Assembly (NCBI GenBank): GCA_035291665.1
Contig: DATDRP010000006.1
Location: 9,786-73,785 of the forward strand
From: Patescibacteria group bacterium
GTDB taxonomy: Bacteria > Patescibacteriota > Microgenomatia > UBA8517
Length of the DNA stretch: 64,000 nt
Direction of reading: 5' to 3'
Shown: piece after piece, positions 1 to 64,000 of the stretch
How the letters are laid out: each line of letters begins with the position of its first letter
Position numbering within the stretch: the first letter of the stretch is position 1
Position numbers and translations under genes: made by a program
Notes under the pieces: generated by a model
The model's input: the letters and a program-made list of their open reading frames with translations, nothing else
Told to the model about the DNA's origin: nothing
Database searches by the model: none

Positions 1-9154: not shown

Positions 9155-10012
9155 ATGAATAAAACCAGAATTATACTCATAGTAGTTTTGGTTCTTTTGG
9201 TTTTAGCAGGAGTGGCTTTGGGAATATTTACTTTTTTTCTTCCTAAAAAAGCAGGTCTTACGGTTGAAACAAATCCCGTTTCTACAGTTTTCGTCAATGG
9301 GGAAGAGATGGGAAGGACTCCATATAAAATTACACTCAGTCAAGGCGAAATTACGTTAAAACTCGTACCGGATTCGTTCGGGTCACCGCTTATTCCATAC
9401 GAAACAAAGGTTGAGCTTGTTGCCGGCGTCGATACAGTTGTAAGAAGGATATTTGACAGCACTGATGAATATTCCCAAGGTGAGATAATATCATTTAATA
9501 AGACCTATAAAAATGAGACCGGAATCCTTGTGGTTAGCGATCCGGAAGGTGGTCAGGTGGTTATTGACAGACAGGTGAAAGGATTTGCACCATACACCTC
9601 AACAGACATCACTCCCGACACGCACTCGATTACTGTTGAAGCAAAAGGCTACCTTTCAAGAACAATATCTGTAAAGTCTGAACTTGGTTATAAATTAATA
9701 CTTTCGGTTAAACTTTCAAAAGACTCAACTGCATCAACTGAAAAAGCAAAAGATCCGGTGGTCAAAGCAAAGGAGAAGAAAGAAGTTGAGATATTGAATA
9801 CCCCAACCGGTTTTTTAAGGGTCAGAAAGGAAGCGACAGCCTCTTCAGAAGTGGTGGGACAAGTCAATCCGGGGAAGCAATATGAATTGGTTGAGGAAAA
9901 CGATGACGGATTGTGGTATAAAATCAGTTTTGATGAAGATAAGGTTGGATGGATTTCATCTCTGTATGCAAAAAAAACAACTACTGCAACATCTTCAGGT
10001 GGCGTGAGGTAA
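9155..10012 (+). CDS. PEGA-domain protein with C-terminal SH3b-like domain, membrane-anchored
   Basis: An N-terminal TM, two PEGA-like segments (VFVNGEEMGRTPYKITLSQGEITLKL; VVIDRQVKGFAPYTSTDITPDTHSITVEAKGY), and a C-terminal GFLRVRKEATASSEVVGQVNPGKQYELVEENDDGLWYKI typical of bacterial SH3. Confidence 0.55.
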   Translation: MNKTRIILIVVLVLLVLAGVALGIFTFFLPKKAGLTVETNPVSTVFVNGEEMGRTPYKITLSQGEITLKLVPDSFGSPLIPYETKVELVAGVDTVVRRIFDSTDEYSQGEIISFNKTYKNETGILVVSDPEGGQVVIDRQVKGFAPYTSTDITPDTHSITVEAKGYLSRTISVKSELGYKLILSVKLSKDSTASTEKAKDPVVKAKEKKEVEILNTPTGFLRVRKEATASSEVVGQVNPGKQYELVEENDDGLWYKISFDEDKVGWISSLYAKKTTTATSSGGVR

Positions 10013-10019
10013 TGGGAGT

Positions 10020-10940
10020 TTAGGTTGCTGCGTAAAATACCCAAAGGACCACCATCAACCATAACCCGACAGAAGCAAGAAGTCCTTTATCCGAAAGCAG
10101 AAGCTTTTCCGGCGCTTCGCTTTTATCTTCAAAAATCAGGCTTTCATATCGCATTATGCCGAATATGGTTAGGGGAATTGTTGCCATCAATAGCTTGTCG
10201 ATTGTTGTTGTTCTTGAAATTTCAGCGAGTAATAACCAGAGGTTTAGTGATGCTCTGGGGGATTCAAAAAACGCAAACAATGACCAGCTCATCCAGGCGG
10301 CGTTCCCAAACATCGTAACGTAAGAATTCAAAAGCTCACGGCTATATTTCGATAAACTTTTTCTGGTCGTTCCGTTTTCCTTGATCGTATTAAGCTCGCT
10401 TCTTCTTTTACCGGCAGCCAGGAATAGTGCCACCGATATCACACAGAGTAAAAACCAGACAGATAAATGAGCATCGATCACGAATGCTCCGGCATAAATT
10501 CGTATGACAAAACCGATAGCGATAACCAGGATGTCGATTGTTGTTTGGTTTTTCAAAACCAAACTGTAAAGAACTTGGAGAATGAGGTATGTCAGTATCG
10601 ATATCTGAAACAAGTGATTCAATCTGGTGGCAAACAGTACTGACAAAAGTGCCAAACCAACAGCCTCTATGAATGCCACATTCACCGGCAATTTACCCGA
10701 TGCGATCGGACGATTCTTTTTGATTGGATGAAGCCGGTCCTGTTTTTGATCAACAATATCGTTGAAAATGTACGTCGCTGAGGTTGCAAAGTTAAAGGCT
10801 ATAAATGCCCAAATTACTTTAATGAAAAGGGAAGAGTCGGTAAGTCTGGAAGTGAAGATTAACGCGGCAAAAATAGATAGATTTTTGATCCAGTGAACTG
10901 GTCTGGCCACCTTCAGTGCTTCGAACGATAAGTTAACCAT
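10020..10940 (-). CDS. UbiA-family prenyltransferase (decaprenyl-phosphate phosphoribosyltransferase-like)
   Basis: The Asp-rich motif NDIVDQKQDRLHPIKKNRPIASGKL (NDxxDxxxD...RP) is present in a polytopic membrane protein. The start is set at the Met at 10940 (MVNLSFEALK); the track ORF extends to 11045 and would overlap the upstream gene. Confidence 0.65.
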   Translation of the reverse strand: MVNLSFEALKVARPVHWIKNLSIFAALIFTSRLTDSSLFIKVIWAFIAFNFATSATYIFNDIVDQKQDRLHPIKKNRPIASGKLPVNVAFIEAVGLALLSVLFATRLNHLFQISILTYLILQVLYSLVLKNQTTIDILVIAIGFVIRIYAGAFVIDAHLSVWFLLCVISVALFLAAGKRRSELNTIKENGTTRKSLSKYSRELLNSYVTMFGNAAWMSWSLFAFFESPRASLNLWLLLAEISRTTTIDKLLMATIPLTIFGIMRYESLIFEDKSEAPEKLLLSDKGLLASVGLWLMVVLWVFYAAT

Positions 10941-11986
10941 AGTAAAAATCCTCCAAGCAAAATGATCAATCCAATAATAGCATACAATTTGTAAGAAGAG
11001 TTGAGATTTATCGCTATTAATCCGAGAGTAGCTGTTGCCACCCAATAGAAATAGCTTACTTGTTTTTTGGAAAATCCCTGATCCAAAAGTTTATGGTGCA
11101 AATGTCCCCTGTCTCCCCAAACAGGCGACTTTCCCGATAAAACCCTCCTTATTATTGTGTATGAAGTGTCAATTAATGGAACTCCCAAAACAACTATTAA
11201 TGTCCCGACCTTAGTTGTTGAAAGAATCGAAAGAATTGCGAGGAAATATCCGGCCAAAAGCGATCCGGAGAACGAAGGCATAATTTTTTGAGGGAAAATG
11301 TTGAATGGTAAAAAGCCTAAGAAGGCTCCGGCAACAATTGCTGCAAGTATGATTACCGACCATTGCGCGATGTCGGCGGAATATCTTAAAGACAAAACGG
11401 CAATAGTAAGGGCTGCAATCGCCGTCACTCCGGGAAGCTGGCCGTCGACGCCCTTTGCTCCCATGTTGAGAAAATTCATCAAGGCCACGATCCAAAAGAG
11501 CGTAAATAAACTAAAAACCGGTCGCAAGATATAAAGATTACCGAACAAATTTAATGCATAAGACGGGGTTGTCAGATCAATTGTTCCCGATGCAAAAGGA
11601 TTGGTAAGAAAAGCAACACCGACTCCCGAAAGAGTCGGAATTAAGGCAATGAGTATTTGAAGAAAAATTCTGTGGTAAGGGTTAAGGTTAAATTTATCAT
11701 CAACAACTCCGAGAATAGTAAGAAGTGTCGCACCGATTAGTATAGAAATAATATATTTATCAGCAGGTAAGAAAATAATTGTTGAAATTAAAAGTGCGAA
11801 AAAAATTGAAAGCCCTCCGCCCCTTGGAGTTGGGTAGGTATGGATAACTTTAGGGTGAATATTTCTCTTCGGATCGTCAATAATCCCAATTTTGTAGGCA
11901 AATTTAATTGCATATGGAGTTGCCAAATAAGAAATCACGGATGATACCAAAAAGGGTGCGATGAAAAGGCTGAGTATATTTTGCAT
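10913..11986 (-). CDS. MraY/WecA-family polyprenyl-phosphate N-acetylhexosamine-1-phosphate transferase (GT4 superfamily)
   Basis: A polytopic membrane protein with GVVDDKFNLNP, LNMGAKGVDGQLPG (NxxNxxDGxDG-like) and HLHHKLL motifs. Confidence 0.7.
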   Translation of the reverse strand: MQNILSLFIAPFLVSSVISYLATPYAIKFAYKIGIIDDPKRNIHPKVIHTYPTPRGGGLSIFFALLISTIIFLPADKYIISILIGATLLTILGVVDDKFNLNPYHRIFLQILIALIPTLSGVGVAFLTNPFASGTIDLTTPSYALNLFGNLYILRPVFSLFTLFWIVALMNFLNMGAKGVDGQLPGVTAIAALTIAVLSLRYSADIAQWSVIILAAIVAGAFLGFLPFNIFPQKIMPSFSGSLLAGYFLAILSILSTTKVGTLIVVLGVPLIDTSYTIIRRVLSGKSPVWGDRGHLHHKLLDQGFSKKQVSYFYWVATATLGLIAINLNSSYKLYAIIGLIILLGGFLLWLTYRSKH

Positions 11987-12372
11987 TAAAATATTCCGAT
12001 CAAAAATACGATTTTCACTACTGTAATAATTGACATAATGGTAGTGAAGTAAGATGCGATGATTAAAACTCTTTTTAAATAATTATTTTCTGTGATCATC
12101 GCCAATATATTGTTAATAATGATGATTAAAAGAGAAATAATTAAAGGGATAATAATTTCCAAGGGCATAGCTAGTTGTTTTGTGCTTCTCGGCAGTCCGT
12201 AGTTTAGAGGTATTTCAGGGGGGAGATTTTTTTGAAAAAGAAGTACTCCGATAATGACAATAATATTAGCTAATAGAAATGAAAAAGTTAGAGTAATAAA
12301 GGGGAGTTTAGAAAGTTTTACGGTTTTAATTTCCTTTTTTTTCCCTCGAGCAATCGGTAACTTTTTTCTCAT
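11986..12372 (-). CDS. small membrane protein (128 aa), hypothetical
   Basis: 3-4 predicted TM helices with no motif recognised; its end abuts the start of the downstream gene. Confidence 0.35.
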   Translation of the reverse strand: MRKKLPIARGKKKEIKTVKLSKLPFITLTFSFLLANIIVIIGVLLFQKNLPPEIPLNYGLPRSTKQLAMPLEIIIPLIISLLIIIINNILAMITENNYLKRVLIIASYFTTIMSIITVVKIVFLIGIF

Positions 12373-12444
12373 GGGATTTTCATTGATTTCTCATTAAAAT
12401 TCTTGAGCGTAACAAGTTTAGTTAAAAAGGTTTTAATAATCAAA

Positions 12445-13926
12445 TTATAAAGAGACTTTCATTAGTATCCAAACTTGTGATCCGTCAATTTCTTCCACCA
12501 TAAGATACCTTGTAAGAATTAATTTCCTGACGGATTTAGGTAATTCTGAATTTTTCAAAACGACAATCGCTTTCGGTGGATGGGCTGAAAGATCCCGGTA
12601 TAAAGCCTCATCTGAATAAAAATCTTTGATGTGATAACCAGCAACATACTTCATGGGTGGAAGGCGTTTTGTTAGTGCATAAATCTGACCGCTGTCTTCC
12701 CAGACAAACACGGAATCGTCTTTTGATGTGACTTGGTTTATGATGGCTGCAATTTTGTAGTTTGTCAGTGTATTACCTCCAAAAGTTTCAAGGTATTGGT
12801 TTTTGTCATATTTTCCGCTGGCAAGTGCGAGGAAGTTGCCGTAATAGTTGGCGGAATGGTAATTCCAAAATTTAAAGTAAAAAGGGATAAAAGAAAATAA
12901 AAGCAGCGGAAATATTACTAACACCTGCTCAATTGAGTCGTAAGTAAAAAGCATCGAGAAAAGGATTGATAGCGGGACGATTGTCTCCACAAGGTAATGC
13001 GGATATGGCCTTTCCGAGAGCGTTACTCCAAACAAAGCGAAAGTTAACCAAGATACAGTAAACAAAAAAGGCCAGGAAAACTTTTTTCTCTTTATGACCA
13101 GAATAAGATTTATTATTGCAACAACAAAAGCCCTTGTCAGAAGTGGAGCATTTTTAACAAGAAAGGGTTCCTTGACATCATCCGGCCTCCAGCTGGAAAG
13201 GTAGCCAAAATTTTGTAAATAGGCCGCGACCAAATACTCTTTGAAGGCTCCATTGAGTGCATACCATATAAATGTAAGAAAGATTGGTCCGGCAACACCA
13301 GCGGAAAGAATGAGTGTTTTTTTTGCAACTGAAAACAAGTGTTTTCTTGACAGCTTATCTCTGGAAAGCCAGTAAATAACTATTGCCGGAATATCAAAAA
13401 CAGCCGGCATCTTAAAAAGTGAAGCAATGGAAAAAAGCACCCCGGCAAAAATCAGGTTTGCTGTTGAATTTTTACGGAATAATAAAATATAAAACGCGAT
13501 TATTGTCGGAACAATCATGAAGAGTTCAGCGTTTGCAATATTGCCTTCAAAAAAAGGTAAAGTTGTAAGAATCGCATATACCAAAAGTGCTGCTTTTTGT
13601 GAAATTTGATTTCTTGGGAAAAGTAGTTTTATAAATTTGTAAAAAACAATTACTCCGAAGAGTTGGACGACCGCAAGGATAGCCTTAAACCAAAAAATGT
13701 TACCGGCAATTGCAGCTGTGAGGTAAAGAAGAGGAGGCTTGTTGTCATGAACGTCCTTGTAAAGAGTCAGGCCTTTTTGAACCGCATTTCCCAGAGTGAG
13801 ATATATCGTTTCGTCTCCATAGGAGTATGGTTCAAAAAAAGTCGGAATCCGAAAAATTAAAACAGCAAAAAGAATTAAATAAACCCAAGTCGGGATGTGA
13901 ATTAGATTTTTAAGTTTTATAAACAT
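12445..13926 (-). CDS. GT-C fold glycosyltransferase, family 39/83 (PMT/ArnT)-like
   Basis: 493 aa and more than 10 TM. The first extracytoplasmic loop carries YGDETIYLTLG ... DNKPPLLY (DE motif plus KPPL), typical of PMT_2/ArnT-like enzymes. Confidence 0.6.
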   Translation of the reverse strand: MFIKLKNLIHIPTWVYLILFAVLIFRIPTFFEPYSYGDETIYLTLGNAVQKGLTLYKDVHDNKPPLLYLTAAIAGNIFWFKAILAVVQLFGVIVFYKFIKLLFPRNQISQKAALLVYAILTTLPFFEGNIANAELFMIVPTIIAFYILLFRKNSTANLIFAGVLFSIASLFKMPAVFDIPAIVIYWLSRDKLSRKHLFSVAKKTLILSAGVAGPIFLTFIWYALNGAFKEYLVAAYLQNFGYLSSWRPDDVKEPFLVKNAPLLTRAFVVAIINLILVIKRKKFSWPFLFTVSWLTFALFGVTLSERPYPHYLVETIVPLSILFSMLFTYDSIEQVLVIFPLLLFSFIPFYFKFWNYHSANYYGNFLALASGKYDKNQYLETFGGNTLTNYKIAAIINQVTSKDDSVFVWEDSGQIYALTKRLPPMKYVAGYHIKDFYSDEALYRDLSAHPPKAIVVLKNSELPKSVRKLILTRYLMVEEIDGSQVWILMKVSL

Positions 13927-14007
13927 ATTTTTTCCGGAATAAACAGATAAGTAATAAAATTACAACGGTCTGAACGAAAACCTTCAGAGAATTCTTGCGA
14001 TTCGACG

Positions 14008-15408
14008 TCATAACTTGTTACGCGTTACTTGTTTCGTATCACTTTTTTCATTTCGTATATACCATACAAACTTCAGGTTTCCCAAATCTTTAACTTCCTG
14101 CTCCCGGAATTCGGGAAGCGTGATTTCACTTAATGGACCGCTTGTCGTAACTCCCACCCGGTTAACATCAGGAGGAATATTCCTGACAATATCTTTTTCT
14201 TCCATTAACGCCGTCCCGACATAAAAAGGAAGTTCTACATTTCCCGGAACATAAATTGGCGAATCAAAACCATAGAACTTTGTTTCCCAAAGGTGGTGAG
14301 CCGATCCGTTCCAGTTTATTAAAAAATCATTTACTTTTCTGGTTTGAGAAACATAAACTCCCAGCTCCTTAAACGGAAGCTTTGCAGGATGAAAAAAGTA
14401 GTTAAGGTCAATAACAATAAACAGAAGCAGTGTTGCAAGGAAGGGGAATATAGAAAGCTTACTTCTGGATGAAGCTAAAATAATTCCTACTGCAGGAATG
14501 GTATACAAAAGATACCGGTTATAAAAAATTGAAGTAAATTTTTGTGAAATCAGCCAAGCCAGAATAATCGGTCCCAAAAACCACATCAGAAGGAGTATTG
14601 TTTTTTCTATTGACTTCCACCAACGCCTCACCAGAAGCGTGGCAAAAACAGTATAAAGGGCAATCTGAAAGAGTGGATATTCAGTCAAAGGCAATTTAAG
14701 CTTGTCGTTTCGGATTCCCTGTGCAAGATAATCGTAAATTATTGTTCGAAGGTCTCCCGGAGTTGGCGTGCCGAGCCAGAAACCGCCTTTTACCATGGTT
14801 ACTTGTCTATAAAGAGGCATCAGCCAGGGGATATAAAGTAAAGCAATAATAATAAACGCCTTAAAAACCATCTTCGAGGTTTTTCTTTTCCCGAAAAAAA
14901 ATTCCTTAAGAAACCACAGTCCTTGGATAATTACTGCAAAAAATGCAAAGTGGTGCGAATAGATCGCCCAAAGGGTGAAGAAAACGTAACCAAGAAAATT
15001 TACCCAAGGTTTTCCTTTCAGGGAGTATATTCGTATGAAAAAATACATGGAAGCGGTAACCCCGAGTGCCATGATTGAGTACATTCGCCCCTCAAAGGCA
15101 TAAATGAAAAAGAAGGGGTTGAAGAATGTGATAAGCGCAGCAAATAAACCTGTTTTTTTACTCCAAATTAATGACCCAATGAGATATACAAATAGTATAG
15201 CCAAAAGGTAATACAAAAACACCAACCCGCGAATTACTATTTCACTAGTACCAAAATATTGAAATGCCAAGTGTTCCGTAATGTTAAAAAGTGGGGGCGA
15301 GGTATCCCGGGAAATTATTTCAATAATCTCAAGGATAGGCTTCATCGAAAGAACCGCCGAAAACCCTTCATCACCCCAAATGGATTGTGTAAAGACAGTA
15401 TCTATCAT
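14008..15408 (-). CDS. GT-C fold glycosyltransferase, family 39/83 (PMT/ArnT)-like, paralog
   Basis: 466 aa, polytopic, with IWGDEGFSAV...DTSPPLF in the N-terminal loop. Confidence 0.55.
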   Translation of the reverse strand: MIDTVFTQSIWGDEGFSAVLSMKPILEIIEIISRDTSPPLFNITEHLAFQYFGTSEIVIRGLVFLYYLLAILFVYLIGSLIWSKKTGLFAALITFFNPFFFIYAFEGRMYSIMALGVTASMYFFIRIYSLKGKPWVNFLGYVFFTLWAIYSHHFAFFAVIIQGLWFLKEFFFGKRKTSKMVFKAFIIIALLYIPWLMPLYRQVTMVKGGFWLGTPTPGDLRTIIYDYLAQGIRNDKLKLPLTEYPLFQIALYTVFATLLVRRWWKSIEKTILLLMWFLGPIILAWLISQKFTSIFYNRYLLYTIPAVGIILASSRSKLSIFPFLATLLLFIVIDLNYFFHPAKLPFKELGVYVSQTRKVNDFLINWNGSAHHLWETKFYGFDSPIYVPGNVELPFYVGTALMEEKDIVRNIPPDVNRVGVTTSGPLSEITLPEFREQEVKDLGNLKFVWYIRNEKSDTKQVTRNKL

Positions 15409-15831
15409 ATTAGATTAAATCCTTCATTTACCCTTCCGTAGTCCCGCAAGACGCGACGAAGGAGGGTCTCCCCAGATGCTTTGTGTGAACACATTATTTA
15501 ACATAAATTAGCTTATACTCATTCAGTTTACCATGCCTGAGTGATTAGAAGCTATTTCAAAACCCACGGGTTTTTTAAACGCTTTGCGAGCTTATAGCAT
15601 CTCAATTCAAAACTTCTGCCGAATTTGTGTCAAATTCTTGCAGGTTTTGAAATGAGTTGTAGAAAGAAGTCTGATTTTTCATGAGATTAGAGCAATGTTA
15701 GCAAACAGACTTCATTTGAAACTTTCAATATTGCTTAAATATACCTGAGAAAACTGAAGATAATTATTGGCGTTTTAATCAGATAATTTCGCAGATTGTA
15801 ATATTCATTTCGCTTTTGTATATTATTTAAC

Positions 15832-16965
15832 ATGCTGGAAAATCTGCCTGAAAGCGATAAGCCACAAATCTTTGGATTTACGTCACTCGTTATTTTACCG
15901 ATCATAGTTATTCTGTTGCTGGTTGGAATATTTTTTTGGAAGTTTTATGGTTTTGGAAACTTAACAAATATTACCAATTCAGGAAAAAGGTTGCTTAATT
16001 GGAATCAGGAAAATTCGACCACAGCACTCTCTTCGGGTCAGGCAGTAAATAATCCGAAGACATTCGAATTTCAGGAAATTACAATTCCGGACTTGAGAGC
16101 ACGTACCTATCAAAGTAAATTGGGGGGACTGGAAATATTTTCCGAGGGTCCAAACTACACAAGTTATTTGACGAGCTACGATTCGGATGGGTATAGGATT
16201 AACGGTTTTTTGACAATTCCAAAAGGCGGTTCCGCAGGTGAAAAATTTCCGGCTATTGTTTTTGTCCATGGATATATTCCGCCAACTTTGTATAAAACGA
16301 CAGTTAACTATATTTCTTACGTTGATTATTTGGCGAAAAACGGATTTGTTGTTTTTAAGATCGACCTTCGGGGTCATGACGAATCAGAGGGTGGTGCAGG
16401 AGGGGCTTATTATTCGGATGATTATGTTGTCGACACGCTTAATGCGGTCGATGCACTGAAAAAAAGCGATTTTGTTGATCCTGGAGCGGTTGGACTTTGG
16501 GGTCATAGCATGGCAGGAAATGTTACATTCCGAAGTTTTGTTGTAGCAAAAAACATTCCGGCAATTGTGATCTGGGCTGGAGCAGGGTATACATATACCG
16601 ACCTTCAAGATTACATGATTAATGATAATAGCTACCAGCCTCAACCAACCGGTACACAAAGAGCTCGCGACAGACAAAGATTAAGAGATGCTTATGGCGA
16701 TTTTGATCCGGAAAATTGGTTTTGGAAACAGGTTCCTGCGACAAATTATCTTGATGGAGTGACGGGAGCGATTCAACTCAATCATGCTGTTGATGACAAT
16801 GTTGTGAGCATTGATTACAGCCGGAATTTGATGAAAGTCTTAGACGATTCTCAAATAAAGCATGAGCTTAATGAATATCCGATCGGAGGGCACAATCTCA
16901 CAGGGTCAAGTTTTAACCAAGCAATGCAGAAGACGGTTGAATTTTTCAAAACAAACTTACCTTAG
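15832..16965 (+). CDS. alpha/beta-hydrolase fold protein (dienelactone hydrolase/S9-like), membrane-anchored
   Basis: An N-terminal TM, an oxyanion region VFVHGYIP, and a nucleophile elbow GLWGHSMAG (GxSxG). Confidence 0.6.
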   Translation: MLENLPESDKPQIFGFTSLVILPIIVILLLVGIFFWKFYGFGNLTNITNSGKRLLNWNQENSTTALSSGQAVNNPKTFEFQEITIPDLRARTYQSKLGGLEIFSEGPNYTSYLTSYDSDGYRINGFLTIPKGGSAGEKFPAIVFVHGYIPPTLYKTTVNYISYVDYLAKNGFVVFKIDLRGHDESEGGAGGAYYSDDYVVDTLNAVDALKKSDFVDPGAVGLWGHSMAGNVTFRSFVVAKNIPAIVIWAGAGYTYTDLQDYMINDNSYQPQPTGTQRARDRQRLRDAYGDFDPENWFWKQVPATNYLDGVTGAIQLNHAVDDNVVSIDYSRNLMKVLDDSQIKHELNEYPIGGHNLTGSSFNQAMQKTVEFFKTNLP

Positions 16966-17294
16966 GTGTGTTTGACGTTATTCAAATTGGAATTACTCAA
17001 ATATGCTTGAAGTTTTTTAGTAAATTCAGAATCAGGTAGTTCCTGTTTGGCCAGATTCAGTAGTTTTTCAGCCTCTTCCCGCGAGGCGGGTCGATTAACA
17101 GATTTTATAATATCGGTAACCTCATGAACGAAAAGTGATTCTTTATCATCTCTAACCCAGCCGGTTTTGCCGGGTACTAAACTTCGGCCGAAATTAATTG
17201 ATGAGTAAGTAAGCCGGGACTTTAGCGGCAAGTCTTTAATTAAACAAATTCCCATACCGTTTCCCCATAAATTCAAACGATTAGCCTCAATCAT
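16962..17294 (-). CDS. hypothetical protein (110 aa)
   Basis: Intact ORF with no motif recognised. Confidence 0.3.
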   Translation of the reverse strand: MIEANRLNLWGNGMGICLIKDLPLKSRLTYSSINFGRSLVPGKTGWVRDDKESLFVHEVTDIIKSVNRPASREEAEKLLNLAKQELPDSEFTKKLQAYLSNSNLNNVKHT

Positions 17295-17384
17295 ACTTGG
17301 GATTATACACCGATTGAATGATTATTTTATTGTTTGATATGTATTCATTTTGGCCTCGTAAATATTTGATATAATTCACATCGT

Positions 17385-18851
17385 ATGATTAAAGTCGAAA
17401 ACTTAAGTTTTTCTTATGGTGAAACACCTTTGTATGAAGGGGTGAGCTTTATTGTCAGTAATGGCCAAAAGACCGGCTTGGTGGGTCCCAACGGATCCGG
17501 AAAATCGACCCTCCTTAACATATTGACCGGGAAGGAAGAAGGGCACGTCGGGAAAGTAATGGTTCAGGGGACAGTAGCATCCGTTCCCCAGGAAATAAAA
17601 TACGATCCCGTAATGGAAAGCTCTGAAACAGTGAAAGTGTATGTTGACCCGAATAATAACTATGAGGAATTTGAGCTTTTGAAACTTTTTGCCGGTCTTG
17701 AACTTGAAACAAAACTTCTGGATAAACCGCAAACTCTAAGCGGCGGGCAAAAAACAAAACTTTCCCTAGCCCGGGCACTTCTTTCCAATCCGGATATCCT
17801 ATTGTTAGACGAACCGACAAATTTTATGGACACCGCCGGTAAACATTTTGTGATGAATTTCTTAAGCGAATATCAAGGAACCGTTATTGTTATTTCGCAT
17901 GATTTGGATTTAATGGACAATGCGATTGACAAAGTGTTGGCGGTTAATCCAGCTCAAAGAAAAATTGAAGAATACAAAGGCAATTATTCAAGCTATATCA
18001 GGTTGAAAAAAGAGAAAGAGGAACTTCTGAAACGCCAGGTCCTTATTAAGAAAAAACACATAGAACAGATGGTGTCAGGATTAAGCAGGATGAAAAAAAT
18101 GAGTGCAAAACAGAAAACAAAACAAAGAAGAAGAATTGAAAAAGAAAAAAGAGAACTTCCAGAACTACCACCGGAGGTGAGAGCAATAAAAATCAAACTT
18201 CCTGAACCGGCGAGAGTTGGTGAAATACCAATAAGATCAATCGGAATTTCGAAATCTTACGATGGGGAGAAAGTTTTGGGAGACATTAATTTTTCAATAA
18301 AGCGCGGAGAAAGAATTGCACTTTTGGGACCGAACGGATCGGGGAAAAGCACTTTCATCAAGATTCTAATGGGGATAATAAAACCGGATGGGGGAGAAGT
18401 GATAAAAAATGAAAGTGCAAAAATAGGTTATTACTCCCAGGAGTTCGAAACATTTGATTTCCAGAAATCAGTATTAGAATCTTTTTGTGATGGAACAAAA
18501 AAAGATGAATGGTTTGCCAGATCTTTTTTGGGTAGATATATGTTTTTGCAGGATAAGGTTTTCCAAAATGTCGGTAGTTTGTCGGGAGGAGAGAAAACCC
18601 GCCTTTCAATTGCTATCCTGACAGGTTCAGACAATAATCTTTTAGTTCTTGACGAACCGACAACTTATTTGGATGTTATCTCCCAAAGGGTAATTCTGGA
18701 TGCTTTGAAGGATTATACCGGAACCATGATCGTCGTATCCCATACACCGGATTTTGTAAAAGAGTTGGAGCCCGTTAAAGCATATCTTTTCCCGGAAGAA
18801 AAGATGATTTACTGGGAAGATGGGCTTTTAGATAAAGTATTAGAAGTATAA
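17385..18851 (+). CDS. ABC-F family ATPase (tandem ABC domains, EttA/Uup-like; no TMD)
   Basis: Two Walker A motifs (GPNGSGKST twice), two signature motifs (LSGGQKTKLSLA, LSGGEKTRLSIA), and a charged linker between the domains. Confidence 0.85.
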   Translation: MIKVENLSFSYGETPLYEGVSFIVSNGQKTGLVGPNGSGKSTLLNILTGKEEGHVGKVMVQGTVASVPQEIKYDPVMESSETVKVYVDPNNNYEEFELLKLFAGLELETKLLDKPQTLSGGQKTKLSLARALLSNPDILLLDEPTNFMDTAGKHFVMNFLSEYQGTVIVISHDLDLMDNAIDKVLAVNPAQRKIEEYKGNYSSYIRLKKEKEELLKRQVLIKKKHIEQMVSGLSRMKKMSAKQKTKQRRRIEKEKRELPELPPEVRAIKIKLPEPARVGEIPIRSIGISKSYDGEKVLGDINFSIKRGERIALLGPNGSGKSTFIKILMGIIKPDGGEVIKNESAKIGYYSQEFETFDFQKSVLESFCDGTKKDEWFARSFLGRYMFLQDKVFQNVGSLSGGEKTRLSIAILTGSDNNLLVLDEPTTYLDVISQRVILDALKDYTGTMIVVSHTPDFVKELEPVKAYLFPEEKMIYWEDGLLDKVLEV

Positions 18852-18877
18852 TATAATCTATAAATTAATTATTAATT

Positions 18878-19423
18878 GTGTCTGTAAATATTACATATTT
18901 TGTTCACGGAACCACCATAGATAACGAGAAGGATATATCCTCGGGTTGGTCGGATGCCGAACTTTCAAAATTAGGCAAAAAACAATCAAGAGAGTTGGTT
19001 GAAAAAATAACGAATATTAAATTTAATGTTATATTTTGTTCAGACCTCAAAAGAGCCGTTGACTCTGCAAATATCACCTTCGGTAGGAACGTTGAAATTA
19101 TTAGTGACGCGAGATTACGGGAATGTAATTATGGAGATCTTAACGGCATGCTTTCGAATGTAGTCGAACCGCTTCAGGAAGAAAATATTACAAAAAGATT
19201 TCCCAATGGTGAGAGTTATGAAGATGTTAAAGAAAGGATTCAGCATTTTTTGGAATTCTTAAAAAAGAATTATGATGGTAAACATATTGGGATTGTCGTC
19301 CACAAAGCACCTCAATTAGCTCTTGACGTTTTGCTAAAAGGAAAAACTTGGGAGCAAGCATTTGCAGAGGATTGGAGAAAGAATAAAGCCTGGCAACCAG
19401 GTTGGGATTATCTTCTCGAATAA
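18878..19423 (+). CDS. histidine phosphatase superfamily (PGAM/SixA-like) protein
   Basis: GTG start. YFVHGTTIDNE...GWSDAELSKLGKKQSREL resembles the RHGxT...G...QA motif. Moderate similarity only. Confidence 0.5.
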   Translation: MSVNITYFVHGTTIDNEKDISSGWSDAELSKLGKKQSRELVEKITNIKFNVIFCSDLKRAVDSANITFGRNVEIISDARLRECNYGDLNGMLSNVVEPLQEENITKRFPNGESYEDVKERIQHFLEFLKKNYDGKHIGIVVHKAPQLALDVLLKGKTWEQAFAEDWRKNKAWQPGWDYLLE

Positions 19424-19488
19424 TTTGCTATGGAACGTCTGACGTTCTCTGAGGAAGGTTTGACGTTCTTCAAACTAACTTTGAAGAG
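19424..19488. repeat. intergenic repeat A (tttgctatggaacgtctgacgttctctgaggaaggTTTGACGTTCTTCAAACTAActttgaagag)
   Basis: Begins immediately after the stop at 19423. The 5' 45 nt recur at 20719-20763 and the GTTCTTCAAA(T/C)TA(G/A) core recurs at 20806-20836, 21469-21490, 22078-22097 and 22747-22778. Confidence 0.7.
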
Positions 19489-19501
19489 TATTTAAAGATT
19501 T

Positions 19502-20359
19502 TCAAGTTTTAAGCAATTTTCTTTTGGCGTCTTCAGCAAGTTGGTGGTACTCGTCAACGATTGGTGTAACCAATTCCAGTCCTGTATCGAGATCTATACT
19601 CGTGATTACACCTATTATTCCACCATCTTCTGTAACAACAGCGGCACCACTTGAACCACCCCCCGAATTCATTGTTGTCTTATAACACAAATTACCATCA
19701 TAATCTTTTGCATAAATATTTTCTGATAAATTAAACTTAAGCGGATTGATTCTGTCGTGTTTTTCAGCACTTCCTGCGAATGCGAGCGAGTACAATAGAT
19801 CATGTGAATTAGGTGTCCAATTATCTTTTATTGGAATTACAGGTAATTTGGTATCTTGAAGTATATTATTTAAACGAAAAGCTAACACTCCGATATCTTT
19901 TTTGTTGTGTGATGCGGTAACAAATTCATTTTTAGGAATTTCAATCAGTTTGCGATTTAGATGTGGTTGGAAAATATTAATATGTTCCGCATGTTTAAGT
20001 TCCTTTATAACATGCTTAGCCGATAAACACATTCCTATATTTGTTATCTTGTCCACTTCCATCAATGTGGTTGATCCAAATCCAATTAGAGTGTCATTTG
20101 TTATTAAATCCAGAACTCCTGCTGTTTCTATTATTTTTTCAGGTATCAGTAACATTTCTGGGATAGTGCCTACGGGGCGTGTAATGTCAGTTGCTTTTAC
20201 TGATGCTTCCGCTACATTTCTAAAATTGATCACATTCACCATATCAATAAATTTATTGACCATGTCACTAACCACATATGTAATAGCACCCCCATAGAGA
20301 ATTATTTTAATTGCGTTTTTTCTACCTATTGGATTGGTTTCTTTAGACATATCGGTCAT
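19502..20359 (-). CDS. trypsin-like (S1/HtrA-type) serine peptidase-like protein
   Basis: Possible catalytic triad context SAKHV...NKKDIGVLAF...MNSGGGSSGAAV (GNSGG-like, as in HtrA). Divergent, so the assignment is tentative. Confidence 0.4.
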   Translation of the reverse strand: MTDMSKETNPIGRKNAIKIILYGGAITYVVSDMVNKFIDMVNVINFRNVAEASVKATDITRPVGTIPEMLLIPEKIIETAGVLDLITNDTLIGFGSTTLMEVDKITNIGMCLSAKHVIKELKHAEHINIFQPHLNRKLIEIPKNEFVTASHNKKDIGVLAFRLNNILQDTKLPVIPIKDNWTPNSHDLLYSLAFAGSAEKHDRINPLKFNLSENIYAKDYDGNLCYKTTMNSGGGSSGAAVVTEDGGIIGVITSIDLDTGLELVTPIVDEYHQLAEDAKRKLLKT

Positions 20360-20388
20360 TATATCCTATAAGATCTTTTTATTGAAGT

Positions 20389-20718
20389 TTGTCTTCAGAT
20401 AAGCCTCTGAATCCTTCGACAAAACTTAAGCTCGTGATAAAATCATGTCTCATGAAAGAGCAATTATTAATATGTTCAGGAGAACATTGGGAAGGAAATG
20501 ATTTGATGGGGATAAGCATTCATATTAATAAGCTTGATGGGGATAATTTGGGAAACTTTGTGGGGTATATGAGTATAAAACCAATGGGTATAAATACGGC
20601 TGTTGAGATTGCTATGCGATCCTTAGAACAATGTGGTTATAAGACGCTAGCGATTAAGGATGGTAAATTAATTGATAGTGACGGACAAAAAATAAATGCA
20701 CCTTTTATAAAAAAATAA
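20389..20718 (+). CDS. hypothetical small protein (109 aa)
   Basis: Intact ORF immediately followed by repeat B. Confidence 0.3.
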   Translation: MSSDKPLNPSTKLKLVIKSCLMKEQLLICSGEHWEGNDLMGISIHINKLDGDNLGNFVGYMSIKPMGINTAVEIAMRSLEQCGYKTLAIKDGKLIDSDGQKINAPFIKK

Positions 20719-20836
20719 TTTGCTATGGAACGTCTGAAGTTCTCCGAGGGAAGTTTGACTGAGCCCAGTCAAACTGGGTTGTCGAGCTAGACTCGATCTG
20801 ACTTGGTTTGACGTTCTTCGAATTAACTCAAAGTCG
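20719..20836. repeat. intergenic repeat B (copy of A carrying a 46-nt insertion with hairpins cccagtcaaactggg and tcgagctagactcga)
   Basis: tttgctatggaacgtctgaagttctccgagggaagtttgac + insertion + ggtttgacgttcttcgaattaactcaaagtcg, compared directly with repeat A. Confidence 0.7.
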
Positions 20837-20839
20837 GTG

Positions 20840-21433
20840 TTATTTATGCATTTCTTTCTGCAAAACTTTGATTTCTGATATTAGTTTTTTAGAAAACGAT
20901 TTGGGGTATTTTTTTAGTAGCTCCAACTCGCCTGCATTCCTATTTGTTTTGGACATACCCCTTTTGTGTTTATCCTGAAACGCTTGCCATTTTTTGTATC
21001 CGCTTTCAGTTAAGTGCATTGACCCTGTACACTTTTTGCTTTTGCAGAAACATCGATGAGGGCAGGGATTGCAATTCATTTTTGGGGGAAGCAGATAGGA
21101 AATGGTTAACTCACTACCTTTCCTGATATTTTTTAAAGCAAAAACAACGGTGTGGTTTTTGTATTTTATAATCCAGCAGTTTGGGGAGCAGGAGTGGTTA
21201 AGAAGGTGTACTCCGGATATTTTTAAGTCGGGGTAAATACCCAACTCATCGTTGTAATACATTAAATAAAGTTCTCTCTTTTCTTTGTCAAAATCGAAAT
21301 CTAATAGCTGCACTAATTTACCCACATAATCACCGATGAGTGCTCCCTGTCTAATTGGTTTTCTGGCAAAAACACCCCTTCCTTTATTCTTAGTCTTTCT
21401 GATTTTCCAGAAACTAGCAGGTATTAAAAACAT
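20840..21433 (-). CDS. SET-domain protein-lysine methyltransferase-like protein with Cys-rich post-SET
   Basis: GRGVFARKPIRQGALIGDYVGKL...NHSCSPNCWI...LKNIRKGSELTISY, then CNPCPHRCFCKSKKC. These are the canonical SET motifs (NHSC, ELTxxY). Confidence 0.75.
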   Translation of the reverse strand: MFLIPASFWKIRKTKNKGRGVFARKPIRQGALIGDYVGKLVQLLDFDFDKEKRELYLMYYNDELGIYPDLKISGVHLLNHSCSPNCWIIKYKNHTVVFALKNIRKGSELTISYLLPPKMNCNPCPHRCFCKSKKCTGSMHLTESGYKKWQAFQDKHKRGMSKTNRNAGELELLKKYPKSFSKKLISEIKVLQKEMHK

Positions 21434-21468
21434 AAGTCAATTTAGCATACATTTTCAATTTTAGTTCT

Positions 21469-21506
21469 TGTTTGTCTTCAAATTAGCTCCGAAACCTTGT
21501 TATAAT
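21469..21506 (+). promoter_or_regulatory. repeat D (TGTCTTCAAATTAGCTCC) plus an extended -10 element TTGtTATAAT, 4 nt upstream of ATG (leaderless-type promoter)
   Basis: TGnTATAAT at 21497-21506 and ATG at 21510. The repeat core is shared with A, B, C and E. Confidence 0.45.
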
Positions 21507-21509
21507 TCC

Positions 21510-22076
21510 ATGATGAATACTAAAGAGATTTTTATTAAAGCAGGCGCTTTTCATAAAGGGCATGTTGAATTTAAAAACGGAATGCACGGTGATGGGTGGT
21601 TGCAAAAGGATTTGGTTGTAAAAAACCCTATATTCCTTGACGACGTAGCAAAACTTCAGGCAGAGAAAATACTGGAGAGTTATCCTAACGTAGATTTATT
21701 AATGGGACCGATAACTGGAGGGGCAATTATTGCAAGCCACGTCGCAAAATACATTCATAAAGAATTTGGTGTTATCTTGGGTAAACAAGACCCTGTACTA
21801 TTTCACGACATGAATATTCCAACCCCAGGAGATAAGGTTGTAATAGTTGAAGATATTATTTCTAGTGGCACTGATATGAAAAGGTATCTCAACTTTTTCA
21901 AAGAAAAGAATGTGGAAGTTGTCGGGGTAAGTACATGGCTTAATAGACAAGAAAATATATTTAATGGAGTGAAAGTAATCAGTTTGCTGGGAAATAATTT
22001 TAATCTTTTCCCAAAAGAGGAATGCCCTTTTTGTGCCAAAGGAGAAAAAATTGAATTTGTAAATGTTAGAGAATAA
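21510..22076 (+). CDS. type I phosphoribosyltransferase, orotate PRTase (PyrE)-like
   Basis: The PRPP-binding motif VVIVEDIISSGTDM and an N-terminal GAFHKGHVEFKNGMHGDGWL-like region are present. The track ORF starts at 21468, but its first 14 codons are the repeat and promoter, so the start is set at 21510. Confidence 0.6.
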   Translation: MMNTKEIFIKAGAFHKGHVEFKNGMHGDGWLQKDLVVKNPIFLDDVAKLQAEKILESYPNVDLLMGPITGGAIIASHVAKYIHKEFGVILGKQDPVLFHDMNIPTPGDKVVIVEDIISSGTDMKRYLNFFKEKNVEVVGVSTWLNRQENIFNGVKVISLLGNNFNLFPKEECPFCAKGEKIEFVNVRE

Positions 22077-22077
22077 T

Positions 22078-22117
22078 GTGTCTTCAAATTATCTCCAAAA
22101 TGAATTCATGATAAAAT
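22078..22117 (+). promoter_or_regulatory. repeat E (GTGTCTTCAAATTATCTCC) followed by an extended -10-like element TGaTAAAAT
   Basis: Shares the core with repeats A-D and lies upstream of the 22134 gene. Confidence 0.4.
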
Positions 22118-22133
22118 ACGCCTTACTATTCGG

Positions 22134-22727
22134 ATGAGTATGACTGTAGAAACTGAGACAGTAAGACAAATATCGTCAGTTGGCAGGGTTCTAACGTCTT
22201 ACAAAGATTTAGACGGAAAATTAATATCTTTGTTACTTGCTCCGGATGAAGCCAATAAAATTTCAATAGTTGGTTTTAAACTATTTTTCCCAAAGGATAA
22301 TGACGAAGTATACTACGGGTTCTTGTGCTCTCCCTACATCGCAAAGAATGTTGCCTTTTCTTTTGATGAATCAGAAAACTTATTAGTTACACACCCATTG
22401 GGGAAAAACATTAGCTTAGGAAACCCCAGTCTTGGAGGATTGAGTCCGAATGGAGACTATAAAGTAAAGGATATCGAGGGTGGAAAGTTGGGATCAGGAC
22501 TGAGGGCTTTTTCGGGAAGAAAAAGACGGGAATTAGGTTTGGAATACAGAAGTTTATTTGCCGATCCGATTGTTGACAATGGAAATAGATCTGTTGTACT
22601 TAGCGGTCTTTATTATGATAGTGGTAAGAGATTAAGAGTTTTAAAACTGGTTAAAACATCGCGCACTGGTTCTTATAATTTTTTAGCAGAAGAAGTGATG
22701 GAGATCATCAATAATGGGAAGACTTGA
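22134..22727 (+). CDS. hypothetical protein (197 aa)
   Basis: Intact ORF with no motif recognised. Confidence 0.35.
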   Translation: MSMTVETETVRQISSVGRVLTSYKDLDGKLISLLLAPDEANKISIVGFKLFFPKDNDEVYYGFLCSPYIAKNVAFSFDESENLLVTHPLGKNISLGNPSLGGLSPNGDYKVKDIEGGKLGSGLRAFSGRKRRELGLEYRSLFADPIVDNGNRSVVLSGLYYDSGKRLRVLKLVKTSRTGSYNFLAEEVMEIINNGKT

Positions 22728-22746
22728 GGAGGGTGATTTGTCCTGG

Positions 22747-22778
22747 GGACGTTTGATGTTCTTCAAATTAGATTTTTT
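22747..22778. repeat. intergenic repeat C (ggacgTTTGATGTTCTTCAAATTAGatttttt)
   Basis: The same core as A, B, D and E, located after the stop at 22727 and followed by TATAAT at 22775-22780. Confidence 0.6.
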
Positions 22779-22884
22779 CATATAATTATGTAAATGGGAT
22801 GTAAGGAAGAACCAATTTCCTTTTCAGAATTCAGATGTGACGGACACACGCGTTTTTTCTACCATCTCTTGATATAATTTATAA

Positions 22885-23550
22885 ATGGCTTACGAATTAT
22901 CAGATGATTTTAAAAGCCTTAATAAAAATATTTGGTCGTCGAAACGTTTAACGAAATCAAATTGGAAAATTTCAAAGTACCAGGGGAAATCTGCAATTCA
23001 AATTACAGTGCACAAAGGTGATTATCAAATGGATGGTGGGGATGGTCATTTAACAGATAGAGCAGAATTAACAGAAGAAAAGTCTTTATGGGTACCGACC
23101 GGAACACCAATTTGGTATTCATTTTACTTTGTTTTTCCGAAAGATTTTTTAATTCAGGATAACAGACTTGTGTTTGCACAATGGAAGCAGTCAACCCAAG
23201 AACCGGAATCTCCATTTTTATCGTTCAGATATGTGGATGGTAAACTATATTTTCAGATTGTATACAATGATGAAAGAGAGAAATTTTATTGTACGGAAAA
23301 AGAGTGGCGTGGGAATTGGCACAACGCACTTGTTTATTACAAACTAGACTCAAATTTTCGGGGAGAAGTAAAAGCATGGGTGGATGAAAAAATAATTTCA
23401 GATTATTCAGGTAGATTGGGTTCCTCTCAATCTATATCCGATCCTTACTTCAAGATGGGATTATATAGAGATCAAATTGAGGAACATCAGACAATTTATC
23501 TTGCAGATTTTAAACGTAGCACTTCAAAAGAATTTTGTGAAAAAATATAA
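22885..23550 (+). CDS. concanavalin-like jelly-roll protein, polysaccharide lyase family 7 (alginate lyase)-like
   Basis: RAELTE ... FAQWKQ ... YFKMGLYRDQ echo the PL7 signature blocks R(S/T)EL(R), QIH and YFKAG(V/I)Y(N)Q. No signal peptide. Tentative. Confidence 0.4.
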   Translation: MAYELSDDFKSLNKNIWSSKRLTKSNWKISKYQGKSAIQITVHKGDYQMDGGDGHLTDRAELTEEKSLWVPTGTPIWYSFYFVFPKDFLIQDNRLVFAQWKQSTQEPESPFLSFRYVDGKLYFQIVYNDEREKFYCTEKEWRGNWHNALVYYKLDSNFRGEVKAWVDEKIISDYSGRLGSSQSISDPYFKMGLYRDQIEEHQTIYLADFKRSTSKEFCEKI

Positions 23551-23571
23551 AAACTCTTAACTTTTTAATCT

Positions 23572-23613
23572 GCGTTCAAGAAAACCCCGCCCTTTAGGGG
23601 TGGGGGATGTCAT
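23572..23613. repeat. partial palindromic element (gcgttcaagaaaaccccgccctttaggggtggggGATGTCAT)
   Basis: Shares gcgttcaagaaaac with 5322-5335, the aaccccgccc...gggg hairpin with 27852-27875, and ends in the GGATGTCAT half-site. It sits in a convergent intergenic gap. Confidence 0.55.
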
Positions 23614-23618
23614 AAATG

Positions 23619-24329
23619 TTAGTATTTCTGTGCCCTGACGATTAATGTTGCTCCGAGTGTGGGGAATAAACCTGTCAACAGTTTTGAAAACAGATGCATC
23701 CTCCGATTGCCAAACTCGATTGTGATTGCTTGCGTACGAAGTTTTATATTATTAAACCCGCACAAAATTAACGCATTTTTTAAAGAATCAAATGTGAACG
23801 GTCGTATATGTAGATATAAAAACGGATGAATCGGGGTGGTGTGGCGAGGTGACTTTCCGAATAAAAACTTTATTCTATCATCGACCCTTGCAAGATTTGG
23901 AGTTGTAAGTATTAAATATCCTTTCGATTTAAGAACACGATTTATTTCGTTGAGAAACTTTTTTGTATCGATTAGATGCTCAATTATTTCTCCTGCAAAA
24001 ACAAAATCGAAACTTGCGTCATGATATGGAAGAGTTTTGGAAACATCGCCAAATTTTGTGATTACTCCTCGTTTTTCGGCTTCTTTTAAGGCATCTTTTG
24101 CGCCGTCAATACCATAAACTTTAAGTCCGAGTTTTTTTATTATTTTTTCTTCGTATAATCCAATTGAACAGGCAATGCTTAAAAGCCTTTGCGGTTTTTT
24201 GTTGTTTACAACTTCTTTTATTAAATCAATTGCGATGTCTCCTCGTTTTTGATGAGTCTCACTAAAGAGATATTCTGTCTCTTCCTTTTTGTTATATTCG
24301 TGGGTGTTGTAATCAAAAAGAGTATCCAC
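23619..24329 (-). CDS. class I SAM-dependent methyltransferase (type 11-like)
   Basis: LLSIACSIGLYEEKI (motif I region), FDFVFAGEIIEHL, VLKSKGYLILTTPN. Confidence 0.75.
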   Translation of the reverse strand: MDTLFDYNTHEYNKKEETEYLFSETHQKRGDIAIDLIKEVVNNKKPQRLLSIACSIGLYEEKIIKKLGLKVYGIDGAKDALKEAEKRGVITKFGDVSKTLPYHDASFDFVFAGEIIEHLIDTKKFLNEINRVLKSKGYLILTTPNLARVDDRIKFLFGKSPRHTTPIHPFLYLHIRPFTFDSLKNALILCGFNNIKLRTQAITIEFGNRRMHLFSKLLTGLFPTLGATLIVRAQKY

Positions 24330-24692
24330 TGAGTGAAGTATAACATTGTAAAAAAGAATCCACTTACTTTTCGGCGATGATAGTTAATAAGAGAAGATAT
24401 TATGAATCCCATGTTAAAATATATTCATGACATGTCCGAAATGTGGAAAGAAAATGTTTCTGAAAGGTAAAGACTTTAGTTATGACTATAAAGTTAAACC
24501 AAAGAAGAAATACAAAAGGAGTATTTACTGGTGTAAGACAGATGATGTTTGGGTAAATTTGGAAACCCCTTATAAAAAATAGATTTTCATTTCCTCCGCA
24601 CTTTTTCTGTAGGACTGAGAAATTAACTGTTATATTTTAAATTAAAACTTGTATAGTAAATAAAAGTTGACAAAGAAAGTACGTTCAATTTG

Positions 24693-25505
24693 ATGAATCA
24701 AACAGTTCTAATTAATCATCCAATAGTTGCTGCGCTTTTTGCCGGCCTTTTTGCTTGGGGAATAACGGCGCTAGGCGCGGCGGGTGTATTTATCTTTAGA
24801 GCGGTGACACAAAAATTATTGGATGCGATGCTTGGGTTTGCCGCTGGAGTCATGATCGCGGCCAGTTTTTGGTCTCTACTTGCTCCTTCTATAGAACTCA
24901 GTGAACAGTTAGGTGTGACAAAATGGGTACCCCCTGCGGTAGGTTTCCTTGTCGGTGGAGGTTTTTTATGGCTTGTGGACAAAATTCTGCCGCATTTGAA
25001 CGTCGTTCAATCGCGGTCGCGCCCCGAGGGATTACCTACAGAATGGCATACTACGGTTCTTCTATTTTTGGCTATCACTTTTCATAATTTTCCCGAAGGA
25101 TTAGCTGTTGGCGTTGCTTTTGGGGCGGCTTCTGCAGGTATTCCCGGAGCAACTATTGCCGGTGCTATAGCCCTTGCCATCGGAATCGGAATTCAAAATT
25201 TCCCTGAAGGATTTGCGGTTTCGATGCCCTTTAGACGTGTGGGATTAGGGAAGTTAAAGAGCTTCCTGTTTGGCCAGGGATCGGCAATTATTGAGCCCAT
25301 CGCCGCGGTTATCGGAGCAGTCGGTGTTTTGGCTATGCGTCCACTACTTCCTTATGCGCTAGCGTTTGCGGCGGGGGCAATGATTTACGTGTCAGTCGAA
25401 GAAATAATTCCCGAATCGCAGAAGAGCTCTACCGATGTCGCAACAATTGGCGCAATGCTGGGTTTTACAATAATGATGATTCTTGATGTTGCGCTGGGTC
25501 AGTAA
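24693..25505 (+). CDS. ZIP family metal (zinc) transporter, ZupT-like
   Basis: HNFPEGLAVGVAFG and QNFPEGFAVSMPF are the ZIP signature helices. TTGACA at 24666-24671 lies upstream. The track ORF starts at TTG 24690; ATG 24693 is used. Confidence 0.8.
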   Translation: MNQTVLINHPIVAALFAGLFAWGITALGAAGVFIFRAVTQKLLDAMLGFAAGVMIAASFWSLLAPSIELSEQLGVTKWVPPAVGFLVGGGFLWLVDKILPHLNVVQSRSRPEGLPTEWHTTVLLFLAITFHNFPEGLAVGVAFGAASAGIPGATIAGAIALAIGIGIQNFPEGFAVSMPFRRVGLGKLKSFLFGQGSAIIEPIAAVIGAVGVLAMRPLLPYALAFAAGAMIYVSVEEIIPESQKSSTDVATIGAMLGFTIMMILDVALGQ

Positions 25506-25573
25506 TCGAGAACTCATTACCTCCGCGTCTTCTGGCTTAAATTCCTCAGCTACTTTATTGATATACTTTCTTT

Positions 25574-26206
25574 ATGAAAAAAAGTATTATTCCAATTCTT
25601 TTCATTGTTGTGATATCACTAACTCTGTATTTAGTAAGTAGAAGATTTTCAGAGGACGAAATAATTGTTTTTGTAAATAATGCCGGATTATTAGCTCCCG
25701 CTGTTTATATTTTACTTGTCTTATTAACAATGGTTATAGCCCCTTTTAGCGGAACCCCCATAATCTTTGCCGGTTATTATGCCTTCGGACAACGGGTAAT
25801 TTTATATTCGACAATCGCAGCATGGATAAGCTTCGTGATTAATTTTTGGATTGCGAGAAAATGGGGTAGAGCAATGGTCATAAGACTTGCAGGAAAAGAT
25901 GCTATGAAAAAAATTGATGATCTGACACTAAGCTATGGAACTGTAACCTTGGTTTTGTTAAGGATGTTTCAGGGATCAATAAGTGATTTCGTTTCTTTTG
26001 CTATGGGTTTAACAAATATTAATTTTAAAATCTACCTTTTTATATCTCTGACCGCATCCATTCCGGGGACAATTCTTTGGTATTTCCTGTCATTGAATGC
26101 CAATACTCCTGCACAATTTACGATTATAATGCTGGTATTTACTTTAACTCTCTCTTTTATATTTGTTGCAGGGAGTATATTTTGGAAGAAATTTTTAAAA
26201 AAATAA
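25574..26206 (+). CDS. DedA/VTT-domain (TVP38/TMEM64-like) membrane protein
   Basis: About 6 TM with FSGTPIIFAGYYAFGQRVILYSTIAAWISFVINFWIARKWGR, typical of the SNARE-associated/DedA core. Confidence 0.55.
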   Translation: MKKSIIPILFIVVISLTLYLVSRRFSEDEIIVFVNNAGLLAPAVYILLVLLTMVIAPFSGTPIIFAGYYAFGQRVILYSTIAAWISFVINFWIARKWGRAMVIRLAGKDAMKKIDDLTLSYGTVTLVLLRMFQGSISDFVSFAMGLTNINFKIYLFISLTASIPGTILWYFLSLNANTPAQFTIIMLVFTLTLSFIFVAGSIFWKKFLKK

Positions 26207-26288
26207 CTTTAGAAACCATTTCCTCCTTGCTTGCGCAGGCAAGCGCGGCTTCTGAACTTTTACGATTGAAACTTGATATAATTCGGTT

Positions 26289-26984
26289 ATGAAAACTCTT
26301 TACTCCGGTGAACAGGCAAATAAGTATACTAAATTTGCAGATAAATCTTACAGCTGGAAGTTTTTGGAAAAACCTACTATAACAAGAAATTTGAAGTCGA
26401 TAATTAATGGTAACATACACACCTTGGATGCCGGTTGCGGAACAGGGCGATCCATTAGAGTCCTCCTTGAACTGGGAGCAAATCCAATAAAAACCATTGG
26501 AACTGATATAAGCCCACATATGTTAAAGATTGCACGAAAATCTTTTCCTGAAGTGAAGTTTGTCAAGGGAAATTTACCCGATTTAAAATTGAACAAAAAT
26601 AGTTTGGAGCTTGTTTCGAGCAATATGGCTTTTCATTATTTAAATCTTAGTGATTTTAAAACAACAGTAGAACATATCCATACTTGGTTACTAAAGGGTG
26701 GCTATTTATTTTATATAGTTGTACATCCATTAAGGTTTATTCACAACCATTCGCAATATTTTAGTGATAAATCAAAAGTAGAAAAGACACCCTGGGGTAC
26801 AGAAATAAAATACTATCCAAAGAGAATTTCTGATTACGTGAATACGACATTAGATTCAGGTTTTGATGTAATAAAAGTTGAAGAGCCGATACCTGTTGGC
26901 GGGGTTGCAAAAAAAGATATTGCCCAATATAAAAAATATTTGAGTAACCCCACCCGTTTGGCAATATTGGCCGTAAAAAAGTGA
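26289..26984 (+). CDS. class I SAM-dependent methyltransferase
   Basis: LDAGCGTGRSIRVLLELGA (motif I), FVKGNLPDLKL, LLKGGYLFYIV. Confidence 0.75.
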   Translation: MKTLYSGEQANKYTKFADKSYSWKFLEKPTITRNLKSIINGNIHTLDAGCGTGRSIRVLLELGANPIKTIGTDISPHMLKIARKSFPEVKFVKGNLPDLKLNKNSLELVSSNMAFHYLNLSDFKTTVEHIHTWLLKGGYLFYIVVHPLRFIHNHSQYFSDKSKVEKTPWGTEIKYYPKRISDYVNTTLDSGFDVIKVEEPIPVGGVAKKDIAQYKKYLSNPTRLAILAVKK

Positions 26985-26998
26985 AAAAACACTCCCCG

Positions 26999-28588
26999 CT
27001 AAACAGGATTAGTTAGGGTGTATTTATCTCTTATTGCTTGGGTGTCAACATCTTTTATATCTTTATACTGCAGATACTCCAATAAATTGAAACCACGGAT
27101 GTCGGGATTTTTGTATTTGTTTTGCAGATATTCAATTTTAAAGAGTAAGATCCATAAACCATCAGATTCGGCTTGTTTTTTCTCCGTTTCGGTTACCGGA
27201 CCGGAAGATCTGACAATCTCATTCAGATGAGTTTTATACGAAAGTGAATCGCTCGAAAGTCTTGAAAGATATTGCATGTCAACTCCTTGACCGGTTGTTG
27301 CCCGGTGGAAATGGTAAATAAGGTAATCAAAATTTGCCAAATTGATAAGAATTAAAATTAATCCCGTATAGATTACGGACTTGGTAAGAAAGTATTTTTT
27401 CTCAATATTTTTCAGGAATGTATATAAATAAATTGTGAATATCCCCAAAATCCAGGTTGCAACTGCGAATCCGTAAAGTCTTTTATAAGTAAAACCCCAG
27501 GCGCTTGAATATTCATAAACACTTTTGTATGCCATGAATGCGAGAAAAATTCCTTCAACAAGAAGGACAAGCGCCAGTTTTTGATTATACTTTTTCTTTT
27601 CTTTGTCGGCGTAGAGAAGTGCCAAAACAATTACTGCAACAATGGAGAGCTGGGTAAATACTTCATTCGCATAATTTGAATAAGTATATCCAAGAGCGCT
27701 TAGGGTTTCTTGAGATGAAAAATATAGCTGGAATTGGGTAATGAAAAAAATTAGAAGTACTGCCGAAACCGCGATTTTGGGTATTAATAAGTTTAAGCCT
27801 AGTCTATTAGTAATCTTAAAACCTTCTTTTTTATTCATAGCAATTTCAAGGAAACCCCGCCCTTGGCGGGGAGGAATTGAACTTGATATGTCATCCTCCT
27901 TCAGAGGGAACCACGGACCGTGGTCCGTGGAGGATGTCATGAAAGTTGCTACCCTGGGTATTAAGAAGGCTGAACCTATAAAAAAGATTAATCTGATAAT
28001 CCACTGAAATATAGCCTCAGTTAATTTGATATTTCCCAAACCTATTAAATCGGCAACCTCAAGTAAAAGTTTTTCAAAGAATGGATTGGCGGATGCAAGA
28101 AGCGGCAGGATTACGGCCAAAATCGCCAATGTGATAAGGGTGATGGCGATTGTGTTAATTGTGCTTTCGCGCTTTCTTTCATTAGCAACAGGTTTCTTGA
28201 ATTCCAATTGATATTCATTTCGTATGAATACACTTTGCAGGAAAAGTATTAAGGGTGCAAAAATTAATGATAATATACTTTCCGGATCCTCCTTTTTAGT
28301 CAGGACAAAAAGAATACCGAAGTAAAAAATTGCGAGGAGATTAAGCATTATTACCGACGGCTCACTTCGGATCGTTAGTGCGATCGATAATATTAATGCG
28401 ATCGCGAAAAATGCTGTGGTGTCCGGGGTTTTGTCGTTTTTTATATAGAAAGCAAGGAAGGCAAATGAGATTAACGAAATTGAGAGGCCTAGATGGGGGA
28501 AGAATCCGAATGGAATTGATAACAAAGAAAAGGCGGCGCACGCGAAAATAATTAAAGCGGATATCTTACCCTTTTGAGTCAATTGCAT
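26999..28588 (-). CDS. polytopic membrane protein (529 aa), function unknown; carries an in-frame palindromic-element insertion
   Basis: More than 12 hydrophobic helices. The hydrophilic loop FMTSSTDHGPWFPLKEDDISSSIPPRQGRGFLEIAMNKK is encoded entirely by the repeat element at 27850-27940, and the reading frame is preserved. Confidence 0.5.
   Translation of the reverse strand: MQLTQKGKISALIIFACAAFSLLSIPFGFFPHLGLSISLISFAFLAFYIKNDKTPDTTAFFAIALILSIALTIRSEPSVIMLNLLAIFYFGILFVLTKKEDPESILSLIFAPLILFLQSVFIRNEYQLEFKKPVANERKRESTINTIAITLITLAILAVILPLLASANPFFEKLLLEVADLIGLGNIKLTEAIFQWIIRLIFFIGSAFLIPRVATFMTSSTDHGPWFPLKEDDISSSIPPRQGRGFLEIAMNKKEGFKITNRLGLNLLIPKIAVSAVLLIFFITQFQLYFSSQETLSALGYTYSNYANEVFTQLSIVAVIVLALLYADKEKKKYNQKLALVLLVEGIFLAFMAYKSVYEYSSAWGFTYKRLYGFAVATWILGIFTIYLYTFLKNIEKKYFLTKSVIYTGLILILINLANFDYLIYHFHRATTGQGVDMQYLSRLSSDSLSYKTHLNEIVRSSGPVTETEKKQAESDGLWILLFKIEYLQNKYKNPDIRGFNLLEYLQYKDIKDVDTQAIRDKYTLTNPV
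27850..27940. repeat. palindromic repeat element, copy 3 (module aaccccgccc...ggcgggg plus ATGTCATCCTCC...GGAGGATGTCAT) inside a CDS
   Basis: ATGTCATCCTCC at 27888-27899, inner hairpin cacggacc/ggtccgtg, GGAGGATGTCAT at 27929-27940, and ggaaaccccgcccttggcggggagga at 27850-27875. Confidence 0.75.
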
Positions 28589-28689
28589 TTAATTTTGGTA
28601 TCTATATTATATAACAACACCTCCAATTATCGGCGGTTTGTAAATCAGTTTTCTACGTAACAATGGTAATTTTGGTATAATCTTGGTGA

Positions 28690-29373
28690 ATGAAGAAAGT
28701 AGTTTTAATATCCGGCGGTAGCGATGGACTTGGAAAGGCTATTGCGCAAAATTTAACCCATGAATATAGGGTTGTGATTTTGTCTCCGACCGAAGAAAAA
28801 TTAAAAAAAGTTGCGGGTGAAATCGGAGTTGATTATATTGTTGCCGATGTAACAGACTACGAAAGTCTGGAAAAAGCGGTAAAAAGGGTTGTCGACAAAT
28901 TTAAAAGGATAGATTGTCTAGTCAACAATGCCGGGCTTTGGATTCAGGGAGAGCTTGTTGATAACAACTCCGAAGACATACGGAAGGTTATTAATGTAAA
29001 CACGCTAGGAGCGGTTTATTTTTCAAAAGCCGTTATTCCTCAAATGAAAAAACAAAAAAACGGATTAATTATAAATATAAATTCACAAGCCGGTTTGTAT
29101 GCAAAGCAGGAAAGAGCGGTTTATAATGCGACGAAATGGGGGATGACGGGTTTCACCAAAGCCCTGCAGGAAGAAGTTGCAAAATATGGGATATCGGTTA
29201 CCGGAATTCATCCGGGGAAAATGAATACGAAAATGTTTGAGAAAATGGGAATACAAAAGGATATGGGAGATGCAATTGATCCAAAAGAGGTGGCAAGAAT
29301 TGTAAGGTTCTTATTGGAAACACCTGGGGGTATTAACTTCCCTGAAATTGGGATTAAGAGTTTGGATTATTAA
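28690..29373 (+). CDS. short-chain dehydrogenase/reductase (SDR) family oxidoreductase
   Basis: VVLISGGSDGLGKAIA (TGxxxGxG-like), NNAG, YNATKWG (YxxxK), IHPG. Confidence 0.85.
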   Translation: MKKVVLISGGSDGLGKAIAQNLTHEYRVVILSPTEEKLKKVAGEIGVDYIVADVTDYESLEKAVKRVVDKFKRIDCLVNNAGLWIQGELVDNNSEDIRKVINVNTLGAVYFSKAVIPQMKKQKNGLIININSQAGLYAKQERAVYNATKWGMTGFTKALQEEVAKYGISVTGIHPGKMNTKMFEKMGIQKDMGDAIDPKEVARIVRFLLETPGGINFPEIGIKSLDY

Positions 29374-29527
29374 GAATAATTTTTCCTCCTAAGCGGTTAC
29401 TCTCAGTATGGAACAGTTAAGTTGACTTCAATAAAAAGTTCTGTTATTTTTCACTTACAACGGGAGAGAGAATTTAGTGAAAAAAAGAAACGAAAAAATC
29501 ATTAATATATTTAGAGCATGAATCAAA

Positions 29528-30457
29528 ATGAGCGTTGATCGTTTATCTAACCAATATATAAACCTCCCCAAGTACGAGATCGAAAATTTAGATAATAAAA
29601 TTTTACCTTCATATCTGCATTTGGAAAACGGTCATTTCAGGTTTGACCAGGCACAAGTAATCGAGGGAGGAACAGGAGAGTACGATACAGTATGGGATTT
29701 TGGCAATAGCAGGAATGATTTGAGACAGGAAGTTCCCCGAGCAGAAAGGATTAGGGTAAATGTTAGATCCGATATCAGATTCTTAGGTTTTGCAGACCCT
29801 GCAATAAAATACAGAATGGATGCAATTACTCGAATTGCAAATGACCCTCAAAAATCATTTGAAAATCCGGACGATAGGGTTGAGTATCGAAGCCATTTGG
29901 GAGAAGTTTATGAAAGTCTTGCTCGGGTAGTAAGACACAAGCTTCTTGGGGGTAAAGCTTTGTTTTTCGCTCCCAAAAACGGCGGTATTTTCGTTCGGGA
30001 TGTTTTTACCAAGGAAGGGATTCCAAACGAAGATTTTTATGACTATCGCATGAGTAGAGTTCTTGTGGCAGATAATCATGGCGAACCGCACATGAATGTG
30101 GCTGCAAAATTTGGACCCACTAACCCCAATATTACTGATTACAGAAATTTTGTCTTTTCAGATGACTGCTTGGCAAGTGATACAAGTTGTTTCGCAACAC
30201 TTGATTTTATTGCAACTCAATTGAGGAGAAAGAATATAGATCCTTTTGGCACCAGGGTGATAATTTCGGTCAGCGCGGCATCACAAAGGGGATTGGAATC
30301 GCTCCTGTCAAAGGAGGTCAGGAATAAATTTGATTTCAGATCTATGGAAGTTGTTGCGGCAGTACCCGTATATAAGATGACGGACGAATTTTATTTGCAG
30401 GAACTTGACGGTAGGTATAAGGTGGGGGACATGGGAAAATGGACGATCAGACCCTAG
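29528..30457 (+). CDS. divergent type I phosphoribosyltransferase-like protein (UPRTase-family-like)
   Basis: C-terminal NFVFSDDCLASDTSCFATLDFIATQL resembles the PRPP loop (VLIVDDVLATGGT), and ...VGDMGKW resembles the Upp C-terminus GDAGDRLFG. Key residues are substituted, so it may be non-catalytic. Confidence 0.35.
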   Translation: MSVDRLSNQYINLPKYEIENLDNKILPSYLHLENGHFRFDQAQVIEGGTGEYDTVWDFGNSRNDLRQEVPRAERIRVNVRSDIRFLGFADPAIKYRMDAITRIANDPQKSFENPDDRVEYRSHLGEVYESLARVVRHKLLGGKALFFAPKNGGIFVRDVFTKEGIPNEDFYDYRMSRVLVADNHGEPHMNVAAKFGPTNPNITDYRNFVFSDDCLASDTSCFATLDFIATQLRRKNIDPFGTRVIISVSAASQRGLESLLSKEVRNKFDFRSMEVVAAVPVYKMTDEFYLQELDGRYKVGDMGKWTIRP

Positions 30458-30527
30458 ATAAAGATTTTGGCTCTAAGCAAATAAATCTCAGGTAGAGAAT
30501 TAATTAACTTCAGATAAAGCAACAACA

Positions 30528-31178
30528 TTGAGGCTTGGTATAATCATTAACATGAATAGGACAATTTTGATGGCGACTGGGAATCCTCATAAAGCAGAAA
30601 GGTTCAAACACTATTTAACTCCGCTTGGTTTTTCAGTTATAACTTTTGCCGATTTAAAAGAAAAAGTAGAAGTGGTTGAAGATGGAATTACCCCTGAAGA
30701 AAATGCCCTTAAAAAAGCAAAAGCTGGATTTGAGGCAACAGGTAAACCATGTTTTGGAGTAGATTATTGGTTTTACATAAATGGTTTATCGCCCGGGAAA
30801 CAACCCGGACCACATGTGAGAAGAATTTTTGTTGGCGAGAGTGGTGAAAGAAATGAAGCAACAGATGATGAAATGCTTGATTATTATACAAATATAATTG
30901 AAGGCTTAGGTGGAAAGATAGGGGGTTTATGGAATTCCGCAATTGCTTTGATTACCAGTGCAGGAAAATCTCATACCGATTCTTTTACAAGGGAGACCAT
31001 CTTAACGTCAAAAAGAAGTCCGAAAATGACCGATGGGGAACCTTTGAATAGTATTCAAATAGACCCCCAAACAGGAAAATATTTTACTGATCTAACGAAA
31101 AATGAATGGTTGCTTCTTCAGCAAGGAAGGGAAAGAGGATATATAGATTTCTTTAGAAGGTACATCAATGAGATTTAA
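30528..31178 (+). CDS. Ham1/RdgB-family non-canonical NTP pyrophosphatase-like protein
   Basis: TILMATGNPHKAERF (ATGNxxKxxE motif) ... EENALKKAKAGFEATGKPCFGVDYWFYINGLSPG. Confidence 0.5.
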   Translation: MRLGIIINMNRTILMATGNPHKAERFKHYLTPLGFSVITFADLKEKVEVVEDGITPEENALKKAKAGFEATGKPCFGVDYWFYINGLSPGKQPGPHVRRIFVGESGERNEATDDEMLDYYTNIIEGLGGKIGGLWNSAIALITSAGKSHTDSFTRETILTSKRSPKMTDGEPLNSIQIDPQTGKYFTDLTKNEWLLLQQGRERGYIDFFRRYINEI

Positions 31179-31334
31179 TTATTGTTGGAAAAATGTTTTG
31201 TTAAACTTTCTTTAACTTCGATGATGCTTGTTGCGGTTGGCAGCTGGTTTTTTTCAAAAATTCAGCTTTGATATGATGGAGTACGAGAAAGGTAAGTATT
31301 TCAGTACGACTTCAGCTTGTTAAAAACAAGCTCA

Positions 31335-31490
31335 TTATACTTTGGAATATCTGTCCTTACTGTAAAAGTCATCCACCATTCCACCGTTTTTCAACAGCTC
31401 ATTGTAAGCTTTAAAATCTTCGGAAAATTTCTTAAGATTTTTTTTCGACTCTTTGTATATTATTTTGATTTCGTAAATTATATTTTTCAT
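31335..31490 (-). CDS. small ORF (51 aa, MKNIIYEIKIIYKESKKNLKKFSEDFKAYNELLKNGGMVDDFYSKDRYSKV), unannotated by the track
   Basis: ATG at 31490 is preceded 9 nt upstream by AAGGAGGTGAT, a perfect Shine-Dalgarno. It is followed by the hairpin agcttgtt-ttta-acaagct. Confidence 0.35.
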   Translation of the reverse strand: MKNIIYEIKIIYKESKKNLKKFSEDFKAYNELLKNGGMVDDFYSKDRYSKV

Positions 31491-31675
31491 AATGATTTAT
31501 ATCACCTCCTTTATAATTGTTAACTTTATCTGATCCAATAAAACCGGAGGATCCCTTCCGAATGCAAATCTCAAATGCTTGTTTGATAAGATAGAGAAAA
31601 ACATTACCCCGTATAAATAATACTAAGTTAACAAAGTAACGGATTCAGTAAGTTAAATGACGCCGATATGGTTGA

Positions 31676-32398
31676 TTGACTAACAAAGAGTTTGTAATCA
31701 TACTAACACCAATAAGTACTATGGATTTCTATTTTGACAAAGATTTAGATAAGTTATTTTCCGCCGGAGTAGAAGTTAAATATAAAAAAGGTGAAATCAT
31801 ACTCCGCGCCGAAGACGAACCTCAGGGTATTTATTATCTCAAAAAAGGATATGTCAAATTATATAATCTATCAATCGAAGGCAGAGAACAGATTATAAGC
31901 ATTTTTAAACCTCGTTCATACTTTCCGATTGCCTGGATTTTGGCAGAAGTGAAAAACACCTCTTACTATGAAGCCTTAACAGGTGTAAAGGTTTTAAAAG
32001 TTCCATCAAGTAAAGTCATAAAGTTTTTGGAAGACAATCCGAAATCTACAATGCTTTTAGCAAAAAGGTTGTCGTCGGGACTCAACGGTCTCGCCAAACT
32101 GATAAACATAATATTTTTGGCGTCAGCCAAACAGAGGGTTGCCTATGTTTTAGTTCAGTTTGCAGCGAGGTTCGGGGAGCATGTAAACGGAAAAAAGATA
32201 AAAATAATTCTACCTGTTACTCATCAGCTCATTTCAAACTATGCTGGACTGGTTCGGGAAACGGTCAGTCTCGAGATGGAGAGACTTAGAAAACAGAAAG
32301 TGATTGATTACTCTCGAAGTTCGGTAACAGTTATGGATTTATCCAAACTTCAGGGACTTTCACAGGCGGGTAGTGAAGCTGATGGGGTTGAAGTTTAA
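31676..32398 (+). CDS. Crp/Fnr family transcriptional regulator
   Basis: cNMP-binding beta-barrel (GEIILRAEDEPQGIYYLKKGYVKLY) and a C-terminal HTH (ISNYAGLVRETVSLEMERLRKQKVI). Confidence 0.7.
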   Translation: MTNKEFVIILTPISTMDFYFDKDLDKLFSAGVEVKYKKGEIILRAEDEPQGIYYLKKGYVKLYNLSIEGREQIISIFKPRSYFPIAWILAEVKNTSYYEALTGVKVLKVPSSKVIKFLEDNPKSTMLLAKRLSSGLNGLAKLINIIFLASAKQRVAYVLVQFAARFGEHVNGKKIKIILPVTHQLISNYAGLVRETVSLEMERLRKQKVIDYSRSSVTVMDLSKLQGLSQAGSEADGVEV

Positions 32399-32505
32399 TT
32401 CTTTTTCATAGGTTTTTTTGATTACTCCGAACGTGTGGTGGACCCGTTATTTTAAAAGTTTTACTGTATTGATTTGAACCTAAGCTGGTATAATTCCAAC
32501 TAGAA

Positions 32506-33087
32506 ATGTCGTTTAAAAAGCGGATTTTTAACAATACAGATATCCAGGCTAAGGATTTTGGCAATGAGAGGTTTGTGAACTGTAAATTCAAAAATCTGAA
32601 CTTCCGTTTCACTAATTTTACCGATTGTCAGTTTGTAAATTGTGATTTTTCAGGCAGTGTTTTTGAAATAACAACATTTACTGACTGTCGGTTTCCGGAA
32701 ACGAATGTTTCAAACATCGACTTTGGTGATATTGACCTCAAGAAATGTGATTTTACGGATTCATATGCTAAAAATTGTGTTTTCCACAAACTTAAAGGAG
32801 GTAAATTCGGTGAACGTAAGAAATGCAACCTTAAAGATTCAAATTTTGACAACACCAAACTTGACGGTTCTGTTTTTGCATGGTGTGATCTGAATTCTGT
32901 GAGTTTTAAAAAATCAAATCTGACGGAGGCTGTTTTTGAAAATTGCGATCTTGAAAATGCAAATTTCATCGGAGCCGATTTAACTTCGTGCGGATTTCGG
33001 AAATGCTATATCAAAAATACAAATTTGGACATCGAAGGCTTCATCAAAGTAGGGAATAGCAGAGGCTTCGTTCTGATGGACGAATAA
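32506..33087 (+). CDS. pentapeptide repeat protein
   Basis: Consecutive A(D/N)LxF-type repeats: FVNCKFKNLNFRFTNFTDCQFVNCDFSGSVFEITTFTDCRF ... ANFIGADLTSCGFRKCYI. Confidence 0.8.
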   Translation: MSFKKRIFNNTDIQAKDFGNERFVNCKFKNLNFRFTNFTDCQFVNCDFSGSVFEITTFTDCRFPETNVSNIDFGDIDLKKCDFTDSYAKNCVFHKLKGGKFGERKKCNLKDSNFDNTKLDGSVFAWCDLNSVSFKKSNLTEAVFENCDLENANFIGADLTSCGFRKCYIKNTNLDIEGFIKVGNSRGFVLMDE

Positions 33088-33575
33088 TTACGAGGCTAAT
33101 TTTGCAGAAAGATACGTATTTACGGGGAATTTGCTAATTTTCGAAGCATTGAAACGAAGGAGTGGGGGAGGAAGAACAAAGATTATAAGAATTAAAGAAT
33201 TAAGGATTGGAAAAGAGAAATGAGGGGTGTTACAAAATTGTGGATAACTTTTATGATGTTAACGTCGCACAATATTGTTCACAGCGTGAAACATATAAAT
33301 TCCTAGGTATTATACTATAAGATCTTTTTTTATAAATCGGTGGGGAAGAGGATAAAACATTTAATTTAAAAATTAAGAATTAGGATTAAAGAATAGAAAA
33401 ACAAACTATAAATAAATTAAAAAATTGAAAATTCTTAAATTGTCTTAAAGCCCCTACTTCTTCGCCATCTGTTTCTATTTATGCTGAGTTTCTTGTCTGT
33501 AAGTTATAAAGACTTTGTGGTGGCCACGAAAAGTGGAAAATACATTCTTAGACTTAAACTTAGACTTGAGCTGAT
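33088..33575. other. 490-bp AT-rich noncoding block with two imperfect ~55-bp direct repeats (33162-33220, 33340-33400; AAGAATTA octamer tandems) and a perfect DnaA box TGTGGATAA (33239-33247)
   Basis: There is no ORF longer than 60 codons except one overlapping the convergent gene end. The repeats GTGGGGGAGGAAGAACAAAG...AAGAATTAAAGAATTAAGGATTGG and GTGGGGAAGAGGATAAAACAT...AAGAATTAGGATTAAAGAATAG were compared by eye. Confidence 0.5.
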
Positions 33576-35063
33576 TTACACCTTTTCAGTTACTCGATAT
33601 TCCAAATATTTTCCGAGCATCAATCTCGTGTGCGCGTCTAATCCCGGGAGCGCGGAAAGGAAAAAACCGGCCACTGGCATTAGGATATATTCAAACGGGA
33701 CCAGTATCGCCCGCCAAAGAGGAAAATCTTTGGGACGTTTTGGTTTGTAGATATTATCAAAAATAATCATTACCAATAGGAAAGCCAGTGACACCGTGAG
33801 AATAAACGATGAAAGCTTGGGGACCATGTATCCCAGCGTAGTTCTTCCAAACGCAGGATTGAGAATTGTCGGAAGAGTAAGCCCGACAGTGATGACGAAC
33901 CAGTTAACAGGCCACATAAAATGAGCCCAAACAACATTCATCAATCTCATGATTTTATTTGGAAAAGACACCTTCTTGGCGAGGAAGAAGTTTTTTATTA
34001 TCCATGGAATGTCGCTTACACCCCAAGCCCAGCGTTTATACTGTTCATATTGATTTTTCAACGTCTCTCGTAAAGTGTGAGATTGAGCAGCATCAGCAAA
34101 AAGCGGCAGGTATATTGGTTCAACTTCCACGTCTCCCCCTTTAGCAAAGAATGCTTTAAAAAATATACCCCAATCTTCAGGTATTTTGTCCGGATCCCAA
34201 TATCCGGCTTCGTCGAGAAGTTTTAAAGACAAACCGTAATTTTGCTGGTTAATCAGGCGGTCTTTTCTCGGGAGCTGGGACAAGTTCCAAATTGAACCCA
34301 ACGTATTGGGAACTCTTGTAATTGCCGGTATGTCCCAGATGTTGTTGTAAAACATTATTGCCGGCTGCCAAAAGAAATTATAGCGTTTGGGGTTATCAAG
34401 AAATTTGTAAGTCAGACAGGCAAAATGCTTTGGATGGTATACATGGTCTGCATCACAGCTTGTGATTGTGATGTAGTTTATGTCATTTCCCCTTATATCA
34501 ACCAATTCCTTCTTCACCCACATTGCGGCATATCTTTCGTTTGACGCTTTTCCGACCACCTCCCCCGGAATAAGTTCATGAACAGTAACGAATAGATTTT
34601 TAAATACTTTCCCGAATTTATCTTTTAAATACTTTACTTTTTCGAGTCGTTCTTTCTCGTCCTCTTTTTTCTCCATAGCAAGAACTACAGTAATTTGATT
34701 TTTAGGTAAAGTTTGGTTTTTTAAGGAATTTAATGTTCGCTCAAGTGTATGGAGAGGCTCTTTATAGGTGGTGATAACAACAATATTATTAACTTTTTCC
34801 CAGTCAGGAAAATGCTTTAGTTCTCCCTCCCAGTCAAATATCATCGAGGCTTGGATTCTCCAGTGAGAAATTGTCGAAGTGACAGCAATAGTCAGCGATT
34901 GGTAAAACCAATAGATGTTAAAACCCAATACAAAGTAGGCAACCAAATTAGGGACTAGAAATATTCCCCAATATGGAAAAAGAATTACATTCCAGGAAAA
35001 AAATCCGGGAAGAATTTCCAGAAGTCTTTGAATAATGTGTTCTTTTTTGGATTGCGGCTGCAT
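33576..35063 (-). CDS. GT2 family processive membrane glycosyltransferase (cellulose/chitin synthase-like)
   Basis: ITSCDADHVYHP (DxD), the QxxRW motif (QYKRWAWG), and N- and C-terminal TM bundles. Confidence 0.75.
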   Translation of the reverse strand: MQPQSKKEHIIQRLLEILPGFFSWNVILFPYWGIFLVPNLVAYFVLGFNIYWFYQSLTIAVTSTISHWRIQASMIFDWEGELKHFPDWEKVNNIVVITTYKEPLHTLERTLNSLKNQTLPKNQITVVLAMEKKEDEKERLEKVKYLKDKFGKVFKNLFVTVHELIPGEVVGKASNERYAAMWVKKELVDIRGNDINYITITSCDADHVYHPKHFACLTYKFLDNPKRYNFFWQPAIMFYNNIWDIPAITRVPNTLGSIWNLSQLPRKDRLINQQNYGLSLKLLDEAGYWDPDKIPEDWGIFFKAFFAKGGDVEVEPIYLPLFADAAQSHTLRETLKNQYEQYKRWAWGVSDIPWIIKNFFLAKKVSFPNKIMRLMNVVWAHFMWPVNWFVITVGLTLPTILNPAFGRTTLGYMVPKLSSFILTVSLAFLLVMIIFDNIYKPKRPKDFPLWRAILVPFEYILMPVAGFFLSALPGLDAHTRLMLGKYLEYRVTEKV

Positions 35064-35073
35064 AAAATATTAT

Positions 35074-36615
35074 TTACCCCAGTTTTGGAAAAAGAGGTTC
35101 TCCTTTAACGATCTTGGTACCGGGTTTAATGTTTGTCCAGCTGTCTTTGTAGTTGATATCGTTCAATAACAATTTTTCTATTTGAAGTCTTTTTGCAATT
35201 TTTTGAGCTGTTTGAGGAATAAAAATGTAGGTTTGCCACGCAAGTTGATGCAGGCTGTCAATTAGTCCGTAAATTGCCCAATTGAATTTGACGACATCTT
35301 TCTCAGCAAGTTTCCATATTTCATTTTCATTAATGTACTTATCAGCTTCAGATATGTATTTCCAAATTGAATTTATTGCTTCGTTGAAACGAAATTGCGG
35401 AACACTCCTATCGATGTCTGACCAGACTTTTTTCCAATTATGAATCGCGGTGTCTACTCTCAAAGGGTGATTATCGGGTGGTTGGTTAATTTCAGGAACT
35501 TTACCGTCGCAATATTTTTCAATTAATGCAGTGACTCGTGCGAATAAATTTCCAAGACCGTTTGCCAACTCTCCATTGTAGATATTTTCAAATTTTTCAA
35601 TTGTAAAATCACTGTCTTCAAAAGGGTGGATATTTGATAAAAGATAATATCTGACCGCATCTGTGCCGTTTCGTTGGACCAACTCATAAGGATCAACAGT
35701 ATTACCCAGACTTTTGCTGATTTTTTGTCCATTAGCCGTAATAAATCCATGAATGAAAATCTGTTTTGAATTCGGAAGACCGGCCGATAAAAGCATTGCC
35801 TGCCACATCGCCGATTGTTGACGGAGGTTGTCTTTTCCGGCAACTTGAAGTCCCGGCCAGAAGTCTGAAAACTTTTTTTGATCCTCCGGCCATCCGAGAG
35901 CGGATATGTAATTAATAAGAGCGTCAAACCAGACGTACATTACATGATCAGGATCGTTTGGCACTTCTATTCCCCAAGGCATTTTGCTTTTGAGTCTTGA
36001 GACTGAAAAATCGGATAGTCCTTCGGAAACAAACGACTTTATTTCATTAAACCGAAAGTCAGGAACCACAAAATCAGGGTGGGTATTGTAAAACTCCAGA
36101 AGCGGTTTTTGGTATTTTGAGAATTTGAAGAAGTAATTTTCTTCACTTCTTATTTCCAAATTCTGAGTTGGGTGAAGCGGGCATTTTCCTTCAACAAGTT
36201 CAGACTCCGTTTTTTCAAGCTCGCAGCCGACACAATACTTGACTTCATATTTGTCTTTATAAATATCGCCGTTTTTATTGCATCGATTCCAAAACTCCTG
36301 AGCAGCTTTGATGTGATGGGGATCGGTTGTCCTAATAAAATTGTTATAGTCCAAGTTCAGAGCCGATTTAAGTTCGTCGAATTTTTTTGCATACTCGTCG
36401 CAGTAACTTTGCGGGTCTTTTCCCTGCTCAACAGCTTTTTTATAAATCTTTTGACCATGTTCATCGGTTCCGAAATTGAAAAACACATTCTCCCCCAATA
36501 GTTTACGGTACCTTGCGACCACATCAGCCTGAACAATTTCCAGTGCGAAACCGATATGCGGTTCTGCATTAACATACGGCAGAGTTGTTGTGATATAAAA
36601 ATTCTTCTTGTCCAT
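35074..36615 (-). CDS. metG: methionine--tRNA ligase
   Basis: HIGH-type motif (NAEPHIGF), the KMSKS variant KISKSLGN, and a zinc knuckle CVGCELEK...CPLHP. Confidence 0.9.
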   Translation of the reverse strand: MDKKNFYITTTLPYVNAEPHIGFALEIVQADVVARYRKLLGENVFFNFGTDEHGQKIYKKAVEQGKDPQSYCDEYAKKFDELKSALNLDYNNFIRTTDPHHIKAAQEFWNRCNKNGDIYKDKYEVKYCVGCELEKTESELVEGKCPLHPTQNLEIRSEENYFFKFSKYQKPLLEFYNTHPDFVVPDFRFNEIKSFVSEGLSDFSVSRLKSKMPWGIEVPNDPDHVMYVWFDALINYISALGWPEDQKKFSDFWPGLQVAGKDNLRQQSAMWQAMLLSAGLPNSKQIFIHGFITANGQKISKSLGNTVDPYELVQRNGTDAVRYYLLSNIHPFEDSDFTIEKFENIYNGELANGLGNLFARVTALIEKYCDGKVPEINQPPDNHPLRVDTAIHNWKKVWSDIDRSVPQFRFNEAINSIWKYISEADKYINENEIWKLAEKDVVKFNWAIYGLIDSLHQLAWQTYIFIPQTAQKIAKRLQIEKLLLNDINYKDSWTNIKPGTKIVKGEPLFPKLG

Positions 36616-36630
36616 GGACTATATTTTACT

Positions 36631-37728
36631 CTACTTCGTGGCTGAAGTGGTAATTATCTTGTGCTTACGGATCAGATAAAAAAGGATAATTACAGAAATA
36701 ATGTAGTGTGAAGATAAGATAGCGGTAAATATATTAATTTTTTCTTGATGCAAAAACGGGAATTCAATCCACCAAAAAAGATAAGCAGATATAAGAAAAA
36801 TCCTACCCGCAATAGACTTGCCAACCTTTTTGAATACTACGACAAAAACAGGAAATAGAGCAGCAAAATAGTGTTGCCATGCAATAGGCGAAAGGATTAT
36901 GGACGCCAGGATCCCCAGCAAAACATTCCCGGATTTATATATAAGAAATATGATTACCAGAAACAAGATGATATAAATTGATGTTGAGAACTCCCCCACC
37001 CCCAAAACATTTAGTCTTGCCGGAATCGATTGATTGTAATAATCCGTGCTTTCACTTTTTGAAATTTTTGGGAGCAAGTTATTCTGAATATTTCTGATGT
37101 AGTAAGAATAAAAAGAAGGTTTAACGACAGGAAACAAAATTACAATAAGAAAGACAGAAGTAATAACGGTTTTAAAAACCAATTTAATATTACTTTTTAC
37201 AAAAGATACTAAGGCGATAAGGTAATTAGTTTTTATAATTGTTGCTAAGCTAAGAATAATATTCAAATATTTATTTTTTGGATAACAGATTAATAAAGCT
37301 AGTAAGCATCCGATGACTAAATTCGGCTGTCCAATTTCGATTGAAAACCTGATTGGAAAGCTTGAGAAAAAAACCATAAACATTATTAAAAAAGCTAAAA
37401 GCCTATTTTTTGGAAATAATTTACTCGATAAGATAACCAGAGTTAATATACCGAATGATATGTTTATTATGCTAAAAACACTTCTGGCAATCGTTAGCGG
37501 TAGGAATGAAAAAGGATAAAAAAATATATATACTGATGGCGGACCGAGTGAAGTCATATAATTTACCGTATAAGGATTAACACCCAATTTGATGTCATTT
37601 GTAAGTCTAAAGTAAGTATCAAAATCCAATAGTGTATTTTTCCCTAACACAATTGGTAAAAAGTGTCTTAATTTTATAAGAAGTACGCTGTTAAGTACGA
37701 GAAGAGTCCAAAACAAAATCTTTTTCAT
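36631..37728 (-). CDS. polytopic membrane protein, possible GT-C type glycosyltransferase (DUF2029/GT87-like)
   Basis: 365 aa with about 10 TM and no soluble domain. The assignment is by topology only. Confidence 0.3.
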   Translation of the reverse strand: MKKILFWTLLVLNSVLLIKLRHFLPIVLGKNTLLDFDTYFRLTNDIKLGVNPYTVNYMTSLGPPSVYIFFYPFSFLPLTIARSVFSIINISFGILTLVILSSKLFPKNRLLAFLIMFMVFFSSFPIRFSIEIGQPNLVIGCLLALLICYPKNKYLNIILSLATIIKTNYLIALVSFVKSNIKLVFKTVITSVFLIVILFPVVKPSFYSYYIRNIQNNLLPKISKSESTDYYNQSIPARLNVLGVGEFSTSIYIILFLVIIFLIYKSGNVLLGILASIILSPIAWQHYFAALFPVFVVVFKKVGKSIAGRIFLISAYLFWWIEFPFLHQEKINIFTAILSSHYIISVIILFYLIRKHKIITTSATK

Positions 37729-37798
37729 GAATTAATTGTATTTTAAGTATATATAATCAAGCGGCTGCTTACTTGTTGTGAAGGTTCCGATATAGGGA

Positions 37799-38149
37799 TT
37801 ATTTAATAATTTTTTTTATTTTTTCAGCCCATTCTTCAGCCCATTGATCAACCCCGACTTTTAGGAGAGCGTTTCTAAAGCCTTTTTTAATCATCATCCC
37901 GGATACTGATGAGATTGTAGCACTCGACACTTTGATATTGGTCTTGATATTTTCGTATGACCGTTCATTTTTAAGATAGTATGCAATTGCCAGTCTTTTC
38001 ATGAAGGTATCATATTCAGATTCTGTAAAAAAATCGTGCAAAAATTCATCGGCTTCCTCTAAAGTTCTGATATCCGCAATTAATTGGGCAAAAGAAGAAT
38101 TCAGTTGCTTTGCCAATGTTGGATTAATTCTTTTACTGGACACTCTCAT
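37799..38149 (-). CDS. TrpR-like YerC/YecD family DNA-binding protein
   Basis: 116 aa. ...EADEFLHDFFTESEYDTFMKRLAIAYYL...SYENIKTNIKVSSATISSVS matches the YerC/YecD pattern (LxTPxExxxLxxRxxxAxxLL...ISxxTGVSxATIxR). Confidence 0.55.
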   Translation of the reverse strand: MRVSSKRINPTLAKQLNSSFAQLIADIRTLEEADEFLHDFFTESEYDTFMKRLAIAYYLKNERSYENIKTNIKVSSATISSVSGMMIKKGFRNALLKVGVDQWAEEWAEKIKKIIK

Positions 38150-38217
38150 GTTTAATTAAATGAATTATGATACTTCATTTAATTTGCAGTATAACACTGT
38201 TTTGTTGAATTACAACT

Positions 38218-38568
38218 TCAGCTGTTGCGTCTCAGGATGTATATCTCAGCGGTTATTGCTATTCCAGCAAGAAGAAAAAAATTAACCAAATGTCCAAGTT
38301 CAAAATAACGAAGTACCAAAAATATTAATAAAACAATCGCTCCCAATAGTCCTCTTCTAGTGTTGGCAAAAACGATAGATAGTGTAAAAAATATAGCAAA
38401 AAAAATATTTATAAAAAACAAAAAGATTGCCCAAGTAGCAAAAGGATCCACCCAGTAAATAATTGAAAAAACACCTAACCACAAAAGGAGGGTGACTATT
38501 AGCGTCGGGAGAAAGTTTTTCCTCAGCTTAACTTCCGTTTTACGGTGTTTGATCTTCCCGTTCATCAA
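38218..38568 (-). CDS. small membrane protein (116 aa)
   Basis: 3 TM with no motif recognised. Confidence 0.35.
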   Translation of the reverse strand: MMNGKIKHRKTEVKLRKNFLPTLIVTLLLWLGVFSIIYWVDPFATWAIFLFFINIFFAIFFTLSIVFANTRRGLLGAIVLLIFLVLRYFELGHLVNFFLLAGIAITAEIYILRRNS

Positions 38569-38677
38569 AATATACTCCTCTAACTTGAATTCACATTCTT
38601 ATGTTAGAGATTATATATACAAAATTCTATTTACAATAAGCAAATTGAAGTATTTTGAACGCTGTATAATATATCTA

Positions 38678-39634
38678 ATGGAAAATTACCTTTTAATAGC
38701 AATATTAATTGTGGGTTTTGGACTGGTTATTTATTTTATTAATAAAAAACTTACCGAACTTGCTGAAAAACAAAAACCCTCGAGTGACCTACTGGAGTAT
38801 CTGAGAAGTACAAATACACGTCTTGACCAGCAGGGTCAGGCATTCAACCAGAGGCTTGATAACGCTGCGAAAGTGATCGGCGATGTGCAGAAAAACATAG
38901 GCGAGATGAGTGAAATCGGCCGTGGCATGAAGGAGCTGCAGGAATTTTTGAAAAGCCCAAAACTTAGGGGAAATATCGGGGAGCAGGTTCTCAACGAACT
39001 ATTAACGCAAATGCTACCCAAAGCTTCGTTCAATCTTCAATACACTTTCAGGTCAGGTGATAAAGTTGACGCAGCAATAAAAACATCGGCAGGCATCATC
39101 CCAGTTGACTCTAAATTTCCAATGGAGAACTACAGAAAACAGGCGGCCAGTAAGAGTGACGAGGAACGATTACATGCACTACGGGATTTTGAAAGCGATG
39201 TCAAAAAACACGTTGACGATATTAGCAGGAAATATATCCTAACCAACGAGGGGACAATCGATTATGCTCTTATGTATGTCCCAAGCGAAGCGGTTTATTA
39301 TGAAATAGTAAACAATCCCAAGCTTTTTGAATATGCAGGAGGCAAACGCGTACTCCCCGTCTCCCCCACTACTTTTTATGCATATCTGAAAGCAATTTTA
39401 ATGAGCTTTGAAGGTCAAAAAATTGAAAGTCAGGCAAAAGAAATTTTGGCGAGTCTCCGGGCAGTCCAGAAAGACTATGAAAAAGTAAGCGGAAGTTTGG
39501 ATGTTTTACAAAAACATATGACGAATGCTTATAACATGATGGGAAATGTTGTGAATGTTTTTTCGCAACTGGGACAAAAAATATCTTCAGCCAGATCGCT
39601 TTCTCCTAGCAAAAAAGATGAGATAGAGGTTTGA
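38678..39634 (+). CDS. rmuC: DNA recombination protein RmuC
   Basis: N-terminal TM, long coiled coil, and the RmuC core (NIGEQVLNELLTQMLP...VDAAIKTSAGIIPVDSKFPMENY...LMYVPSEAVYYE). The start is set at Met 38678 (MENYLLIAIL) because the track ORF start at 38492 overlaps the upstream minus-strand gene. Confidence 0.8.
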   Translation: MENYLLIAILIVGFGLVIYFINKKLTELAEKQKPSSDLLEYLRSTNTRLDQQGQAFNQRLDNAAKVIGDVQKNIGEMSEIGRGMKELQEFLKSPKLRGNIGEQVLNELLTQMLPKASFNLQYTFRSGDKVDAAIKTSAGIIPVDSKFPMENYRKQAASKSDEERLHALRDFESDVKKHVDDISRKYILTNEGTIDYALMYVPSEAVYYEIVNNPKLFEYAGGKRVLPVSPTTFYAYLKAILMSFEGQKIESQAKEILASLRAVQKDYEKVSGSLDVLQKHMTNAYNMMGNVVNVFSQLGQKISSARSLSPSKKDEIEV

Positions 39635-39783
39635 GACCCATTGGATTTGACGTGTTCAACATTCTTCTTTAATCTATTAGATAGATTCAATATAGAATGT
39701 TTGGAATTATACTAATTGGGAATAGGAGTTTGTTTAGAAATTAGTAATTAGATATTAGAAATTTTCCGAAAGGAGGTGAGATT

Positions 39784-40350
39784 ATGCTATCAAAAGTAGT
39801 TGAAGAGATTTCAGATACAATTACGGCAGCAATTAAGGGAGCTGATGACATTTTAACTTCGCTTCGAACAGCAGTCAAAAATCAAGTTGGCGGTTCTTTG
39901 AAAGATGTTGGAGAACTAACAGGTACAACAATGGGTGTTGTTTCCGATACCGTTGCGGCGGCTCTTAAAAGCGCATCAACGATGGGAACTTCGGTTGTAG
40001 ACGCAACGAAACAGGCAGTAATGGGAGCGGTTAGTGCAGTTGCAGATGCGGGAGGAAGTGTTGTTGATGCTGTTAATACCTCAGTATCAGGAGCTGTAAA
40101 AGCTGCAGGTGATGTCGGAGGTGATGTTGGTAAAATAGCTGTATCAGCTGTAGAAGGAGCGATTGATTCTGTTGGAAAGCTTGGAAAAGACACATCTGAA
40201 GCAGCTGGAGCTGCAGTTATGTCTGCACTTAAAGCTGCGGAAGGAATCGGGGATGAATCAGCAAGGACTGTTCGTCAAGCATTAATGTCTGCAGCATCTC
40301 TTCCAAGGGATGTTGTTGAAAGAGTATTGAAGGGAAGCAAAGACGCGTAA
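39784..40350 (+). CDS. Ala/Gly/Val-rich tandem-repeat protein (about 22-residue VVDAxxxxVxGAVxAxxDxGGx units), unknown function
   Basis: 188 aa with AAGGAGGTGAG 5 nt upstream of ATG. Repeats read directly: VVSDTVAAALKSASTMGTS / VVDATKQAVMGAVSAVADAGGS / VVDAVNTSVSGAVKAAGDVGGD / VGKIAVSAVEGAIDSVGKLGKD. Confidence 0.55.
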   Translation: MLSKVVEEISDTITAAIKGADDILTSLRTAVKNQVGGSLKDVGELTGTTMGVVSDTVAAALKSASTMGTSVVDATKQAVMGAVSAVADAGGSVVDAVNTSVSGAVKAAGDVGGDVGKIAVSAVEGAIDSVGKLGKDTSEAAGAAVMSALKAAEGIGDESARTVRQALMSAASLPRDVVERVLKGSKDA

Positions 40351-40357
40351 ATTTAGA

Positions 40358-40771
40358 TTATATTTTAATCGTTTGGATTTGTTTAACGCTGATCCAGGCT
40401 GACATAGCGCCATATCCTTTTTTATTTATATTGAAAGGTTTAGTTTTTTGCGGAGACTTAAGATATATTAGTAAACAATATTTTGCGTTTCTTACCCTAT
40501 TGTAAACACTCTCATAATCAGTTATTGCAATTCCGTCAGAATGGCCGAACTTTGTCAGAATATTTTTGATTTCAATTGCGTTCAGGTTTTCAATTTCAAT
40601 AACTTTGGAAACTTTTGCTTTTGCTGAAATAGAACCTCCTGAATTTTTAAAGTAAATAGTGTCGCCCTTTTTTACTCTTCCCCAGGGAATTGATTTTCGT
40701 ACACTCCAGCGCGATTCGATTTTTTTCTCTCCGGAGATAATCTTGGGAATCATTCCCCATGATTTTTTCAT
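40358..40771 (-). CDS. ASCH-domain protein (RNA-binding PUA-like fold)
   Basis: MKKSWGMIPKIISGEKKIESRWS...KGDTIYF is the ASCH N-terminal signature. The start is set at Met 40771; the longer track N-terminus would be encoded by repeat-derived DNA. Confidence 0.5.
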   Translation of the reverse strand: MKKSWGMIPKIISGEKKIESRWSVRKSIPWGRVKKGDTIYFKNSGGSISAKAKVSKVIEIENLNAIEIKNILTKFGHSDGIAITDYESVYNRVRNAKYCLLIYLKSPQKTKPFNINKKGYGAMSAWISVKQIQTIKI

Positions 40772-40789
40772 AATTGCGACATGTGTAGT

Positions 40790-40980
40790 CATGAAGCAAT
40801 TATATGAAGCTCCACTGGCTGACGCCACTGGTAACATCTGCTCTAGCTTCGCCTGCCTACCGGCAAGGCAGGTTCATCCACTAGCTTATGGTTCGACAAC
40901 GCTTACCATCCTGAGTATGTCGAAGGATGCTCATGGTTTTATGCGAAGGAGGATGGAGGAGTGCTAAGTTAGAATGTAGT
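40790..40980. repeat. degenerate member of the palindromic element family in a divergent intergenic gap
   Basis: ccactgg...ccactgg, gcctgcctaccggcaaggcagg (compare gcctgccggcaggc at 39-52), catcctgagtatgtcgaaggatg (compare catcctcc...ggaggatg), and gaaggaggatggaggag. Confidence 0.45.
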
Positions 40981-41067
40981 AGGAAATGCTGAATGGGTTC
41001 TTTTTATTAAACTCACTCAGAGAAAGTGATAAGCTTATTATAGGAGTGATAACGCCTATAACTAAGT

Positions 41068-44000
41068 ATGGTTTGTTTAAAGCAATTGTATATAAATTAC
41101 CGACTCGATTCTAGAGAAAATAAAGTTGTCCAGCAAAAATTCCGTGTGAATTTACTTCTTTCTTTTATTTTCGCTTTTTTTATGTTCTTAGTTTACCCAA
41201 CTTCAACTTTAGCAACAAACTACTATGTGGATGCTACAAATGGTGATGACAATGATAACGGTACTTCAACCGATACTCCCTGGCAGACGATCAATAAAGT
41301 AAACATTTCGAGTTTCAGTGCAGGGGACCAGATTCTGTTTAAGAAAGGCGAAATATGGAGAGAACAATTGACGGTTCCTTCAAGCGGTACTGCCGGAAAT
41401 CCAATTGTCTTTGGGGCTTACAGTAGCGGGGTAAACCCGATTATTAATGGTTCAGACGTTGTATCTTCATGGACTGCAGACATTGCCAGTTATCAAACAA
41501 CTTTTGATATGGATGGATGGGGTTGCTGGGGTAACTACAGTACGGCTTCAGATGCAAGTGGGGTGACTTATAGGACTTCATTTCTTCAATCTGCTTTTTC
41601 CGGTTCTTCTATAAGAATTACTGTTAAAGCGGCAGCGGGTGGAAGCGTAACAATTGATAATTCTTCAGTGTGCATAGCAAATGGTGGGTGGAATGATTGC
41701 GACTCTACACCTACGAGAATTACATGGGATGGGGGAAATAATAGTGCGACAATTTCAGCAGGAGCTTCCAAAACGAGCGACCCAATTACTTTCTCTTGGA
41801 GCACCTCTAATATTAATGCTGTCAGTGTTTATGTTTCCTCTGGCAGTTTAGTTGGATATTATAGTACCGTTCCTGCTTATCTATATAGATATACCTACAC
41901 TGGGGATGTCGCTTTGAATCAGAATATGTTGGGTGATGAAAATCAGATAAATGATAGCGAGATTTTGAAAGTTGAAACATCTACAGGTTTAGCTAATGTT
42001 TGGAATGCGACGGTTGCAGATACACCAAATCAGGTTTTCAAAGACGGAGTGCTTGCCACAAAAGGAGCCTCCAAGGCCGCTTTAACACAAAGTCAATGGT
42101 ATGCTTCAGGGACAACTCTTTCTTATTATGAAAGTGCCGGTAATCCCGGCAGTCAGGCTTACGCGATAGAAGCTTCTACAAGAGATTATGGAATTTATTT
42201 CAACGGTCAAAATAAGATTACGGTAGATGGATTGACAGTAACAAAAGCCAATTTGTACGGGATAAATATTGGACACGATTCAAGCCACACCTTAGACAAC
42301 GCAATTGTTCAAAATTCACTCGTCCAATACAGTTATGACGCCGGTATTTTTTCTTGGGTCCCAACATCTTTAAACGGGTCTTTGGCAGCAACAATCCTGA
42401 ATAATGAAGTATCTTATAATGCGATCCAAGATGGAATAGACGGCGGAAACGCGCCTACTGGTATAGAAATACTCGGCTCTAACTCAACCGGACCTACGCT
42501 AGTTCAGGGAAATAATATCCACCACAACTATTGGGGAATGGAATTTGACCAGAATTCCGATCATTCGACTGCGCAATACAACAGTATTCACGATAATAAT
42601 AAGATGGGGATGAATATCGACAATTCGGATAACAACACGTTCCAATATAATCTGGTCTATAATCACCCTGTCAGTTGGGGGTTGAGAATATGGGATGCCG
42701 CTGCGAATGGGATGACGGGCAATGTTGTCTATAATAATGTCTTTTATGGCAATTCTATCGGCATCATTGTTGAGAACGAACAAACAAACCTGAAAATAAA
42801 AAATAATATTCTCCTTGCTAACACCGCCAACACAAGTACCAGCGAGATAACCCTTGAAAGTGGCCATACATATACCGGACTTGATATTGACTACAATTCT
42901 TATTATCGTGAATCCGGAACAACTTACTGGAAGTATGGGGCTACAAATTATTCTTTTACGGACTGGAAAACTAATTCAGGTCAAGATGCTAATTCCGTAA
43001 ATTCTGACCCGTTATTTACCGACGCTACCGGATATGATTTTACATTACAATCCGTTTCTCCCGTCATTAATAGTGGAACTGATGTCAGTTTAACAACTGA
43101 TTATGCAGGAACAATCGTACCACAGGGTACTACACCTGACATTGGAGCATATGAATTTTCACTGCCCTCTAGCGCTTCTTCTTTGTTACAGTATCAGTCT
43201 GATGGAACAAGTTCGATTTCCACCGGTGGAAAACTCGGGAGTGGCTCAACCGTTGTCCTTAAATCTAGCATGTCATCTGCCAATAGTTCAGACTCGTTAA
43301 CACCGCAGTTTGAGGTCAGACCGGTTGGAACTGCTTTTTCCAATAGTGCTACCCATTTAGGCAATGCAATTTCATATTCAGGAACTTCTGTTATAGGAAA
43401 CGTCACTGTTTCCGGACTTGGAGCAGGAAATTATCATTGGCAAGCTAGAGTAGATAATCCCGCCGGCCAATCTTCCTGGGTATCATACGGAGGAAATTCG
43501 GAAGATGCAACCGATTTTTCGATTGATTATTCAATTGCTTCTCCAGCACCTTGTAACGATTCTGCTCCCACATCTGCACCCTGGCTTTACGCGGCTACTG
43601 TAAAAGGAAAGGATGCTATTTTACTTCAGTTTACTCAGGCTAAAGACCCAGTTAGTGAATATGTTGTGGAATACGGGGAAGAGTCAGGAAAATATGTATA
43701 CGCCATGGCAGACATAGGCGGAAAAGGCACTACTTCATACACTGTAGGTTATTTACAACCTAACAAAATTTTTTATTTCAGAGTTCGAGCAGGGAACGGG
43801 TGTGCAACAGGTCTTTGGTCAAACGAGATATCAGCTAAAACTCTTTCCGGTTCTTCCACTGCATCTAATGATGAAGGATTAGAAACTGAAATTATTGAAA
43901 CTGAAATTAGGGAAAGAGAAGTAGAGGAAAGTAACGAAGAAATTAAAAAAGAAGAGCAACCGGAAGTTTTGGGGGTTGATGTGAGATTAAAAGTTGTTAA

Positions 44001-44337
44001 CGAAGAAAAAGAACCTATAAAAGGAGCGAAAGTAACACTATATTCAGAACCTAGGGAAGTAACAACAAACAAAGACGGCATTTCATTATTTGAAAATGTA
44101 GAACCAGGAGACCATAAAGTTGTCATTGCCTACAACGGTCAAACCGGAGAACAGAATATAAACATCCAAGATGATTCAGGTATCGAGGAAGTAGATTTTA
44201 CAATTCAGCTTAACACAACCTCCCCTTTTAAAGATTCTAAGGTAATTGCGGTGGTATCTTTCTTGGTTCTGGTGGTAATAGTATTGGTGATACTGTTTGC
44301 AAAAAAATCTTCAAATAAAAAACCTGCCAAGTTATAA
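41068..44337 (+). CDS. large cell-surface protein: signal peptide, right-handed parallel beta-helix (PbH1) repeats, FN3-like domain, acidic linker, CarboxypepD_reg-like domain, C-terminal TM anchor
   Basis: 1089 aa. PbH1-type repeats (NNIHHNYWGMEFDQNSDHSTAQYNSIHDNNKMGMNIDNSDNNTFQYNLVYNH), an FN3-like domain (YVVEYGEESGKYVYAMADIGGKGTTSYTVGYLQPNKIFYFRVRAGN), VTLYSEPREVTTNKDGISLFENVEPGDHKVV, and terminal VIAVVSFLVLVVIVLVILFAKK. Confidence 0.6.
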   Translation: MVCLKQLYINYRLDSRENKVVQQKFRVNLLLSFIFAFFMFLVYPTSTLATNYYVDATNGDDNDNGTSTDTPWQTINKVNISSFSAGDQILFKKGEIWREQLTVPSSGTAGNPIVFGAYSSGVNPIINGSDVVSSWTADIASYQTTFDMDGWGCWGNYSTASDASGVTYRTSFLQSAFSGSSIRITVKAAAGGSVTIDNSSVCIANGGWNDCDSTPTRITWDGGNNSATISAGASKTSDPITFSWSTSNINAVSVYVSSGSLVGYYSTVPAYLYRYTYTGDVALNQNMLGDENQINDSEILKVETSTGLANVWNATVADTPNQVFKDGVLATKGASKAALTQSQWYASGTTLSYYESAGNPGSQAYAIEASTRDYGIYFNGQNKITVDGLTVTKANLYGINIGHDSSHTLDNAIVQNSLVQYSYDAGIFSWVPTSLNGSLAATILNNEVSYNAIQDGIDGGNAPTGIEILGSNSTGPTLVQGNNIHHNYWGMEFDQNSDHSTAQYNSIHDNNKMGMNIDNSDNNTFQYNLVYNHPVSWGLRIWDAAANGMTGNVVYNNVFYGNSIGIIVENEQTNLKIKNNILLANTANTSTSEITLESGHTYTGLDIDYNSYYRESGTTYWKYGATNYSFTDWKTNSGQDANSVNSDPLFTDATGYDFTLQSVSPVINSGTDVSLTTDYAGTIVPQGTTPDIGAYEFSLPSSASSLLQYQSDGTSSISTGGKLGSGSTVVLKSSMSSANSSDSLTPQFEVRPVGTAFSNSATHLGNAISYSGTSVIGNVTVSGLGAGNYHWQARVDNPAGQSSWVSYGGNSEDATDFSIDYSIASPAPCNDSAPTSAPWLYAATVKGKDAILLQFTQAKDPVSEYVVEYGEESGKYVYAMADIGGKGTTSYTVGYLQPNKIFYFRVRAGNGCATGLWSNEISAKTLSGSSTASNDEGLETEIIETEIREREVEESNEEIKKEEQPEVLGVDVRLKVVNEEKEPIKGAKVTLYSEPREVTTNKDGISLFENVEPGDHKVVIAYNGQTGEQNINIQDDSGIEEVDFTIQLNTTSPFKDSKVIAVVSFLVLVVIVLVILFAKKSSNKKPAKL

Positions 44338-44404
44338 GATATAAGGGGATATTCCCCCAACAGGAGAATACTCTAACACGATCCATAAATATATTATATC
44401 TTTA

Positions 44405-47400
44405 ATGTTAGAATTGGTGACGATGGATGGTGAGAAAAAATTAAACAAAGAACAACTTGAAGCAATAAAGTATAATCCGCCGGCCGGCGGTGGACCTCTT
44501 CTTATAATTGCAGGAGCAGGGACAGGAAAGACCACTGTTGTTACTGAACGAATAAAATACCTTATCCAAAAAAAGCTGGCAAAATCTTCGGAAATCTTAG
44601 CTCTCACCTTTACTGAAAAAGCAAGCGCCGAAATGCAGGAAAGGGTTGATGTTGCTCTCCCCTATGGATATATACAAATGTGGATTTCAACTTTCCATTC
44701 TTTTTGCGACCGGATACTTCGAAGAGAAGCTCTCCATATCGGACTTAATCCCGCATACAAATTGAATACCCAAGCCGAGTCAATAGCGTTTGTCAGAAAA
44801 AATTTATTTAACCCGCCTGCCGGACGGAATAGGTTTGAGCTTAATTATTTCCGCCCATTGGGGAATCCAAACAAATTTGTTGAAGGGATGTTAACCCATT
44901 TTTCAAGACTCCAAGATGAAGACATAAACCCAAGCGAATATCTCGCTTGGGTAAAAGCACAAAGTAAAAAGAGATCCCAAAAAAAGGTTCATGCCTCACA
45001 AGGCATGAAGTCTTTACGGGATGACTCAGCTGGTTTTGAAAGTTTACCATCTGAGTCAAAAGAGATTGAAAAATGGGAAGAGTTGGCAAATGCTTATAAG
45101 GTTTATGAGAAATTAAAAGCTGAAGAAGGCGTGATGGATTTTGGTGATTTGATTACCAATACATTGAAACTTTTTCGTTCCCGACCTAACGTTTTGGCGG
45201 AATACAAAAAGCAATTTAAATATATTCTTGTTGATGAGTTCCAGGATACTAATATTGCTCAATACGAACTTCTGAAACTTCTTGCTCCACCGTCAAAAAC
45301 CGCAAATCTCAATGTTGTGGGAGATGACTCACAATCAATTTACAAGTTCAGAGGTGCTGCAATTTCAAATATTTTATATTTTCAAAAGGACTATAAGAAT
45401 GCCAAAACTATAGTTCTTACGCAAAATTACCGTTCGACGCAAAAGATCCTTGATGCCTCATACAAGCTTATTCAATTTAATAACCCCGACACTCTGGAAG
45501 CGAGACTTGGGATCGATAAAAACTTAAAAAGCGCCAAAAAAAGTATAGGGGAAGATGTGATTTTTATTCATAAAGACAGGGTTGAAGACGAAGCGGAAGG
45601 CGTGGTGAGGGAAATTCAGAAGCTTACTACCCACAACCCACCACCCACAACTTATAACTATAAGGATGTTGCCATTCTTGTTCGGGCCAACAACCATTCT
45701 GATCCGTTTATTCGTGCGCTTCAAAGATATGGGATCCCCTATCAATTTTTGGGTCCGGGAAAGCTTTTCAAACAACCGGAGATAGTTGATCTTATTGCTT
45801 ACTTAAAAATTCTTTACGATTTTGAAGATAGTGTTTCGATGTATCGAATTTTATCAAATGATTATTTTGAGATAAGCGACCGGGATCTGATTAAATTAGC
45901 AAATTATGCAAGAAAGAAAAATATATCGCTTTTTGAAGCATCGGAACAGATTGCAGATGTCTATGTATCGGAAGCTTCAAAAGAGAAAATACAAGGACTT
46001 ATAGACCTTATTAGTAGAAGCCAGAAGCAAATTAAGAAATCGTCCGCCGGACAACTGCTTTACGATTTTTTAGAAAAAACCGGCATGCTGCAGGGGCTTT
46101 TGTTACCGGACGATGTCGAAGCGGATAAAAAGGCAAAAAATATTTCCAAGTTATTTGATAAGTTGAAAACCTATGAGGTTGAACACGAAGATGCATCCGT
46201 TAAGGCTATTGTTGATTGGATCGATCTTGCAAGTGAATTAGGGGAATCTCCTTTGGCAGCAGATTCCGATTGGACAGAAATTAATGCTGTCAACATCTTA
46301 ACCATTCATTCAGCAAAAGGTCTTGAGTTTCCGGTTGTTTTTTTGGTGAATCTTGTATCACAGAGATTCCCGACAATTGAAAGAAGAGAGCAGATCCCGA
46401 TTCCGGAAGGTTTGATAAAGGAATTTTTGCCGGTTGGAGATTACCATACCCAGGAAGAAAGGAGACTTTTTTATGTCGGGATGACGCGGGCAAAAGAAAA
46501 ACTGTATTTGACGGCCTCCAATTATTACGGGGAGGGAAAGCGTGAGAAAAAAATATCGCCTTTTGTTTTTGAAGCGCTTGGAGACAGCGTTCTGAAAAGC
46601 GAGCGGTCCAAAGATGATAGTCAGCAGCTAACTTTTTTGGACTACAAACCACAAGAATCAAGCTCACTACCCACTACCCACTACCCACAACCCATTCATA
46701 TCGACTATCTTTCATATTCTCAGATCGAAACTTTCCGTATTTGCCCCCTCCATTTCAAATTAAGTTATATTTACAGACTTCCAACTCCCCCCACCTCATC
46801 ACAAAGCTTCGGCAACACATTTCATCAAACTATGAAAAGTTTTTACGAAAAAATTAAAGAAGGAGCAAAACCTTCGAAGTCTTTGATGGAAAAAACTCTG
46901 ACTGAGCACTGGATTAATGAGGGCTATTTGAGTAAGTCTCACGAAAAAAAATCGTACGAAAAAGCCGTATCTTTCTTACATTTTTATCTTTCGAATTATT
47001 TCAATCCGAAAAATCTTCCGGAAGCCCTGGAACAGCCGTTCTTGATACAGCTTAAAGACCAATTCGAAGGTAAATATCAATTCATAAAAATTGGCGGCAA
47101 AATCGACAGGGTAAATGTTGCTGGCGATTCATTGGAAATAATTGATTATAAAACGGGCGCAAATCCAATTACTCAAAAAGAAGCCGATACGAATTTACAG
47201 CTTTCAATCTATGCTCTTGCTGCGTCACAAATTCCGGAACTTCCTTTCGGAAAGAACCCGAAAGATGTAAAACTATCGTTAATGTATTTTGATACTCCGC
47301 AGATTGTGTCAACAACAAGATCAAGTGCTCAGTTACAGGATGCAATCAGGCAGATCTTTAGTTACAAAAAGCAGATCGAAGAGTCCGATTTCAAATGCTC

Positions 47401-47458
47401 AGGAAACATTCTTTGCGGGAACTGCGAATACAAACTCTTCTGTAAAACCGATGAGTGA
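44405..47458 (+). CDS. UvrD/PcrA-type SF1 helicase fused to a C-terminal PD-(D/E)XK nuclease with a Cys cluster (Cas4/AddB-like)
   Basis: Helicase motifs: GAGTGKT (I), LVDEFQDTN (II), GDDSQSIYKFRGA (III), TIHSAKGLEFPVVFLV (V/VI). C-terminus: ETFRICPLHF..., GKIDRVNVAGDSLEIIDYKTG (D...E.K core) and CSGNILCGNCEYKLFC (Fe-S type Cys cluster). Confidence 0.8.
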   Translation: MLELVTMDGEKKLNKEQLEAIKYNPPAGGGPLLIIAGAGTGKTTVVTERIKYLIQKKLAKSSEILALTFTEKASAEMQERVDVALPYGYIQMWISTFHSFCDRILRREALHIGLNPAYKLNTQAESIAFVRKNLFNPPAGRNRFELNYFRPLGNPNKFVEGMLTHFSRLQDEDINPSEYLAWVKAQSKKRSQKKVHASQGMKSLRDDSAGFESLPSESKEIEKWEELANAYKVYEKLKAEEGVMDFGDLITNTLKLFRSRPNVLAEYKKQFKYILVDEFQDTNIAQYELLKLLAPPSKTANLNVVGDDSQSIYKFRGAAISNILYFQKDYKNAKTIVLTQNYRSTQKILDASYKLIQFNNPDTLEARLGIDKNLKSAKKSIGEDVIFIHKDRVEDEAEGVVREIQKLTTHNPPPTTYNYKDVAILVRANNHSDPFIRALQRYGIPYQFLGPGKLFKQPEIVDLIAYLKILYDFEDSVSMYRILSNDYFEISDRDLIKLANYARKKNISLFEASEQIADVYVSEASKEKIQGLIDLISRSQKQIKKSSAGQLLYDFLEKTGMLQGLLLPDDVEADKKAKNISKLFDKLKTYEVEHEDASVKAIVDWIDLASELGESPLAADSDWTEINAVNILTIHSAKGLEFPVVFLVNLVSQRFPTIERREQIPIPEGLIKEFLPVGDYHTQEERRLFYVGMTRAKEKLYLTASNYYGEGKREKKISPFVFEALGDSVLKSERSKDDSQQLTFLDYKPQESSSLPTTHYPQPIHIDYLSYSQIETFRICPLHFKLSYIYRLPTPPTSSQSFGNTFHQTMKSFYEKIKEGAKPSKSLMEKTLTEHWINEGYLSKSHEKKSYEKAVSFLHFYLSNYFNPKNLPEALEQPFLIQLKDQFEGKYQFIKIGGKIDRVNVAGDSLEIIDYKTGANPITQKEADTNLQLSIYALAASQIPELPFGKNPKDVKLSLMYFDTPQIVSTTRSSAQLQDAIRQIFSYKKQIEESDFKCSGNILCGNCEYKLFCKTDE

Positions 47459-47473
47459 TTTTGTAACTATGAA

Positions 47474-48007
47474 TTAAGGAGTAGGAGTCGGTGTGGGAAT
47501 ATTGTACCAATCACCGGGATCTATATTTTCAGCTGTTTGGCCGGAAGAAACCGAAACAACGATTGGTTCATGAGACTTGCAGGTAGCTTTTAGTCCGCAA
47601 GTTACAAATTCGGAAAAGTATGCTTTGTAGGAATCTCCCGGTCTTTTGGAAAAAACAAGATAACTGCCGACCGGAACTTCGAGCTTGTAACCAACCCGGT
47701 AAGTATATTCCGGTGAGTTTATTCTTTCCTGCGTACAATATTCGTTTTCGGTTAAGGCATTTTGAGCACACACTTCCACGTCCTCGGGAATTACTTCTGA
47801 AGGAAAACTCATTGATCCGGTTATAAAACCCGTAGTTGGGGAAATGCTTTGTGTCGGTGTCGCTTTAACGCCTTCGGTTGGCGTTACTTCGGATGTATCA
47901 ATTACTTCGGAAACGCTCCTTTTGGAATTTTTACCAAGCAAGTATGCACCAATCCCGGTTCCGATCATTATCAGTACTAACAAGATGACAACAAGAAACT
48001 TTTTCAT
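47474..48007 (-). CDS. secreted/anchored Pro-Thr-rich protein, hypothetical
   Basis: An N-terminal signal anchor MKKFLVVILLVLIMIGTGIGAYLL, a PT-rich linker, and the C-terminus ...NIPTPTPTP. Confidence 0.4.
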   Translation of the reverse strand: MKKFLVVILLVLIMIGTGIGAYLLGKNSKRSVSEVIDTSEVTPTEGVKATPTQSISPTTGFITGSMSFPSEVIPEDVEVCAQNALTENEYCTQERINSPEYTYRVGYKLEVPVGSYLVFSKRPGDSYKAYFSEFVTCGLKATCKSHEPIVVSVSSGQTAENIDPGDWYNIPTPTPTP

Positions 48008-48112
48008 TTTCGTATTAACTATTTACATTAATTAGTGGCGGCTTGTCAAATATTTTTCTTTGCGACGAATATTGAAAGAATATATTTGTAATCAATGAAG
48101 ACCTCTAATTTT

Positions 48113-49177
48113 TTAAAATTTAGATTTAGAGAAGCTGAGTTTTGTTATTCCGCGAAGGATTATCCAACGGAGCTTTTCGGCAGAACGGTAAATTTTATAG
48201 ATTGGTTTATTTACAACAAAATCCCAAGTCCCTAAAAATTCTATAACTTGGGGATTATAGCCTTCTTTGAATTTTGTGAAACCCTTGCCCTCTTCCCTTC
48301 CCCATAGGTCAAAGATATTCAGTTTTAGATTTCGTCCCAAGCGGATTGCCTCCCACATTATCAGGTTATTTGCCATAAGAGATTTGAATTTGGGATTGGA
48401 AGTACTTGCACCGTATGGGTAATAAAGGAAATCTTTGTAAACAAACAGTATCCATGTGGTGATTATTTCACCTTTATATACGGCTTTTATGAGCCTTGCT
48501 ATCGGCTTTTCTCTTTTTTCTATTTTCTTTTCTCTAAGTTCTTTCCACATCAAACGGTGGTATTTTTCAGTGTGGGCAAAAAAACCCTGACGTTCAACGG
48601 TTTCCCGGGTTAATTCAAGATATTTTTCAAATGCTTCATCGGAGTTATCCTCGGAAACTTTAACTCCTTTTTTCTGTGCAAGCCGGATATTATATCTGGT
48701 TTTACCGGAGAAACTTTTTAGAAGTTCCTCTTCCGATTTGGCTAAATCAATCCAAAAAGTGGTGGGTGTAAAAAGTGTCTTTCCCCGTACACATCCGTTT
48801 TTCTCCAGGAGTTTGATTAATTTACTTTTTTGCTTACTGCTTACAGCATACTGCATACCGCTGTCGCTGAAAGCGATATTAGGTTCGAGTTTGATAAAAA
48901 TAAGATTATATATTGTGGCAATTTTCTTAAGTTCATCGAGCATTTCTTGGCTGGGCACTGGTCCTTTGATGAACATTCCGATTTTATTTGGAAATGGCCA
49001 CCGGCTCGCCAGAGCCTTTGGCTCGGGGAGAATTTTATGAAGGGTGAGATAGCCGAATTTGGTTTTTACAACTTCATTACCCCATGCTTTTCTAAAACTT
49101 GCCCATTCTGGTGATTGAAGAGGATGGGGAATGCCCAAAGCTTTTTTAGGTGTATTCATGAATATATAATACAACAA
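48113..49177 (-). CDS. FemAB-family aminoacyltransferase (peptidoglycan interpeptide bridge formation, FemX-like)
   Basis: N-terminal HPLQSPEWASFRKAWG (compare FLQSWEWG of FemX), two GNAT-like halves, ...MWEAIRLGRNLKLNIFDLWG. Confidence 0.65.
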   Translation of the reverse strand: MLYYIFMNTPKKALGIPHPLQSPEWASFRKAWGNEVVKTKFGYLTLHKILPEPKALASRWPFPNKIGMFIKGPVPSQEMLDELKKIATIYNLIFIKLEPNIAFSDSGMQYAVSSKQKSKLIKLLEKNGCVRGKTLFTPTTFWIDLAKSEEELLKSFSGKTRYNIRLAQKKGVKVSEDNSDEAFEKYLELTRETVERQGFFAHTEKYHRLMWKELREKKIEKREKPIARLIKAVYKGEIITTWILFVYKDFLYYPYGASTSNPKFKSLMANNLIMWEAIRLGRNLKLNIFDLWGREEGKGFTKFKEGYNPQVIEFLGTWDFVVNKPIYKIYRSAEKLRWIILRGITKLSFSKSKF

Positions 49178-49186
49178 CAGAGGCTG

Positions 49187-51157
49187 TCAGAAGTTCAGAT
49201 CATTAAAACCGTCGTCATCCAGAATGTTTTTATCCAAAAAATCCTCATCCTCATTGTCACCATCAGAATAAGAATTCAAATATCCATTAATTGATTCCAG
49301 CAGTTCCTCCGGGATATCGATGATAAATCGGCTTGGAGGATTTGATGATTTTTGTCCGAAATACAGCCTTTTTCCGGCGTAGGTCAGATACAAAAGCTCT
49401 TTTGCCCGGGTGATTCCGACGTAGCAAAGCCTTCGTTCTTCTTCAAGCTGGGTGATGTCGAACAAAGACCGGGAATGGGGAAAAAGTCCTTCTTCCATTC
49501 CGATGATAAACACGATCTTAAATTCCAATCCCTTAGCAGCATGAAGAGTCATTAGGGTTACTTTATTATTGGGCGGTGGGTTGTTTAAGGATTGTGGCTT
49601 ACCGTTTTCATCCTGCTTGCCCCCCTTGATATTATCGAAGGTGGGTCCGGCTTCAACTAAGGCAACATTTTCCAAAAATTCATTTATTTCCGGAAACTCC
49701 ATAGCAACAGAACGAAGTTCCTTGATGTTCTCCAGCCGGGCAAGATTCTCTTCCGTCTCGTTTTCGTATTTTTGCAAGTAATTCACTTTTTGCAAAACCG
49801 AGTCCATCATCTCGAGAGTCGTTGTTGAGTCAAGAAAATTCTTAGGAAGACTTTCCGAAAATTCCTTAAACTTTTCCAGTCTTCGGATTCCGAGTTTGAG
49901 GAGTCTGTTTTTTGAAACTTTGTCTTTCGGATTAACAAGTAGCCTAAGATATGCAAGGACGTCCTTAATTTCAGCTCTGGAGTAAAATCTTACCCCCCCC
50001 ACCAAAACGTACGGAATTCCGGCGTGAAGGAGTGCTTCTTCTACAACACGGGATTGAGCGTTAGTGCGGTATAAGACAGCCACATCGCTGTAGTCAACAG
50101 TATTTTGACTACGATCTACGGCAGTAGTCTGTAGACTGTTAGCTGTAAGCTGTTCTATTTGTTCAACTACATAATTTGCCTCATCGAGTTCACTTGATGC
50201 CCTGTAAATCCGGATCTTGTTGCCATAACCTTTGTCAGTCCAAAGTGATAGTACCGGGTGCGAAGTGTTTTTTTTGATGACGGCATTCGCAGCGTCAAGT
50301 ATAGTTTGGGTTGAACGGTAGTTTTGTTCAAGATTAATAACTTTGATTTTGGGGAAATCCTTCATCAGGTAATTAATATTCCGGTAATCAGCACCTCTCC
50401 AGCTATAAATTGATTGTGACGCGTCGCCAACAGCGGTCAGATTATCCCTTCCTCCAACAAGAAGCTTGGTCAAGAGGTATTGAATTTTGTTTGTATCCTG
50501 CCACTCATCAACAAAAATATAGGAAAGAATATTCTGCCATTTACGAAGAGTTGGCTCGTCCGATTCCAAAAGTCTTACTCCCTTTAGAAGAAGATCGTCA
50601 AAATCCAGAGCATTGGCATCATTGAGGGCTTTTTCGTATTCCAAATAAATTTTGAAAATCTTATCTGCATGCTCTCCTTTGGCAACTTCTGAATACTGGA
50701 GGGGGCTCATCATCATGGTTTTAGCATCCGATATTTGTGATGCAATTGCTCCGGGGGAAAAATATTCCTTGGGAAGGTTCAGTTCATCAAGGATGTCTTT
50801 TATAACATCTTTTTGGTCCGTGTCGTCGTAGATTAAGAAATCTCTCCCGATTCCGATTTTTGCTCCGTCAATTCGAAGGAGCCTTGCACAGAAAGAGTGG
50901 AAAGTACCGGCAAATGTCGGGCTTTCGGATATCAGTTTCGTGACGCGCTCTTTCATTTCACCTGCAGCTTTGTTTGTGAATGTCAGAAGAAGTACGTTTT
51001 CCGGGCGGGCTTTCTTTTGAGCTATTGTATAGGCAACTTTGTGGGTGAGAACTTTTGTTTTTCCCGATCCGGCTCCAGCCAGTACCAGAAGAGAACCACC
51101 CTCATATGTGACTGCTTCTTTTTGGTCTTTGTTCAGATCTTTTAGAATGTCCGTCAT
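49187..51157 (-). CDS. ATP-dependent DNA helicase UvrD/PcrA family
   Basis: LNKDQKEAVTYEGGSLLVLAGAGSGKTKVLTHKVAY, FVDEWQDTN, GDASQSIYSWRGA, LMTLHAAKGLEFKIVFIIG, VGITRAKELLYLT. Confidence 0.85.
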   Translation of the reverse strand: MTDILKDLNKDQKEAVTYEGGSLLVLAGAGSGKTKVLTHKVAYTIAQKKARPENVLLLTFTNKAAGEMKERVTKLISESPTFAGTFHSFCARLLRIDGAKIGIGRDFLIYDDTDQKDVIKDILDELNLPKEYFSPGAIASQISDAKTMMMSPLQYSEVAKGEHADKIFKIYLEYEKALNDANALDFDDLLLKGVRLLESDEPTLRKWQNILSYIFVDEWQDTNKIQYLLTKLLVGGRDNLTAVGDASQSIYSWRGADYRNINYLMKDFPKIKVINLEQNYRSTQTILDAANAVIKKNTSHPVLSLWTDKGYGNKIRIYRASSELDEANYVVEQIEQLTANSLQTTAVDRSQNTVDYSDVAVLYRTNAQSRVVEEALLHAGIPYVLVGGVRFYSRAEIKDVLAYLRLLVNPKDKVSKNRLLKLGIRRLEKFKEFSESLPKNFLDSTTTLEMMDSVLQKVNYLQKYENETEENLARLENIKELRSVAMEFPEINEFLENVALVEAGPTFDNIKGGKQDENGKPQSLNNPPPNNKVTLMTLHAAKGLEFKIVFIIGMEEGLFPHSRSLFDITQLEEERRLCYVGITRAKELLYLTYAGKRLYFGQKSSNPPSRFIIDIPEELLESINGYLNSYSDGDNEDEDFLDKNILDDDGFNDLNF

Positions 51158-51286
51158 AATTGATCGTGAAATATGCGTACGAAAATCATTTTAGGACAAT
51201 AGGCAATCAATTACTAGCGAAGTAAAATTGGGGATAAAGTCAGGATGAAAATTCGTAATTATAACCAAAACGGCAGGAATGAAGAG

Positions 51287-53314
51287 TTAGCGTACTTTGT
51301 ACACCTTCGTTTGGTTTGATTCAAATTCCAAAGTTGCAATCGGCAGGAACTTTTGTTCATCCAGATTCGGGAATTTTTCTCTTTCGAAAGATCCAACAAT
51401 AACATACCCGACCTTATATTTTTTCAGAAGTGCTTGGGCAATCTTCGGATCATTTGTTGTATAGATGAGAGTGATATCTCCGACTCTTTTTTGAGGGAAC
51501 TCGGAAGACCCCCGCCATAGCCATTCGTGGACAAACCATCCGGAAATTGTCGGATTTCCAGTATATGAAGAAATAACATTATAGTCCGTATAGCTGTCGC
51601 CCGGCGCTTCCAGGATATTTGCTTTGATATTATTATTTTTGAAATAATTTACGGCGTCATATACCCCGGGAAATTGATTTTTCAGCCAAAGGGTTCCGTC
51701 CAATCCCTGGTAGAATTTCAGACCGTTATAGTATGACTTTATTGCGACTTGTGCGTATGAAACGATTGAATAAAGAACGATAACCCAAAAGATTAGAAAA
51801 AACTTTTTTATGTATGATTCTTTCGCCAAAGATAGTTGTCTGGCAATAATAAATCCTGCTGATAGGTAAAACATAACATACGCCTGATAAGTAAGCTTAA
51901 ACATCGTATTGGCACGGTAATGGGTGGCGGCGTAAATATCTTTTAGATAAATTATTTCCGGAAGGGCAATCAGAGTCCACGATGAGAGCAGCAAACCCAA
52001 AATAAATATATCTGTTACGGTTACTTTTTCCCGCAGCTTCAAAATAACAGTTACGAAAATTGTTGTGAGAATTGCAGGAAAACCCCAAAGAATGATTAAT
52101 TGCCAGAAGGGAGTATGGGAATGGACAAGATTAATCCCCTGAGCAATCGATTCAAAATTAATGATAAAAAGGAGTGCGCTGAAAAATAGTATTGAACCGA
52201 TAATTACAAAATCCCTTATTATAAAAAATACAGCTTTAAGTTTAAATTTATTTTTAATGAAATGGATCAGCATCAGGACAAATCCTGTTGTTAACAAATA
52301 GTTACCCACATCCCAAGTACTGGTCATAAACATTATCCCGAGTAAGAATCCCAGACAGGCAAGTTTTTTGAAGTGATTCTTCCTGTTAAGGATTTGATCT
52401 GCAACCAAAAACAAAATTGATAGATACAAAAGTACGTTAGGTAAGTTCATTAAATGTCCGTGAAGGTCTGAAACGACAAATGAATAAATAGGAAACTCAT
52501 GGATTGTTTTATCGTTGGTGTCGGGATTATACCCTATGAATCGCGTTGCATCCGGGTACCAATATTTATCAGCACCGTTTTTCAAAACATAAAAAGGTGT
52601 ATGGAAATTTCCGGCAAAAGTCACAAGAATGGCAGACAGCAGTCCTGCAACAATAAACGTTCGTGTTCTTCCGGCGGGTAGAGAAAATTTAGTAATTGTT
52701 GAAACGAGTGAGAAAACTCCCGAAAGGGAAAGACCCATGATGGTTGCAAGCATCAGGTTGTATGTAATGGCCGAAGGGATTTGCGTAAGCATGGTAAGAA
52801 GTGCAGTGGTGAAATGTCCGAACCAGTAATAATTAATAACCTCTCCGACTGCCCACATATCCGTAGGTGGAAGGAATTTTGTCGTTAACGCAGAGTTAAC
52901 AAATCCGAAATCCATGAACTTTTCCAAACCTCTTATATCCGGTTGATGGGCGCGGACGTATGCCAAAAAAAACAATCCGGCAGTAAAAAGCGCTTCACTA
53001 ATTAACACATATTTTGAGGATTTTCGAACTGTTTTAATTAATTGTTTTTGGTCCTTGGTAAGTATGTAAAGATTTAAAGCTATTGCAACAACCAAAAAAC
53101 CCAAAAGTGAAACTCTTGAAAAACTTAAGACCTTCAATGTCGAAGTTACAAATGTCAGATATGAAAGAAAAAGTATAGAAACCGTTCTTGAAAAAGCCCA
53201 TCCGTAATCCGTAAATTTCTTAAATATCCGGTATGTCAGAGGAAAAAAAATAAGACCAATAATAAGGGTGTATAACCACCAATTAAATGTAATAATAAGG
53301 TCTTGTATGTACAT
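51287..53314 (-). CDS. large polytopic membrane protein (675 aa) with a C-terminal extracytoplasmic domain; possible GT-C/DUF2298-like glycosyltransferase
   Basis: More than 14 TM helices with no catalytic motif recognised. The C-terminal soluble region is about 150 aa. Confidence 0.35.
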   Translation of the reverse strand: MYIQDLIITFNWWLYTLIIGLIFFPLTYRIFKKFTDYGWAFSRTVSILFLSYLTFVTSTLKVLSFSRVSLLGFLVVAIALNLYILTKDQKQLIKTVRKSSKYVLISEALFTAGLFFLAYVRAHQPDIRGLEKFMDFGFVNSALTTKFLPPTDMWAVGEVINYYWFGHFTTALLTMLTQIPSAITYNLMLATIMGLSLSGVFSLVSTITKFSLPAGRTRTFIVAGLLSAILVTFAGNFHTPFYVLKNGADKYWYPDATRFIGYNPDTNDKTIHEFPIYSFVVSDLHGHLMNLPNVLLYLSILFLVADQILNRKNHFKKLACLGFLLGIMFMTSTWDVGNYLLTTGFVLMLIHFIKNKFKLKAVFFIIRDFVIIGSILFFSALLFIINFESIAQGINLVHSHTPFWQLIILWGFPAILTTIFVTVILKLREKVTVTDIFILGLLLSSWTLIALPEIIYLKDIYAATHYRANTMFKLTYQAYVMFYLSAGFIIARQLSLAKESYIKKFFLIFWVIVLYSIVSYAQVAIKSYYNGLKFYQGLDGTLWLKNQFPGVYDAVNYFKNNNIKANILEAPGDSYTDYNVISSYTGNPTISGWFVHEWLWRGSSEFPQKRVGDITLIYTTNDPKIAQALLKKYKVGYVIVGSFEREKFPNLDEQKFLPIATLEFESNQTKVYKVR

Positions 53315-53373
53315 AAACGATACTTGTCTTTAAAATTATTCAATTTGTCAAGAGATTTTACAAGTATATAACT

Positions 53374-53889
53374 ATGAAGGCAGAAAAAATCAAAATTGGA
53401 TTTGACCTTGACGGTGTGATCATAGGGAAGCCGTTTTTCATTCCCGTCGAGCTGATGGAGGTCTTAGTCAGAGATAAAAAAAAGCGGGGACTTTCATACC
53501 GCTTTCCTGAATCACGACTGGAAATTGCAATAAGAATTCTTAGTCACGATCCCTTTTTCCGCCCCCCAATACAAAAGAATATTAAGCTGATTAAAGAACT
53601 CTATAAATCAAAAAACTATGAAATATTTGTTGTTTCAAGCAGGTATTCGTTTCTATTAAACCGCACAAAGCAGTGGTTCCGATACTATAAACTGCATAAA
53701 TTTTTCAAAGAAATCCATATTAATTTAGAGAATCAGCAGCCGCATATTTTCAAAGAAAAGATGATTAATAATCTTAAACTCAATGTCTTTATAGATGACG
53801 ACAAAATGCTTCTGGAGTATTTAAAAAAGCGTCTTCACGGTGTTGACCTTTTATATGTATCTGACAACAATTTCCAAGTTAGAAGATGA
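53374..53889 (+). CDS. HAD-superfamily hydrolase-like protein
   Basis: Motif I DxDGV at the N-terminus (IGFDLDGVIIGKP), and the C-terminal ...VFIDDDKMLLEY resembles HAD motif IV. Confidence 0.45.
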   Translation: MKAEKIKIGFDLDGVIIGKPFFIPVELMEVLVRDKKKRGLSYRFPESRLEIAIRILSHDPFFRPPIQKNIKLIKELYKSKNYEIFVVSSRYSFLLNRTKQWFRYYKLHKFFKEIHINLENQQPHIFKEKMINNLKLNVFIDDDKMLLEYLKKRLHGVDLLYVSDNNFQVRR

Positions 53890-55013
53890 GAATACTAATT
53901 GCAGTTACGTATTATAAACCGCATTGGACAGGCCTAACCCGATACGCGACCAACCTCTCGGAAAGTCTTGCAAAGAAAGGACATTTGGTAAGGGTAGTTT
54001 CAAATAAATTTTCGCAGCATCTCAGAAGTACTGAATCTATCAATCAGGTCAAAGTCTATCGGACGCCTTTTAATTTACGGGTTAGTCGAACACAAATTTC
54101 ACCCTTGTTTATTTTTTACTATCTGAAACTTCTTCTTAAGACCAATAAGGTAATAATATTTCTACCGCTTACTGAGACTTTGTTCTTAACGCTTTTGTCA
54201 AAGCTTTTGAATAAAAAGACCTATCTTGTCCACAACGGTGACTTAGTGCTTCCGAATGGAGTTATTAATTCAATTATTGAAAGGATTTATTATTTAACAA
54301 CCAATTTGTCGATTACTCTGGCCGATGGAATTGTTGTCCATACAAAAGATTATTCGCAACACTCCTTGCTTTTATCAAGGCATAGAAAGAAGTGGATTGT
54401 TATTCCAAATCCCTGCAAAATAGATAAACCGCGGAAGAAATTGATACAGAGTCTGGTTAAAAAATATAAATTATCAGGAAAAATCCTAATCGGATTTGCC
54501 GGAAGATTTGTTGAAGAAAAAGGAGTGGTACACCTACTTAAAGCCATACCGTTTGTAAAAAAGGTGCTTCCTAATGCAGTTTTTGTTTTTGCGGGTCAGA
54601 AAAAAGTTGTATATGAAAACTATTGGAAAAGTATTTCTCCATTATTTGAGAAGTACAAAGAGGATATTAAATTTATCGGGTTAATTCAAAACAGGAAAAT
54701 CATGGCGGCTTTTTATGCAATGCTTGACGTTTTTGTGCTTCCGTCGGTTACCGATTGTTTCCCAAATACTCTGATAGAATCCATGTTATGCGGTACGCCG
54801 GTTGTTTGTTCGGATATTCCGGGAGCAAGACAGATTGTTAAAATGTCCGGAATGGGTGAGCTAGCAAAAGTAAAAGCACCCCTCTTACTTGCTGAGAAAA
54901 TTATTAAAGTAGTGAAATTCAAAAGAGAGTATTTCAAAGCCCGGGAAATTATTGAGCATATATTTAACTTTGACAAAGCAATAAATGAATACCAAAAAAT
55001 TATTAATCGCTAA
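53886..55013 (+). CDS. glycosyltransferase family 4 (GT-B, RfaG-like)
   Basis: GFAGRFVEEKGVVHLLKA ... VLPSVTDCFPNTLIESMLCGTPVVCSDIPGARQIV corresponds to the EX7E-type GT4 motif region. The start overlaps the upstream stop (ATGA). Confidence 0.8.
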   Translation: MRILIAVTYYKPHWTGLTRYATNLSESLAKKGHLVRVVSNKFSQHLRSTESINQVKVYRTPFNLRVSRTQISPLFIFYYLKLLLKTNKVIIFLPLTETLFLTLLSKLLNKKTYLVHNGDLVLPNGVINSIIERIYYLTTNLSITLADGIVVHTKDYSQHSLLLSRHRKKWIVIPNPCKIDKPRKKLIQSLVKKYKLSGKILIGFAGRFVEEKGVVHLLKAIPFVKKVLPNAVFVFAGQKKVVYENYWKSISPLFEKYKEDIKFIGLIQNRKIMAAFYAMLDVFVLPSVTDCFPNTLIESMLCGTPVVCSDIPGARQIVKMSGMGELAKVKAPLLLAEKIIKVVKFKREYFKAREIIEHIFNFDKAINEYQKIINR

Positions 55014-55824
55014 AAACATTTTAGATACCGAATTAGATCCGGCTTTCAAAAGAAGAGCTTGGTTTATTCTGAACAACCTTAACCTGAAGGGGAAAGAGAA
55101 GATTCTTGATTTGGGTTGCGGACGCGGTTTCTATTTAAATTTACTGGCTGCACTTTATGAGAATGCCCAATTAACCGGTTGTGATAAGAATTCCAGGTAT
55201 CTGAAGCAGGCTAAAGTTTTATTGAGCGGGAAGCAGAATGTCAAGTTACAAGAAGCGGATGCAGCCAAATTACCATTTCCCAAAAATACTTTTGACCGGG
55301 TAATTGCAAGTGAAATTTTGGAACATGTAATGAATGACGACTTAGTAATTAAAGAAATCTACAGGATATTAAAACCCAATGGCACCCTTTTAATAACAGT
55401 TCCCAATAAAGATTACCCTTTCTTGTGGGATCCCTTAAATTGGATATTGGAAAAAACACTGAATTTGCATATACCTTCCGATATTTGGTGGCTTGCAGGT
55501 ATTTGGGCTGATCACAGGCGGCTTTATTCCAAAAAAGAACTTATTTCAAAACTGGAATTTAATAAATTTAAAATTACAAAGTCGGAATATGCCACCCATT
55601 ACAGTTTTCCGTATATACAATTTTTCTTGTACGCAATTGGAAAAAATCTCGTAGAAATGGGTTATTTTACAAACTTCTCCCGTTTTGGAAAGAAAAAAAA
55701 CAAAAATCTGCTTGTGGGAATAGTAAAAAATATTATATATTTCTTTGACGATTTCAATGAAGGCGGGGATAAAAGTATGAGATCCGTAAACATCCTATTC
55801 AGCGCCAAAAAAGAAGCGCTCTGA
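54985..55824 (+). CDS. class I SAM-dependent methyltransferase
   Basis: ILDLGCGRGFYLNLLA (motif I), FDRVIASEILEHV, ILKPNGTLLITVPN. Confidence 0.8.
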   Translation: MNTKKLLIAKNILDTELDPAFKRRAWFILNNLNLKGKEKILDLGCGRGFYLNLLAALYENAQLTGCDKNSRYLKQAKVLLSGKQNVKLQEADAAKLPFPKNTFDRVIASEILEHVMNDDLVIKEIYRILKPNGTLLITVPNKDYPFLWDPLNWILEKTLNLHIPSDIWWLAGIWADHRRLYSKKELISKLEFNKFKITKSEYATHYSFPYIQFFLYAIGKNLVEMGYFTNFSRFGKKKNKNLLVGIVKNIIYFFDDFNEGGDKSMRSVNILFSAKKEAL

Positions 55825-55827
55825 ATA

Positions 55828-57471
55828 TCAGTACTCCGAAGTCGGAATGTCCTTTTTGGCAACCAGATAGTACGCGATATCCATTCTGTTCGGATAGTAA
55901 ATTATTTTTTTAACTTCAAAATTTACCGGATATGTTTCTCCCGGAGTAACTGCAAATAAGGTATTATCTCCGAAAATAAATGTCTGAGAACTGTTAACAA
56001 AGATTGTTTTTGTCGTAGGCGGGTACTTAAAGAAACGAATATACAGATCGGGTAAATACGCAATGTAAGGGGTTACGCCAAGATGGCTATACTTACCGGG
56101 TTCGGATACAAAGTAATTATAAATTTGGCGGAATCCATATTGCCATCCGGAGTAACCGGCTGCGTTGGTATTATATTCATAAGCGAATGATATTTTGATT
56201 TCCTTAAAAGAAAAGCATGCAATGTAAACCAAGATCATTACTGGAATCAGCATCCGAATAGCAATTGTTGAATTGACAGCGTGTTTCAAAATTGAATTGA
56301 TTCCGTATATTATGATGATAAAAATTATCGGGAGAAGTACAACTGATCTGATACTGTCAAATCCCCTGATTGTCAAAGATGCCGGTATAATTCCGACAAC
56401 AAATGAAAAGATTAAAAGAAAATAAAAAGCTCTATTTTTACCCTTATTAGTGACAACCCCTTTAAGAATTGAGAGAATTCCCAGAATAATGAACGGAATG
56501 GTGTAACGCGGCAACAGTGATGTTCCCCAGATGCTATGTCTATAAACCGGAAAGTCAGGTGGTAAATAATTGTTGACAAAATAATTTCTAATCGAAAAGT
56601 GGCTGGCGATATTTTTTATAAAACAGTAGGTTATGCTTTTACATTGTGTCAGTTCGTCTGCCCGGTATAAAAAACTTCCCTCAATGAAGAGTTTTATCGA
56701 AGGCAGAAGGGTGAAGATCGCGAGAACGCTGAAAATAAGAAAATATTTAGGCAGCAAGGTTTTTAAACTACGATACTTTATAAGCGAATAAAAAAGAAAA
56801 TATATTAAGAACGCAAGCGCGAAAAGTCTTCCCGGTACATAAGCCCAATATAAAAAACTGAGTATCAGAGAAAAAACAAAACACTTGAGGTTCGACGGTT
56901 CCTTGGGATCTGAGAAAATCCTATTTATGTAAAAAACACTCAATAAAAAAATAAAGCAGACGAGGATTGTATCCATCGCAAATCTTGATACCAAAAACGC
57001 CCAAGAAGTTGACGGCCATATGAGAATACCCAAAAAAATACTATTTAATAAAACTCGTTTTTTCAGAAGTTTATATAAAAGGATGACTATTAAAAGTGAA
57101 ATACAAACACTCGCAAGTCTGACGGAAAATTCGTTTAATCCGAATATAGTCACGAAAGGTATCAGAAGATAAGTGTATATTGAATGGTTGCGCATGGTTT
57201 CTCCCGGGTTTTGAAAAGTAAAAGGTAAAAATTCATGATTTGATGAAAATCCTTTTGTCGTAATTATTGAATAAGCTTCATATCCATATATAGACTCATC
57301 GATGAAAAATCCCGGTGGGTTTTTGTCCAACCGGTAGGTCAGTATCAGGAAAAGGTAAAAGAAAATAAATCCGAGAATTATTTTGTTTGGGTGTTTGAAA
57401 AATTCAGTGAGCTTTATTTGCAGGGCGATATTATATTTCCGATGTATTGAGTCTGAAAAAAATTTTCTCAT
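55828..57471 (-). CDS. GT-C fold glycosyltransferase, family 39/83 (PMT/ArnT)-like, tandem paralog 1
   Basis: 547 aa, polytopic, with NPPGFFIDESIYGYEAYSI (DE loop motif) after TM1. Confidence 0.55.
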   Translation of the reverse strand: MRKFFSDSIHRKYNIALQIKLTEFFKHPNKIILGFIFFYLFLILTYRLDKNPPGFFIDESIYGYEAYSIITTKGFSSNHEFLPFTFQNPGETMRNHSIYTYLLIPFVTIFGLNEFSVRLASVCISLLIVILLYKLLKKRVLLNSIFLGILIWPSTSWAFLVSRFAMDTILVCFIFLLSVFYINRIFSDPKEPSNLKCFVFSLILSFLYWAYVPGRLFALAFLIYFLFYSLIKYRSLKTLLPKYFLIFSVLAIFTLLPSIKLFIEGSFLYRADELTQCKSITYCFIKNIASHFSIRNYFVNNYLPPDFPVYRHSIWGTSLLPRYTIPFIILGILSILKGVVTNKGKNRAFYFLLIFSFVVGIIPASLTIRGFDSIRSVVLLPIIFIIIIYGINSILKHAVNSTIAIRMLIPVMILVYIACFSFKEIKISFAYEYNTNAAGYSGWQYGFRQIYNYFVSEPGKYSHLGVTPYIAYLPDLYIRFFKYPPTTKTIFVNSSQTFIFGDNTLFAVTPGETYPVNFEVKKIIYYPNRMDIAYYLVAKKDIPTSEY

Positions 57472-59192
57472 TTTATTCTTTTGTAGATAATGACTTTCGG
57501 ATGGTCATAGACTGTAAATGCTTCTTCGGACCGGTCGTCAGGAATAGGTATGTTAACAAACGGAATAGTAGGATAGGAGGTAATTTCTGCCACTTTAATA
57601 AATTGAAGTTTTCCGTTAAAAAGATCATTGTAAAATTTTGAAGTGATAGGATATTTTTCCGGAACTTTCGGTATTGATCCCCACAGACGGTTTGAAGAAA
57701 GGATCAAATAATCGATACTTTTAAGCTGAGAATTTATTTTTTCCCATTTTTCCCGCGACTCCGGATTAAAAAGTTCGAGCGTCTCGGTTTTATATTTTTG
57801 AGCATAATTGGTTACGTTTAATGTTAATGGCAGGCAATCGTCCCAATATTCACAGGAAACCGTTGAACCTTCAGGAATATATTTGTAGATCCAAGCTGAT
57901 GCGGAAACCCTTGAGTGGGGGCGGCTGTAAATCTGCACGAATGACAAGGGCCAGACAAGAAGAAGTAAGTAGTAGGCAGTAAGCAGCAGGTAATTATTTT
58001 TCATTAATGGGAAAAGGTGTTTTATAGAAAAATATGCGATCACAATTGCATATAGCGGATACGCGGGGTAAAAATACCTCATACTTGGGGCGGATTGGAT
58101 ACTTTGATATCCGGTTAAAATAGTTATTGATGAAATTAAAAGAAATATCTGCAATTCCTCAATGCTTAAAGTTTTTAAATTGTTAATGGAGAATTTTCGC
58201 CTGAAAATTTTTGCTAGTTTTTTTAGAATACCCATTGATAAATACACAAACCCCCCAGTAAGCAATAGTGTTTGAGGTATTCCGATACCCCAAATAAATA
58301 TATTTTTCAGAGAGAAGAAAACAGGATTTATTTTTATCCACTGAACGTTCGGAGGAAAATATGTATCCGGATCGCTGAAATTTTGAAGCTGTTTTAAGTT
58401 GTTTAAAAAATTTAGATTAATTTTTGGAACAAATAAATTGTTTGAGAAGACGTGGGGATCAAGAAATCGGTATGCCAAATATGCAATAATCGCTGTAAGC
58501 AGTAAGCAGGACACTGTAAGTGAGAACTTCTTCTGTTTAGTTAAATGAATCAAATACCCCAATAAGACAATTGGAACAAAAAGGATTGCGGAAACCTTAC
58601 AGGCAAATGCTGCCCCCAGCGATAATCCGGTTAAAGCTGGATAAATTATATTTTTTGATTTTACGGTTTTCAATAAAAAGAAGAGTGAAAGAGTCATAAA
58701 GAAGGTTAGCGGCGGATCGACGGTGAAGAAATGAGAAAGTTGTATTGGAAGAACTAAAGTTGCATATACAAACGCGGATAGTAAAGCGGTCTTTTCATTA
58801 AAAATTAAATTTGATATCTTGTAGACGAGAAATAAAACTCCGACATCAAACAAAACGGATAAAAGCCTTCCTGTCAGGGCGATATTATTATAGCTGTAAT
58901 TATCGAGTATCAATATTTGCGACAACCGCTTATTAATAGTTGTCGGTAGGGTTCCGTATACAAAAAAATCGTACCCCTGATTATTAGGGTTTAATGTTGA
59001 AATTGAAGGATTAAGATAAGATGATAAATTATTTGGCCAATATAAAGCACCCACAACCATTGTTAAAAATCTTTCGTCAGGATGAAGATGCTGATTTTGA
59101 TCCCAGTTTAAACCAACAATCCGTAAGGTTAAGGAAAAAATTATGATTACCAACAACAGGAATTTGTTAGACAGTTTTATTAAGGATTTCAT
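57468..59192 (-). CDS. GT-C fold glycosyltransferase, family 39/83 (PMT/ArnT)-like, tandem paralog 2
   Basis: 574 aa. HLHPDERFLTMVVGALYW loop motif; the C-terminal tail EEAFTVYDHPKVIIYKR is shared with paralog 3. Confidence 0.55.
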   Translation of the reverse strand: MKSLIKLSNKFLLLVIIIFSLTLRIVGLNWDQNQHLHPDERFLTMVVGALYWPNNLSSYLNPSISTLNPNNQGYDFFVYGTLPTTINKRLSQILILDNYSYNNIALTGRLLSVLFDVGVLFLVYKISNLIFNEKTALLSAFVYATLVLPIQLSHFFTVDPPLTFFMTLSLFFLLKTVKSKNIIYPALTGLSLGAAFACKVSAILFVPIVLLGYLIHLTKQKKFSLTVSCLLLTAIIAYLAYRFLDPHVFSNNLFVPKINLNFLNNLKQLQNFSDPDTYFPPNVQWIKINPVFFSLKNIFIWGIGIPQTLLLTGGFVYLSMGILKKLAKIFRRKFSINNLKTLSIEELQIFLLISSITILTGYQSIQSAPSMRYFYPAYPLYAIVIAYFSIKHLFPLMKNNYLLLTAYYLLLLVWPLSFVQIYSRPHSRVSASAWIYKYIPEGSTVSCEYWDDCLPLTLNVTNYAQKYKTETLELFNPESREKWEKINSQLKSIDYLILSSNRLWGSIPKVPEKYPITSKFYNDLFNGKLQFIKVAEITSYPTIPFVNIPIPDDRSEEAFTVYDHPKVIIYKRIK

Positions 59193-60795
59193 ATAATTGC
59201 TGTTCAGGCATACCTACGGTCTTTTTGTATATTGTGACAACCGGATGGTCAAAAACAGTGAACGTTTCTTCCGAATTTACCTCATCATTATAGAATAGAT
59301 TAAAAGAACCGATTTTTAGTTCCGGAAATGAAGATAGACTGGCAACTTTATTAAAACCGAGTTCACCCGAGAATAATTTCTTGTAAAAATTAGCTACATG
59401 GGGGAAGTTTTCTTTATTGTGATTAAGATATACCCGCCTGCTTTGAATGATAAAATAATCAGCTTTTGACAATTCCCCAGAAAGTTTTGAGATATTAACT
59501 CCACTTTCTTCAAGGTTGTAAAAATCAAACGTGTTTTTGTAATAATTTCCTGCAAGCGGGACTTCTAAAGTATTAGCCCCTTCTGTAAGGATAGATGAAT
59601 TTTCAGGTATATTTTCGTTTATCCAAGACGTTGCCTGAACGCGGACATCACTTTTTAGATAGATTCCAAAAAACATAAATGCCCAAATGATTGTTGGGAA
59701 AAAATATAAGATAGCAAAAGGCAACAACACTCCATTTTTTAATTTGCTTCTTACAGCAAAATATGCCCAAACAGAAAAGACAACAATCAAAGGAAATGCC
59801 GGATTTATAAATCGGGTCCATTTTGCAAAAAGGAATGAATTAGGGAAAAATAAAATTGCAAAATACGAAAGAACGATAATAAGAATTCTTTCTTTTGCTG
59901 GATTTTTTAGGATCATGAATGTTGCCAAGAGAAATCCAATGATAAAAAATATAAGAACAGTAGGACCAACCGTAAATGGAAGGATTTTTGTCAGTTGAAA
60001 TAATAGTGGTTTTGTATTTTCGAAAGACCTTGTGTAAAAAACCGGTAAGCTGCCCGTTGCCACTCCGCTCTCATAAGAAATTACTCCGGAAAAATTTTGA
60101 AAATCCAAAATACTGTATGGAAAACTGATGAAAAATGTGATGAACATACTGACAAAAAAGACAACCGTATCCAGCAATTTTTTAAGTAAACCAAGTCTCT
60201 CGGAAATAATAAATACAAATATTAAAGGGAAAAGGGTGAGGCCTGTTATTTTGGTACCGGTTGCAAAACCCAAACAAGCTCCAGCCGCCGCGAGATGATA
60301 AATTGATTTTGACTCACAAAAACTCAAATAAAAGAATAAGGTTGTTAGTAAAAAAAACGTTAATGTTGACTCTGGCGTCAGAAAATGTGCTTGCTGAATT
60401 GCTCCCGGGATCGTGGCCATAACAAACGCCGTTGCCAGGGCTAACATCTTTTTTTTGAAAAGCTTTTTCGACACAAGATATACGATTGGTATGGTGAGAG
60501 TCGAAAACAAAGCACTATAAAATCTTCCTATAATAAAGGGGCTTATTTGTGATAGGTGCGGAAGCGTTAAAACGAGAATTTTTTGGGTTGCATAAATAAG
60601 ATAAACAATAAAAGATCCGTAGGAAAAAAGTTGAGGATTGAGATTTTGAGAACTTAATCGGGAAACTGCGATGACGATGTGATATTCATCAGGATGGAAG
60701 TAATACCCCTGACCCCAGTTTAATTTATAAAAGCGTAAAAATCCTCCAAGCAATATTATTGCGATTAATAAAAATATTCGGGTGATTTTTTTCAT
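59167..60795 (-). CDS. GT-C fold glycosyltransferase, family 39/83 (PMT/ArnT)-like, tandem paralog 3
   Basis: 542 aa. FHPDEYHIVIAVSRL loop motif; C-terminal EETFTVFDHPVVTIYKK. Confidence 0.55.
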   Translation of the reverse strand: MKKITRIFLLIAIILLGGFLRFYKLNWGQGYYFHPDEYHIVIAVSRLSSQNLNPQLFSYGSFIVYLIYATQKILVLTLPHLSQISPFIIGRFYSALFSTLTIPIVYLVSKKLFKKKMLALATAFVMATIPGAIQQAHFLTPESTLTFFLLTTLFFYLSFCESKSIYHLAAAGACLGFATGTKITGLTLFPLIFVFIISERLGLLKKLLDTVVFFVSMFITFFISFPYSILDFQNFSGVISYESGVATGSLPVFYTRSFENTKPLLFQLTKILPFTVGPTVLIFFIIGFLLATFMILKNPAKERILIIVLSYFAILFFPNSFLFAKWTRFINPAFPLIVVFSVWAYFAVRSKLKNGVLLPFAILYFFPTIIWAFMFFGIYLKSDVRVQATSWINENIPENSSILTEGANTLEVPLAGNYYKNTFDFYNLEESGVNISKLSGELSKADYFIIQSRRVYLNHNKENFPHVANFYKKLFSGELGFNKVASLSSFPELKIGSFNLFYNDEVNSEETFTVFDHPVVTIYKKTVGMPEQQLYEILNKTV

Positions 60796-60890
60796 AACAA
60801 TTCATTTTAATCAAAAGATTTACGTTTCGCGAGTATACATAATAATTGTTAAGTTAAACCCATTTGAGGTTTTGGGAATCCGGAATGGGA

Positions 60891-61382
60891 TTAAGATTTG
60901 AGAAGTTTTGTCGAAACGGAAAGAAGAATAACTCCTGAACCCAAAAAGATTAATGTATAACTACTGTTTCCGGCATCCGGAAGGTTTCCTTTTGAAGTTT
61001 GCGGAAGTGACGTAGGGAGCGGCTGTGTTGTCGGAACAAATGCCGATGTGGGTTTGGCAGTTGGAGTAATTGGTGCATTAGTTGGGGTTAAGGCTGGTTT
61101 AACGGTAGGAAGTAAAGTCGGCGATACGCTTGCCGTCGGAATAGCGGTTGGTACAAGGGTTACTTGGGGAATGACAATCGGAGTAGGACTTGGTGCTTGT
61201 GCCACCAATCCTGAAGTCGGGGTAATTGTGGTTGAAGAGGTAACCTGCTCTTTGTTTTTTAAAAAAAGGTTATAAGCTGCAAAACCACCGATACCGGTGA
61301 ATATTATTAAGGACAGAATAATAAGAAAAGGGATGATGCTCCTTTTTTCCTGAGGTTGGATATTTTGTATTTCATTTGGCAT
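60891..61382 (-). CDS. Pro-Thr-rich surface protein with a C-terminal sorting-signal-like tail (LPDAG + hydrophobic + KLLKS)
   Basis: An N-terminal signal anchor, about 90 aa of PT-rich linker, then LPDAGNSSYTLIFLGSGVILLSVSTKLLKS (motif, TM, basic tail architecture). Confidence 0.45.
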   Translation of the reverse strand: MPNEIQNIQPQEKRSIIPFLIILSLIIFTGIGGFAAYNLFLKNKEQVTSSTTITPTSGLVAQAPSPTPIVIPQVTLVPTAIPTASVSPTLLPTVKPALTPTNAPITPTAKPTSAFVPTTQPLPTSLPQTSKGNLPDAGNSSYTLIFLGSGVILLSVSTKLLKS

Positions 61383-61398
61383 GATGATTTTTTAATTT

Positions 61399-62205
61399 TC
61401 AGATATCAGTAAGGGGAAAAGTTTCAGATTCGGGAACATAATCATCGGTTGCGTGAGTTGCGTTTTGGCGGTAATCGTATGAATTTTTTAGGATGATAGG
61501 TGGAATCGGTTTTGCAAGTTGGGGGTAAGTTGTTACAGATGAAATATTTTTACTGTTAGTGAGGATTTCCAATTCGACGAGAGTGTTTTTCTTGTCCAGA
61601 AGGATATAGGAATTTAAATCTTTGGTGTGTGCAGAAGAAATAAGAATTGCCCAAGTTCCATCCCTATCGGTTTGAGTTGATAAAAGCGATCCTCCTCCGA
61701 CGGTTGCGTAGACAATCGCTTTTTCCTGTGGTTGTGCGTTGTCAGAAAATACCTGTCCGTAAATTACCATGCTTTCATTCAGATTGATCGTTTTTGTGGC
61801 AGTCGTGAATTGAAATGGTTGTTTTTCGTTATAATAATCAATTCCCTTTGAATTAATTACAAAAAAATATTTCTTCCCCTCGTCTAAATTATCAAGTTTG
61901 AAATAGTGGGTTGTTCCGGTGCTTTCATCTTCGGGGAGAATTGTTTTATCGATGAGGTACTGAGTTTGTCCGTATCTAATAAATCCAAAAGTTTCCGTGT
62001 CTGTTGTCCATGAGATATTTACCGAATCTTCTGTAATATTTGAAACCCTGATGTTGGCAGGAAAAGTATTTTCATTAGCCCCCAAACGGAAAAGCTGTTT
62101 ACCATTTATTATAAAAACACCCGCCGCAACACCAATTATGAGTGAAATTATTCCGACCACAGTCGGGATTTTGCTTTTTTTATAAACTGTCGGTTTGTCT
62201 TTCAT
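61399..62205 (-). CDS. membrane-anchored extracellular protein with FN3-like and CarboxypepD_reg-like beta domains
   Basis: N-terminal TM; PANIRVSNITEDSVNISWTTDTETFGFIRYGQT (FN3/PKD-like); MVIYGQVFSDNAQPQEKAIVYATVGGGSLLSTQTDRDGTWAI. Confidence 0.4.
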   Translation of the reverse strand: MKDKPTVYKKSKIPTVVGIISLIIGVAAGVFIINGKQLFRLGANENTFPANIRVSNITEDSVNISWTTDTETFGFIRYGQTQYLIDKTILPEDESTGTTHYFKLDNLDEGKKYFFVINSKGIDYYNEKQPFQFTTATKTINLNESMVIYGQVFSDNAQPQEKAIVYATVGGGSLLSTQTDRDGTWAILISSAHTKDLNSYILLDKKNTLVELEILTNSKNISSVTTYPQLAKPIPPIILKNSYDYRQNATHATDDYVPESETFPLTDI

Positions 62206-62208
62206 GTC

Positions 62209-62523
62209 TTAAATTTCCGGTTGCGAACTTGGAGAAGCCGTCGGTGTTTCAGTCACATTTATAATTTCCTCAACTTCGATAGTGGTAGGTGTGGGAGTGG
62301 GAAGAACAATACTGCTTTTTTCAAAATAAACTCCCTTTTCTATCTCGGATAATGTGTCTCTGTCTAAAGTTGGAACTATAGGTGACAGAATTGCTTCGTC
62401 AACATTTATTTGGGGAGTTTTTCTGATCGCCCGATAGACATCAAAAAAGATCCAGGCGAATATCGTAATTGTTGTCATCACGGCCAGATTTACTAGTTTT
62501 GGTACCTTTTGTCTTCTTGTCAT
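62209..62523 (-). CDS. small membrane-anchored PT-rich protein (104 aa)
   Basis: One TM, then PTPTPTTIEVEE...TPTASPSSQPEI. It overlaps its neighbours by 4 nt in an operon arrangement. Confidence 0.35.
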   Translation of the reverse strand: MTRRQKVPKLVNLAVMTTITIFAWIFFDVYRAIRKTPQINVDEAILSPIVPTLDRDTLSEIEKGVYFEKSSIVLPTPTPTTIEVEEIINVTETPTASPSSQPEI

Positions 62524-63194
62524 TTAATATTTTTATTTTCAGGTTTTCTATATGGAGATTGCAAATTTGAAAGACTGAGAATTAATTTTGTACGGTCAAT
62601 ATCCGGAACTGCATCAATTGAAATTGACTCAAATTTGATTGGCCTTCTCAGGTCTTCAATATCTTTTGTGAGTTTTATCAATTTTTCATAATCTCCTTCA
62701 GCCCCCATTGTAAAGGTTATAATGTCGGTGGTTTTAACAGTTTCCTCTTCCGATTTCGAATCAGGTTTTTCTTCCTCCCCCAAAAGACTTACATCAGACA
62801 TCGATAAGGTCGAAATTTTAACCTGGTCAAGGTACGCCAATTCCTCAATTTGAAGTAGTAGTTTTTCCGGACTTGGCCCTTCGGGAATTGCTTCATATAC
62901 CAATTTTATTTTATTTTCCTCTTCCGAGAATAGCTTTTGTGCCGTACTCAGATTATTGATTTTGGTTTTCATTGTCTCCAAAACTTTTTCTTTTTCGTCA
63001 ATTTCCCGTATCAGTATACCGATAGTTTTTAAGGTCGGGCGAATTGCAAAGACTCCGAATAAACTGATGGCGGTTAAAGTTAATAAAATTTCCAAATACG
63101 CCTTAAGTTCAGGTCTTTTGTTATATTCAACAATCGTTCTTCTTACCAATGATTTGCTTCTTATATAGCGTTCTCTCCAAGATAAGTCACTCAT
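62520..63194 (-). CDS. pilO: type IV pilus assembly protein PilO-like
   Basis: A single N-terminal TM (LEILLTLTAISLFGVFAIRP), a coiled coil, and a C-terminal beta domain. It overlaps the pilN stop (ATGA). Confidence 0.5.
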   Translation of the reverse strand: MSDLSWRERYIRSKSLVRRTIVEYNKRPELKAYLEILLTLTAISLFGVFAIRPTLKTIGILIREIDEKEKVLETMKTKINNLSTAQKLFSEEENKIKLVYEAIPEGPSPEKLLLQIEELAYLDQVKISTLSMSDVSLLGEEEKPDSKSEEETVKTTDIITFTMGAEGDYEKLIKLTKDIEDLRRPIKFESISIDAVPDIDRTKLILSLSNLQSPYRKPENKNIK

Positions 63195-63748
63195 AGTTTT
63201 TTATAGTAGGAAACAATAGAAAATCTGAAAAAAGTTTGATTTTCATCTACAGCCAAAGCATCGAGTTTCACAGATTCAAATTTATCACTAGATTTTAAAT
63301 TTGCCAGATACTGATGAATTCCGGTTTCAGAAATTGAAACCCCTTTTACAGTGACTTTTTCGGAGTTTGAATCAACAGATTCAAAAAAAACTTCATCGGG
63401 TTTATATGCCACTGCTTCGATAATTCCATCCAATAAAAATCCCTTACCCTGTTTATAAAGATCGTATATCGCCAATTTTTCCTGAGTTCCTTTGAAGTCT
63501 TTCTCGAAATCGGATAAAGATAAGATCACGGCTTTTGAGTCATTGACTTCATCAGTCAGGTCTGTATTTTTTGCGTCAAGCCAAAAACGCGACAGGAATG
63601 CAAAAATGACAACCAATTCAGTGATGATTAATACCATCCTGAATGTTGTCAGTATCCAAAGAAGGACGCGACCGGACGTTGTTGCTCCAAGTCCCTCTCT
63701 CGGTAATAGATTTATTTGTGCTATTTTGGACTTTTTCTTGGCAGGCAT
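63191..63748 (-). CDS. pilN: type IV pilus assembly protein PilN-like
   Basis: N-terminal KIAQINLLPREG (INLLP is the PilN hallmark) followed by a single TM and a periplasmic domain. Confidence 0.6.
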   Translation of the reverse strand: MPAKKKSKIAQINLLPREGLGATTSGRVLLWILTTFRMVLIITELVVIFAFLSRFWLDAKNTDLTDEVNDSKAVILSLSDFEKDFKGTQEKLAIYDLYKQGKGFLLDGIIEAVAYKPDEVFFESVDSNSEKVTVKGVSISETGIHQYLANLKSSDKFESVKLDALAVDENQTFFRFSIVSYYKKL

Positions 63749-64000
63749 ATAAAACCGAGAGCAATAGAGTATTATTATAAAATAGTTCTGACAATATCCG
63801 CCTTACTTATGTTTACTCATGTGCTCTTGCTATCAATATAGCATATATCGAAGGCTGGAAGTAAGTTTTTTTGTTGCGAAAGCGTGTTGATAAATATTGA
63901 GAGCGGGTTGGGCGTAAACTGATTTTACTGAAGCTACTTTTTAACCTTTTTCGAATTTTTACCAGCTGTTTTGGGAAGCAGTTTTGATAGGCTGGACTTA

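Follow-up and report, generated by a model that had tools for sequence, protein, structure and literature searches.

A repeat element of about 42 nt at the gene boundaries of a possible integron-like cassette array in Candidatus Woesebacteria

Sedentary chromosomal integrons and CALINs are arrays of small unrelated genes, often orphans or toxin-antitoxin genes, whose content differs among related genomes at a fixed chromosomal location. IntI and attI beside the array are required for a complete integron and not for a CALIN, a cluster of attC sites without an integrase. The attC sites of integrons are imperfect palindromes laid in one direction, made up of two pairs of inverted boxes with an unpaired spacer, and have conserved arms and a variable centre; within one genome they resemble each other, and many extend over the stop codon of an ORF. 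Their hallmarks are outer R''/R' boxes with AAC/GTT (RYYYAAC ... GTTRRRY), a length of at least about 57 nt and a VTS of 20-100 nt (PMC4889954). Gene modules, including toxin-antitoxin modules, with short sites and no adjacent recombinase are found in the pdif modules of Acinetobacter plasmids (XerC/XerD), where the sites are of 28 bp (11-6-11) and alternate in inverted orientation. Other small repeats include the REP/BIME/REPIN sequences, imperfect palindromes of 20-40 nt with size variants that lie outside genes just after stop codons and are mobilised by RAYT transposases and dispersed genome-wide in tens to hundreds of copies and both orientations, with no tie to variable gene content, and the Correia elements of Neisseria, small inverted repeats of 100-150 nt that end in TA, can provide adjacent genes with a promoter or terminator and are dispersed in both orientations without swapped genes between them.

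The window analysed here is a 64-kb stretch of a CPR/Woesebacteria genome, in which six copies of a repeat element, all on the plus strand, are packed into 5.8 kb from 16951 to 22773. Five of the copies had been reported, in place and on the plus strand, by a first-pass annotation, which regarded 19424-23620 as the array; the observation holds, the array reaches past these coordinates, and the sixth copy (16951-16992) falls outside them. The features of the locus are listed below.

15832-16965, plus strand: alpha/beta-hydrolase (S9/S15-like) gene, left edge of the array
16951-16992, plus strand: copy c0, full-length, degenerate, ACAAACTTACCTTAGGTGTGTTTGACGTTATTCAAATTGGAA; repeat family D1
18878-19423, plus strand: histidine-phosphatase gene (His_Phos_1, Pfam)
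19419-19480, plus strand: copy c1, expanded, with the inner unit in tandem duplicate; family D11; 29.4 bits with model R2
19502-20718: interval c1-c2, with a trypsin-like peptidase gene (19502-20359, minus strand) and a 109-aa ORF (20389-20718, plus strand)
20714-20830, plus strand: copy c2, with a left arm of the c1 type (91% identical) and an insertion of about 50 nt after GTTTGAC
20840-21433, minus strand: interval c2-c3, SET-domain gene (Pfam), on the strand opposite to the elements
21468-21490, plus strand: copy c3, collapsed, TTGTTTG/TCTT/CAAATTAGCTCC, in the divergent gap between the SET-domain and phosphoribosyltransferase (PRTase) genes
21498-21506, plus strand: extended -10, TGTTATAAT, 18 nt past the TTCAAA of c3 and 6 nt ahead of the PRTase ATG
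21513-22076, plus strand: interval c3-c4, PRTase gene (Pribosyltran, Pfam)
22072-22096, plus strand: copy c4, collapsed, AATAATGTG/TCTT/CAAATTATCTCC, with the PRTase TAA stop (22074-22076) inside
22109-22117, plus strand: extended -10, TGATAAAAT, between c4 and the 197-aa ORF
22134-22727, plus strand: interval c4-c5, 197-aa orphan
22732-22773, plus strand: copy c5, canonical 42-nt, GGTGATTTGTCCTGGGGACGTTTGATGTTCTTCAAATTAGAT; 55.6 bits with model R1 (of which c5 is a seed) and 54.0 bits with R2
22809-22834: collapsed copy of the type B motif
22885-23550, plus strand: polysaccharide-lyase-family gene (Polysacc_lyase), after c5; no later gene has a type-A element at its border
24586-26262, plus strand: type B junction motif (..ACCATTTCCTCCGCG..TTCTGAA), three copies (24586, 25513 and 26215) at the next three gene boundaries

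The gene identities proposed in the first-pass annotation are borne out by Pfam, with a weak Trypsin_2 match, below the Pfam cut-off, for the peptidase. The last gene of the segment is a methyltransferase (Pfam), and no Pfam family was found for the 109-aa and 197-aa ORFs. Among 5.8 billion proteins, the 197-aa protein has only one homologue (47% identity), encoded on the related locus L125.

The element is a unit of about 42 nt with dyad symmetry, AATAATTTGTCCTnGGrACGTTTGACGTyCTTCAAATTAGCT, in a two-box layout with an asymmetric bulge (5 nt vs 1 nt) and a variable centre that is usually of 3 nt, for a total of 42 nt. The outer arms TAATTTG / CAAATTA are present in all copies; the inner palindrome is GGrACGT-NNN-ACGTyCy, and the centre of the element can be deleted or expanded. 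Three forms are thereby distinguished, canonical (c5, c0), expanded (c1, c2) and collapsed (c3, c4), the last retaining just the two outer arms. The 14-nt core by which the repeat had been recognised earlier does exist and represents only the right arm of this unit; the 45-nt 5' arm described as shared by two copies was recovered at 19419-19464 and 20714-20759, and the 46-nt hairpin-bearing insertion was located in c2, where it measures about 46-53 nt (20760-20812) and contains two small hairpins. Since the insertions into the centre recur at one internal position in c1, c2 and locus L130, where the insertion is independent of that in c2, and since collapsed forms are widespread (those identical to c3 occur in L120, L125, L129 and L130), the arms are regarded as conserved and the centre as variable. 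L097 and L006 have copies that are nearly identical to c5. Covariance-model scores for c0 are 50.0 bits (R1) and 43.2 bits (R2), in part by construction because c0 is, like c5, among the four seed sequences from which R1 was built. Folding predictions gave weak hairpins (-1 to -9 kcal/mol, mean z about -0.9), base-pair covariation did not exceed that of shuffled controls, and R/Y positions in one arm change without regard to those in the other. No copy matched the Rfam 15 covariance models at gathering or permissive thresholds.

ORFs upstream of the element often terminate within it. The abhydrolase gene ends on a TAG (16963-16965) within c0, which occupies the convergent junction between this gene and a 110-aa ORF; the left arm of c1, AATAATTTG, includes the histidine-phosphatase TAA stop (19421-19423), and that of c2 the TAA stop (20716-20718) of the 109-aa ORF. 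Co-oriented downstream genes begin close behind the element, after an extended -10. The sequence at 21498-21506 is probably the promoter of a leaderless PRTase gene, and the geometry of c3 and its -10 is repeated after copies in L120, L123 and L125. The block AATTCATGrTAAAAT, in the region of 22109-22117, is common to element copies in L120 and L123, and the L125 homologue of the 197-aa gene has a collapsed copy and a promoter upstream and a full copy downstream. The association with stop codons and promoters would fit a purely regulatory role too.

Searches of the remaining 58 kb or so of the window with a profile HMM and a covariance model gave no additional copy. Exact matches to the 11-mer TCTTCAAAYTA number four, all in 19467-22770, against 0.26 expected, a count reached in 0 of 100 shuffles, and the 14-mer core, with at most one mismatch, three times vs 0.24 expected. 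It had been stated that every gene boundary except the 20359/20389 gap carries a copy; this holds for five boundaries, and that between the polysaccharide-lyase and methyltransferase genes (23551-23618) has a GC-rich hairpin of another kind and no element copy. The c0-c1 interval includes a housekeeping ABC-F gene. Because copies of the type B motif, which is also found in the arrays of L120, L122, L123 and L125, occupy the next boundaries, the accessory array is suggested to continue to about 26.3 kb. The array site is syntenic in the window, L006 and L120, downstream of a PMT2 glycosyltransferase block.

With models R1 and R2, the element was found in eight other Woesebacteria loci (L006, L097, L120, L122, L123, L125, L129 and L130), the relatives bearing it being at least eight groundwater Woesebacteria, and was not found in about 85 other loci covering 1.3 Mb; together with the zero copies elsewhere in the window, this argues against a frequent promoter or terminator motif, the outcome that the first-pass annotation had named as fatal to a cassette interpretation. 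In the eight loci, copies lie at nearly every gene or operon boundary and separate toxin-antitoxin pairs, GNAT, NUDIX, histidine-phosphatase and cupredoxin genes and orphans. All copies within a locus are on one strand (6, at least 12, 2, 3, 2, 2, 2 and so on); the flanking genes run against the copies in about 40% of cases, and at four copies this is true of both neighbours. Nearly all boundaries of L120 from the histidine-phosphatase gene to HigBA carry a full or collapsed copy, and its toxin-antitoxin pairs are bracketed as units.

The related genomes have the element in common and not the genes between its copies. Between L122 and L123, the flanks are 88-90% identical and the intervening 1.8-3 kb consists of entirely different genes; in this variable block the element copies alone align, one breakpoint lying at the element and the other not. 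Orthologous cupredoxin genes, 67% identical, have the element upstream in six genomes, with a possible degenerate remnant in a seventh (L129) and no element in L126 and L127, and the gene after the element at this site differs in every genome. In the arrays of L122 and L123, the cupredoxin gene has an abhydrolase homologue beside it. Some genomes have and others lack individual genes next to a copy (a 99-aa ORF, AHSA1), and homologous genes stand beside elements in differing contexts, namely the histidine-phosphatase gene (73% identity in L120 and 80% in L130, with other neighbours), the 197-aa orphan and DUF5674 with a small ORF. The identity of the element between genomes is about 80-90%, that of adjacent proteins 47-73%, and the ABC-F protein of the closest relative is 73% identical to that of the window. 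The segment is not syntenic across relatives, and the swapping of gene content between copies backs the earlier view that this is no operon but a cassette array or recombination hotspot.

The locus shares with integrons a uniform site orientation and mostly single-gene cassettes that vary between genomes, and the likeness extends to the small unrelated genes, often orphan or toxin-antitoxin, to the fixed chromosomal location, and to sites that are imperfect palindromes with conserved arms and a variable centre, similar within the genome and often overlapping stop codons. However, the element is shorter than attC, at about 42 nt (23 nt when collapsed), and its centre is usually of 3 nt as against 20-100 nt; its arms, TAATTTG / CAAATTA, lack the AAC/GTT of the outer boxes, and the closest approach to GTTRRRY, GTTTGAC, is placed in the inner loop instead of at the 3' end. 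Unlike in integrons, many array genes are on the opposite strand and promoter-like sequence is found on the right arm of the element. Discrete gene modules, toxin-antitoxin pairs among them, and the lack of a dedicated recombinase beside them are shared with the pdif modules, but the present sites are chromosomal direct repeats of about 42 nt; the 11-6-11 layout or Xer arms of a Xer/dif-type site were not visible by inspection.

A scan of about 50 of some 60 larger ORFs of the window that do not overlap one another gave no Phage_integrase-type match; the seven large ORFs outside the scan are GroEL (2219-3856), 41068-44337, 44405-47458, 57468-59192, 59167-60795, 63191-63748 and 6637-7116. Among the scanned ORFs, no integrase, transposase or other recombinase was seen over 17 kb upstream and 41 kb downstream, no attI site or IntI was seen near the array, and the precomputed Pfam lists of L120-L130 include no integrase or recombinase. 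Site-specific capture, which the first-pass annotation had entertained, is therefore something that we infer.

Several other explanations were weighed. The element may be a terminator-like hairpin with a promoter that insulates accessory genes and has spread by local duplication, the gene turnover being ordinary horizontal transfer, independent of the element or helped by homologous recombination between copies. In most copies, the stop codon of a gene running in the direction of the element lies inside it or directly ahead of it. Wherever the next gene runs in that direction, its start codon and an extended -10 come within 25-45 nt, and conservation extends downstream to the blocks TTAGCTTCGGAGTAAAAT and AATTCATGGTAAAAT. 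We nevertheless hold such regulatory punctuation to be rather unlikely, as about 30 copies keep one orientation even with both neighbours opposite (four cases) or a convergent downstream gene, the spacing from element to -10 varies from 13 to 29 nt, and the element is at none of about 55 other genes of the window, nor in relatives without an array. Intrinsic (Rho-independent) terminators combine a stable GC-rich stem with a U-tract behind it and are oriented with the gene terminated; here the hairpins are weak, no U-tract accompanies the copies, a terminator scan flagged only a chance 5-bp stem at 22739 with no T-run after it, and element orientation is independent of gene strand. A transcription factor operator, for instance of the Crp/Fnr-family regulator encoded in the window at 31676-32398, with the array as an accessory or stress regulon, would account for the TTTGA-N6-TCAAA palindrome of c0, c1 and c5 (one mismatch in c2) and for conservation that stands isolated in intergenic DNA which cannot otherwise be aligned. 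Crp/Fnr operators are symmetric 5-N6-5 (or 5-N4-5) sites, with half-sites more conserved than the spacer, upstream of regulated promoters. The element departs from this pattern: the half-sites are no better conserved than the spacer (CGTTCT) and both flanks, the left half-site is missing from c3, c4 and many collapsed copies, several copies lie between convergent genes, the L126/L127 cupredoxin orthologues have no element and uniform orientation is unexpected, all of which make an operator very improbable.

A selfish palindromic repeat of the REP/MITE kind, multiplying locally by means of a RAYT/IS-type enzyme encoded elsewhere, is suggested by the small imperfect palindrome, whose inverted-repeat arms start and end in TA, by the extragenic position of the copies, often overlapping stop codons and with size variants, by an assembly break at one copy (L125 begins inside it) and by other palindromic repeat families in the same genome. 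REP and REPIN-RAYT repeats would not be expected on one strand and within 5.8 kb of a 64-kb window, in a single array and orientation, and strict uniformity of orientation within arrays and confinement to one genomic region speak equally against a MITE. Copies are moreover conserved at orthologous positions between genomes whose proteins are only about 65% identical, which is unusual for MITEs, and no RAYT or transposase was seen among the scanned ORFs; the reading is accordingly improbable. Correia elements share the small inverted repeats, TA ends and promoter or terminator potential, but are longer and have no swapped genes between them. The idea of a single multi-gene system, accessory or for anti-phage defence, made up of all seven genes and with incidental repeats, found an echo in weak PADLOC matches: the methyltransferase matched mad2, and the protease domain matched RT-Protease_XI and LmuA (E about 1e-5 to 1e-6). 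The first-pass annotation had also entertained a multi-gene accessory system. These are generic domains and not the signature of a system; the seven genes co-occur in no relative, the 197-aa gene has other neighbours elsewhere, and the genes alternate in strand, each with its own promoter-like site, so that a single system is hardly credible.

The cassette-array reading, that the segment is part of a chromosomal, integron-like gene-cassette array with the element as its junction or recombination site, is the best of the explanations and in our judgement evenly balanced between true and false. The L122/L123 breakpoint off the element, the ABC-F gene in c0-c1, the weak hairpins and the missing attC hallmarks count against it. 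The cassettes would be single genes or small operons, delimited by the element of about 42 nt in one Candidatus Woesebacteria clade, and the element may be a junction for cassette gain, loss and exchange, like attC in sedentary chromosomal integrons. The agent of exchange could be a recombinase whose gene lies elsewhere in the genome; alternatively, the direct copies could undergo RecA-type recombination. The left side of the element provides stop codons for the upstream ORF, and the right side (TTAGCT, 15-17 nt, extended -10) stands where a leaderless co-oriented downstream gene would have its promoter. The element family, its restriction to the arrays, its single orientation and the turnover of genes between copies across genomes are observed. 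As no integrase or transposase was seen nearby and there is no canonical attC feature and no significant hairpin covariation, we infer the mechanism, including recombination at the element and the enzyme responsible.

The locus looks like an integron-style array with a junction site of a new kind and no visible recombinase. It is possible, although somewhat short of an even prospect, that a Woesebacteria clade (CPR) has its own integron-analogous gene-capture platform, built on a previously undescribed junction site of about 42 nt, one side of which carries stop codons and the other a promoter, type B possibly being a second site type. Such a platform might be serviced by a non-adjacent recombinase, or by RecA with DNA acquired from relatives as its substrate. 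If this is true, the platform would be one of the principal ways in which these reduced genomes exchange accessory genes.

The repeat located at the gene boundaries of this segment is interpreted here as the junction of a cassette array, and probably as the recombination site of that array. The five copies reported in the first-pass annotation are real and were found again at their places, as were the 45-nt arm shared by two of them (91% identity) and the insertion in the second (c2); a sixth copy, at 16951-16992, had been missed. The 14-nt core described earlier is present and constitutes no more than the right arm of a ~42-nt unit, AATAATTTGTCCTnGGrACGTTTGACGTyCTTCAAATTAGCT, as deduced from copies of several genomes. 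The outer arms of this unit (TAATTTG/CAAATTA) are inverted and enclose a 4-5-nt bulge as well as an inner palindrome (GGrACGT-NNN-ACGTyCy).

Copies of the main element in the window
16951-16992, + strand, c0, canonical copy
19419-19480, + strand, c1, inner unit duplicated
20714-20830, + strand, c2, two extra hairpins 3' of GTTTGAC
21468-21490, + strand, c3, collapsed form with the arms alone retained (TTTGTC followed by TTCAAATTAGCT)
22072-22096, + strand, c4, collapsed form of the same kind
22732-22773, + strand, c5, canonical copy

Collapsed copies are frequent in other genomes as well, and in the related Woesebacteria locus L130 one copy bears an insertion of independent origin at the internal position where c2 has its own. 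In the window there are four exact matches to the 11-mer TCTTCAAAYTA, always on the + strand and within 19467-22770, against 0.26 expected, and three to the 14-mer with one mismatch allowed, against 0.24; no further copies of the main element were detected in the other ~58 kb of the window. A copy had been claimed for every boundary of the segment except the 20359/20389 divergent gap, which does not hold for the polysaccharide-lyase/methyltransferase boundary. The earlier gene calls are upheld by Pfam, with a weak match to Trypsin_2 and no family for either the 109-aa or the 197-aa ORF. Across the array (19000-25000) the G+C content amounts to 35-36%, compared to 38-42% in much of the remaining window, which fits accessory or acquired DNA.

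Co-oriented upstream ORFs terminate within the element, as also seen in L120 and L125: the HisPhos, 109-aa ORF and PRTase genes use a TAA stop in the AATAAT arm and the abhydrolase gene a TAG stop within the bulge. Ahead of a co-oriented downstream gene, an extended -10 (TGTTATAAT, TGATAAAAT, TGGTAAAAT) lies 15-17 nt beyond TTAGCT, and the start codon comes 6-16 nt after this -10 in the window and ~20 nt after it in L125. Three of the six window copies (c0, c1 and c2) face a convergent gene, and four copies in other loci lie between two genes that are both on the opposite strand. Copies within one locus nevertheless all lie on the same strand, irrespective of gene strand; for this concordance over the ~29 copies of seven of the nine loci, the probability under random orientation is ~2e-7 by our own calculation, and GC skew of the element strand is positive in 7/7 of those loci. 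An extended -10 (TGnTAnAAT) 6-16 nt before the start codon, with no Shine-Dalgarno sequence, was observed for many genes (window 21498-21515, 22109-22136 and 22870-22887; 9242-9261 and 19148-19165 of L006), and this closeness together with the missing Shine-Dalgarno sequence suggests that leaderless mRNAs may be widespread in this lineage.

The dyad symmetry of the element is real, since 88% of cells pair as compared to 36-55% with the partner columns slid. Covariation counts in the element, however, are not above those of shuffles, R/Y variation in one arm is independent of that in the other, and predicted fold energies of the copies are weak, so that a folded hairpin would be only plausible; G.T and A.C counts are 31 vs 11, or 17 vs 11 after dropping one invariant pair. 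Conservation of the element is mainly that of sequence. As Rfam holds no family matching the main element, covariation does not exceed shuffles and folds are weak, a structured RNA was rejected.

The window derives from a groundwater genome of Candidatus Woesebacteria (CPR/Microgenomates). Among species representatives, Woesebacteria RIFCSPLOWO2_01_FULL_39_23 (L006) is closest, with an ABC-F protein ~65-67% identical; a profile search detected two element copies in this locus. Contigs with identical proteins are present in Rifle-type groundwater datasets. Four copies served to build a covariance model, which recovered many more in loci fetched via the neighbouring CopC-cupredoxin gene, with at least 12 in L120 at nearly all gene or operon boundaries.

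Gene order in L120, each slash marking an element copy
HisPhos / MOSC / DUF5674+80aa / cupredoxin / GNAT / 54aa+68aa / BrnT-CopG / ADH / AHSA1 / NUDIX / M48 / HigBA

Single genes and toxin-antitoxin pairs are bracketed as units between copies, and the contents of the intervals vary. The related loci L122 and L123 have flanks 88-90% identical and entirely different genes in the BlaI-AHSA1 interval, where element copies are the sole alignable parts; one breakpoint falls at an element (full in L122, collapsed in L123) and another lies away from any element. The element precedes the cupredoxin gene, whose products are orthologous (67% identical), in six genomes with a different gene after the site in each, and a possible degenerate remnant was observed at this position in a seventh (L129). 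A 99-aa ORF of a Hainich contig lies between two copies where L006 has a single one, AHSA1 is variably present or absent beside an element copy, and HisPhos homologues (73% and 80% identical) occur next to elements in three different contexts. Of 5.8 billion clustered proteins, one alone is homologous to the 197-aa ORF (22134-22727, +), with 47% identity; the ORF has no match in Pfam, PDB or PADLOC. The gene of the homologue is preceded by a collapsed copy and promoter, followed by a full copy and surrounded by neighbours other than those of the window; its contig starts within the upstream element copy. Contigs with the exact HisPhos protein all have the same arrangement; the nearest ABC-F protein after these is 73% identical, and at 65-71% ABC-F identity the two sides of the gene are already different. 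The position of the array, downstream of a PMT2 glycosyltransferase block, is syntenic in the window, L006 and L120.

The element is absent from the cupredoxin loci of the more distant relatives L126 and L127 and from ~85 other loci totalling 1.3 Mb. A metagenome DNA scan with the core gave 29 single matches, mostly due to chance, with clear homology in Hainich groundwater contigs only. A 30.2-bit match in L100/L104 with R2, a second covariance model, may represent a diverged copy.

The confinement of the junction to the variable region, its single orientation, the bracketed units, the internal stops and its conservation, which exceeds that of the neighbouring proteins, together lead to the cassette-junction reading, and this five-part pattern matches that of sedentary chromosomal integrons and CALINs (attC-site clusters without integrase). 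The element differs from integron attC sites in lacking their canonical hallmarks (PMC4889954). As no integrase or transposase was found among the scanned window ORFs or in related loci, these hallmarks are missing, one breakpoint is off the element and the c0-c1 interval includes the housekeeping ABC-F gene, we only infer cassette recombination here. Exchange could equally run via RecA between direct copies, following DNA uptake. Half-element analysis for a crossover point revealed that bulge variants track genome lineage and not cassette.

A terminator-promoter insulator module, a REP/MITE-like selfish repeat and a transcription-factor operator would each explain a part of the pattern, but none of the three accounts for uniform orientation, array confinement and gene swapping together. 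A fixed-geometry sigma-70 promoter was rejected because the spacing between TTCAAA and the closest -10-like hexamer is variable (13-29 nt) and three of the copies in the window are followed by a convergent gene; by-eye comparison with consensus sequences gave no convincing match for sigma-54 or ECF promoters, CtsR, LexA, parS, matS, IHF or dif. A copper-responsive operator of the cupredoxin gene is contradicted by the missing element upstream in L126 and L127 and at best a remnant in L129. Spacing is irregular (600-1300 nt) with a gene in every interval, unlike a CRISPR array; three viral-contig scans yielded no relevant match that would indicate phage or plasmid origin, and the suggested defence role found no support from PADLOC comparison. 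A TTTGA-N6-TCAAA palindrome forms part of the main element. A Crp/Fnr-family regulator gene (31676-32398, +) lies 9 kb from the array, with a weak collapsed-like model match (31727-31758, -; E = 0.12) within its 5' end.

Other repeats occur nearby. Type B, another conserved junction motif with the sequence (A)GAACCCATTTCCTCCGCGG..TTCTGAAtttt and, in some copies, an inserted GC hairpin, is found at the next three boundaries (g18/ZIP, ZIP/VTT and VTT/MT2) and directly after c5; the window has 6 matches vs 0.93 expected, 3 of the 6 adjacent. It also occurs in L120, L122, L123 and L125, and in other arrays lies on both sides of a reversed HigBA cassette in the same orientation as the main element. 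GC-rich nested palindromes (TATGTCATCCTCC ... GGAGGATGTCAT), with an arm similar to the left arm of c1 and c2 (ATTTGCTATGGAACGTC), are dispersed.

Other repeats in the window
24586-24600, 25513-25527, 26215-26262 and 22809-22834, + strand, type B
57-110, 5374-5425, 23579-23613 and 27848-27940, GC-rich palindromes

One palindrome copy occupies the polysaccharide-lyase/methyltransferase boundary, the sole one in the reported segment without the main element, and at 9096-9190 of L006 a collapsed main element directly abuts another. A ~115-nt structured intergenic element (window 5311-5425, +; L006 9133-9250, -) is 86% identical between the two species, amid flanking DNA that is unalignable, and has a weak, sub-threshold Rfam match to HgcC RNA (30 bits, gathering score 50); it could represent a repeat or an ncRNA that lacks annotation. 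Compared with its L006 orthologue, the DUF4153 membrane protein (ORF 26999-28588, -) contains an additional 33 aa inserted in frame (window 27797-27895). The insertion overlaps copies of the GC-rich palindromic repeat and resembles the in-frame entry of a repeat element into a coding gene that is known for Rickettsia palindromic elements.

CPR/Patescibacteria have tiny genomes with few recognisable mobile elements; to our knowledge, they have no cultured genetics and their accessory-gene exchange is poorly understood. No description of the main element was found in the searchable literature. We rate the locus as a cassette array of integron-like type whose site is non-canonical and which has no integrase next to it, and it would be categorically new if its mechanism turns out to be distinct. 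In practical terms, the element accounts for breaks in the assemblies of these MAGs, and our covariance model provides a marker for locating such arrays. If the reading is true, integron-like cassette platforms would extend beyond IntI/attC, and a lineage-wide chromosomal hotspot would offer a concrete, testable route of accessory-gene exchange in CPR bacteria.

Follow-up and report, generated by a model that had tools for sequence, protein, structure and literature searches.

An apparently active compact SET-domain protein of Patescibacteria with an extended post-SET region and a family-specific C-terminal tail

Introduction

Among the SET-domain proteins described in prokaryotes, those of compact architecture have their known targets in the chromatin of the cell that makes them: Go1-SET methylates MC1-alpha and cpnSET methylates Hc1, both of which are endogenous chromatin proteins (PMC3980110). 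The secreted nucleomodulins, represented by RomA/LegAS4 of Legionella, NUE of Chlamydia, BtSET of Burkholderia and BaSET of Bacillus, act on the histones of the host and bear secretion signals, ankyrin repeats or nuclear-localisation signals (PMC3980110). The same fold can also serve a small-molecule reaction, as in BurB of Burkholderia, a methionine S-methyltransferase that works on free methionine and for which no post-SET zinc module has been described (PMC12542666). In the published view, bacteria did not acquire their SET genes recently from eukaryotes (PMC3980110).

Here we analyse a SET-domain protein encoded in a 64,000-nucleotide stretch of DNA from a Patescibacteria group bacterium, referred to below as the window. 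In the literature open to search we found no publication linking SET domains with Patescibacteria, CPR, Microgenomates or Woesebacteria. To our knowledge, work on bacterial SET methyltransferases has dealt almost exclusively with pathogen effectors that rewrite host histones, and hardly with bacteria that never meet eukaryotes. The protein belongs to a known kind and had already been annotated automatically as a SET-domain protein, so that no new system is claimed here; it is the CPR-specific branch of compact bacterial SET proteins that is undescribed.

Results

The gene and its product

The gene is located on the minus strand of the window:

20840..21433, minus strand: complete coding sequence of the SET-domain protein

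In the list of open reading frames it begins with ATG and encodes 197 amino acids followed by a TAA stop at 20840-20842, in exact agreement with an earlier note on this DNA, and gene callers set the same boundaries on public contigs. The start codon is further supported because the N-terminus MFLI... is common to the homologs. The gene is monocistronic, and its product is 100% identical to a public entry (P0001) entitled 'SET domain-containing protein [Patescibacteria group bacterium]', encoded on a contig of 606 kb.

The Pfam SET profile (PF00856) matched residues 18-113 over profile positions 1-104 of 105 with 68.1 bits (E=1e-18), which is three times the gathering cut-off of 22.4. The earlier note had staked its assignment on a profile search of this kind, and with such an E-value the SET domain stands. 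A Pfam search found no second domain in the 197-residue chain. In a phmmer comparison with PDB sequences the SET and post-SET regions of MLL1 were matched at E~1e-13 in an alignment that spans CxCx4C, and a profile built from 18 homologs reached E=1e-19, with sequence matches to MLL1, NSD and SETD2 that again included the post-SET part; in alignment the solved structures cover at most ~136 of the 197 residues. Judged by these scores, the SET match is far above chance. AlphaFold2 modelled the whole chain with a mean pLDDT of 89.8 and a pTM of 0.87 when 120 homologs were supplied as alignment (mean pLDDT 77.7 with an alignment of 18 sequences); the predicted structure has the SET fold, and Foldseek concurs. 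With a pI of 9.8 and a net charge of +23 the protein is basic, and its N-terminus contains no hydrophobic segment (maximum 12-residue hydropathy 1.0). We therefore place it most likely in the cytoplasm, where it may associate with nucleic acid. On the strength of its sequence, 20840-21433 is a real and apparently active gene for a SET-domain protein methyltransferase.

Catalytic core

Three motifs known from SET enzymes were located within the core:

21083..21409, minus strand: SET catalytic core, residues 9-117, beta-rich fold
21374..21382, minus strand: GxG motif G18-R-G20, expected SAM-binding loop, aligned to GRG of MLL1
21176..21199, minus strand: NHSCSPNC, residues 79-86, SAM-binding/pseudoknot motif, aligned to NHSCEPNC of MLL1
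21095..21112, minus strand: ELTISY, residues 108-113, with the catalytic Tyr113, aligned to ELTYDY of MLL1

In established SET-domain structures the GxG motif serves SAM binding. All motifs quoted in the earlier note, i.e. G18-R-G20, NHSCSPNC, ELTISY and CNPCPHRCFCKSKKC, were found when checked by hand. Their conservation was estimated from 191 non-redundant homologs, which combined the 120 best database matches with open reading frames from 76 named-genome loci. G18 and G20 are kept in 99% of the family sequences, N79, H80, C82 and N85 in 100%, Y113 in 100% and E108 in 98%. Conservation of 95-100% extends over G18, G20, F22, D35, Y36, G38, M58, D62, P68, L77, N79, H80, S81, C82, P84, N85, F98, I103, E108, T110, Y113 and P117, and in the C-terminal half over C124, H126, C128, C130, C135, H140, W149 and P177. 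Thus, as read from this alignment, the catalytic motifs (GxG, Y36, NHSCxPN, ELxxxY and the Cys4 post-SET) are intact and under strong purifying selection.

Position 111 is occupied by Ile in 170 sequences of the 191 and by Val in another 15. We take Ile111 to correspond to Y3942 of MLL1, the Phe/Tyr switch, and Y113 to correspond to Y3944. By established SET enzymology, Ile at the switch position argues for a roomy lysine pocket, and from this we infer that Ile111 would leave room for di- or tri-methylation.

This conservation bears on the idea that the protein is a catalytically dead SET-fold module with a binding or structural role, like some PR/SET pseudo-enzymes. Relatives of the window protein do match the PRDM2 PR-domain model weakly, as a secondary hit at or below its cut-off. 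The SAM-binding and catalytic residues, in turn, are conserved at 98-100% in the 191 sequences (G18, G20, Y36, N79, H80, C82, N85, E108, Y113, C128, C130 and C135), which is unexpected for a pseudo-enzyme, and we regard a dead module as very improbable.

Extended post-SET region

The core is followed by a Cys-rich segment:

21014..21073, minus strand: extended post-SET, residues 121-140, CxxCxHxCxCxxxxCxxxxH, with its triad aligned to CxCx4C of MLL1

The motif CNPCPHRCFCKSKKC corresponds to residues 121-135. Its canonical triad C128, C130 and C135 is conserved in 99% of the 191 sequences, and C82 together with C128-x-C130-x4-C135 matches NHSC and CNCGAKKC of MLL1 residue for residue. By this alignment C82, C128, C130 and C135 form the canonical post-SET Cys4 site, with C82 as the fourth ligand, and zinc binding is predicted for it. 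An intact post-SET module matters also for another reading of the protein, as a small-molecule or non-lysine methyltransferase built on the SET fold, for instance a methionine S-methyltransferase like BurB or a histidine methyltransferase like SETD3. That SET folds accept other substrates is documented by BurB (PMC12542666), but the window protein is better matched by lysine methyltransferases and has kept the module whole, so that such an activity appears quite improbable here.

The region is longer than a canonical post-SET and reads C121-xx-C124-x-H126-x-C128-x-C130-xxxx-C135-xxxx-H140. The additional ligands C121, C124, H126 and H140 are conserved at 92-96% in the 191 sequences, 154 of which have the complete nine-site Cys/His pattern. 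In the most divergent members (loci L082-L089, e.g. Gribaldobacteria) these four are replaced jointly, while the canonical four are retained. Such a joint loss would be expected of residues that belong together, and a second structural zinc site is the simplest reading. Conservation, co-loss and pLDDT, the basis of this assignment, suggest a putative second site at C121, C124, H126 and H140.

C-terminal tail and long form

The remainder of the chain is conserved throughout the family:

20843..21013, minus strand: family-specific C-terminal tail, residues 141-197

It begins with an amphipathic helix (residues 143-155) that includes Y146, W149 and F152, continues as a poorly predicted basic linker (156-169), and ends with an LxxLxxYPK motif (170-178) and a terminal helix (182-195). 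W149 and P177 are essentially invariant, and Y146, F152, L170, L173 and Y176 are conserved in at least 90% of the 191 sequences. K178 of the YPK motif is 79% conserved, and its candidacy for a conserved pseudo-substrate lysine was for this reason considered unlikely.

Among the 150 best cluster representatives a tail-only HMM matched 83, and each of these falls inside the score range of the family; it detected no tail in full-length proteins outside the family. The tail itself gave no significant match in Pfam or PDB sequences. By these searches the tail of ~55 residues is a synapomorphy of the family. AlphaFold2 assigned pLDDT values of 92-96 across residues 171-190, and from the pTM of 0.87 obtained for the full-length model we take the tail to be docked onto the catalytic domain; its packing there is predicted with high confidence.

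Longer relatives (~245 residues, mostly of the Parcubacteria type) bear an extra C-terminal module of ~50 residues with an IRxSGRxLxF motif, for which no significant match was obtained in Pfam or PDB. In the neighbor-joining (NJ) tree the Microgenomates form of ~195 residues, to which the window protein belongs, is nested within the long form. The shorter form is consequently best read as probably a derived truncation, with the longer one ancestral. Neither the tail nor the additional Cys/His ligands nor the long-form module appears to have been described before.

Distribution and phylogenetic placement

A pattern scan in which each of 185,579 GTDB species was represented by one genome turned up 98 encoded relatives, so that 'sporadic', the word chosen in the earlier note for SET proteins in bacteria, is fair. 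The named carriers are mostly Microgenomates (Woese-, Curtiss-, Davies-, Roizman-, Levy- and Gottesmanbacteria), with a few Parcubacteria (Jorgensen- and Gribaldobacteria, Paceibacteria) and one Saccharibacteria; the closest named genomes, at 73% identity, are those of Candidatus Woesebacteria. Many records bear titles such as 'uncultured Gammaproteobacteria ... binchicken', which we take to be placeholder or mis-binned names. One member is encoded in the complete 819-kb genome CP011214.1, and some carrier genomes measure only 0.6-0.8 Mb. A search of 1.84 billion representatives at 50% identity returned 3070 SET-like proteins with E<=1e-3, 181 with E<=1e-10 and 41 with E<=1e-30. Searches of GenBank phages and of IMG/VR viral contigs yielded no relatives, and those on plasmids were only distant generic SET genes (~30% identical) of Burkholderiaceae megaplasmids. 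The family is restricted to the Patescibacteria lineage, yet patchy within it, and is no core CPR function.

Hits just outside the family are of two kinds: eukaryotic multidomain proteins (a trypanosome SET protein, plant ASHH3/4 and SETD2) and small SET-only proteins of 137-200 residues. With a profile of the family core the compact bacterial SET proteins scored 85-108 bits versus 28-83 bits for eukaryote-type sequences. The best of the small proteins has homologs recorded as 'SET domain-containing protein-lysine N-methyltransferase', which come from diverse free-living bacteria, i.e. Rhodothermia, Gemmatimonadaceae, Acidobacteriota (Terracidiphilus), Polyangiaceae and Steroidobacteraceae. 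In an NJ tree of 74 core sequences the CPR family forms one clade beside the compact bacterial SET proteins (bootstrap 59/100), and eukaryote-type sequences are placed elsewhere. Since this is a simple NJ tree with a bootstrap of 59/100, the monophyly of the family and its position by the compact bacterial proteins are provisional. The placement agrees with the view of bacterial SET origin expressed in PMC3980110.

The earlier note had introduced SET methyltransferases as a hallmark of eukaryotic chromatin and had proposed placing this one against bacterial and eukaryotic SET proteins. Both the core profile and the tree favour the compact bacterial proteins; with free-living bacteria as the source of the nearest outside relatives and eukaryotic proteins more distant, that framing is misleading. 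The same data speak to a recent horizontal transfer of the gene from a eukaryote, or its delivery on a repeat-bounded mobile island. Eukaryotic SET1/MLL and NSD are indeed the best matches among solved structures, yet the PDB is dominated by eukaryotic SET domains. Identity to the eukaryotic proteins amounts to only ~25-31% and is confined to the core, compact bacterial SET proteins score higher and neighbour the CPR clade in the tree, and the tail is absent from all outgroups. We find an origin of either sort hardly credible.

Genomic context

The SET gene is divergent from a phosphoribosyltransferase gene and convergent with a reading frame of 109 amino acids that belongs to no known family. 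Two intergenic regions and a scattered repeat are of interest:

21434..21509, no strand assigned: short divergent region separating the SET and phosphoribosyltransferase genes, which presumably carries the promoters of both
20719..20839, no strand assigned: convergent spacer 3' of the SET gene and the 109-aa reading frame, holding the repeat copy 20714-20759
58-110, 5375-5425 and 27888-27940: copies of a palindromic repeat, with a partial copy at 23579-23613

In the divergent region promoter-like matches occur on the minus strand at 21458..21429 (9/12) and on the plus strand at 21477..21506 (10/12, TG-extended). They are weak evidence, there being no excess of such matches (8 found versus 8.0 expected in shuffles). 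The convergent spacer folds on the plus strand with dG of -42 kcal/mol (z -3.1, none of 200 shuffles being as stable; z -2.1 on the minus strand), a consensus scan found no T-run terminator in it, and it is a probable shared 3'-end/terminator region.

This spacer contains the second copy of a 46-nt repeat pair (19419-19464 and 20714-20759, 91% identity). Each copy lies in a convergent intergenic spacer, and both spacers are significantly structured on the plus strand (z -2.8 and -3.1), so that they look like 3'-end elements. The pair encloses only a protease-like gene and the 109-aa reading frame. The earlier note had located the SET gene inside this repeat-delimited segment, which proved wrong: the gene begins 80 nt past the second copy (20714-20759) and is outside the pair. 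The second repeat family is a palindromic intergenic unit, ATGTCATCCTCC-hairpin-GGAGGATGTCAT, scattered over 30 kb of ordinary genes, namely those for GroEL, a solute-binding protein, an HhH-GPD glycosylase, a NUDIX protein, an M23 peptidase, HSP20, glycosyltransferases and an ABC-F protein. Rfam found a single tRNA in the window and nothing else.

Delivery on an island could draw on the patchiness of the family and on the repeats close to the gene. Against it, GC content is flat at 0.35-0.41 across these 30 kb, the SET gene at 0.36 matching its surroundings, no integrase, transposase or other mobility gene is present in positions 1-30 kb of the window, the repeats are scattered and palindromic or terminator-like, the gene stands apart from the 46-nt pair, and relatives are absent from viral contigs and phages and only distant on plasmids. 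A mobile island around the SET gene was therefore rejected.

A co-varying partner among the neighbours, the search for which had been suggested in the earlier note, did not emerge: when 11 window neighbours were compared by tblastn with the surroundings (5 kb) of 85 SET homologs, none was recovered, with the exception of one locus (L065), in which the SET gene is framed by two anchors, the genes for a Zip transporter (85% identity) and for a histidine phosphatase (78%), and the intervening genes are wholly different. In Woesebacteria relatives at 63% and 53% identity the neighbours are unrelated and include toxin-antitoxin pairs, and Pfam annotation of three loci gave likewise unrelated neighbours. 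With neighbours differing among homologs in this way, the SET gene is to be seen as a conserved element in a locally plastic neighbourhood. Three public contigs (L001-L003) agree with the window at 100% identity along stretches of up to 12.6 kb, and a short fourth contig does so at 99.9%; all represent the same genome as the window, and L001-L003 are uninformative as to strain-level variability. As regards anti-phage defence, the SET protein had no PADLOC match and the protease-like neighbour only weak matches to protease domains.

Discussion

Proposed function

Taken together, we consider it probable that the gene encodes a small, basic, cytoplasmic, SAM-dependent SET protein methyltransferase with an endogenous target, and that this protein belongs to a Patescibacteria-specific clade which split off from the compact SET proteins, single-domain in build, that ordinary bacteria possess. 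The function is most likely SAM-dependent methylation of lysine in an endogenous protein. SAM would be bound in the pocket of the GxG and NHSC motifs, and a lysine entering a channel lined with Y36 and Y113 would accept the methyl group on its epsilon-amine, possibly more than once, given Ile111 at the Phe/Tyr switch. The post-SET region would be stabilised by the canonical zinc and rigidified by a second one at C121/C124/H126/H140. The tail, to judge from its conservation and pLDDT, may complete or gate the substrate groove by its aromatic helix and YPK motif and so confer specificity.

The target would be an endogenous protein, likely nucleic-acid-associated (nucleoid or ribosomal/translation), rather than a eukaryotic histone. 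By analogy, because Go1-SET acts on MC1-alpha and cpnSET on Hc1, a nucleoid- or ribosome-associated target is most likely. A different destination of the enzyme would be the host of an episymbiotic CPR cell, into which it might be delivered as a secreted effector, methylating bacterial or archaeal host proteins such as nucleoid proteins or the histones of archaea, a role analogous to that of NUE in Chlamydia and of RomA/LegAS4 in Legionella. The protein has, nevertheless, neither a signal peptide nor an N-terminal extension, its SET fold starting at about residue 9, and neither ankyrin nor targeting domains; no secretion genes are linked to it in the loci examined; the AnkI/LegAS4 equivalog model of NCBIfam (NF043024) gave 19.6 bits versus a cut-off of 550, in a local stretch of 33 residues (15-47); and the nearest relatives live free. 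We consider secretion as an effector unlikely. Returning to the preferred endogenous methyltransferase, a bolder version of it would have the family, with its two presumed metal sites and retained in a few of the smallest bacterial genomes known, carry out a dedicated lysine methylation that sets a 'chromatin-like' or translational mark on its own nucleoid or ribosome, or on host proteins, with the tail serving recognition or auto-inhibition. This appears to us rather doubtful; if true, the tail and the long-form module would be a built-in substrate-recognition or auto-inhibitory device unique among SET enzymes.

The enzyme class is ordinary, its host unusual and experimentally awkward. For the role of SET enzymes in bacteria that never meet a eukaryote the CPR family presents a clean case: it is stand-alone, its catalytic residues are intact, and it is retained in some genomes of 0.6-0.8 Mb. 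Its additions, the probable second zinc site and the tail, should dictate what the enzyme recognises, and the identity of the substrate would reveal the purpose that lysine methylation serves in a bacterium so minimal and dependent on a host.

Comparison with known SET proteins

Compared with secreted nucleomodulins, the window protein has no ankyrin domain in Pfam and no hydrophobic N-terminal signal. Compared with BurB, it retains the lysine-methyltransferase signature and is matched better by lysine methyltransferases. The eukaryotic SET1/MLL (KMT2) and SET2/NSD/ASH1 (KMT3) enzymes, with which it shares only 24-30% identity, are multidomain proteins, whereas the CPR protein possesses no AWS/pre-SET, N-SET or WRAD-interaction regions; they in turn lack the CPR tail. 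Ile111 in the place of Y3942 of MLL1, the single-domain chain of 197 residues and the clustering with compact bacterial SET proteins set it apart from SET1/MLL (KMT2).

The closest likeness is to the compact SET proteins of bacteria and archaea, among them Go1-SET of Methanosarcina mazei and cpnSET of Chlamydia pneumoniae, which also consist of a SET domain and a CxCx4C post-SET in ~140-200 residues and often have a basic C-terminus, as does the CPR family. With its single SET and post-SET, and with these proteins closest to it both by profile and in the tree, the window protein classes as a compact bacterial SET protein-lysine N-methyltransferase. The CPR family is distinguished from them by four further conserved Cys/His ligands placed on either side of the canonical triad, by the conserved tail of ~55 residues and, in the long form, by a further module of ~50 residues, and it has Ile, not Phe/Tyr, at the switch position.

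Direct repeats and the genes between them

A 46-nt direct repeat occurs in the window as two copies with 91% identity, which enclose two divergent genes:

19419-19464: 46-nt repeat, first copy
19502-20359 (-): trypsin-like protein, 285 aa
20389-20718 (+): 109-aa ORF assigned to no family
20714-20759: 46-nt repeat, second copy

Each copy lies directly 3' of the stop codon of a plus-strand gene, within a convergent spacer, and both have in common the outer stem GGAACGUC/GACGUUC, while about 60 nt of additional hairpins are inserted in the copy at 20714-20759. Folding of the spacers holding the repeats was significantly more stable than that of shuffled sequences (z -2.8 and -3.1), and an Rfam search with the repeat gave no match. 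The repeat may represent a terminator, or an element of the 3'-UTR, specific to this lineage. The 285-aa protein matched Trypsin_2 with 24.7 bits, which is below the cut-off; it has a hydrophobic segment at the N-terminus and motifs SAKH, DIGVL and GGSSGA, which by their sequence resemble a His/Asp/Ser triad. Homologs of this gene and of the 109-aa ORF were found at none of the 85 loci with SET homologs, within 5 kb of the latter.

Start of the phosphoribosyltransferase gene

Upstream of the phosphoribosyltransferase gene, which is divergent to the SET gene, a promoter-like element was registered:

21501-21506 (region 21477-21513): TG-extended TATAAT box

Since this box stops 3 nt short of the ATG at 21510 (a second ATG is at 21513), the arrangement suggests that the mRNA may be leaderless. 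The ORF as called mechanically begins with TTG at 21468, but public gene calls give a protein of 187-188 aa, so that the true start probably lies further downstream.

Wider neighbourhood and palindromic repeats

Further genes and repeats are located as follows:

22885-23550 (+), 23619-24329 (-), 26289-26984 (+): genes of the wider SET neighbourhood
26999-28588 (-): DUF4153 ORF, 529 aa
58-110, 5375-5425, 27888-27940: palindromic repeat unit
23579-23613: its partial copy

The wider neighbourhood contains a polysaccharide-lyase-family protein (PF14099, E=5e-23) and two class-I SAM methyltransferase genes flanking genes of Zip and VTT-domain membrane proteins; the related locus L065 is devoid of the four genes separating Zip from SET in the window. 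The palindromic unit consists of ATGTCATCCTCC, a GC-rich hairpin and GGAGGATGTCAT. Its 12-mer had 11 matches at ≤2 mismatches versus 3.8 expected, a number reached in 0 of 100 shuffles, and the unit looks like a REP-type intergenic element. The copy at 27888-27940 falls within the DUF4153 ORF, which is odd for an element of intergenic type.

Relatives of the SET protein

Many genome records carrying the CPR-type SET gene (among loci L012-L088) are titled [quoted passage not shown], and isolated other names were also met: Desulfobacteraceae for the L013 record and Candidatus Nitrosocosmicus for the protein match P0116. Probably such non-CPR titles are placeholder names or belong to mis-binned contigs, and title-derived taxonomic counts are therefore unreliable.

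Long-form relatives of about 245 aa were found at these places:

L069, L079-L089 (e.g. L085:5001-5729, +): genome loci
P0084: protein database match

They possess an additional C-terminal module of about 50 aa with the conserved motif ...LPxxxEIRxxIRxSGRxLxFxxLxxxIxG..., for which no match was obtained among Pfam and PDB sequences. Its SGR core recalls N-termini of histones H4 and H2A, although only superficially.

What the first reader, a model, noticed from the sequence alone, without database searches (positions are those of the whole stretch)
27850..27940. GC-rich palindromic element inserted in-frame inside a membrane-protein gene
The 529-aa polytopic membrane ORF (26999-28588, minus) runs straight through a 91-bp nested-hairpin element. 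Translating the reverse complement gives FMTSSTDHGPWFPLKEDDISSSIPPRQGRGFLEIAMNKK, a hydrophilic loop between hydrophobic helices, with no stop or frameshift. The same element is intergenic at 58-110 and 5375-5425. In-frame palindromic-element insertion into coding sequence is established for Rickettsia palindromic elements. Seeing the same behaviour from an unrelated element family in an AT-rich small genome suggests an independently evolved, ORF-tolerated mobile palindrome.
Basis: partly seen in the sequence, partly recalled or inferred. Interest (0 to 1): 0.75.

Follow-up and report, generated by a model that had tools for sequence, protein, structure and literature searches.

The report
Transposon-end relic inserted in-frame in gene
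A 102-base hairpin-rich mobile element, made of the two fused ends of an IS200/IS605-type transposon, sits in-frame inside a membrane-protein gene of a Woesebacteria (CPR) genome and adds a 34-residue loop; relatives of the element do the same in many other genes of this lineage, much as the palindromic elements of Rickettsia do.

Summary
ORF 26999-28588(-), a 529-aa DUF4153 protein, reads through a GC-rich double-hairpin element. Fifteen Woesebacteria orthologs (about 496 aa) lack exactly 34 residues there, which is 102 nt at 27839-27940. The closest ortholog's DNA shows a clean empty site with no target duplication.

The element is not an orphan palindrome. It belongs to a family of about 105-111 nt found across Woesebacteria/Microgenomates (about 70 copies in 64 loci). 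The family has invariant sequence blocks, two covarying hairpins, TTAT/TCAT on its 5' side and an invariant ...GGAGGATGTCAT 3' end.

- The right half matches the right end of haloarchaeal tnpB (IS1341-type) insertion sequences.
- The left half matches the left end of a tnpB element in a 484-kb phage.
- Whole copies hit Rfam HgcC below threshold.

It meets all the structural criteria tested for a PATE, a transposase-less IS200/IS605 derivative. No cognate transposase was found.

In-frame coding insertions recur. They occur in MurC, a P-type ATPase, glycosyltransferases and a second DUF4153 site. About 12 unrelated long proteins in public data also carry the element's peptide internally.

So the RPE-like behaviour is supported, but the element belongs to an already known kind, not a new one. 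No tnpA or tnpB was found in the DNA sampled.

The parts
26999..28588 (-). DUF4153 polytopic membrane-protein gene (529 aa), host of the insertion
   Evidence: The ORF is listed. Pfam PF13687 matches at 1.3e-34 over residues 62-449. There are 71 homologs and the best are Cand. Woesebacteria. Identity to the closest ortholog is 70% N-terminal and 80% C-terminal of the insert.
27839..27940 (+). PATE-like element copy, 102 nt, antisense to the gene; it encodes residues 217-250 (MTSSTDHGPWFPLKEDDISSSIPPRQGRGFLEIA)
   Evidence: A 34-column gap in 15 orthologs. Empty-site DNA in L077. A score of 98.6 bits (E = 2.5e-20) to covariance model R1 of the family. AlphaFold puts it in the lowest-confidence coil, residues 211-264.
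27835..27838 (+). TCAT immediately 5' of the element: the target (transposon-adjacent) motif. It is TTAT in all 32 canonical copies aligned.
   Evidence: The ortholog's empty site reads ...ACCCAT|GAATG; the window reads ...ATTCAT|[102 nt]|GAAAG.
27855..27871 (+). Left-end hairpin hp1 (CCCCGCC-CTT-GGCGGGG), flanked by the conserved GGAAAC and GAGGAATTGAAC blocks
   Evidence: The stem covaries across the family.
27888..27940 (+). Right-end module: ATGTCATCCTCC, an internal loop, hairpin hp2 (27911-27930), and the invariant terminus GGAGGATGTCAT
   Evidence: The terminus and the AGAGGAAAC-hairpin context are the same as at the 3' end of haloarchaeal tnpB elements.
5316..5425 (+). Full-length intergenic copy (110 nt), preceded by TTAT at 5312-5315
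   Evidence: R1 score of 110 bits. Rfam HgcC at 30 bits, E = 1.3e-5.
30..110 (+). Rearranged copy at the window edge: the right end is intact, and hp1 is replaced by a CCTGCCTGCCGGCAGGC module
   Evidence: R1 score of 57 bits.
23564..23613 (+). Core-deleted (terminal-only) copy: left-end leader plus one hairpin joined to ...GGATGTCAT
   Evidence: The product looks like a repeat-mediated deletion between the two GGATG repeats, as described for PATEs (PMC3119063).

Best explanation
The insert is a non-autonomous derivative of an IS200/IS605-family (IS1341/tnpB-type) insertion sequence, a PATE. About 60 nt of left end and 50 nt of right end are fused, with no coding capacity.

Elements of this kind move as single-stranded DNA ('peel and paste'). 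A Y1 HUH transposase (TnpA), supplied in trans, binds the two subterminal hairpins. It cuts after the 5'-flanking tetranucleotide and after the element's own 3' TCAT. It then re-inserts the strand 3' of a TTAT/TCAT site in single-stranded DNA at the replication fork, without duplicating the target.

Here a copy landed 3' of the TCAT formed by the Asn-Met codons of a loop of the DUF4153 gene, in the orientation antisense to the gene. The copy is 102 nt (3 x 34) and its antisense frame has no stop codon. The gene therefore stays open, and the protein gains a 34-residue, probably disordered, hydrophilic loop between two helices.

Copies that land in genes survive only if they have these properties. 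That is why the few coding copies are all multiples of 3 in length and all open.

Shown here: the insertion and its borders; the absence of a target duplication; family membership; hairpin covariation; the target motif; the strand bias; end homology to tnpB elements; and recurrence in other genes.

Inferred, not shown: catalysis by TnpA; that the gene is still expressed and functional; and that the loop is translated.
For: 1. Insertion. Fifteen orthologs lack exactly residues 217-250. DNA of the closest ortholog gives ...TTTTTTACCCAT|GAATGTAGCC against the window's ...TTTTTTATTCAT|[102 nt]|GAAAGTTGC, with no duplication beyond the ambiguous TCAT. Both flanks stay 70% and 80% identical to that ortholog.

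2. Family. The genome scan gave 76 loci. Of these, 64 are Woesebacteria, Microgenomates or Patescibacteria MAGs that carry the element. The alignment of 33 copies has invariant blocks and 14 base pairs with compensatory changes, all but two of them in the stems of hp1 and hp2. Model R1 finds about 70 copies in 0.5 Mb.

3. Borders. TTAT precedes all 32 canonical copies and TCAT precedes the in-gene copy. GGAGGATGTCAT ends every copy. The two flanks differ, so this is not a target duplication. The hairpins lie about 18 nt from the 5' cut and 10-11 nt from the 3' cut. They share the context GAAAC-hairpin-GAKGA.

4. Homology of the ends.
- The right half hits 25 plasmid records, mostly haloarchaeal. 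In the two records examined, the match lies 7-20 nt after the stop codon of a 449-aa TnpB (OrfB_IS605 plus TNB domains), on the same strand. It reads AGAGGAAAC-hairpin-GAGGATGTCAT.
- The left half (TTAT, leader, hairpin, GGATGAATTGAAC) is 83% identical over 52 nt to the sequence immediately 5' of a 405-aa tnpB in phage LR756508.1. R1 scores it 35 bits, E = 6.5e-7.
- Rfam HgcC matches whole copies at 29-34 bits, E from 1e-5 to 6e-3. The literature has linked HgcC to IS1341 right ends and to PATEs (PMC4615843).

5. PATE hallmarks (PMC3119063) all fit: no inverted terminal repeats, near-terminal palindromes, no duplication, a 5' targeting oligonucleotide, a conserved 3' oligonucleotide, terminal-only deletion derivatives (23564-23613), and other small repeats nested in the copies.

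6. Strand bias. All 4 window copies are on the G-rich + strand. In the loci, 50 of 70 copies have their top strand on the locally G-rich strand (p = 4e-4). This is what insertion into the lagging-strand template would give.

7. Tolerance. The insert lies in the lowest-pLDDT coil, between helices 192-222 and 268-289.

8. Recurrence in other genes, in-frame:
- MurC (L030), a P-type ATPase (L058), a GT4 glycosyltransferase (L059) and an ALG10-like membrane protein (L063).
- A separate 129-nt TTAT...TCAT insert in another DUF4153 ortholog.
- 22 library proteins of at least 200 aa that carry the element's sense-frame peptide.
Against: - No tnpA or tnpB was found by tblastn in the window or in about 0.5 Mb of Woesebacteria loci. 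The IS608 TnpA query was validated against PDB entry 2a6m.
- The closest relatives of the phage TnpB are from Salinibacter and hypersaline samples, not from CPR bacteria. A cognate mobilising enzyme in these genomes is therefore unproven.
- Left-end similarity to the haloarchaeal elements was not detected.
- The HgcC hits are below Rfam's gathering score, and the in-gene copy alone gives no Rfam hit.
- The strand bias is confounded with gene orientation.
- Expression of the extended protein is not shown.
- The AlphaFold model is of modest quality (mean pLDDT 61).
Confidence: 0.8

Rival explanations
1. The element is primarily a functional structured RNA (an HgcC-like small RNA, or a remnant TnpB guide-RNA scaffold), kept in many copies for that role. 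On this view the copy inside the DUF4153 gene is an antisense RNA gene or a regulatory hairpin, not selfish DNA.
For: - The hairpin stems covary strongly while the flanking blocks are invariant across species whose orthologous proteins are only about 60% identical.
- Copies hit the expressed archaeal RNA family HgcC.
- PATE-derived RNAs are transcribed and have a phenotype in Halobacterium (PMC4615843).
- PATEs often encode guide RNAs that are used in trans (PMC10055086).
Against: - Covariation is equally expected if the hairpins are needed in single-stranded DNA for a transposase.
- Presence or absence between orthologous sites, near-identical copies within a genome but not between genomes, a fixed 5' target motif, and insertions into unrelated coding sequences all point to mobility.
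- No tnpB was found that could use such an RNA.
- Only about 50 nt of right end is retained, which is shorter than known guide-RNA scaffolds.
- The two readings are not mutually exclusive.
Confidence: 0.12
2. The insertion has inactivated the gene, or is on the way to doing so. On this view the 529-aa ORF is a young pseudogene that happens still to be open.
For: - The mRNA would contain a hairpin of -42.6 kcal/mol.
- No expression data exist.
- The insertion is restricted to this lineage.
Against: - The insert is exactly 3n and free of stop codons. The same antisense frame carries stops in most other copies, for example from the TTTA loops.
- Both halves keep 70-80% identity to the nearest ortholog with no frameshifts.
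- Essential genes such as murC carry the element in the same way.
Confidence: 0.08
3. The element is removed from the transcript (intron-like or IStron-like) or from the protein, so the mature product lacks the loop.
For: CPR genomes are rich in introns, and IS200/IS605 elements can be fused to group I introns (IStrons; PMC13011429).
Against: - The element is only about 105 nt.
- No intron or ribozyme family matches, at gathering or at permissive thresholds.
- The window copy is antisense to the gene, whereas the other coding copies are sense. A single RNA-level mechanism cannot serve both orientations.
- There are no intein motifs.
Confidence: 0.03
4. Assembly artefact: a repeat was mis-joined into the gene during metagenome assembly.
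For: The element is repeated within the genome, and repeats can confuse assemblers.
Against: - The junctions are exact, in-frame and at the family's canonical borders.
- The copy is unique in sequence within the window (its hp1/hp2 combination).
- Analogous insertions occur in many independent assemblies.
Confidence: 0.02

Closest known systems
PATEs (palindrome-associated transposable elements) of IS200/IS605-type transposons, described in Haloquadratum walsbyi (PMC3119063) and noted in Geobacillus (PMC10055086)
   Same: - No terminal inverted repeats and no target duplication.
- Subterminal hairpins at both ends.
- A 4-nt targeting sequence on the 5' side and a conserved 3' terminal oligonucleotide.
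- Too short to encode a protein.
- Terminal-only deletion derivatives exist.
- Copies are invaded by other small repeats.
- The ends are homologous to those of tnpB-carrying elements.
   Different: - The host is a CPR bacterium (Woesebacteria) with a genome of about 1 Mb.
- No tnpA or tnpB was found in the DNA sampled.
- A sizeable set of copies is read through in-frame inside genes. I did not find this reported for PATEs.
Rfam RF00062, HgcC family RNA (GC-rich non-coding RNAs of AT-rich hyperthermophilic archaea)
   Same: - The same two-hairpin layout.
- Shared blocks: hairpin-GAUGAnnUGAAC ... GGAAAC-hairpin-GAGGAnGUCA.
- Full-length alignments to the model.
- HgcC has been linked to the right-end tetraloop of IS1341-type elements (PMC4615843).
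   Different: - Scores are 29-34 bits against a gathering score of 50.
- 37 model positions are replaced by 14 nt.
- The hosts here are bacterial.
- The in-gene copy alone gives no hit.
- Expression as an RNA is not shown here.
Rickettsia palindromic elements (RPEs; Ogata et al. 2000, as summarised in PMC10969869)
   Same: - A repeated, palindrome-rich element of about 100-150 nt in a small AT-rich genome.
- Inserted in-frame into many unrelated genes.
- Adds a conserved peptide that appears to be tolerated at loops.
   Different: - No sequence relationship was tested or is expected.
- The origin of RPEs is unknown, whereas this family can be traced to IS200/IS605 ends.
- Only about 7% of sampled copies are in genes, against nearly half for some RPE families.
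Right end and guide-RNA (omega/reRNA, sotRNA) region of tnpB (IS1341-type) insertion sequences
   Same: - An identical terminal 12-mer, GGAGGATGTCAT.
- The same AGAGGAAAC-hairpin context as at the 3' end of the Haloarcula and Natrinema tnpB elements.
- A left end like that of the phage tnpB element.
   Different: - There is no tnpB gene between the ends.
- Only the last hairpin of the scaffold is retained.
REP/REPIN elements with RAYT transposases
   Same: Short GC-rich hairpin repeats, mostly intergenic, thought to be mobilised by a Y1 (HUH) enzyme.
   Different: - There is no GTAG or CGTC tag.
- The two hairpins are in direct, not inverted, arrangement.
- The ends match tnpB elements rather than RAYT-flanking REPs.
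- No RAYT-like gene was detected.

Membership tests
PATE / non-autonomous IS200/IS605 (IS1341-type) derivative | No terminal inverted repeats; imperfect palindromes close to both termini | tested here: met
   The ends AACAGC... and ...GTCAT are not inverted repeats. hp1 lies about 18 nt from the 5' end and hp2 10-11 nt from the 3' end, and both covary.
PATE / non-autonomous IS200/IS605 (IS1341-type) derivative | No target-site duplication | tested here: met
   The empty site in the ortholog compared with the occupied site in the window. The 5' flank TTAT differs from the 3' end TCAT in all 32 canonical copies.
PATE / non-autonomous IS200/IS605 (IS1341-type) derivative | Insertion 3' of a specific 4-5-nt target, and a conserved terminal oligonucleotide at the 3' end | tested here: met
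   TTAT precedes all 32 canonical copies and TCAT precedes the in-gene copy. GGAGGATGTCAT is invariant at the 3' end.
PATE / non-autonomous IS200/IS605 (IS1341-type) derivative | Ends homologous to those of transposase- or tnpB-carrying IS200/IS605 elements | tested here: met
   The right end matches the 3' flank of haloarchaeal tnpB genes. The left end matches the 5' flank of a phage tnpB. No single full-length element was found that matches both ends.
PATE / non-autonomous IS200/IS605 (IS1341-type) derivative | Strand-specific insertion (top strand on the lagging-strand template) | tested here: inconclusive
   4 of 4 window copies and 50 of 70 locus copies are on the locally G-rich strand (p = 4e-4). 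The bias is confounded with gene orientation, and no closed replichore map was available.
PATE / non-autonomous IS200/IS605 (IS1341-type) derivative | A Y1 transposase (TnpA) in the same genome able to mobilise it | tested here: inconclusive
   tblastn with a validated IS608 TnpA and three TnpB proteins found nothing in the window plus about 0.5 Mb of loci. Whole genomes could not be searched.
Rfam RF00062 HgcC | Score at or above the family's gathering threshold (50 bits) | tested here: not met
   Canonical copies score 29-34 bits. The in-gene copy gives no hit at E <= 1.
Rfam RF00062 HgcC | Two-hairpin architecture with the conserved linker and 3' blocks | tested here: met
   The full-length model alignment shares GAUGAnnUGAAC and GGAAAC-hairpin-GAGGAnGUCA.
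Rickettsia palindromic elements | Repeated palindromic element found in-frame in many unrelated protein genes | tested here: met
Rickettsia palindromic elements | Sequence membership in one of the RPE families of Rickettsia | not tested
   No RPE model or sequence was available in the tools. The hosts and composition differ, so membership is not claimed.
REP/REPIN-RAYT | GTAG or CGTC tag at one end; inverted REP doublets; a linked RAYT gene | tested here: not met
   There is no such tag, and the hairpins are in direct order. No Y1 gene was found in the sampled DNA.
Classical MITE | Terminal inverted repeats and a target-site duplication | tested here: not met
Group I intron / IStron | An intron ribozyme core, in sense orientation within the host gene | tested here: not met
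   No Rfam intron match. The element is about 105 nt, and the window copy is antisense to the gene.

The most novel reading that the evidence does not exclude
The family may have adapted to life inside coding sequence in gene-dense CPR genomes.

- Its commonest lengths are multiples of three (32 of 55 simple copies).
- One sense frame, encoding ...DELNADMSSS..., is open in 24 of 33 copies.
- Stop trinucleotides in the variable hairpins avoid that frame.

On this reading the element would be a 'translation-compatible' transposon relic that persists, and perhaps spreads, as protein loops without a resident transposase. A further possibility is that the copies still act as orphan guide-RNA modules for a TnpB delivered by phage.
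Probability: 0.15. Interest if true: 0.75.

Novelty: new member of a known kind. Interest (0 to 1): 0.55.

Why it matters
1. It gives a traceable origin for an RPE-like phenomenon. Coding-sequence palindromes in a reduced genome can be plain IS200/IS605 end-relics, which suggests a hypothesis to test for RPEs and similar elements.

2. It documents PATE-type elements in Candidate Phyla Radiation bacteria. Mobile DNA is thought scarce there, and my literature searches found no description of such elements.

3. It ties together sequences from four very different settings through one conserved pair of transposon ends: Woesebacteria, haloarchaeal tnpB elements, a phage from a hypersaline-type lineage, and the long-orphan Rfam family HgcC. 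This supports reading HgcC as a transposon-end RNA.

4. It has practical consequences. Public MAG annotations call dozens of spurious 40-75-aa 'hypothetical proteins' on these repeats. Genes that carry the element, such as MurC, P-type ATPases and glycosyltransferases, have 34-37-residue inserts that will disturb alignments and structure predictions.

Tried and rejected
- Known RNA families. Rfam at gathering thresholds gave only tRNA-Cys. I considered hammerhead-like and C/D-box-like readings of the CUGA and GAUGA blocks and dropped them, because the core positions do not fit and Rfam gives no support.
- Full-length elements in the 8-kb loci. A regex search for a left end and a right end 1-2 kb apart gave only chance matches inside ordinary genes, for example L066.
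- Transposase genes. tblastn with three haloarchaeal or phage TnpB proteins and with IS608 TnpA found nothing in the window or the loci.
- Word-indexed search with the 43-aa peptide profile. It returned only short ORFs of 76 aa or less. The exhaustive representative search was needed to find the long host proteins. One of its hits, P0180, is a false positive, a eukaryote-type repeat protein.
- Viral contig scans. The right-end pattern found nothing, and the left-end pattern found one chance match inside a large phage protein.
- Relatives of the phage TnpB. They are Salinibacter and hypersaline, not CPR, so they do not identify a Woesebacterial partner.
- PDB alignments of the MurC and P-type ATPase hosts. 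They confirm the identity of the proteins, but HMMER aligned the insert region poorly. The position of the inserts there rests on inspection of conserved flanking motifs.
- Selection for an open sense frame. The test is significant only when non-independent copies are counted (7 of 61, p = 8e-5). With unique hairpins it is marginal (7/15/14, p = 0.05).
- The 129-nt insert in the P0005 ortholog. It has the same TTAT...TCAT borders and similar blocks, but R1 does not detect it and it has no second copy in the sampled DNA. Its relationship to the family is therefore probable but not shown.
Full report
**1. What is in the sequence**

The window has about 35-42% G+C and positive GC skew almost throughout. 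ORF 26999-28588 on the minus strand encodes 529 aa. It matches Pfam DUF4153 (PF13687) as one stretch over residues 62-449.

Between 27839 and 27940 the + strand carries a GC-rich nested-hairpin sequence:
- hp1: CCCCGCC-CTT-GGCGGGG at 27855-27871
- hp2: CCACGGAC-CGTG-GTCCGTGG at 27911-27930
- an outer stem: ATGTCATCCTCC / GGAGGATGTCAT

Both strands fold far better than shuffled controls, with z of -4.4 and -4.0. The core pattern occurs three times in the window and never in 100 shuffles.

**2. It is an insertion**

The protein's 71 homologs are led by Candidatus Woesebacteria proteins of about 496 aa. In an alignment with 15 of them, the window protein alone has 34 extra residues, MTSSTDHGPWFPLKEDDISSSIPPRQGRGFLEIA (217-250), between the conserved ...PRVATF and MNKKE....

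The DNA of the closest ortholog (L077) gives the empty site. In the orientation of the element it reads ...TTTTTTACCCAT|GAATGTAGCC. The window reads ...TTTTTTATTCAT|[102 nt]|GAAAGTTGCTACC.

Nothing is duplicated except that TCAT occurs both before the insert and as its last four bases. The borders can therefore be slid by up to 4 nt. Identity to that ortholog is 70% upstream and 80% downstream of the insert.

An AlphaFold model built on the 16-sequence alignment is of modest quality (mean pLDDT 61). It places residues 211-264 in its least confident, unstructured stretch, between helices 192-222 and 268-289.

**3. The family**

A scan of one genome per species for TCATCCTCC-N(15-45)-GGAGGATGTCAT returned 76 loci. 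Twelve are chance hits in GC-rich genomes. The other 64 are Woesebacteria, Microgenomates or Patescibacteria MAGs, including some labelled otherwise, and several of these genomes have many copies.

Extending the matches shows a unit of about 105-111 nt:

TTAT | AACAGCATTCAAGAAAAC - hp1 - GATGAATTGAACGCTGATATGTCATCCTCCTTTAGAGGGAAAC - hp2 - GGAGGATGTCAT |

.

In 33 distinct copies the blocks are invariant or nearly so. The stems of hp1 and hp2 differ from genome to genome while keeping their pairing. Fourteen pairs show compensatory changes, and all but two of them lie in hp1 or hp2. Copies within one genome are nearly identical.

A covariance model (R1) scores the window copies as follows:
- the in-gene copy: 98.6 bits
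- 5312-5427: 110 bits
- the rearranged copy at 30-112: 57 bits
- weak remnants at 23564 and 8395

R1 finds about 70 copies in 0.5 Mb of loci.

**4. What kind of element it is**

Four observations bear on this:
- The two ends are not inverted repeats.
- There is no target duplication.
- All 32 canonical copies in the alignment are preceded by TTAT, and the in-gene copy by TCAT.
- Every copy ends in TCAT.

The hairpins sit about 18 nt inside the 5' border and 10-11 nt inside the 3' border. They share the context GAAAC-hairpin-GAKGA. From my own knowledge of IS608, this is the geometry of IS200/IS605 ends.

Three independent similarity results agree:

(a) Rfam at permissive thresholds aligns whole copies to HgcC (RF00062) at 29-34 bits. 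This is below the 50-bit gathering score, but E runs from 1e-5 to 6e-3 and the same blocks are shared. Gomes-Filho et al. had linked HgcC to the right-end tetraloop of IS1341-type tnpB elements and to PATEs (PMC4615843).

(b) blastn of the consensus against plasmids hits 25 records with its right half, mostly haloarchaeal. In Haloarcula pNG300 and in a Natrinema plasmid the match begins 7-20 nt after the stop codon of a 449-aa protein with OrfB_IS605 and Cas12f-like TNB domains, that is, a TnpB. It lies on the same strand and reads ...AGAGGAAAC-hairpin-GAGGATGTCAT|.

(c) blastn against phages hits the left half at 83% over 52 nt in LR756508.1. There, ATTAT|AGACACGTTCAAGAAAAT-hairpin-GGATGAATTGAAC lies immediately 5' of a 405-aa tnpB. 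The right end of that tnpB element has a related hairpin-GAGACGTCAA terminus. R1 scores this left end at 35 bits, E = 6.5e-7.

The definition of PATEs given for Haloquadratum fits point by point (PMC3119063):
- no inverted terminal repeats
- near-terminal palindromes
- no duplication
- a 4-5-nt targeting sequence at the 5' end
- a conserved 3' oligonucleotide
- terminal-only deletion products
- invasion by other small repeats

The window's 23564-23613 copy corresponds to a terminal-only deletion product. The accessory modules I saw nested in copies elsewhere correspond to invading small repeats.

I therefore file the element as a PATE-type IS200/IS605 derivative.

**5. Mobility and its limits**

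The insertion is lineage-specific. Copies are homogeneous within genomes. Orientation is biased: all four window copies have their top strand on the G-rich + strand, and 50 of 70 locus copies lie on the locally G-rich strand (p = 4e-4). This is the direction expected for insertion into the lagging-strand template, although gene orientation is a confounder.

Against a currently active system:
- tblastn with the IS608 TnpA and with three TnpB proteins found nothing in the window or in about 0.5 Mb of Woesebacterial DNA. The TnpA sequence was recalled from memory and then validated against PDB entry 2a6m.
- The phage TnpB's relatives are Salinibacter and hypersaline sequences, not CPR.

Whole genomes could not be searched. 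The mobilising enzyme therefore remains inferred.

**6. In-frame coding insertions recur**

Of 73 family copies, five lie inside long ORFs that read straight through them:
- the window's DUF4153 gene, antisense to the gene
- MurC (L030), sense
- a P-type ATPase (L058), sense
- a GT4 glycosyltransferase (L059), sense
- an ALG10-like membrane protein (L063), sense

All five copies are multiples of three in length (102, 105 or 108 nt).

A different DUF4153 ortholog (P0005, L078) carries an independent 129-nt in-frame insert at another loop. It has the same TTAT|...TCAT| borders and similar internal blocks.

A profile of the sense-frame peptide (...DELNADMSSS...) was searched against 1.84 billion cluster representatives and found 121 proteins. 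Of these, 22 are at least 200 aa long, and about 12 have the peptide well inside the protein. They include O-antigen-ligase-like proteins, GT-C glycosyltransferases, a DUF4012 protein, a methyltransferase and a KH-domain protein. The remaining hits are short ORFs called on intergenic copies.

**7. Is the family shaped for translation?**

- Thirty-two of 55 simple copies have lengths divisible by three.
- The sense frame is open in 24 of 33 aligned copies.
- Stop trinucleotides in the variable parts avoid that frame: 7 of 61, p = 8e-5. With unique hairpins only, the split is 7/15/14, p = 0.05.

The copies share ancestry, so I regard this as suggestive and not as shown.

In the window copy the hairpin loops are CGTG and CTT. 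The common TTTA/TTCA loops would have put stop codons in the frame used by the gene. This is what survival of only translation-compatible copies would produce.

**8. Comparison and verdict**

In behaviour the element parallels the Rickettsia palindromic elements (PMC10969869). In anatomy and ancestry it is a PATE of the IS200/IS605 family and a sub-threshold relative of HgcC.

It is not any of the following:
- a REP/REPIN: it has no GTAG or CGTC tag, and its hairpins are in direct order
- a classical MITE: it has no terminal inverted repeats and makes no duplication
- an intron: it matches no ribozyme family, it is too small, and the window copy is antisense to the gene

Full-text searches found no description of such elements in Woesebacteria or Patescibacteria.

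The claim that the family evolved independently as a new kind of mobile palindrome does not hold. I rate it a new member of a known kind and of moderate interest.

Noticed in passing
window 16969-16990, 19457-19478, 20805-20826, 22750-22771 (and 19419-19464 / 20714-20759): A second intergenic repeat, GGTTTGACGTTCTTCAAAYTA. It has four copies, all on the + strand, and three of them lie within about 35 nt 3' of the end of a + strand gene. Two copies share a longer 46-nt unit at 91% identity, containing the palindrome GAACGTCTGACGTTC.
   Followed up: partly
window 40840-40960: An intergenic GC-rich composite: the hairpin CCTGCCT-accggca-AGGCAGG followed by ...cctgagtatgtcgaaggatgctcat.... It resembles the accessory modules found nested in copies of the element in other genomes.
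   Followed up: partly
window 8409-8440: TTGAAAAC followed by the 10-bp hairpin AACCCTCCGC-TTTC-GCGGAGGGTT, just beside tRNA-Cys (8293-8365). It could be a solo left-end-type hairpin remnant or a terminator. R1 scores it 21.6 bits.
   Followed up: no
L078 1471-3090 (protein P0005): Another Woesebacteria DUF4153 ortholog has an independent 129-nt (43-aa) in-frame antisense insert at a different loop. Its borders are TTAT|...TCAT| and it has LE/RE-like blocks, but R1 does not detect it.
   Followed up: partly
L049, L057, L062, L071; L023-L067 (the LBWP01 loci); window 36-52, L005, L063: Other small repeats are nested inside copies of the element:
- a 44-nt unit ending GATACTGAGCTTGTCGAAGTA, inserted after ATGTCAT
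- a 24-nt tandem unit, AAGCTTTGCTTTTGATAAAATCTT
- a CCTGCCTGCCGGCAGGC hairpin that replaces hp1

This is reminiscent of small mobile repeats that target PATEs in Haloquadratum.
   Followed up: partly
proteins P0072-P0133: Public annotations of Woesebacteria and Patescibacteria MAGs call dozens of 40-76-aa 'hypothetical proteins' that are just the sense-frame translation of intergenic copies of the element.
   Followed up: yes
L009, L011, L014, L016, L019, L021, L026, L030, L031, L037, L041, L042, L048, L051, L055, L065, L066, L068: These eighteen loci carry the Woesebacteria-type element but come from MAGs titled 'uncultured Gammaproteobacteria'. The 16 of them measured have 38-47% G+C. The taxonomic label looks doubtful.
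   Followed up: no
L081 (LR756508.1 408262-414313): A 484-kb uncultured phage carries a tnpB-only IS whose left end is 83% identical to that of the Woesebacterial element. Its TnpB is closest to Salinibacter ruber and hypersaline sequences.
   Followed up: yes

Follow-up and report, generated by a model that had tools for sequence, protein, structure and literature searches.

The question raised by this locus is what a small protein made of short repeats, and resembling no catalogued family, does in the cell that encodes it. The window analyzed here, a stretch of 64,000 nucleotides from a CPR (Patescibacteria) genome, carries a coding sequence on its + strand at 39784..40350, and all features described below lie on the same strand unless stated. 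It begins with ATG at 39784, which is the earliest start codon downstream of the preceding stop in the ORF reading, ends with TAA at 40348-40350, and encodes a predicted helical-repeat protein of 188 aa from an undescribed family. The protein contains 17.6% Ala, 14.9% Val, 11.7% Gly, 10.6% Ser and 8% Asp, and no Cys, Phe, His, Trp or Tyr; its pI is 4.8 and its GRAVY +0.29. The peak 19-residue Kyte-Doolittle mean was 1.38, indicating that no TM segment is present. The composition count and the Kyte-Doolittle scan agreed with a preliminary description, in which the product had been called a repetitive Ala/Gly/Val-rich protein without Cys and without a TM segment.

A composition of such low complexity, together with a 103-aa antisense ORF that overlaps the gene, could suggest that the ORF is spurious, that is, an artefact of composition. 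The chance of this is negligible. Collinear full-length homologues with conserved terminal motifs occur in at least five phyla, the Shine-Dalgarno sequence (SD) sits in a perfect position before the ATG, and the identical protein was found on contigs of several independent samples. We count the ORF as coding because collinear homologues occur across several phyla, and this homologue set effectively refutes the spurious reading. The most likely view of the antisense ORF (39882-40193) is that it shadows the GCN/GGN/GTN-rich frame.

The repeats of the protein were analyzed by BLOSUM62 self-similarity against 500 shuffles, which gave z = 9.25 at offset 22 and z = 8.3 at offset 44. The self-similarity and the register tables place eight tandem 22-residue helix-turn repeats, without any gap, at residues 6-181 (39799..40326). 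In the repeat unit, positions 1, 4, 8, 11, 12, 15, 18 and 22 are apolar, positions 3, 7, 10 and 14 carry small residues, and positions 19-21 form a Gly-rich turn; about 36% of the repeat positions are strongly hydrophobic. The repeats have an apolar/small side of about 180 degrees and a polar side of D, E, K, S and T. The hydropathy power spectrum showed a single sharp peak at 98 degrees, that is, 3.67 residues per turn (z = 39). The degenerate repeats of about 22 residues that had been noticed by eye, and their amphipathic character, for which a periodicity analysis had been proposed, were thus both borne out. Tandem Repeats Finder found no repeat inside the coding DNA of this gene, and the repeats are therefore old and visible in the protein only. 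The 64-kb window holds no paralogue of the protein.

No family of Pfam, NCBIfam or PADLOC and no natural family of the PDB matched the protein, so that the earlier impression of no recognisable characterised family was upheld, and our literature search found nothing on its family. Word-indexed homology searches returned only 3, 6 and 15 matches because low-complexity words saturate the index, and an exhaustive search was therefore needed. That search yielded a family of 223 cluster representatives across several phyla, with members in Patescibacteria, Desulfobacterota, Chloroflexota and Verrucomicrobiota. Relatives in metagenomes were retrieved by scanning with a hand-made degenerate pattern of the C-terminal motif; 50 of the 52 matches were true relatives, and the 50 close relatives in metagenomes are mostly 184-193 aa long. 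A length of exactly 188 aa was seen in 17 of the 33 unique sequences of the CPR subfamily. One short form of this subfamily lacks exactly 44 aa, which corresponds to two repeats or one hairpin, and a 367-aa member from Dehalococcoidia consists of near-identical 44-residue repeats. The median dN/dS among close pairs was 0.57, a fairly high though noisy value.

Subfamily alignments revealed one motif near each end. The N-terminal motif, L27-R-x-A-V-K-N-Q34 (39862..39885), contains K32 and Q34, which are invariant in the CPR subfamily. The C-terminal motif, R164-x-A-L-x-x-A-A-S-L-P-R-D-V-x-E179 (40273..40320), has A166, L167, A170, A171, L173, P174, R175, D176 and E179 as its invariant residues. 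The invariant polar residues of the CPR subfamily are grouped in helix 2 and in the last two helices, and the Gly-Gly turns, one per 22 residues, belong to the best conserved positions.

The structure of the 188-aa protein was predicted by AlphaFold2 with an alignment of 54 sequences. The model, with a pLDDT of 94.4 and a pTM of 0.90, is a compact stack of nine helices connected by Gly-rich turns of 3-4 residues, and its helices and loops match the repeat register. This confidence depends on the alignment: the single sequence alone scored only 53.5 and 0.28, respectively, and in its model some helices continue through the turns. In the model, tandem helix-turn units stack into an elongated, non-globular array, as in alpha-solenoids, and the protein is thus predicted to be a stack of helical hairpins of this class. 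The good structural matches of the model were de novo designed helical repeat proteins only, the nearest being DHR4 (PDB 5cwb), DHR7 (5cwd) and the DHR-based 7mwr_B, 8cwy_A and 9drl_A. The top natural structure reached a Foldseek TMq of 0.44, and no natural PDB family matched the protein. Neither the target nor 29 close relatives matched the Pfam profiles of HEAT, ARM, TPR, ANK, PPR or Sel1. That is, the Foldseek search of an AlphaFold model, which had been suggested as a check, led to designed repeat proteins and to no characterised natural family. Provided that the prediction is correct, the family is one that Pfam and NCBIfam do not list, and its fold has no natural counterpart among the solved structures.

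The translation signal of the gene is exceptional in the window. The SD AAGGAGGTGA (39770..39779) is perfectly complementary over its 10 nt to the canonical 16S 3' end and stands 4 nt before the ATG, with its GGAGG core 7 nt from the ATG. The perfect SD of the preliminary description is therefore correct as to the 10-nt match, but the spacing is 4 nt and not 5, and the G given as 11th base does not pair. In the 64-kb window the perfect 10-mer is present 3 times, where 0.18 are expected, and it precedes the 188-aa gene, a CIRCE-preceded Hsp20 gene and a 51-aa ORF. When the starts were taken as first called and 22 nt upstream were inspected, none of the 59 other window genes had an anti-SD match longer than 5 nt; the Hsp20 gene had at first been given a start too far 5', and its corrected start shows the second perfect 10-mer. 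Most window genes have no SD or look leaderless, and in about 14 of them a -10 box ends 6-9 nt from the start codon, which is a leaderless pattern. A purine-rich SD lies upstream of nearly all subfamily members. In addition, the GC3 of the 188-aa gene, 0.217, is the lowest among 60 window genes, groES being next. The perfect, unpaired SD and the lowest GC3 in the window make the strong translation supposed earlier plausible, and we infer that the protein is highly abundant. It is apparently encoded by one of very few CPR genes translated via a strong SD, alongside the small heat-shock protein. On that ground it is probably a major component of these little-understood cells, and the gene offers a handle on the split between leaderless and SD-led mRNAs in CPR genomes.

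The 5' leader contains, directly upstream of the SD, a tandem 7-nt repeat TTAGAAA of 4.3 copies (39734..39763; Tandem Repeats Finder, period 7, 82% matches). The contigs L001-L005 of the same species carry it unchanged, and no such repeat was seen upstream of the relatives' genes. Close relatives have, 25-110 nt before the start codon, a recurring extended -10 motif of the TTTGyTAnACT type, and by likeness to it TATACT (39708..39713) is a candidate -10 hexamer. The assignment is weak because a generic sigma-70 scan gave no full -35/-10 pair on the + strand before the gene; if TATACT did serve as the -10, a leader of about 60-65 nt might be expected. An RNA thermometer or riboswitch was rejected because the SD is unpaired and the 86-nt leader does not fold more stably than its shuffled versions (z = +0.7), and the Rfam search of the 64-kb window gave one tRNA only. 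No convincing intrinsic terminator was found 3' of the gene.

The window has a gene content typical of CPR in the Pfam scan. The neighbours of the 188-aa gene are an upstream RmuC gene and a convergent gene for an ASCH-domain protein, which ends 7 nt downstream; no CIRCE element or stress gene stands beside it in the window. In PADLOC, the RmuC gene product matches a DRT model in the RmuC part alone. When the neighbours of about 50 loci were clustered, no universal operon partner appeared, and we saw lineage-level synteny only, in the orders dnaG-rpoD-GT87-like-T-RRM-LCP or RmuC-T, with T for the target; dnaG-rpoD precedes the gene in about 10 CPR loci. In the wider family, one member adjoins genes for an ECF sigma factor, a PRC-barrel protein and entericidin, one adjoins entericidin, Mla, Trk, BON and DUF5670 genes, one adjoins groEL, and another lies within 7 kb of an HSP20 gene. 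Several other origins and roles were discarded. A mobile, phage or plasmid origin gave 0 tblastn matches in phage or plasmid collections, and foreign origin is contradicted by the GC3 of the gene, which is more host-like than average. A phage tape measure, which would be a very long protein (hundreds to more than 1000 aa) encoded in a tail gene module, does not fit a protein of 188 aa with no phage genes nearby and weak PHROG matches (E 3e-4 to 1e-2), and PADLOC, searched for anti-phage defence, gave no match to the protein.

From these results we tentatively prefer, while placing it somewhat short of probable, the reading that the protein is an abundant, non-enzymatic, stress-class amphipathic repeat protein which binds or coats surfaces in the manner of phasins or apolipoproteins. 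It would be a high-copy cytoplasmic protein whose eight amphipathic helix-turn units pack in solution as a compact stack of helical hairpins. It would act stoichiometrically by binding or coating a surface, either the membrane on its cytoplasmic side or hydrophobic surfaces that other components expose, as phasins and exchangeable apolipoproteins do, and it would belong to a stress or maintenance expression class. The protein has no residues of catalytic type (no Cys, no His and no aromatic residue). The presumed cytoplasmic location has as its sole basis that neither a signal peptide nor a TM segment is present. Surface binding may be the mechanism by likeness to these families, and a link to stress is likewise presumed. 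An opening of the stack onto a surface is pure analogy, because the apolar face consists of small residues (Val, Ala, Gly), the prediction is compact and conservation is high at the Gly-Gly turns. Some contexts and fusions in the wider family count in favour of this reading, but the contexts of the relatives are heterogeneous, and the lack of a CIRCE element or stress gene beside the gene in the window also speaks against it.

The likeness to known coat proteins can be considered from the Pfam matches. Among 29 close relatives, the sub-threshold matches were to Phasin_2 (9), Senescence (4), BMFP (3), ApoLp-III (3), Apolipoprotein (2) and Perilipin (1), and the families that dominate this set are amphipathic helical binders of lipid or granule surfaces. 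The phasin- or apolipoprotein-like nature proposed at first sight thus stands as a physico-chemical likeness; membership in these families does not, all matches being below the cut-offs. The storage or structural coat role that was also named at first may still apply. The relatives' weak matches could also reflect composition alone. Like the phasins (PF09361/PF05597), the target is small, Ala-rich, amphipathic, all-helical, without TM segments and expected to be abundant, whereas its regular 22-residue units, conserved Gly-Gly turns and compact predicted fold are not phasin features. The target did not match the phasin profiles even at E up to 10, the Phasin_2 scores of the relatives were 16-20 bits against a cut-off of 24.9, and the Pfam scan of 35 window proteins showed no PHA synthase or depolymerase. 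Several members of the wider family have basic Lys/Arg/Ala/Pro tails, and PhaF and PhaM carry similar Lys/Ala/Pro tails. With the exchangeable apolipoproteins and perilipins the target shares tandem 22-residue (2 x 11) amphipathic helices, regular breakers and an 11/3 periodicity, so that the 11/22-residue amphipathic repeats typical of them are present here. The closed helical state of lipid-free ApoLp-III is analogous to the predicted state of the target. In contrast, the breakers of the target are Gly-Gly and not Pro, its apolar face is made of small residues, and the apolipoproteins and perilipins are eukaryotic families. Perilipin matched the target at E = 7.8 with 5.9 bits against 33, and the relatives matched PF01442, PF07464 and PF03036 only at E 1e-3 to 1e-2, below the cut-off.

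True remote homology to a granule or antenna coat family, either phasin or CsmC/CsmD (PF11098), with the same job, seems very unlikely to us. CsmC/CsmD are similar to the target in size and composition, and the sub-threshold alignment covers most of the model: with the target it extends over about 75% of the model length (12.2 bits, cut-off 26.3, E 0.19), and with the relative P0016 over nearly all of it (23.8 bits against the same cut-off, E 5e-5). These alignments and the weak Phasin_2 matches in 9 of 29 subfamily members favour homology, but all scores are under the curated cut-offs, and a word-indexed search seeded with P0016 gave unnamed hypothetical proteins only and no CsmC. CsmC is reportedly specific to the Chlorobia (PMC10849945), and whereas CsmC/CsmD belong to chlorosome-containing green sulfur bacteria, the host here is a non-phototrophic CPR bacterium, and the 35 window proteins in the Pfam scan include no product of a photosynthesis or PHA gene. 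We give just as little credit to a LEA-type hydrophilin, that is, a disordered protectant against desiccation or osmotic stress which becomes helical only when dried. The 11-residue periodicity, the Gly content (11.7%, where more than 6% is the criterion), the stress-type neighbours of some relatives and the SD common to Hsp20 would agree with it. However, a protein with a GRAVY of +0.29 and over a third of its repeat positions strongly hydrophobic is not hydrophilic, the compact fold is predicted with confidence (pLDDT 94, pTM 0.90) in place of disorder or a single long helix, and no LEA family of Pfam matched. The LEA resemblance mentioned in the preliminary description was accordingly dropped.

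The main rival to surface coating is a rigid alpha-solenoid adaptor, which we regard as possible though doubtful. Such a protein would bind one protein or nucleic-acid partner through its groove and its end caps (LRxAVKNQ and SLPRDVxE), and it would work like HEAT, ARM or TPR-type scaffolds, staying folded and coating no surface. The compact fold predicted with high, alignment-dependent confidence, the helical repeat scaffolds as best structural matches, the clustering of invariant polar residues described above, and the recurrent place after dnaG-rpoD in about 10 CPR loci all agree with it, and receiver-domain fusions suggest a regulated interaction module. In particular, since K32, Q34, R175, D176 and E179 are invariant and 17 of 33 sequences have 188 aa, with a short form smaller by exactly 44 aa, a specific partner fits better than coating. 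Against an adaptor stand the lack of a subfamily-wide conserved neighbour as candidate partner, the fairly high, noisy dN/dS, a very strong SD and codon bias that are unusual for an adaptor needed in low amount, and the membrane anchors or basic tails of some wider-family members. A self-assembling structural protein is a more improbable alternative, in which head-to-tail solenoids or 11/3 coiled coils would form filaments or a lattice of cytoskeletal or shell-like nature. The termini are the most conserved parts and bear opposite charges (R28/K32 versus D176/E179), the repeat number varies in the family (the 367-aa Dehalococcoidia member and the short forms), and helices ran through the turns in the single-sequence prediction. 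Phage tape-measure proteins are long helical rods, and the weak matches to them (E about 1e-4 to 1e-2) point the same way, but these matches are probably compositional, and the conserved Gly-Gly turns and the one fixed length in most subfamily members oppose assembly of this kind. If the protein were of ordinary abundance and had one specific partner, it would be merely another hypothetical repeat protein.

A further aspect of the family was found in Desulfobaccales and a related deltaproteobacterial MAG, where a member of a distinct subfamily lies directly upstream of a gene for a P-type ATPase. Small Arg-rich proteins, HMA_2-like by eye, are also encoded at these loci, and their N-terminal Arg-rich motif resembles that described for the Fez proteins of ferrosome clusters (bioRxiv 10.1101/2020.01.10.902569). 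The ATPase beside the family member is taken to be P2-like, because a Cation_ATPase_N-like region was seen by eye, whereas FezB is of the P1B-6 type. To our knowledge, no described Fez protein belongs to the family of the 188-aa protein. None of the window proteins scanned was a P-type ATPase or an HMA_2 protein. The family offers a handle on the non-transporter proteins that accompany ferrosome-like ATPase clusters. We can also imagine, as an unlikely combination, that the family is a new natural alpha-solenoid class, whose architecture the PDB has so far shown in de novo designed repeat proteins alone, that its CPR members are amphipathic coats or lipid handlers and that the Desulfobacterota sister is the coat or scaffold of a ferrosome-like compartment. 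CPR bacteria, which are generally believed to lack synthesis of their own membrane lipids, would then make large amounts of the protein on a translation signal like that of a stress protein for reversible coating or lipid handling, and the sister subfamily would coat the cytoplasmic side of metal-storage compartments driven by P-type ATPases.

In the wider family, some members are fused to TM segments and some to receiver domains, one of the latter within a GlgE/TreS-Mak/GlgB cluster. P0027 is fused to an HMA_2 domain and a TM-like, hydrophobic region, whilst the sequence of P0039 passes into a Cation_ATPase_N domain. DUF6781 (PF20572) did not match the target; the family profile reaches P0154, a distant protein that carries this domain, at E = 9e-7.

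The gene at 39784-40350 (+) is an intact open reading frame of 188 codons, which runs from the first ATG past the upstream stop codon to a TAA. Its product is rich in Ala (17.6%), Val (14.9%), Gly (11.7%) and Ser (10.6%), contains no Cys, Phe, His, Trp or Tyr, and has a pI of 4.8 and a GRAVY value of +0.29. The preliminary description had presented it as an amphipathic protein of degenerate repeats of about 22 residues, free of Cys and of transmembrane (TM) segments, and our analysis bears this out. In a self-comparison (BLOSUM62, 500 shuffles), the z value was 9.25 at offset 22 and 8.3 at offset 44, and residues 6-181 could be aligned without gaps as eight 22-residue units. The DNA within the gene contains no tandem repeat; that is, the repeats are visible at the protein level only, and we therefore regard them as ancient. 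The helical periodicity analysis proposed at that stage gave one sharp hydropathy peak, at 98 degrees or 3.67 residues per turn (z = 39), corresponding to the sixth harmonic of the 22-residue repeat. This periodicity indicates that each helix has one half of apolar or small residues (V, I, L, A, G) and one composed of D, E, K, S and T. No TM segment was found, the highest 19-residue hydropathy mean being 1.38. An antisense open reading frame of 103 aa, rich in Thr, Ser, Pro and Ala, overlaps the gene (39882-40193, minus strand); in our judgement it merely mirrors the GCN/GGN/GTN-rich sense frame and is not a gene in its own right.

No known family had been evident by eye, and Pfam, NCBIfam and PADLOC gave no significant match, so that no characterised family was recovered with confidence. 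The PDB sequence set gave no match to a natural family either, its only matches being de novo designed helical repeat proteins. A word-indexed search found three relatives, and exhaustive searching with phmmer yielded 223 cluster representatives at E <= 1e-3 (35 at E <= 1e-10), collinear over a core of about 180 residues. The C-terminal motif A-L-x-x-A-A-S-L-P-R-D-x-x-E was also turned into a degenerate DNA pattern, with which we scanned metagenomes. Fifty of the 52 loci obtained were true relatives (E 1e-10 to 1e-56 against the family profile) and collapsed to 33 unique sequences, the closest of which is 53% identical to the window protein. The length is exactly 188 aa in 17 of these 33 and 184-193 aa in most others, and one short form lacks exactly 44 residues, namely two repeats. 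The positions invariant in this subfamily include G19, G112 and G134 in the turns, K32 and Q34 of the second helix and, near the C-terminus, A166, L167, A170, A171, L173, P174, R175, D176 and E179. The gene is also present on contigs, 99.9-100% identical to the window, from four other samples (two are JGI samples with Rifle-style contig names), and the product of an adjacent gene is on record from a Patescibacteria bacterium, on a 606-kb contig. More distant members occur in Saccharibacteria, Desulfobaccales, Dehalococcoidia and Verrucomicrobia. The window holds no paralogue. The gene is a real member of a real, uncatalogued family, and a spurious reading frame is effectively excluded. A 367-aa member on a Dehalococcoidia contig (L009, 7710-8813), located between gltB and groEL, carries several near-identical 44-residue (two-helix) repeats and looks like a recent expansion by hairpin units.

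AlphaFold2 with a 54-sequence alignment gave a model with a mean pLDDT of 94.4 and a pTM of 0.90. Its nine helices are 13-20 residues long, and seven of the eight connections are turns of 3-5 residues, mostly Gly-rich, at repeat boundaries. Without the alignment the values collapsed to 53.5 and 0.28, and some helices passed through turns; thus, the confidence of the model rests on evolutionary information and not on an idealised sequence. A Foldseek search, which had also been proposed, gave TM scores of 0.71-0.75 against DHR4-type designs and 0.44 against the best natural protein. From the model and these scores, the fold is predicted to be a two-layer helical-hairpin solenoid, for which the solved structures include no natural counterpart. 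Helical-repeat or amphipathic coat-like proteins are a kind already known; what is out of the ordinary here is that the predicted fold is paralleled solely by designed proteins.

The second unusual feature is the Shine-Dalgarno (SD) sequence, one of three perfect copies in a genome otherwise largely without SDs. The sequence AAGGAGGTGA lies at 39770-39779 (+), 4 nt before the ATG; this spacing, given previously as 5 nt, is the one correction to a description that is otherwise accurate, and the finding itself is real. With starts as first called, the gene was alone among 60 window genes in having an anti-SD complement match longer than 5 nt upstream. The perfect 10-mer occurs three times in 64 kb (0.18 expected), each time 4-11 nt upstream of an ATG. 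The second copy (8959-8968, minus strand) precedes an Hsp20 gene of 135 aa (8546-8953, minus strand; PF00011, E = 1.9e-12). Its actual start is the ATG at 8953, and the GTG at 9022 given for it in the ORF list is too far upstream. This gene also has a TTGACA/TATTAT promoter and, upstream, a CIRCE-like inverted repeat with 2 mismatches (9062-9088). The third copy (31502-31511, minus strand) lies 11 nt from the ATG of a 51-aa ORF (31335-31490, minus strand) with a weak DUF4298 match (E 5e-4), and a gene of this size was called at the same place on the same-species contig L001.

Most window genes have no SD (best match 5 nt or less), and in 14 a TATAAT-like -10 hexamer ends 6-9 nt before the start codon, a signature of leaderless mRNA; the genes at 5488, 17385, 22885, 26289, 28690, 38678, 44405 and 40792 (minus strand) are examples of the weak-SD or leaderless pattern. 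This genome therefore seems to initiate translation mainly in a leaderless or SD-independent manner. The groES gene (1861-2178) has no SD; a CIRCE-like repeat with 3 mismatches (1828-1854) ends 6 nt before its start, and groEL (2219-3856) follows. The third-codon-position GC of our gene is the lowest of the 60 (0.217 against a mean of 0.341, z = -2.8), that of groES being next, and the codons GCC, GTG, CTG and CTC are wholly avoided. The leader shows no significant RNA structure, and the SD is unpaired. Nearly all subfamily members have a purine-rich SD, and in their loci the long SD matches preceding ORFs of at least 40 aa mostly belong to this family's gene. We infer from these signals that the gene is highly translated, as the preliminary description had supposed, and that it falls into a small group of SD-led genes, one of which encodes a classical stress protein; its product may be abundant. 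Directly before the SD (39734-39763) come just over four copies of a 7-nt unit (TTAGAAA / TTAGTAA / TTAGATA), which form no structure and were not seen upstream of relatives.

The contexts and fusions of the wider family are varied, yet lean to membrane, ion homeostasis and stress. A member of 225 aa, found in Desulfobaccales and in a related deltaproteobacterial MAG, is followed after 35 nt by the gene for a P-type ATPase of 1022 aa. The cluster (L006 4191-11727, and L008) comprises a PadR-like regulator, a small Ala-rich membrane protein, a PhoH/PIN-like ATPase, the family member and the P-type ATPase, with domains assigned by eye. Three of its small proteins, HMA_2-like by eye, share an RxRxR-type Arg-rich N-terminal motif with the P-type ATPase, and such a motif has been described for ferrosome (Fez) proteins. 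The cluster resembles fez clusters, but its ATPase, assigned by eye, seems to be of a different class. One member is fused to an HMA_2 domain and a TM-like hydrophobic region, and another continues into a Cation_ATPase_N domain. One member adjoins an ECF sigma factor, a PRC-barrel protein and entericidin, one adjoins entericidin, MlaED, TrkHA, BON and DUF5670 genes, and the Dehalococcoidia member, as noted above, adjoins groEL. A receiver-domain fusion sits inside a GlgE/TreS-Mak/GlgB cluster, one member with two TM-like hydrophobic segments has an HSP20 gene 7 kb away, and several carry Lys/Arg/Ala/Pro-rich tails.

The protein had been likened to phasins, LEA proteins and apolipoproteins. The kinship with amphipathic repeat proteins holds; the family assignments do not, since every match is below its cut-off. 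Pfam gave no Phasin match, 12.2 bits for CsmC, the chlorosome envelope protein (cut-off 26.3), and 5.9 bits for Perilipin (cut-off 33), and the protein passed no test of membership in a known family. The weak matches of 29 close relatives are not random in kind: Phasin_2 (9), Senescence (4), DUF7750 (4), BMFP (3), ApoLp-III (3), Apolipoprotein (2), Perilipin (1) and a few singletons. One wider-family member (P0016) came close to the CsmC cut-off, with 23.8 bits along the entire model. We read these matches as physico-chemical convergence with amphipathic proteins that attach to the surfaces of lipids or granules, and not as homology; it is very improbable that the protein is a genuine homologue of phasins or CsmC. 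Matches to tape-measure proteins were weak and probably compositional. An LEA-type protectant was rejected as highly implausible on account of the hydrophobicity and the predicted foldedness.

Our tentative reading is that this would be an abundant, cytoplasmic, non-enzymatic amphipathic repeat protein of a stress or maintenance expression class. It would be soluble as a compact helical-hairpin stack and would bind or coat a surface stoichiometrically, either the cytoplasmic side of the membrane or hydrophobic surfaces that other components expose. The fixed length of the subfamily proteins and their invariant polar residues favor the main rival, a rigid adaptor with one specific partner, bound through invariant end caps, which we hold to be somewhat less likely. 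Assembly of the protein into filaments seems unlikely.

Neighbor clustering of about 50 relatives gave no universal partner for the family gene, and synteny is at the lineage level only. In about 10 loci the family gene comes after dnaG, rpoD and the gene of a GT87-like membrane protein, and is followed by genes for an RRM RNA-binding protein (opposite strand) and then an LCP protein; in four loci RmuC lies upstream. Within the window it is isolated: RmuC (38678-39634, +), which has an N-terminal TM segment, ends 149 nt upstream, and the gene is convergent with an ASCH-domain gene, beyond which come a large beta-helix protein and an AddA-like helicase. RmuC's sole defence-library match was to the RmuC part of a reverse-transcriptase-associated (DRT) model, and no RT lies near it in the window. 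The beta-helix protein (1089 aa, 41068-44337, +) combines a right-handed beta-helix with fibronectin III and CarboxypepD_reg domains and a C-terminal hydrophobic anchor, and is probably a CPR cell-surface protein. Membrane glycosyltransferase-like genes of GT-C-type, PMT_2, GT87 and DUF2298 are unusually dense in the window (14008-15408, 36631-37728, 51287-53314 and 57468-60795), pointing to heavy investment in envelope glycosylation.
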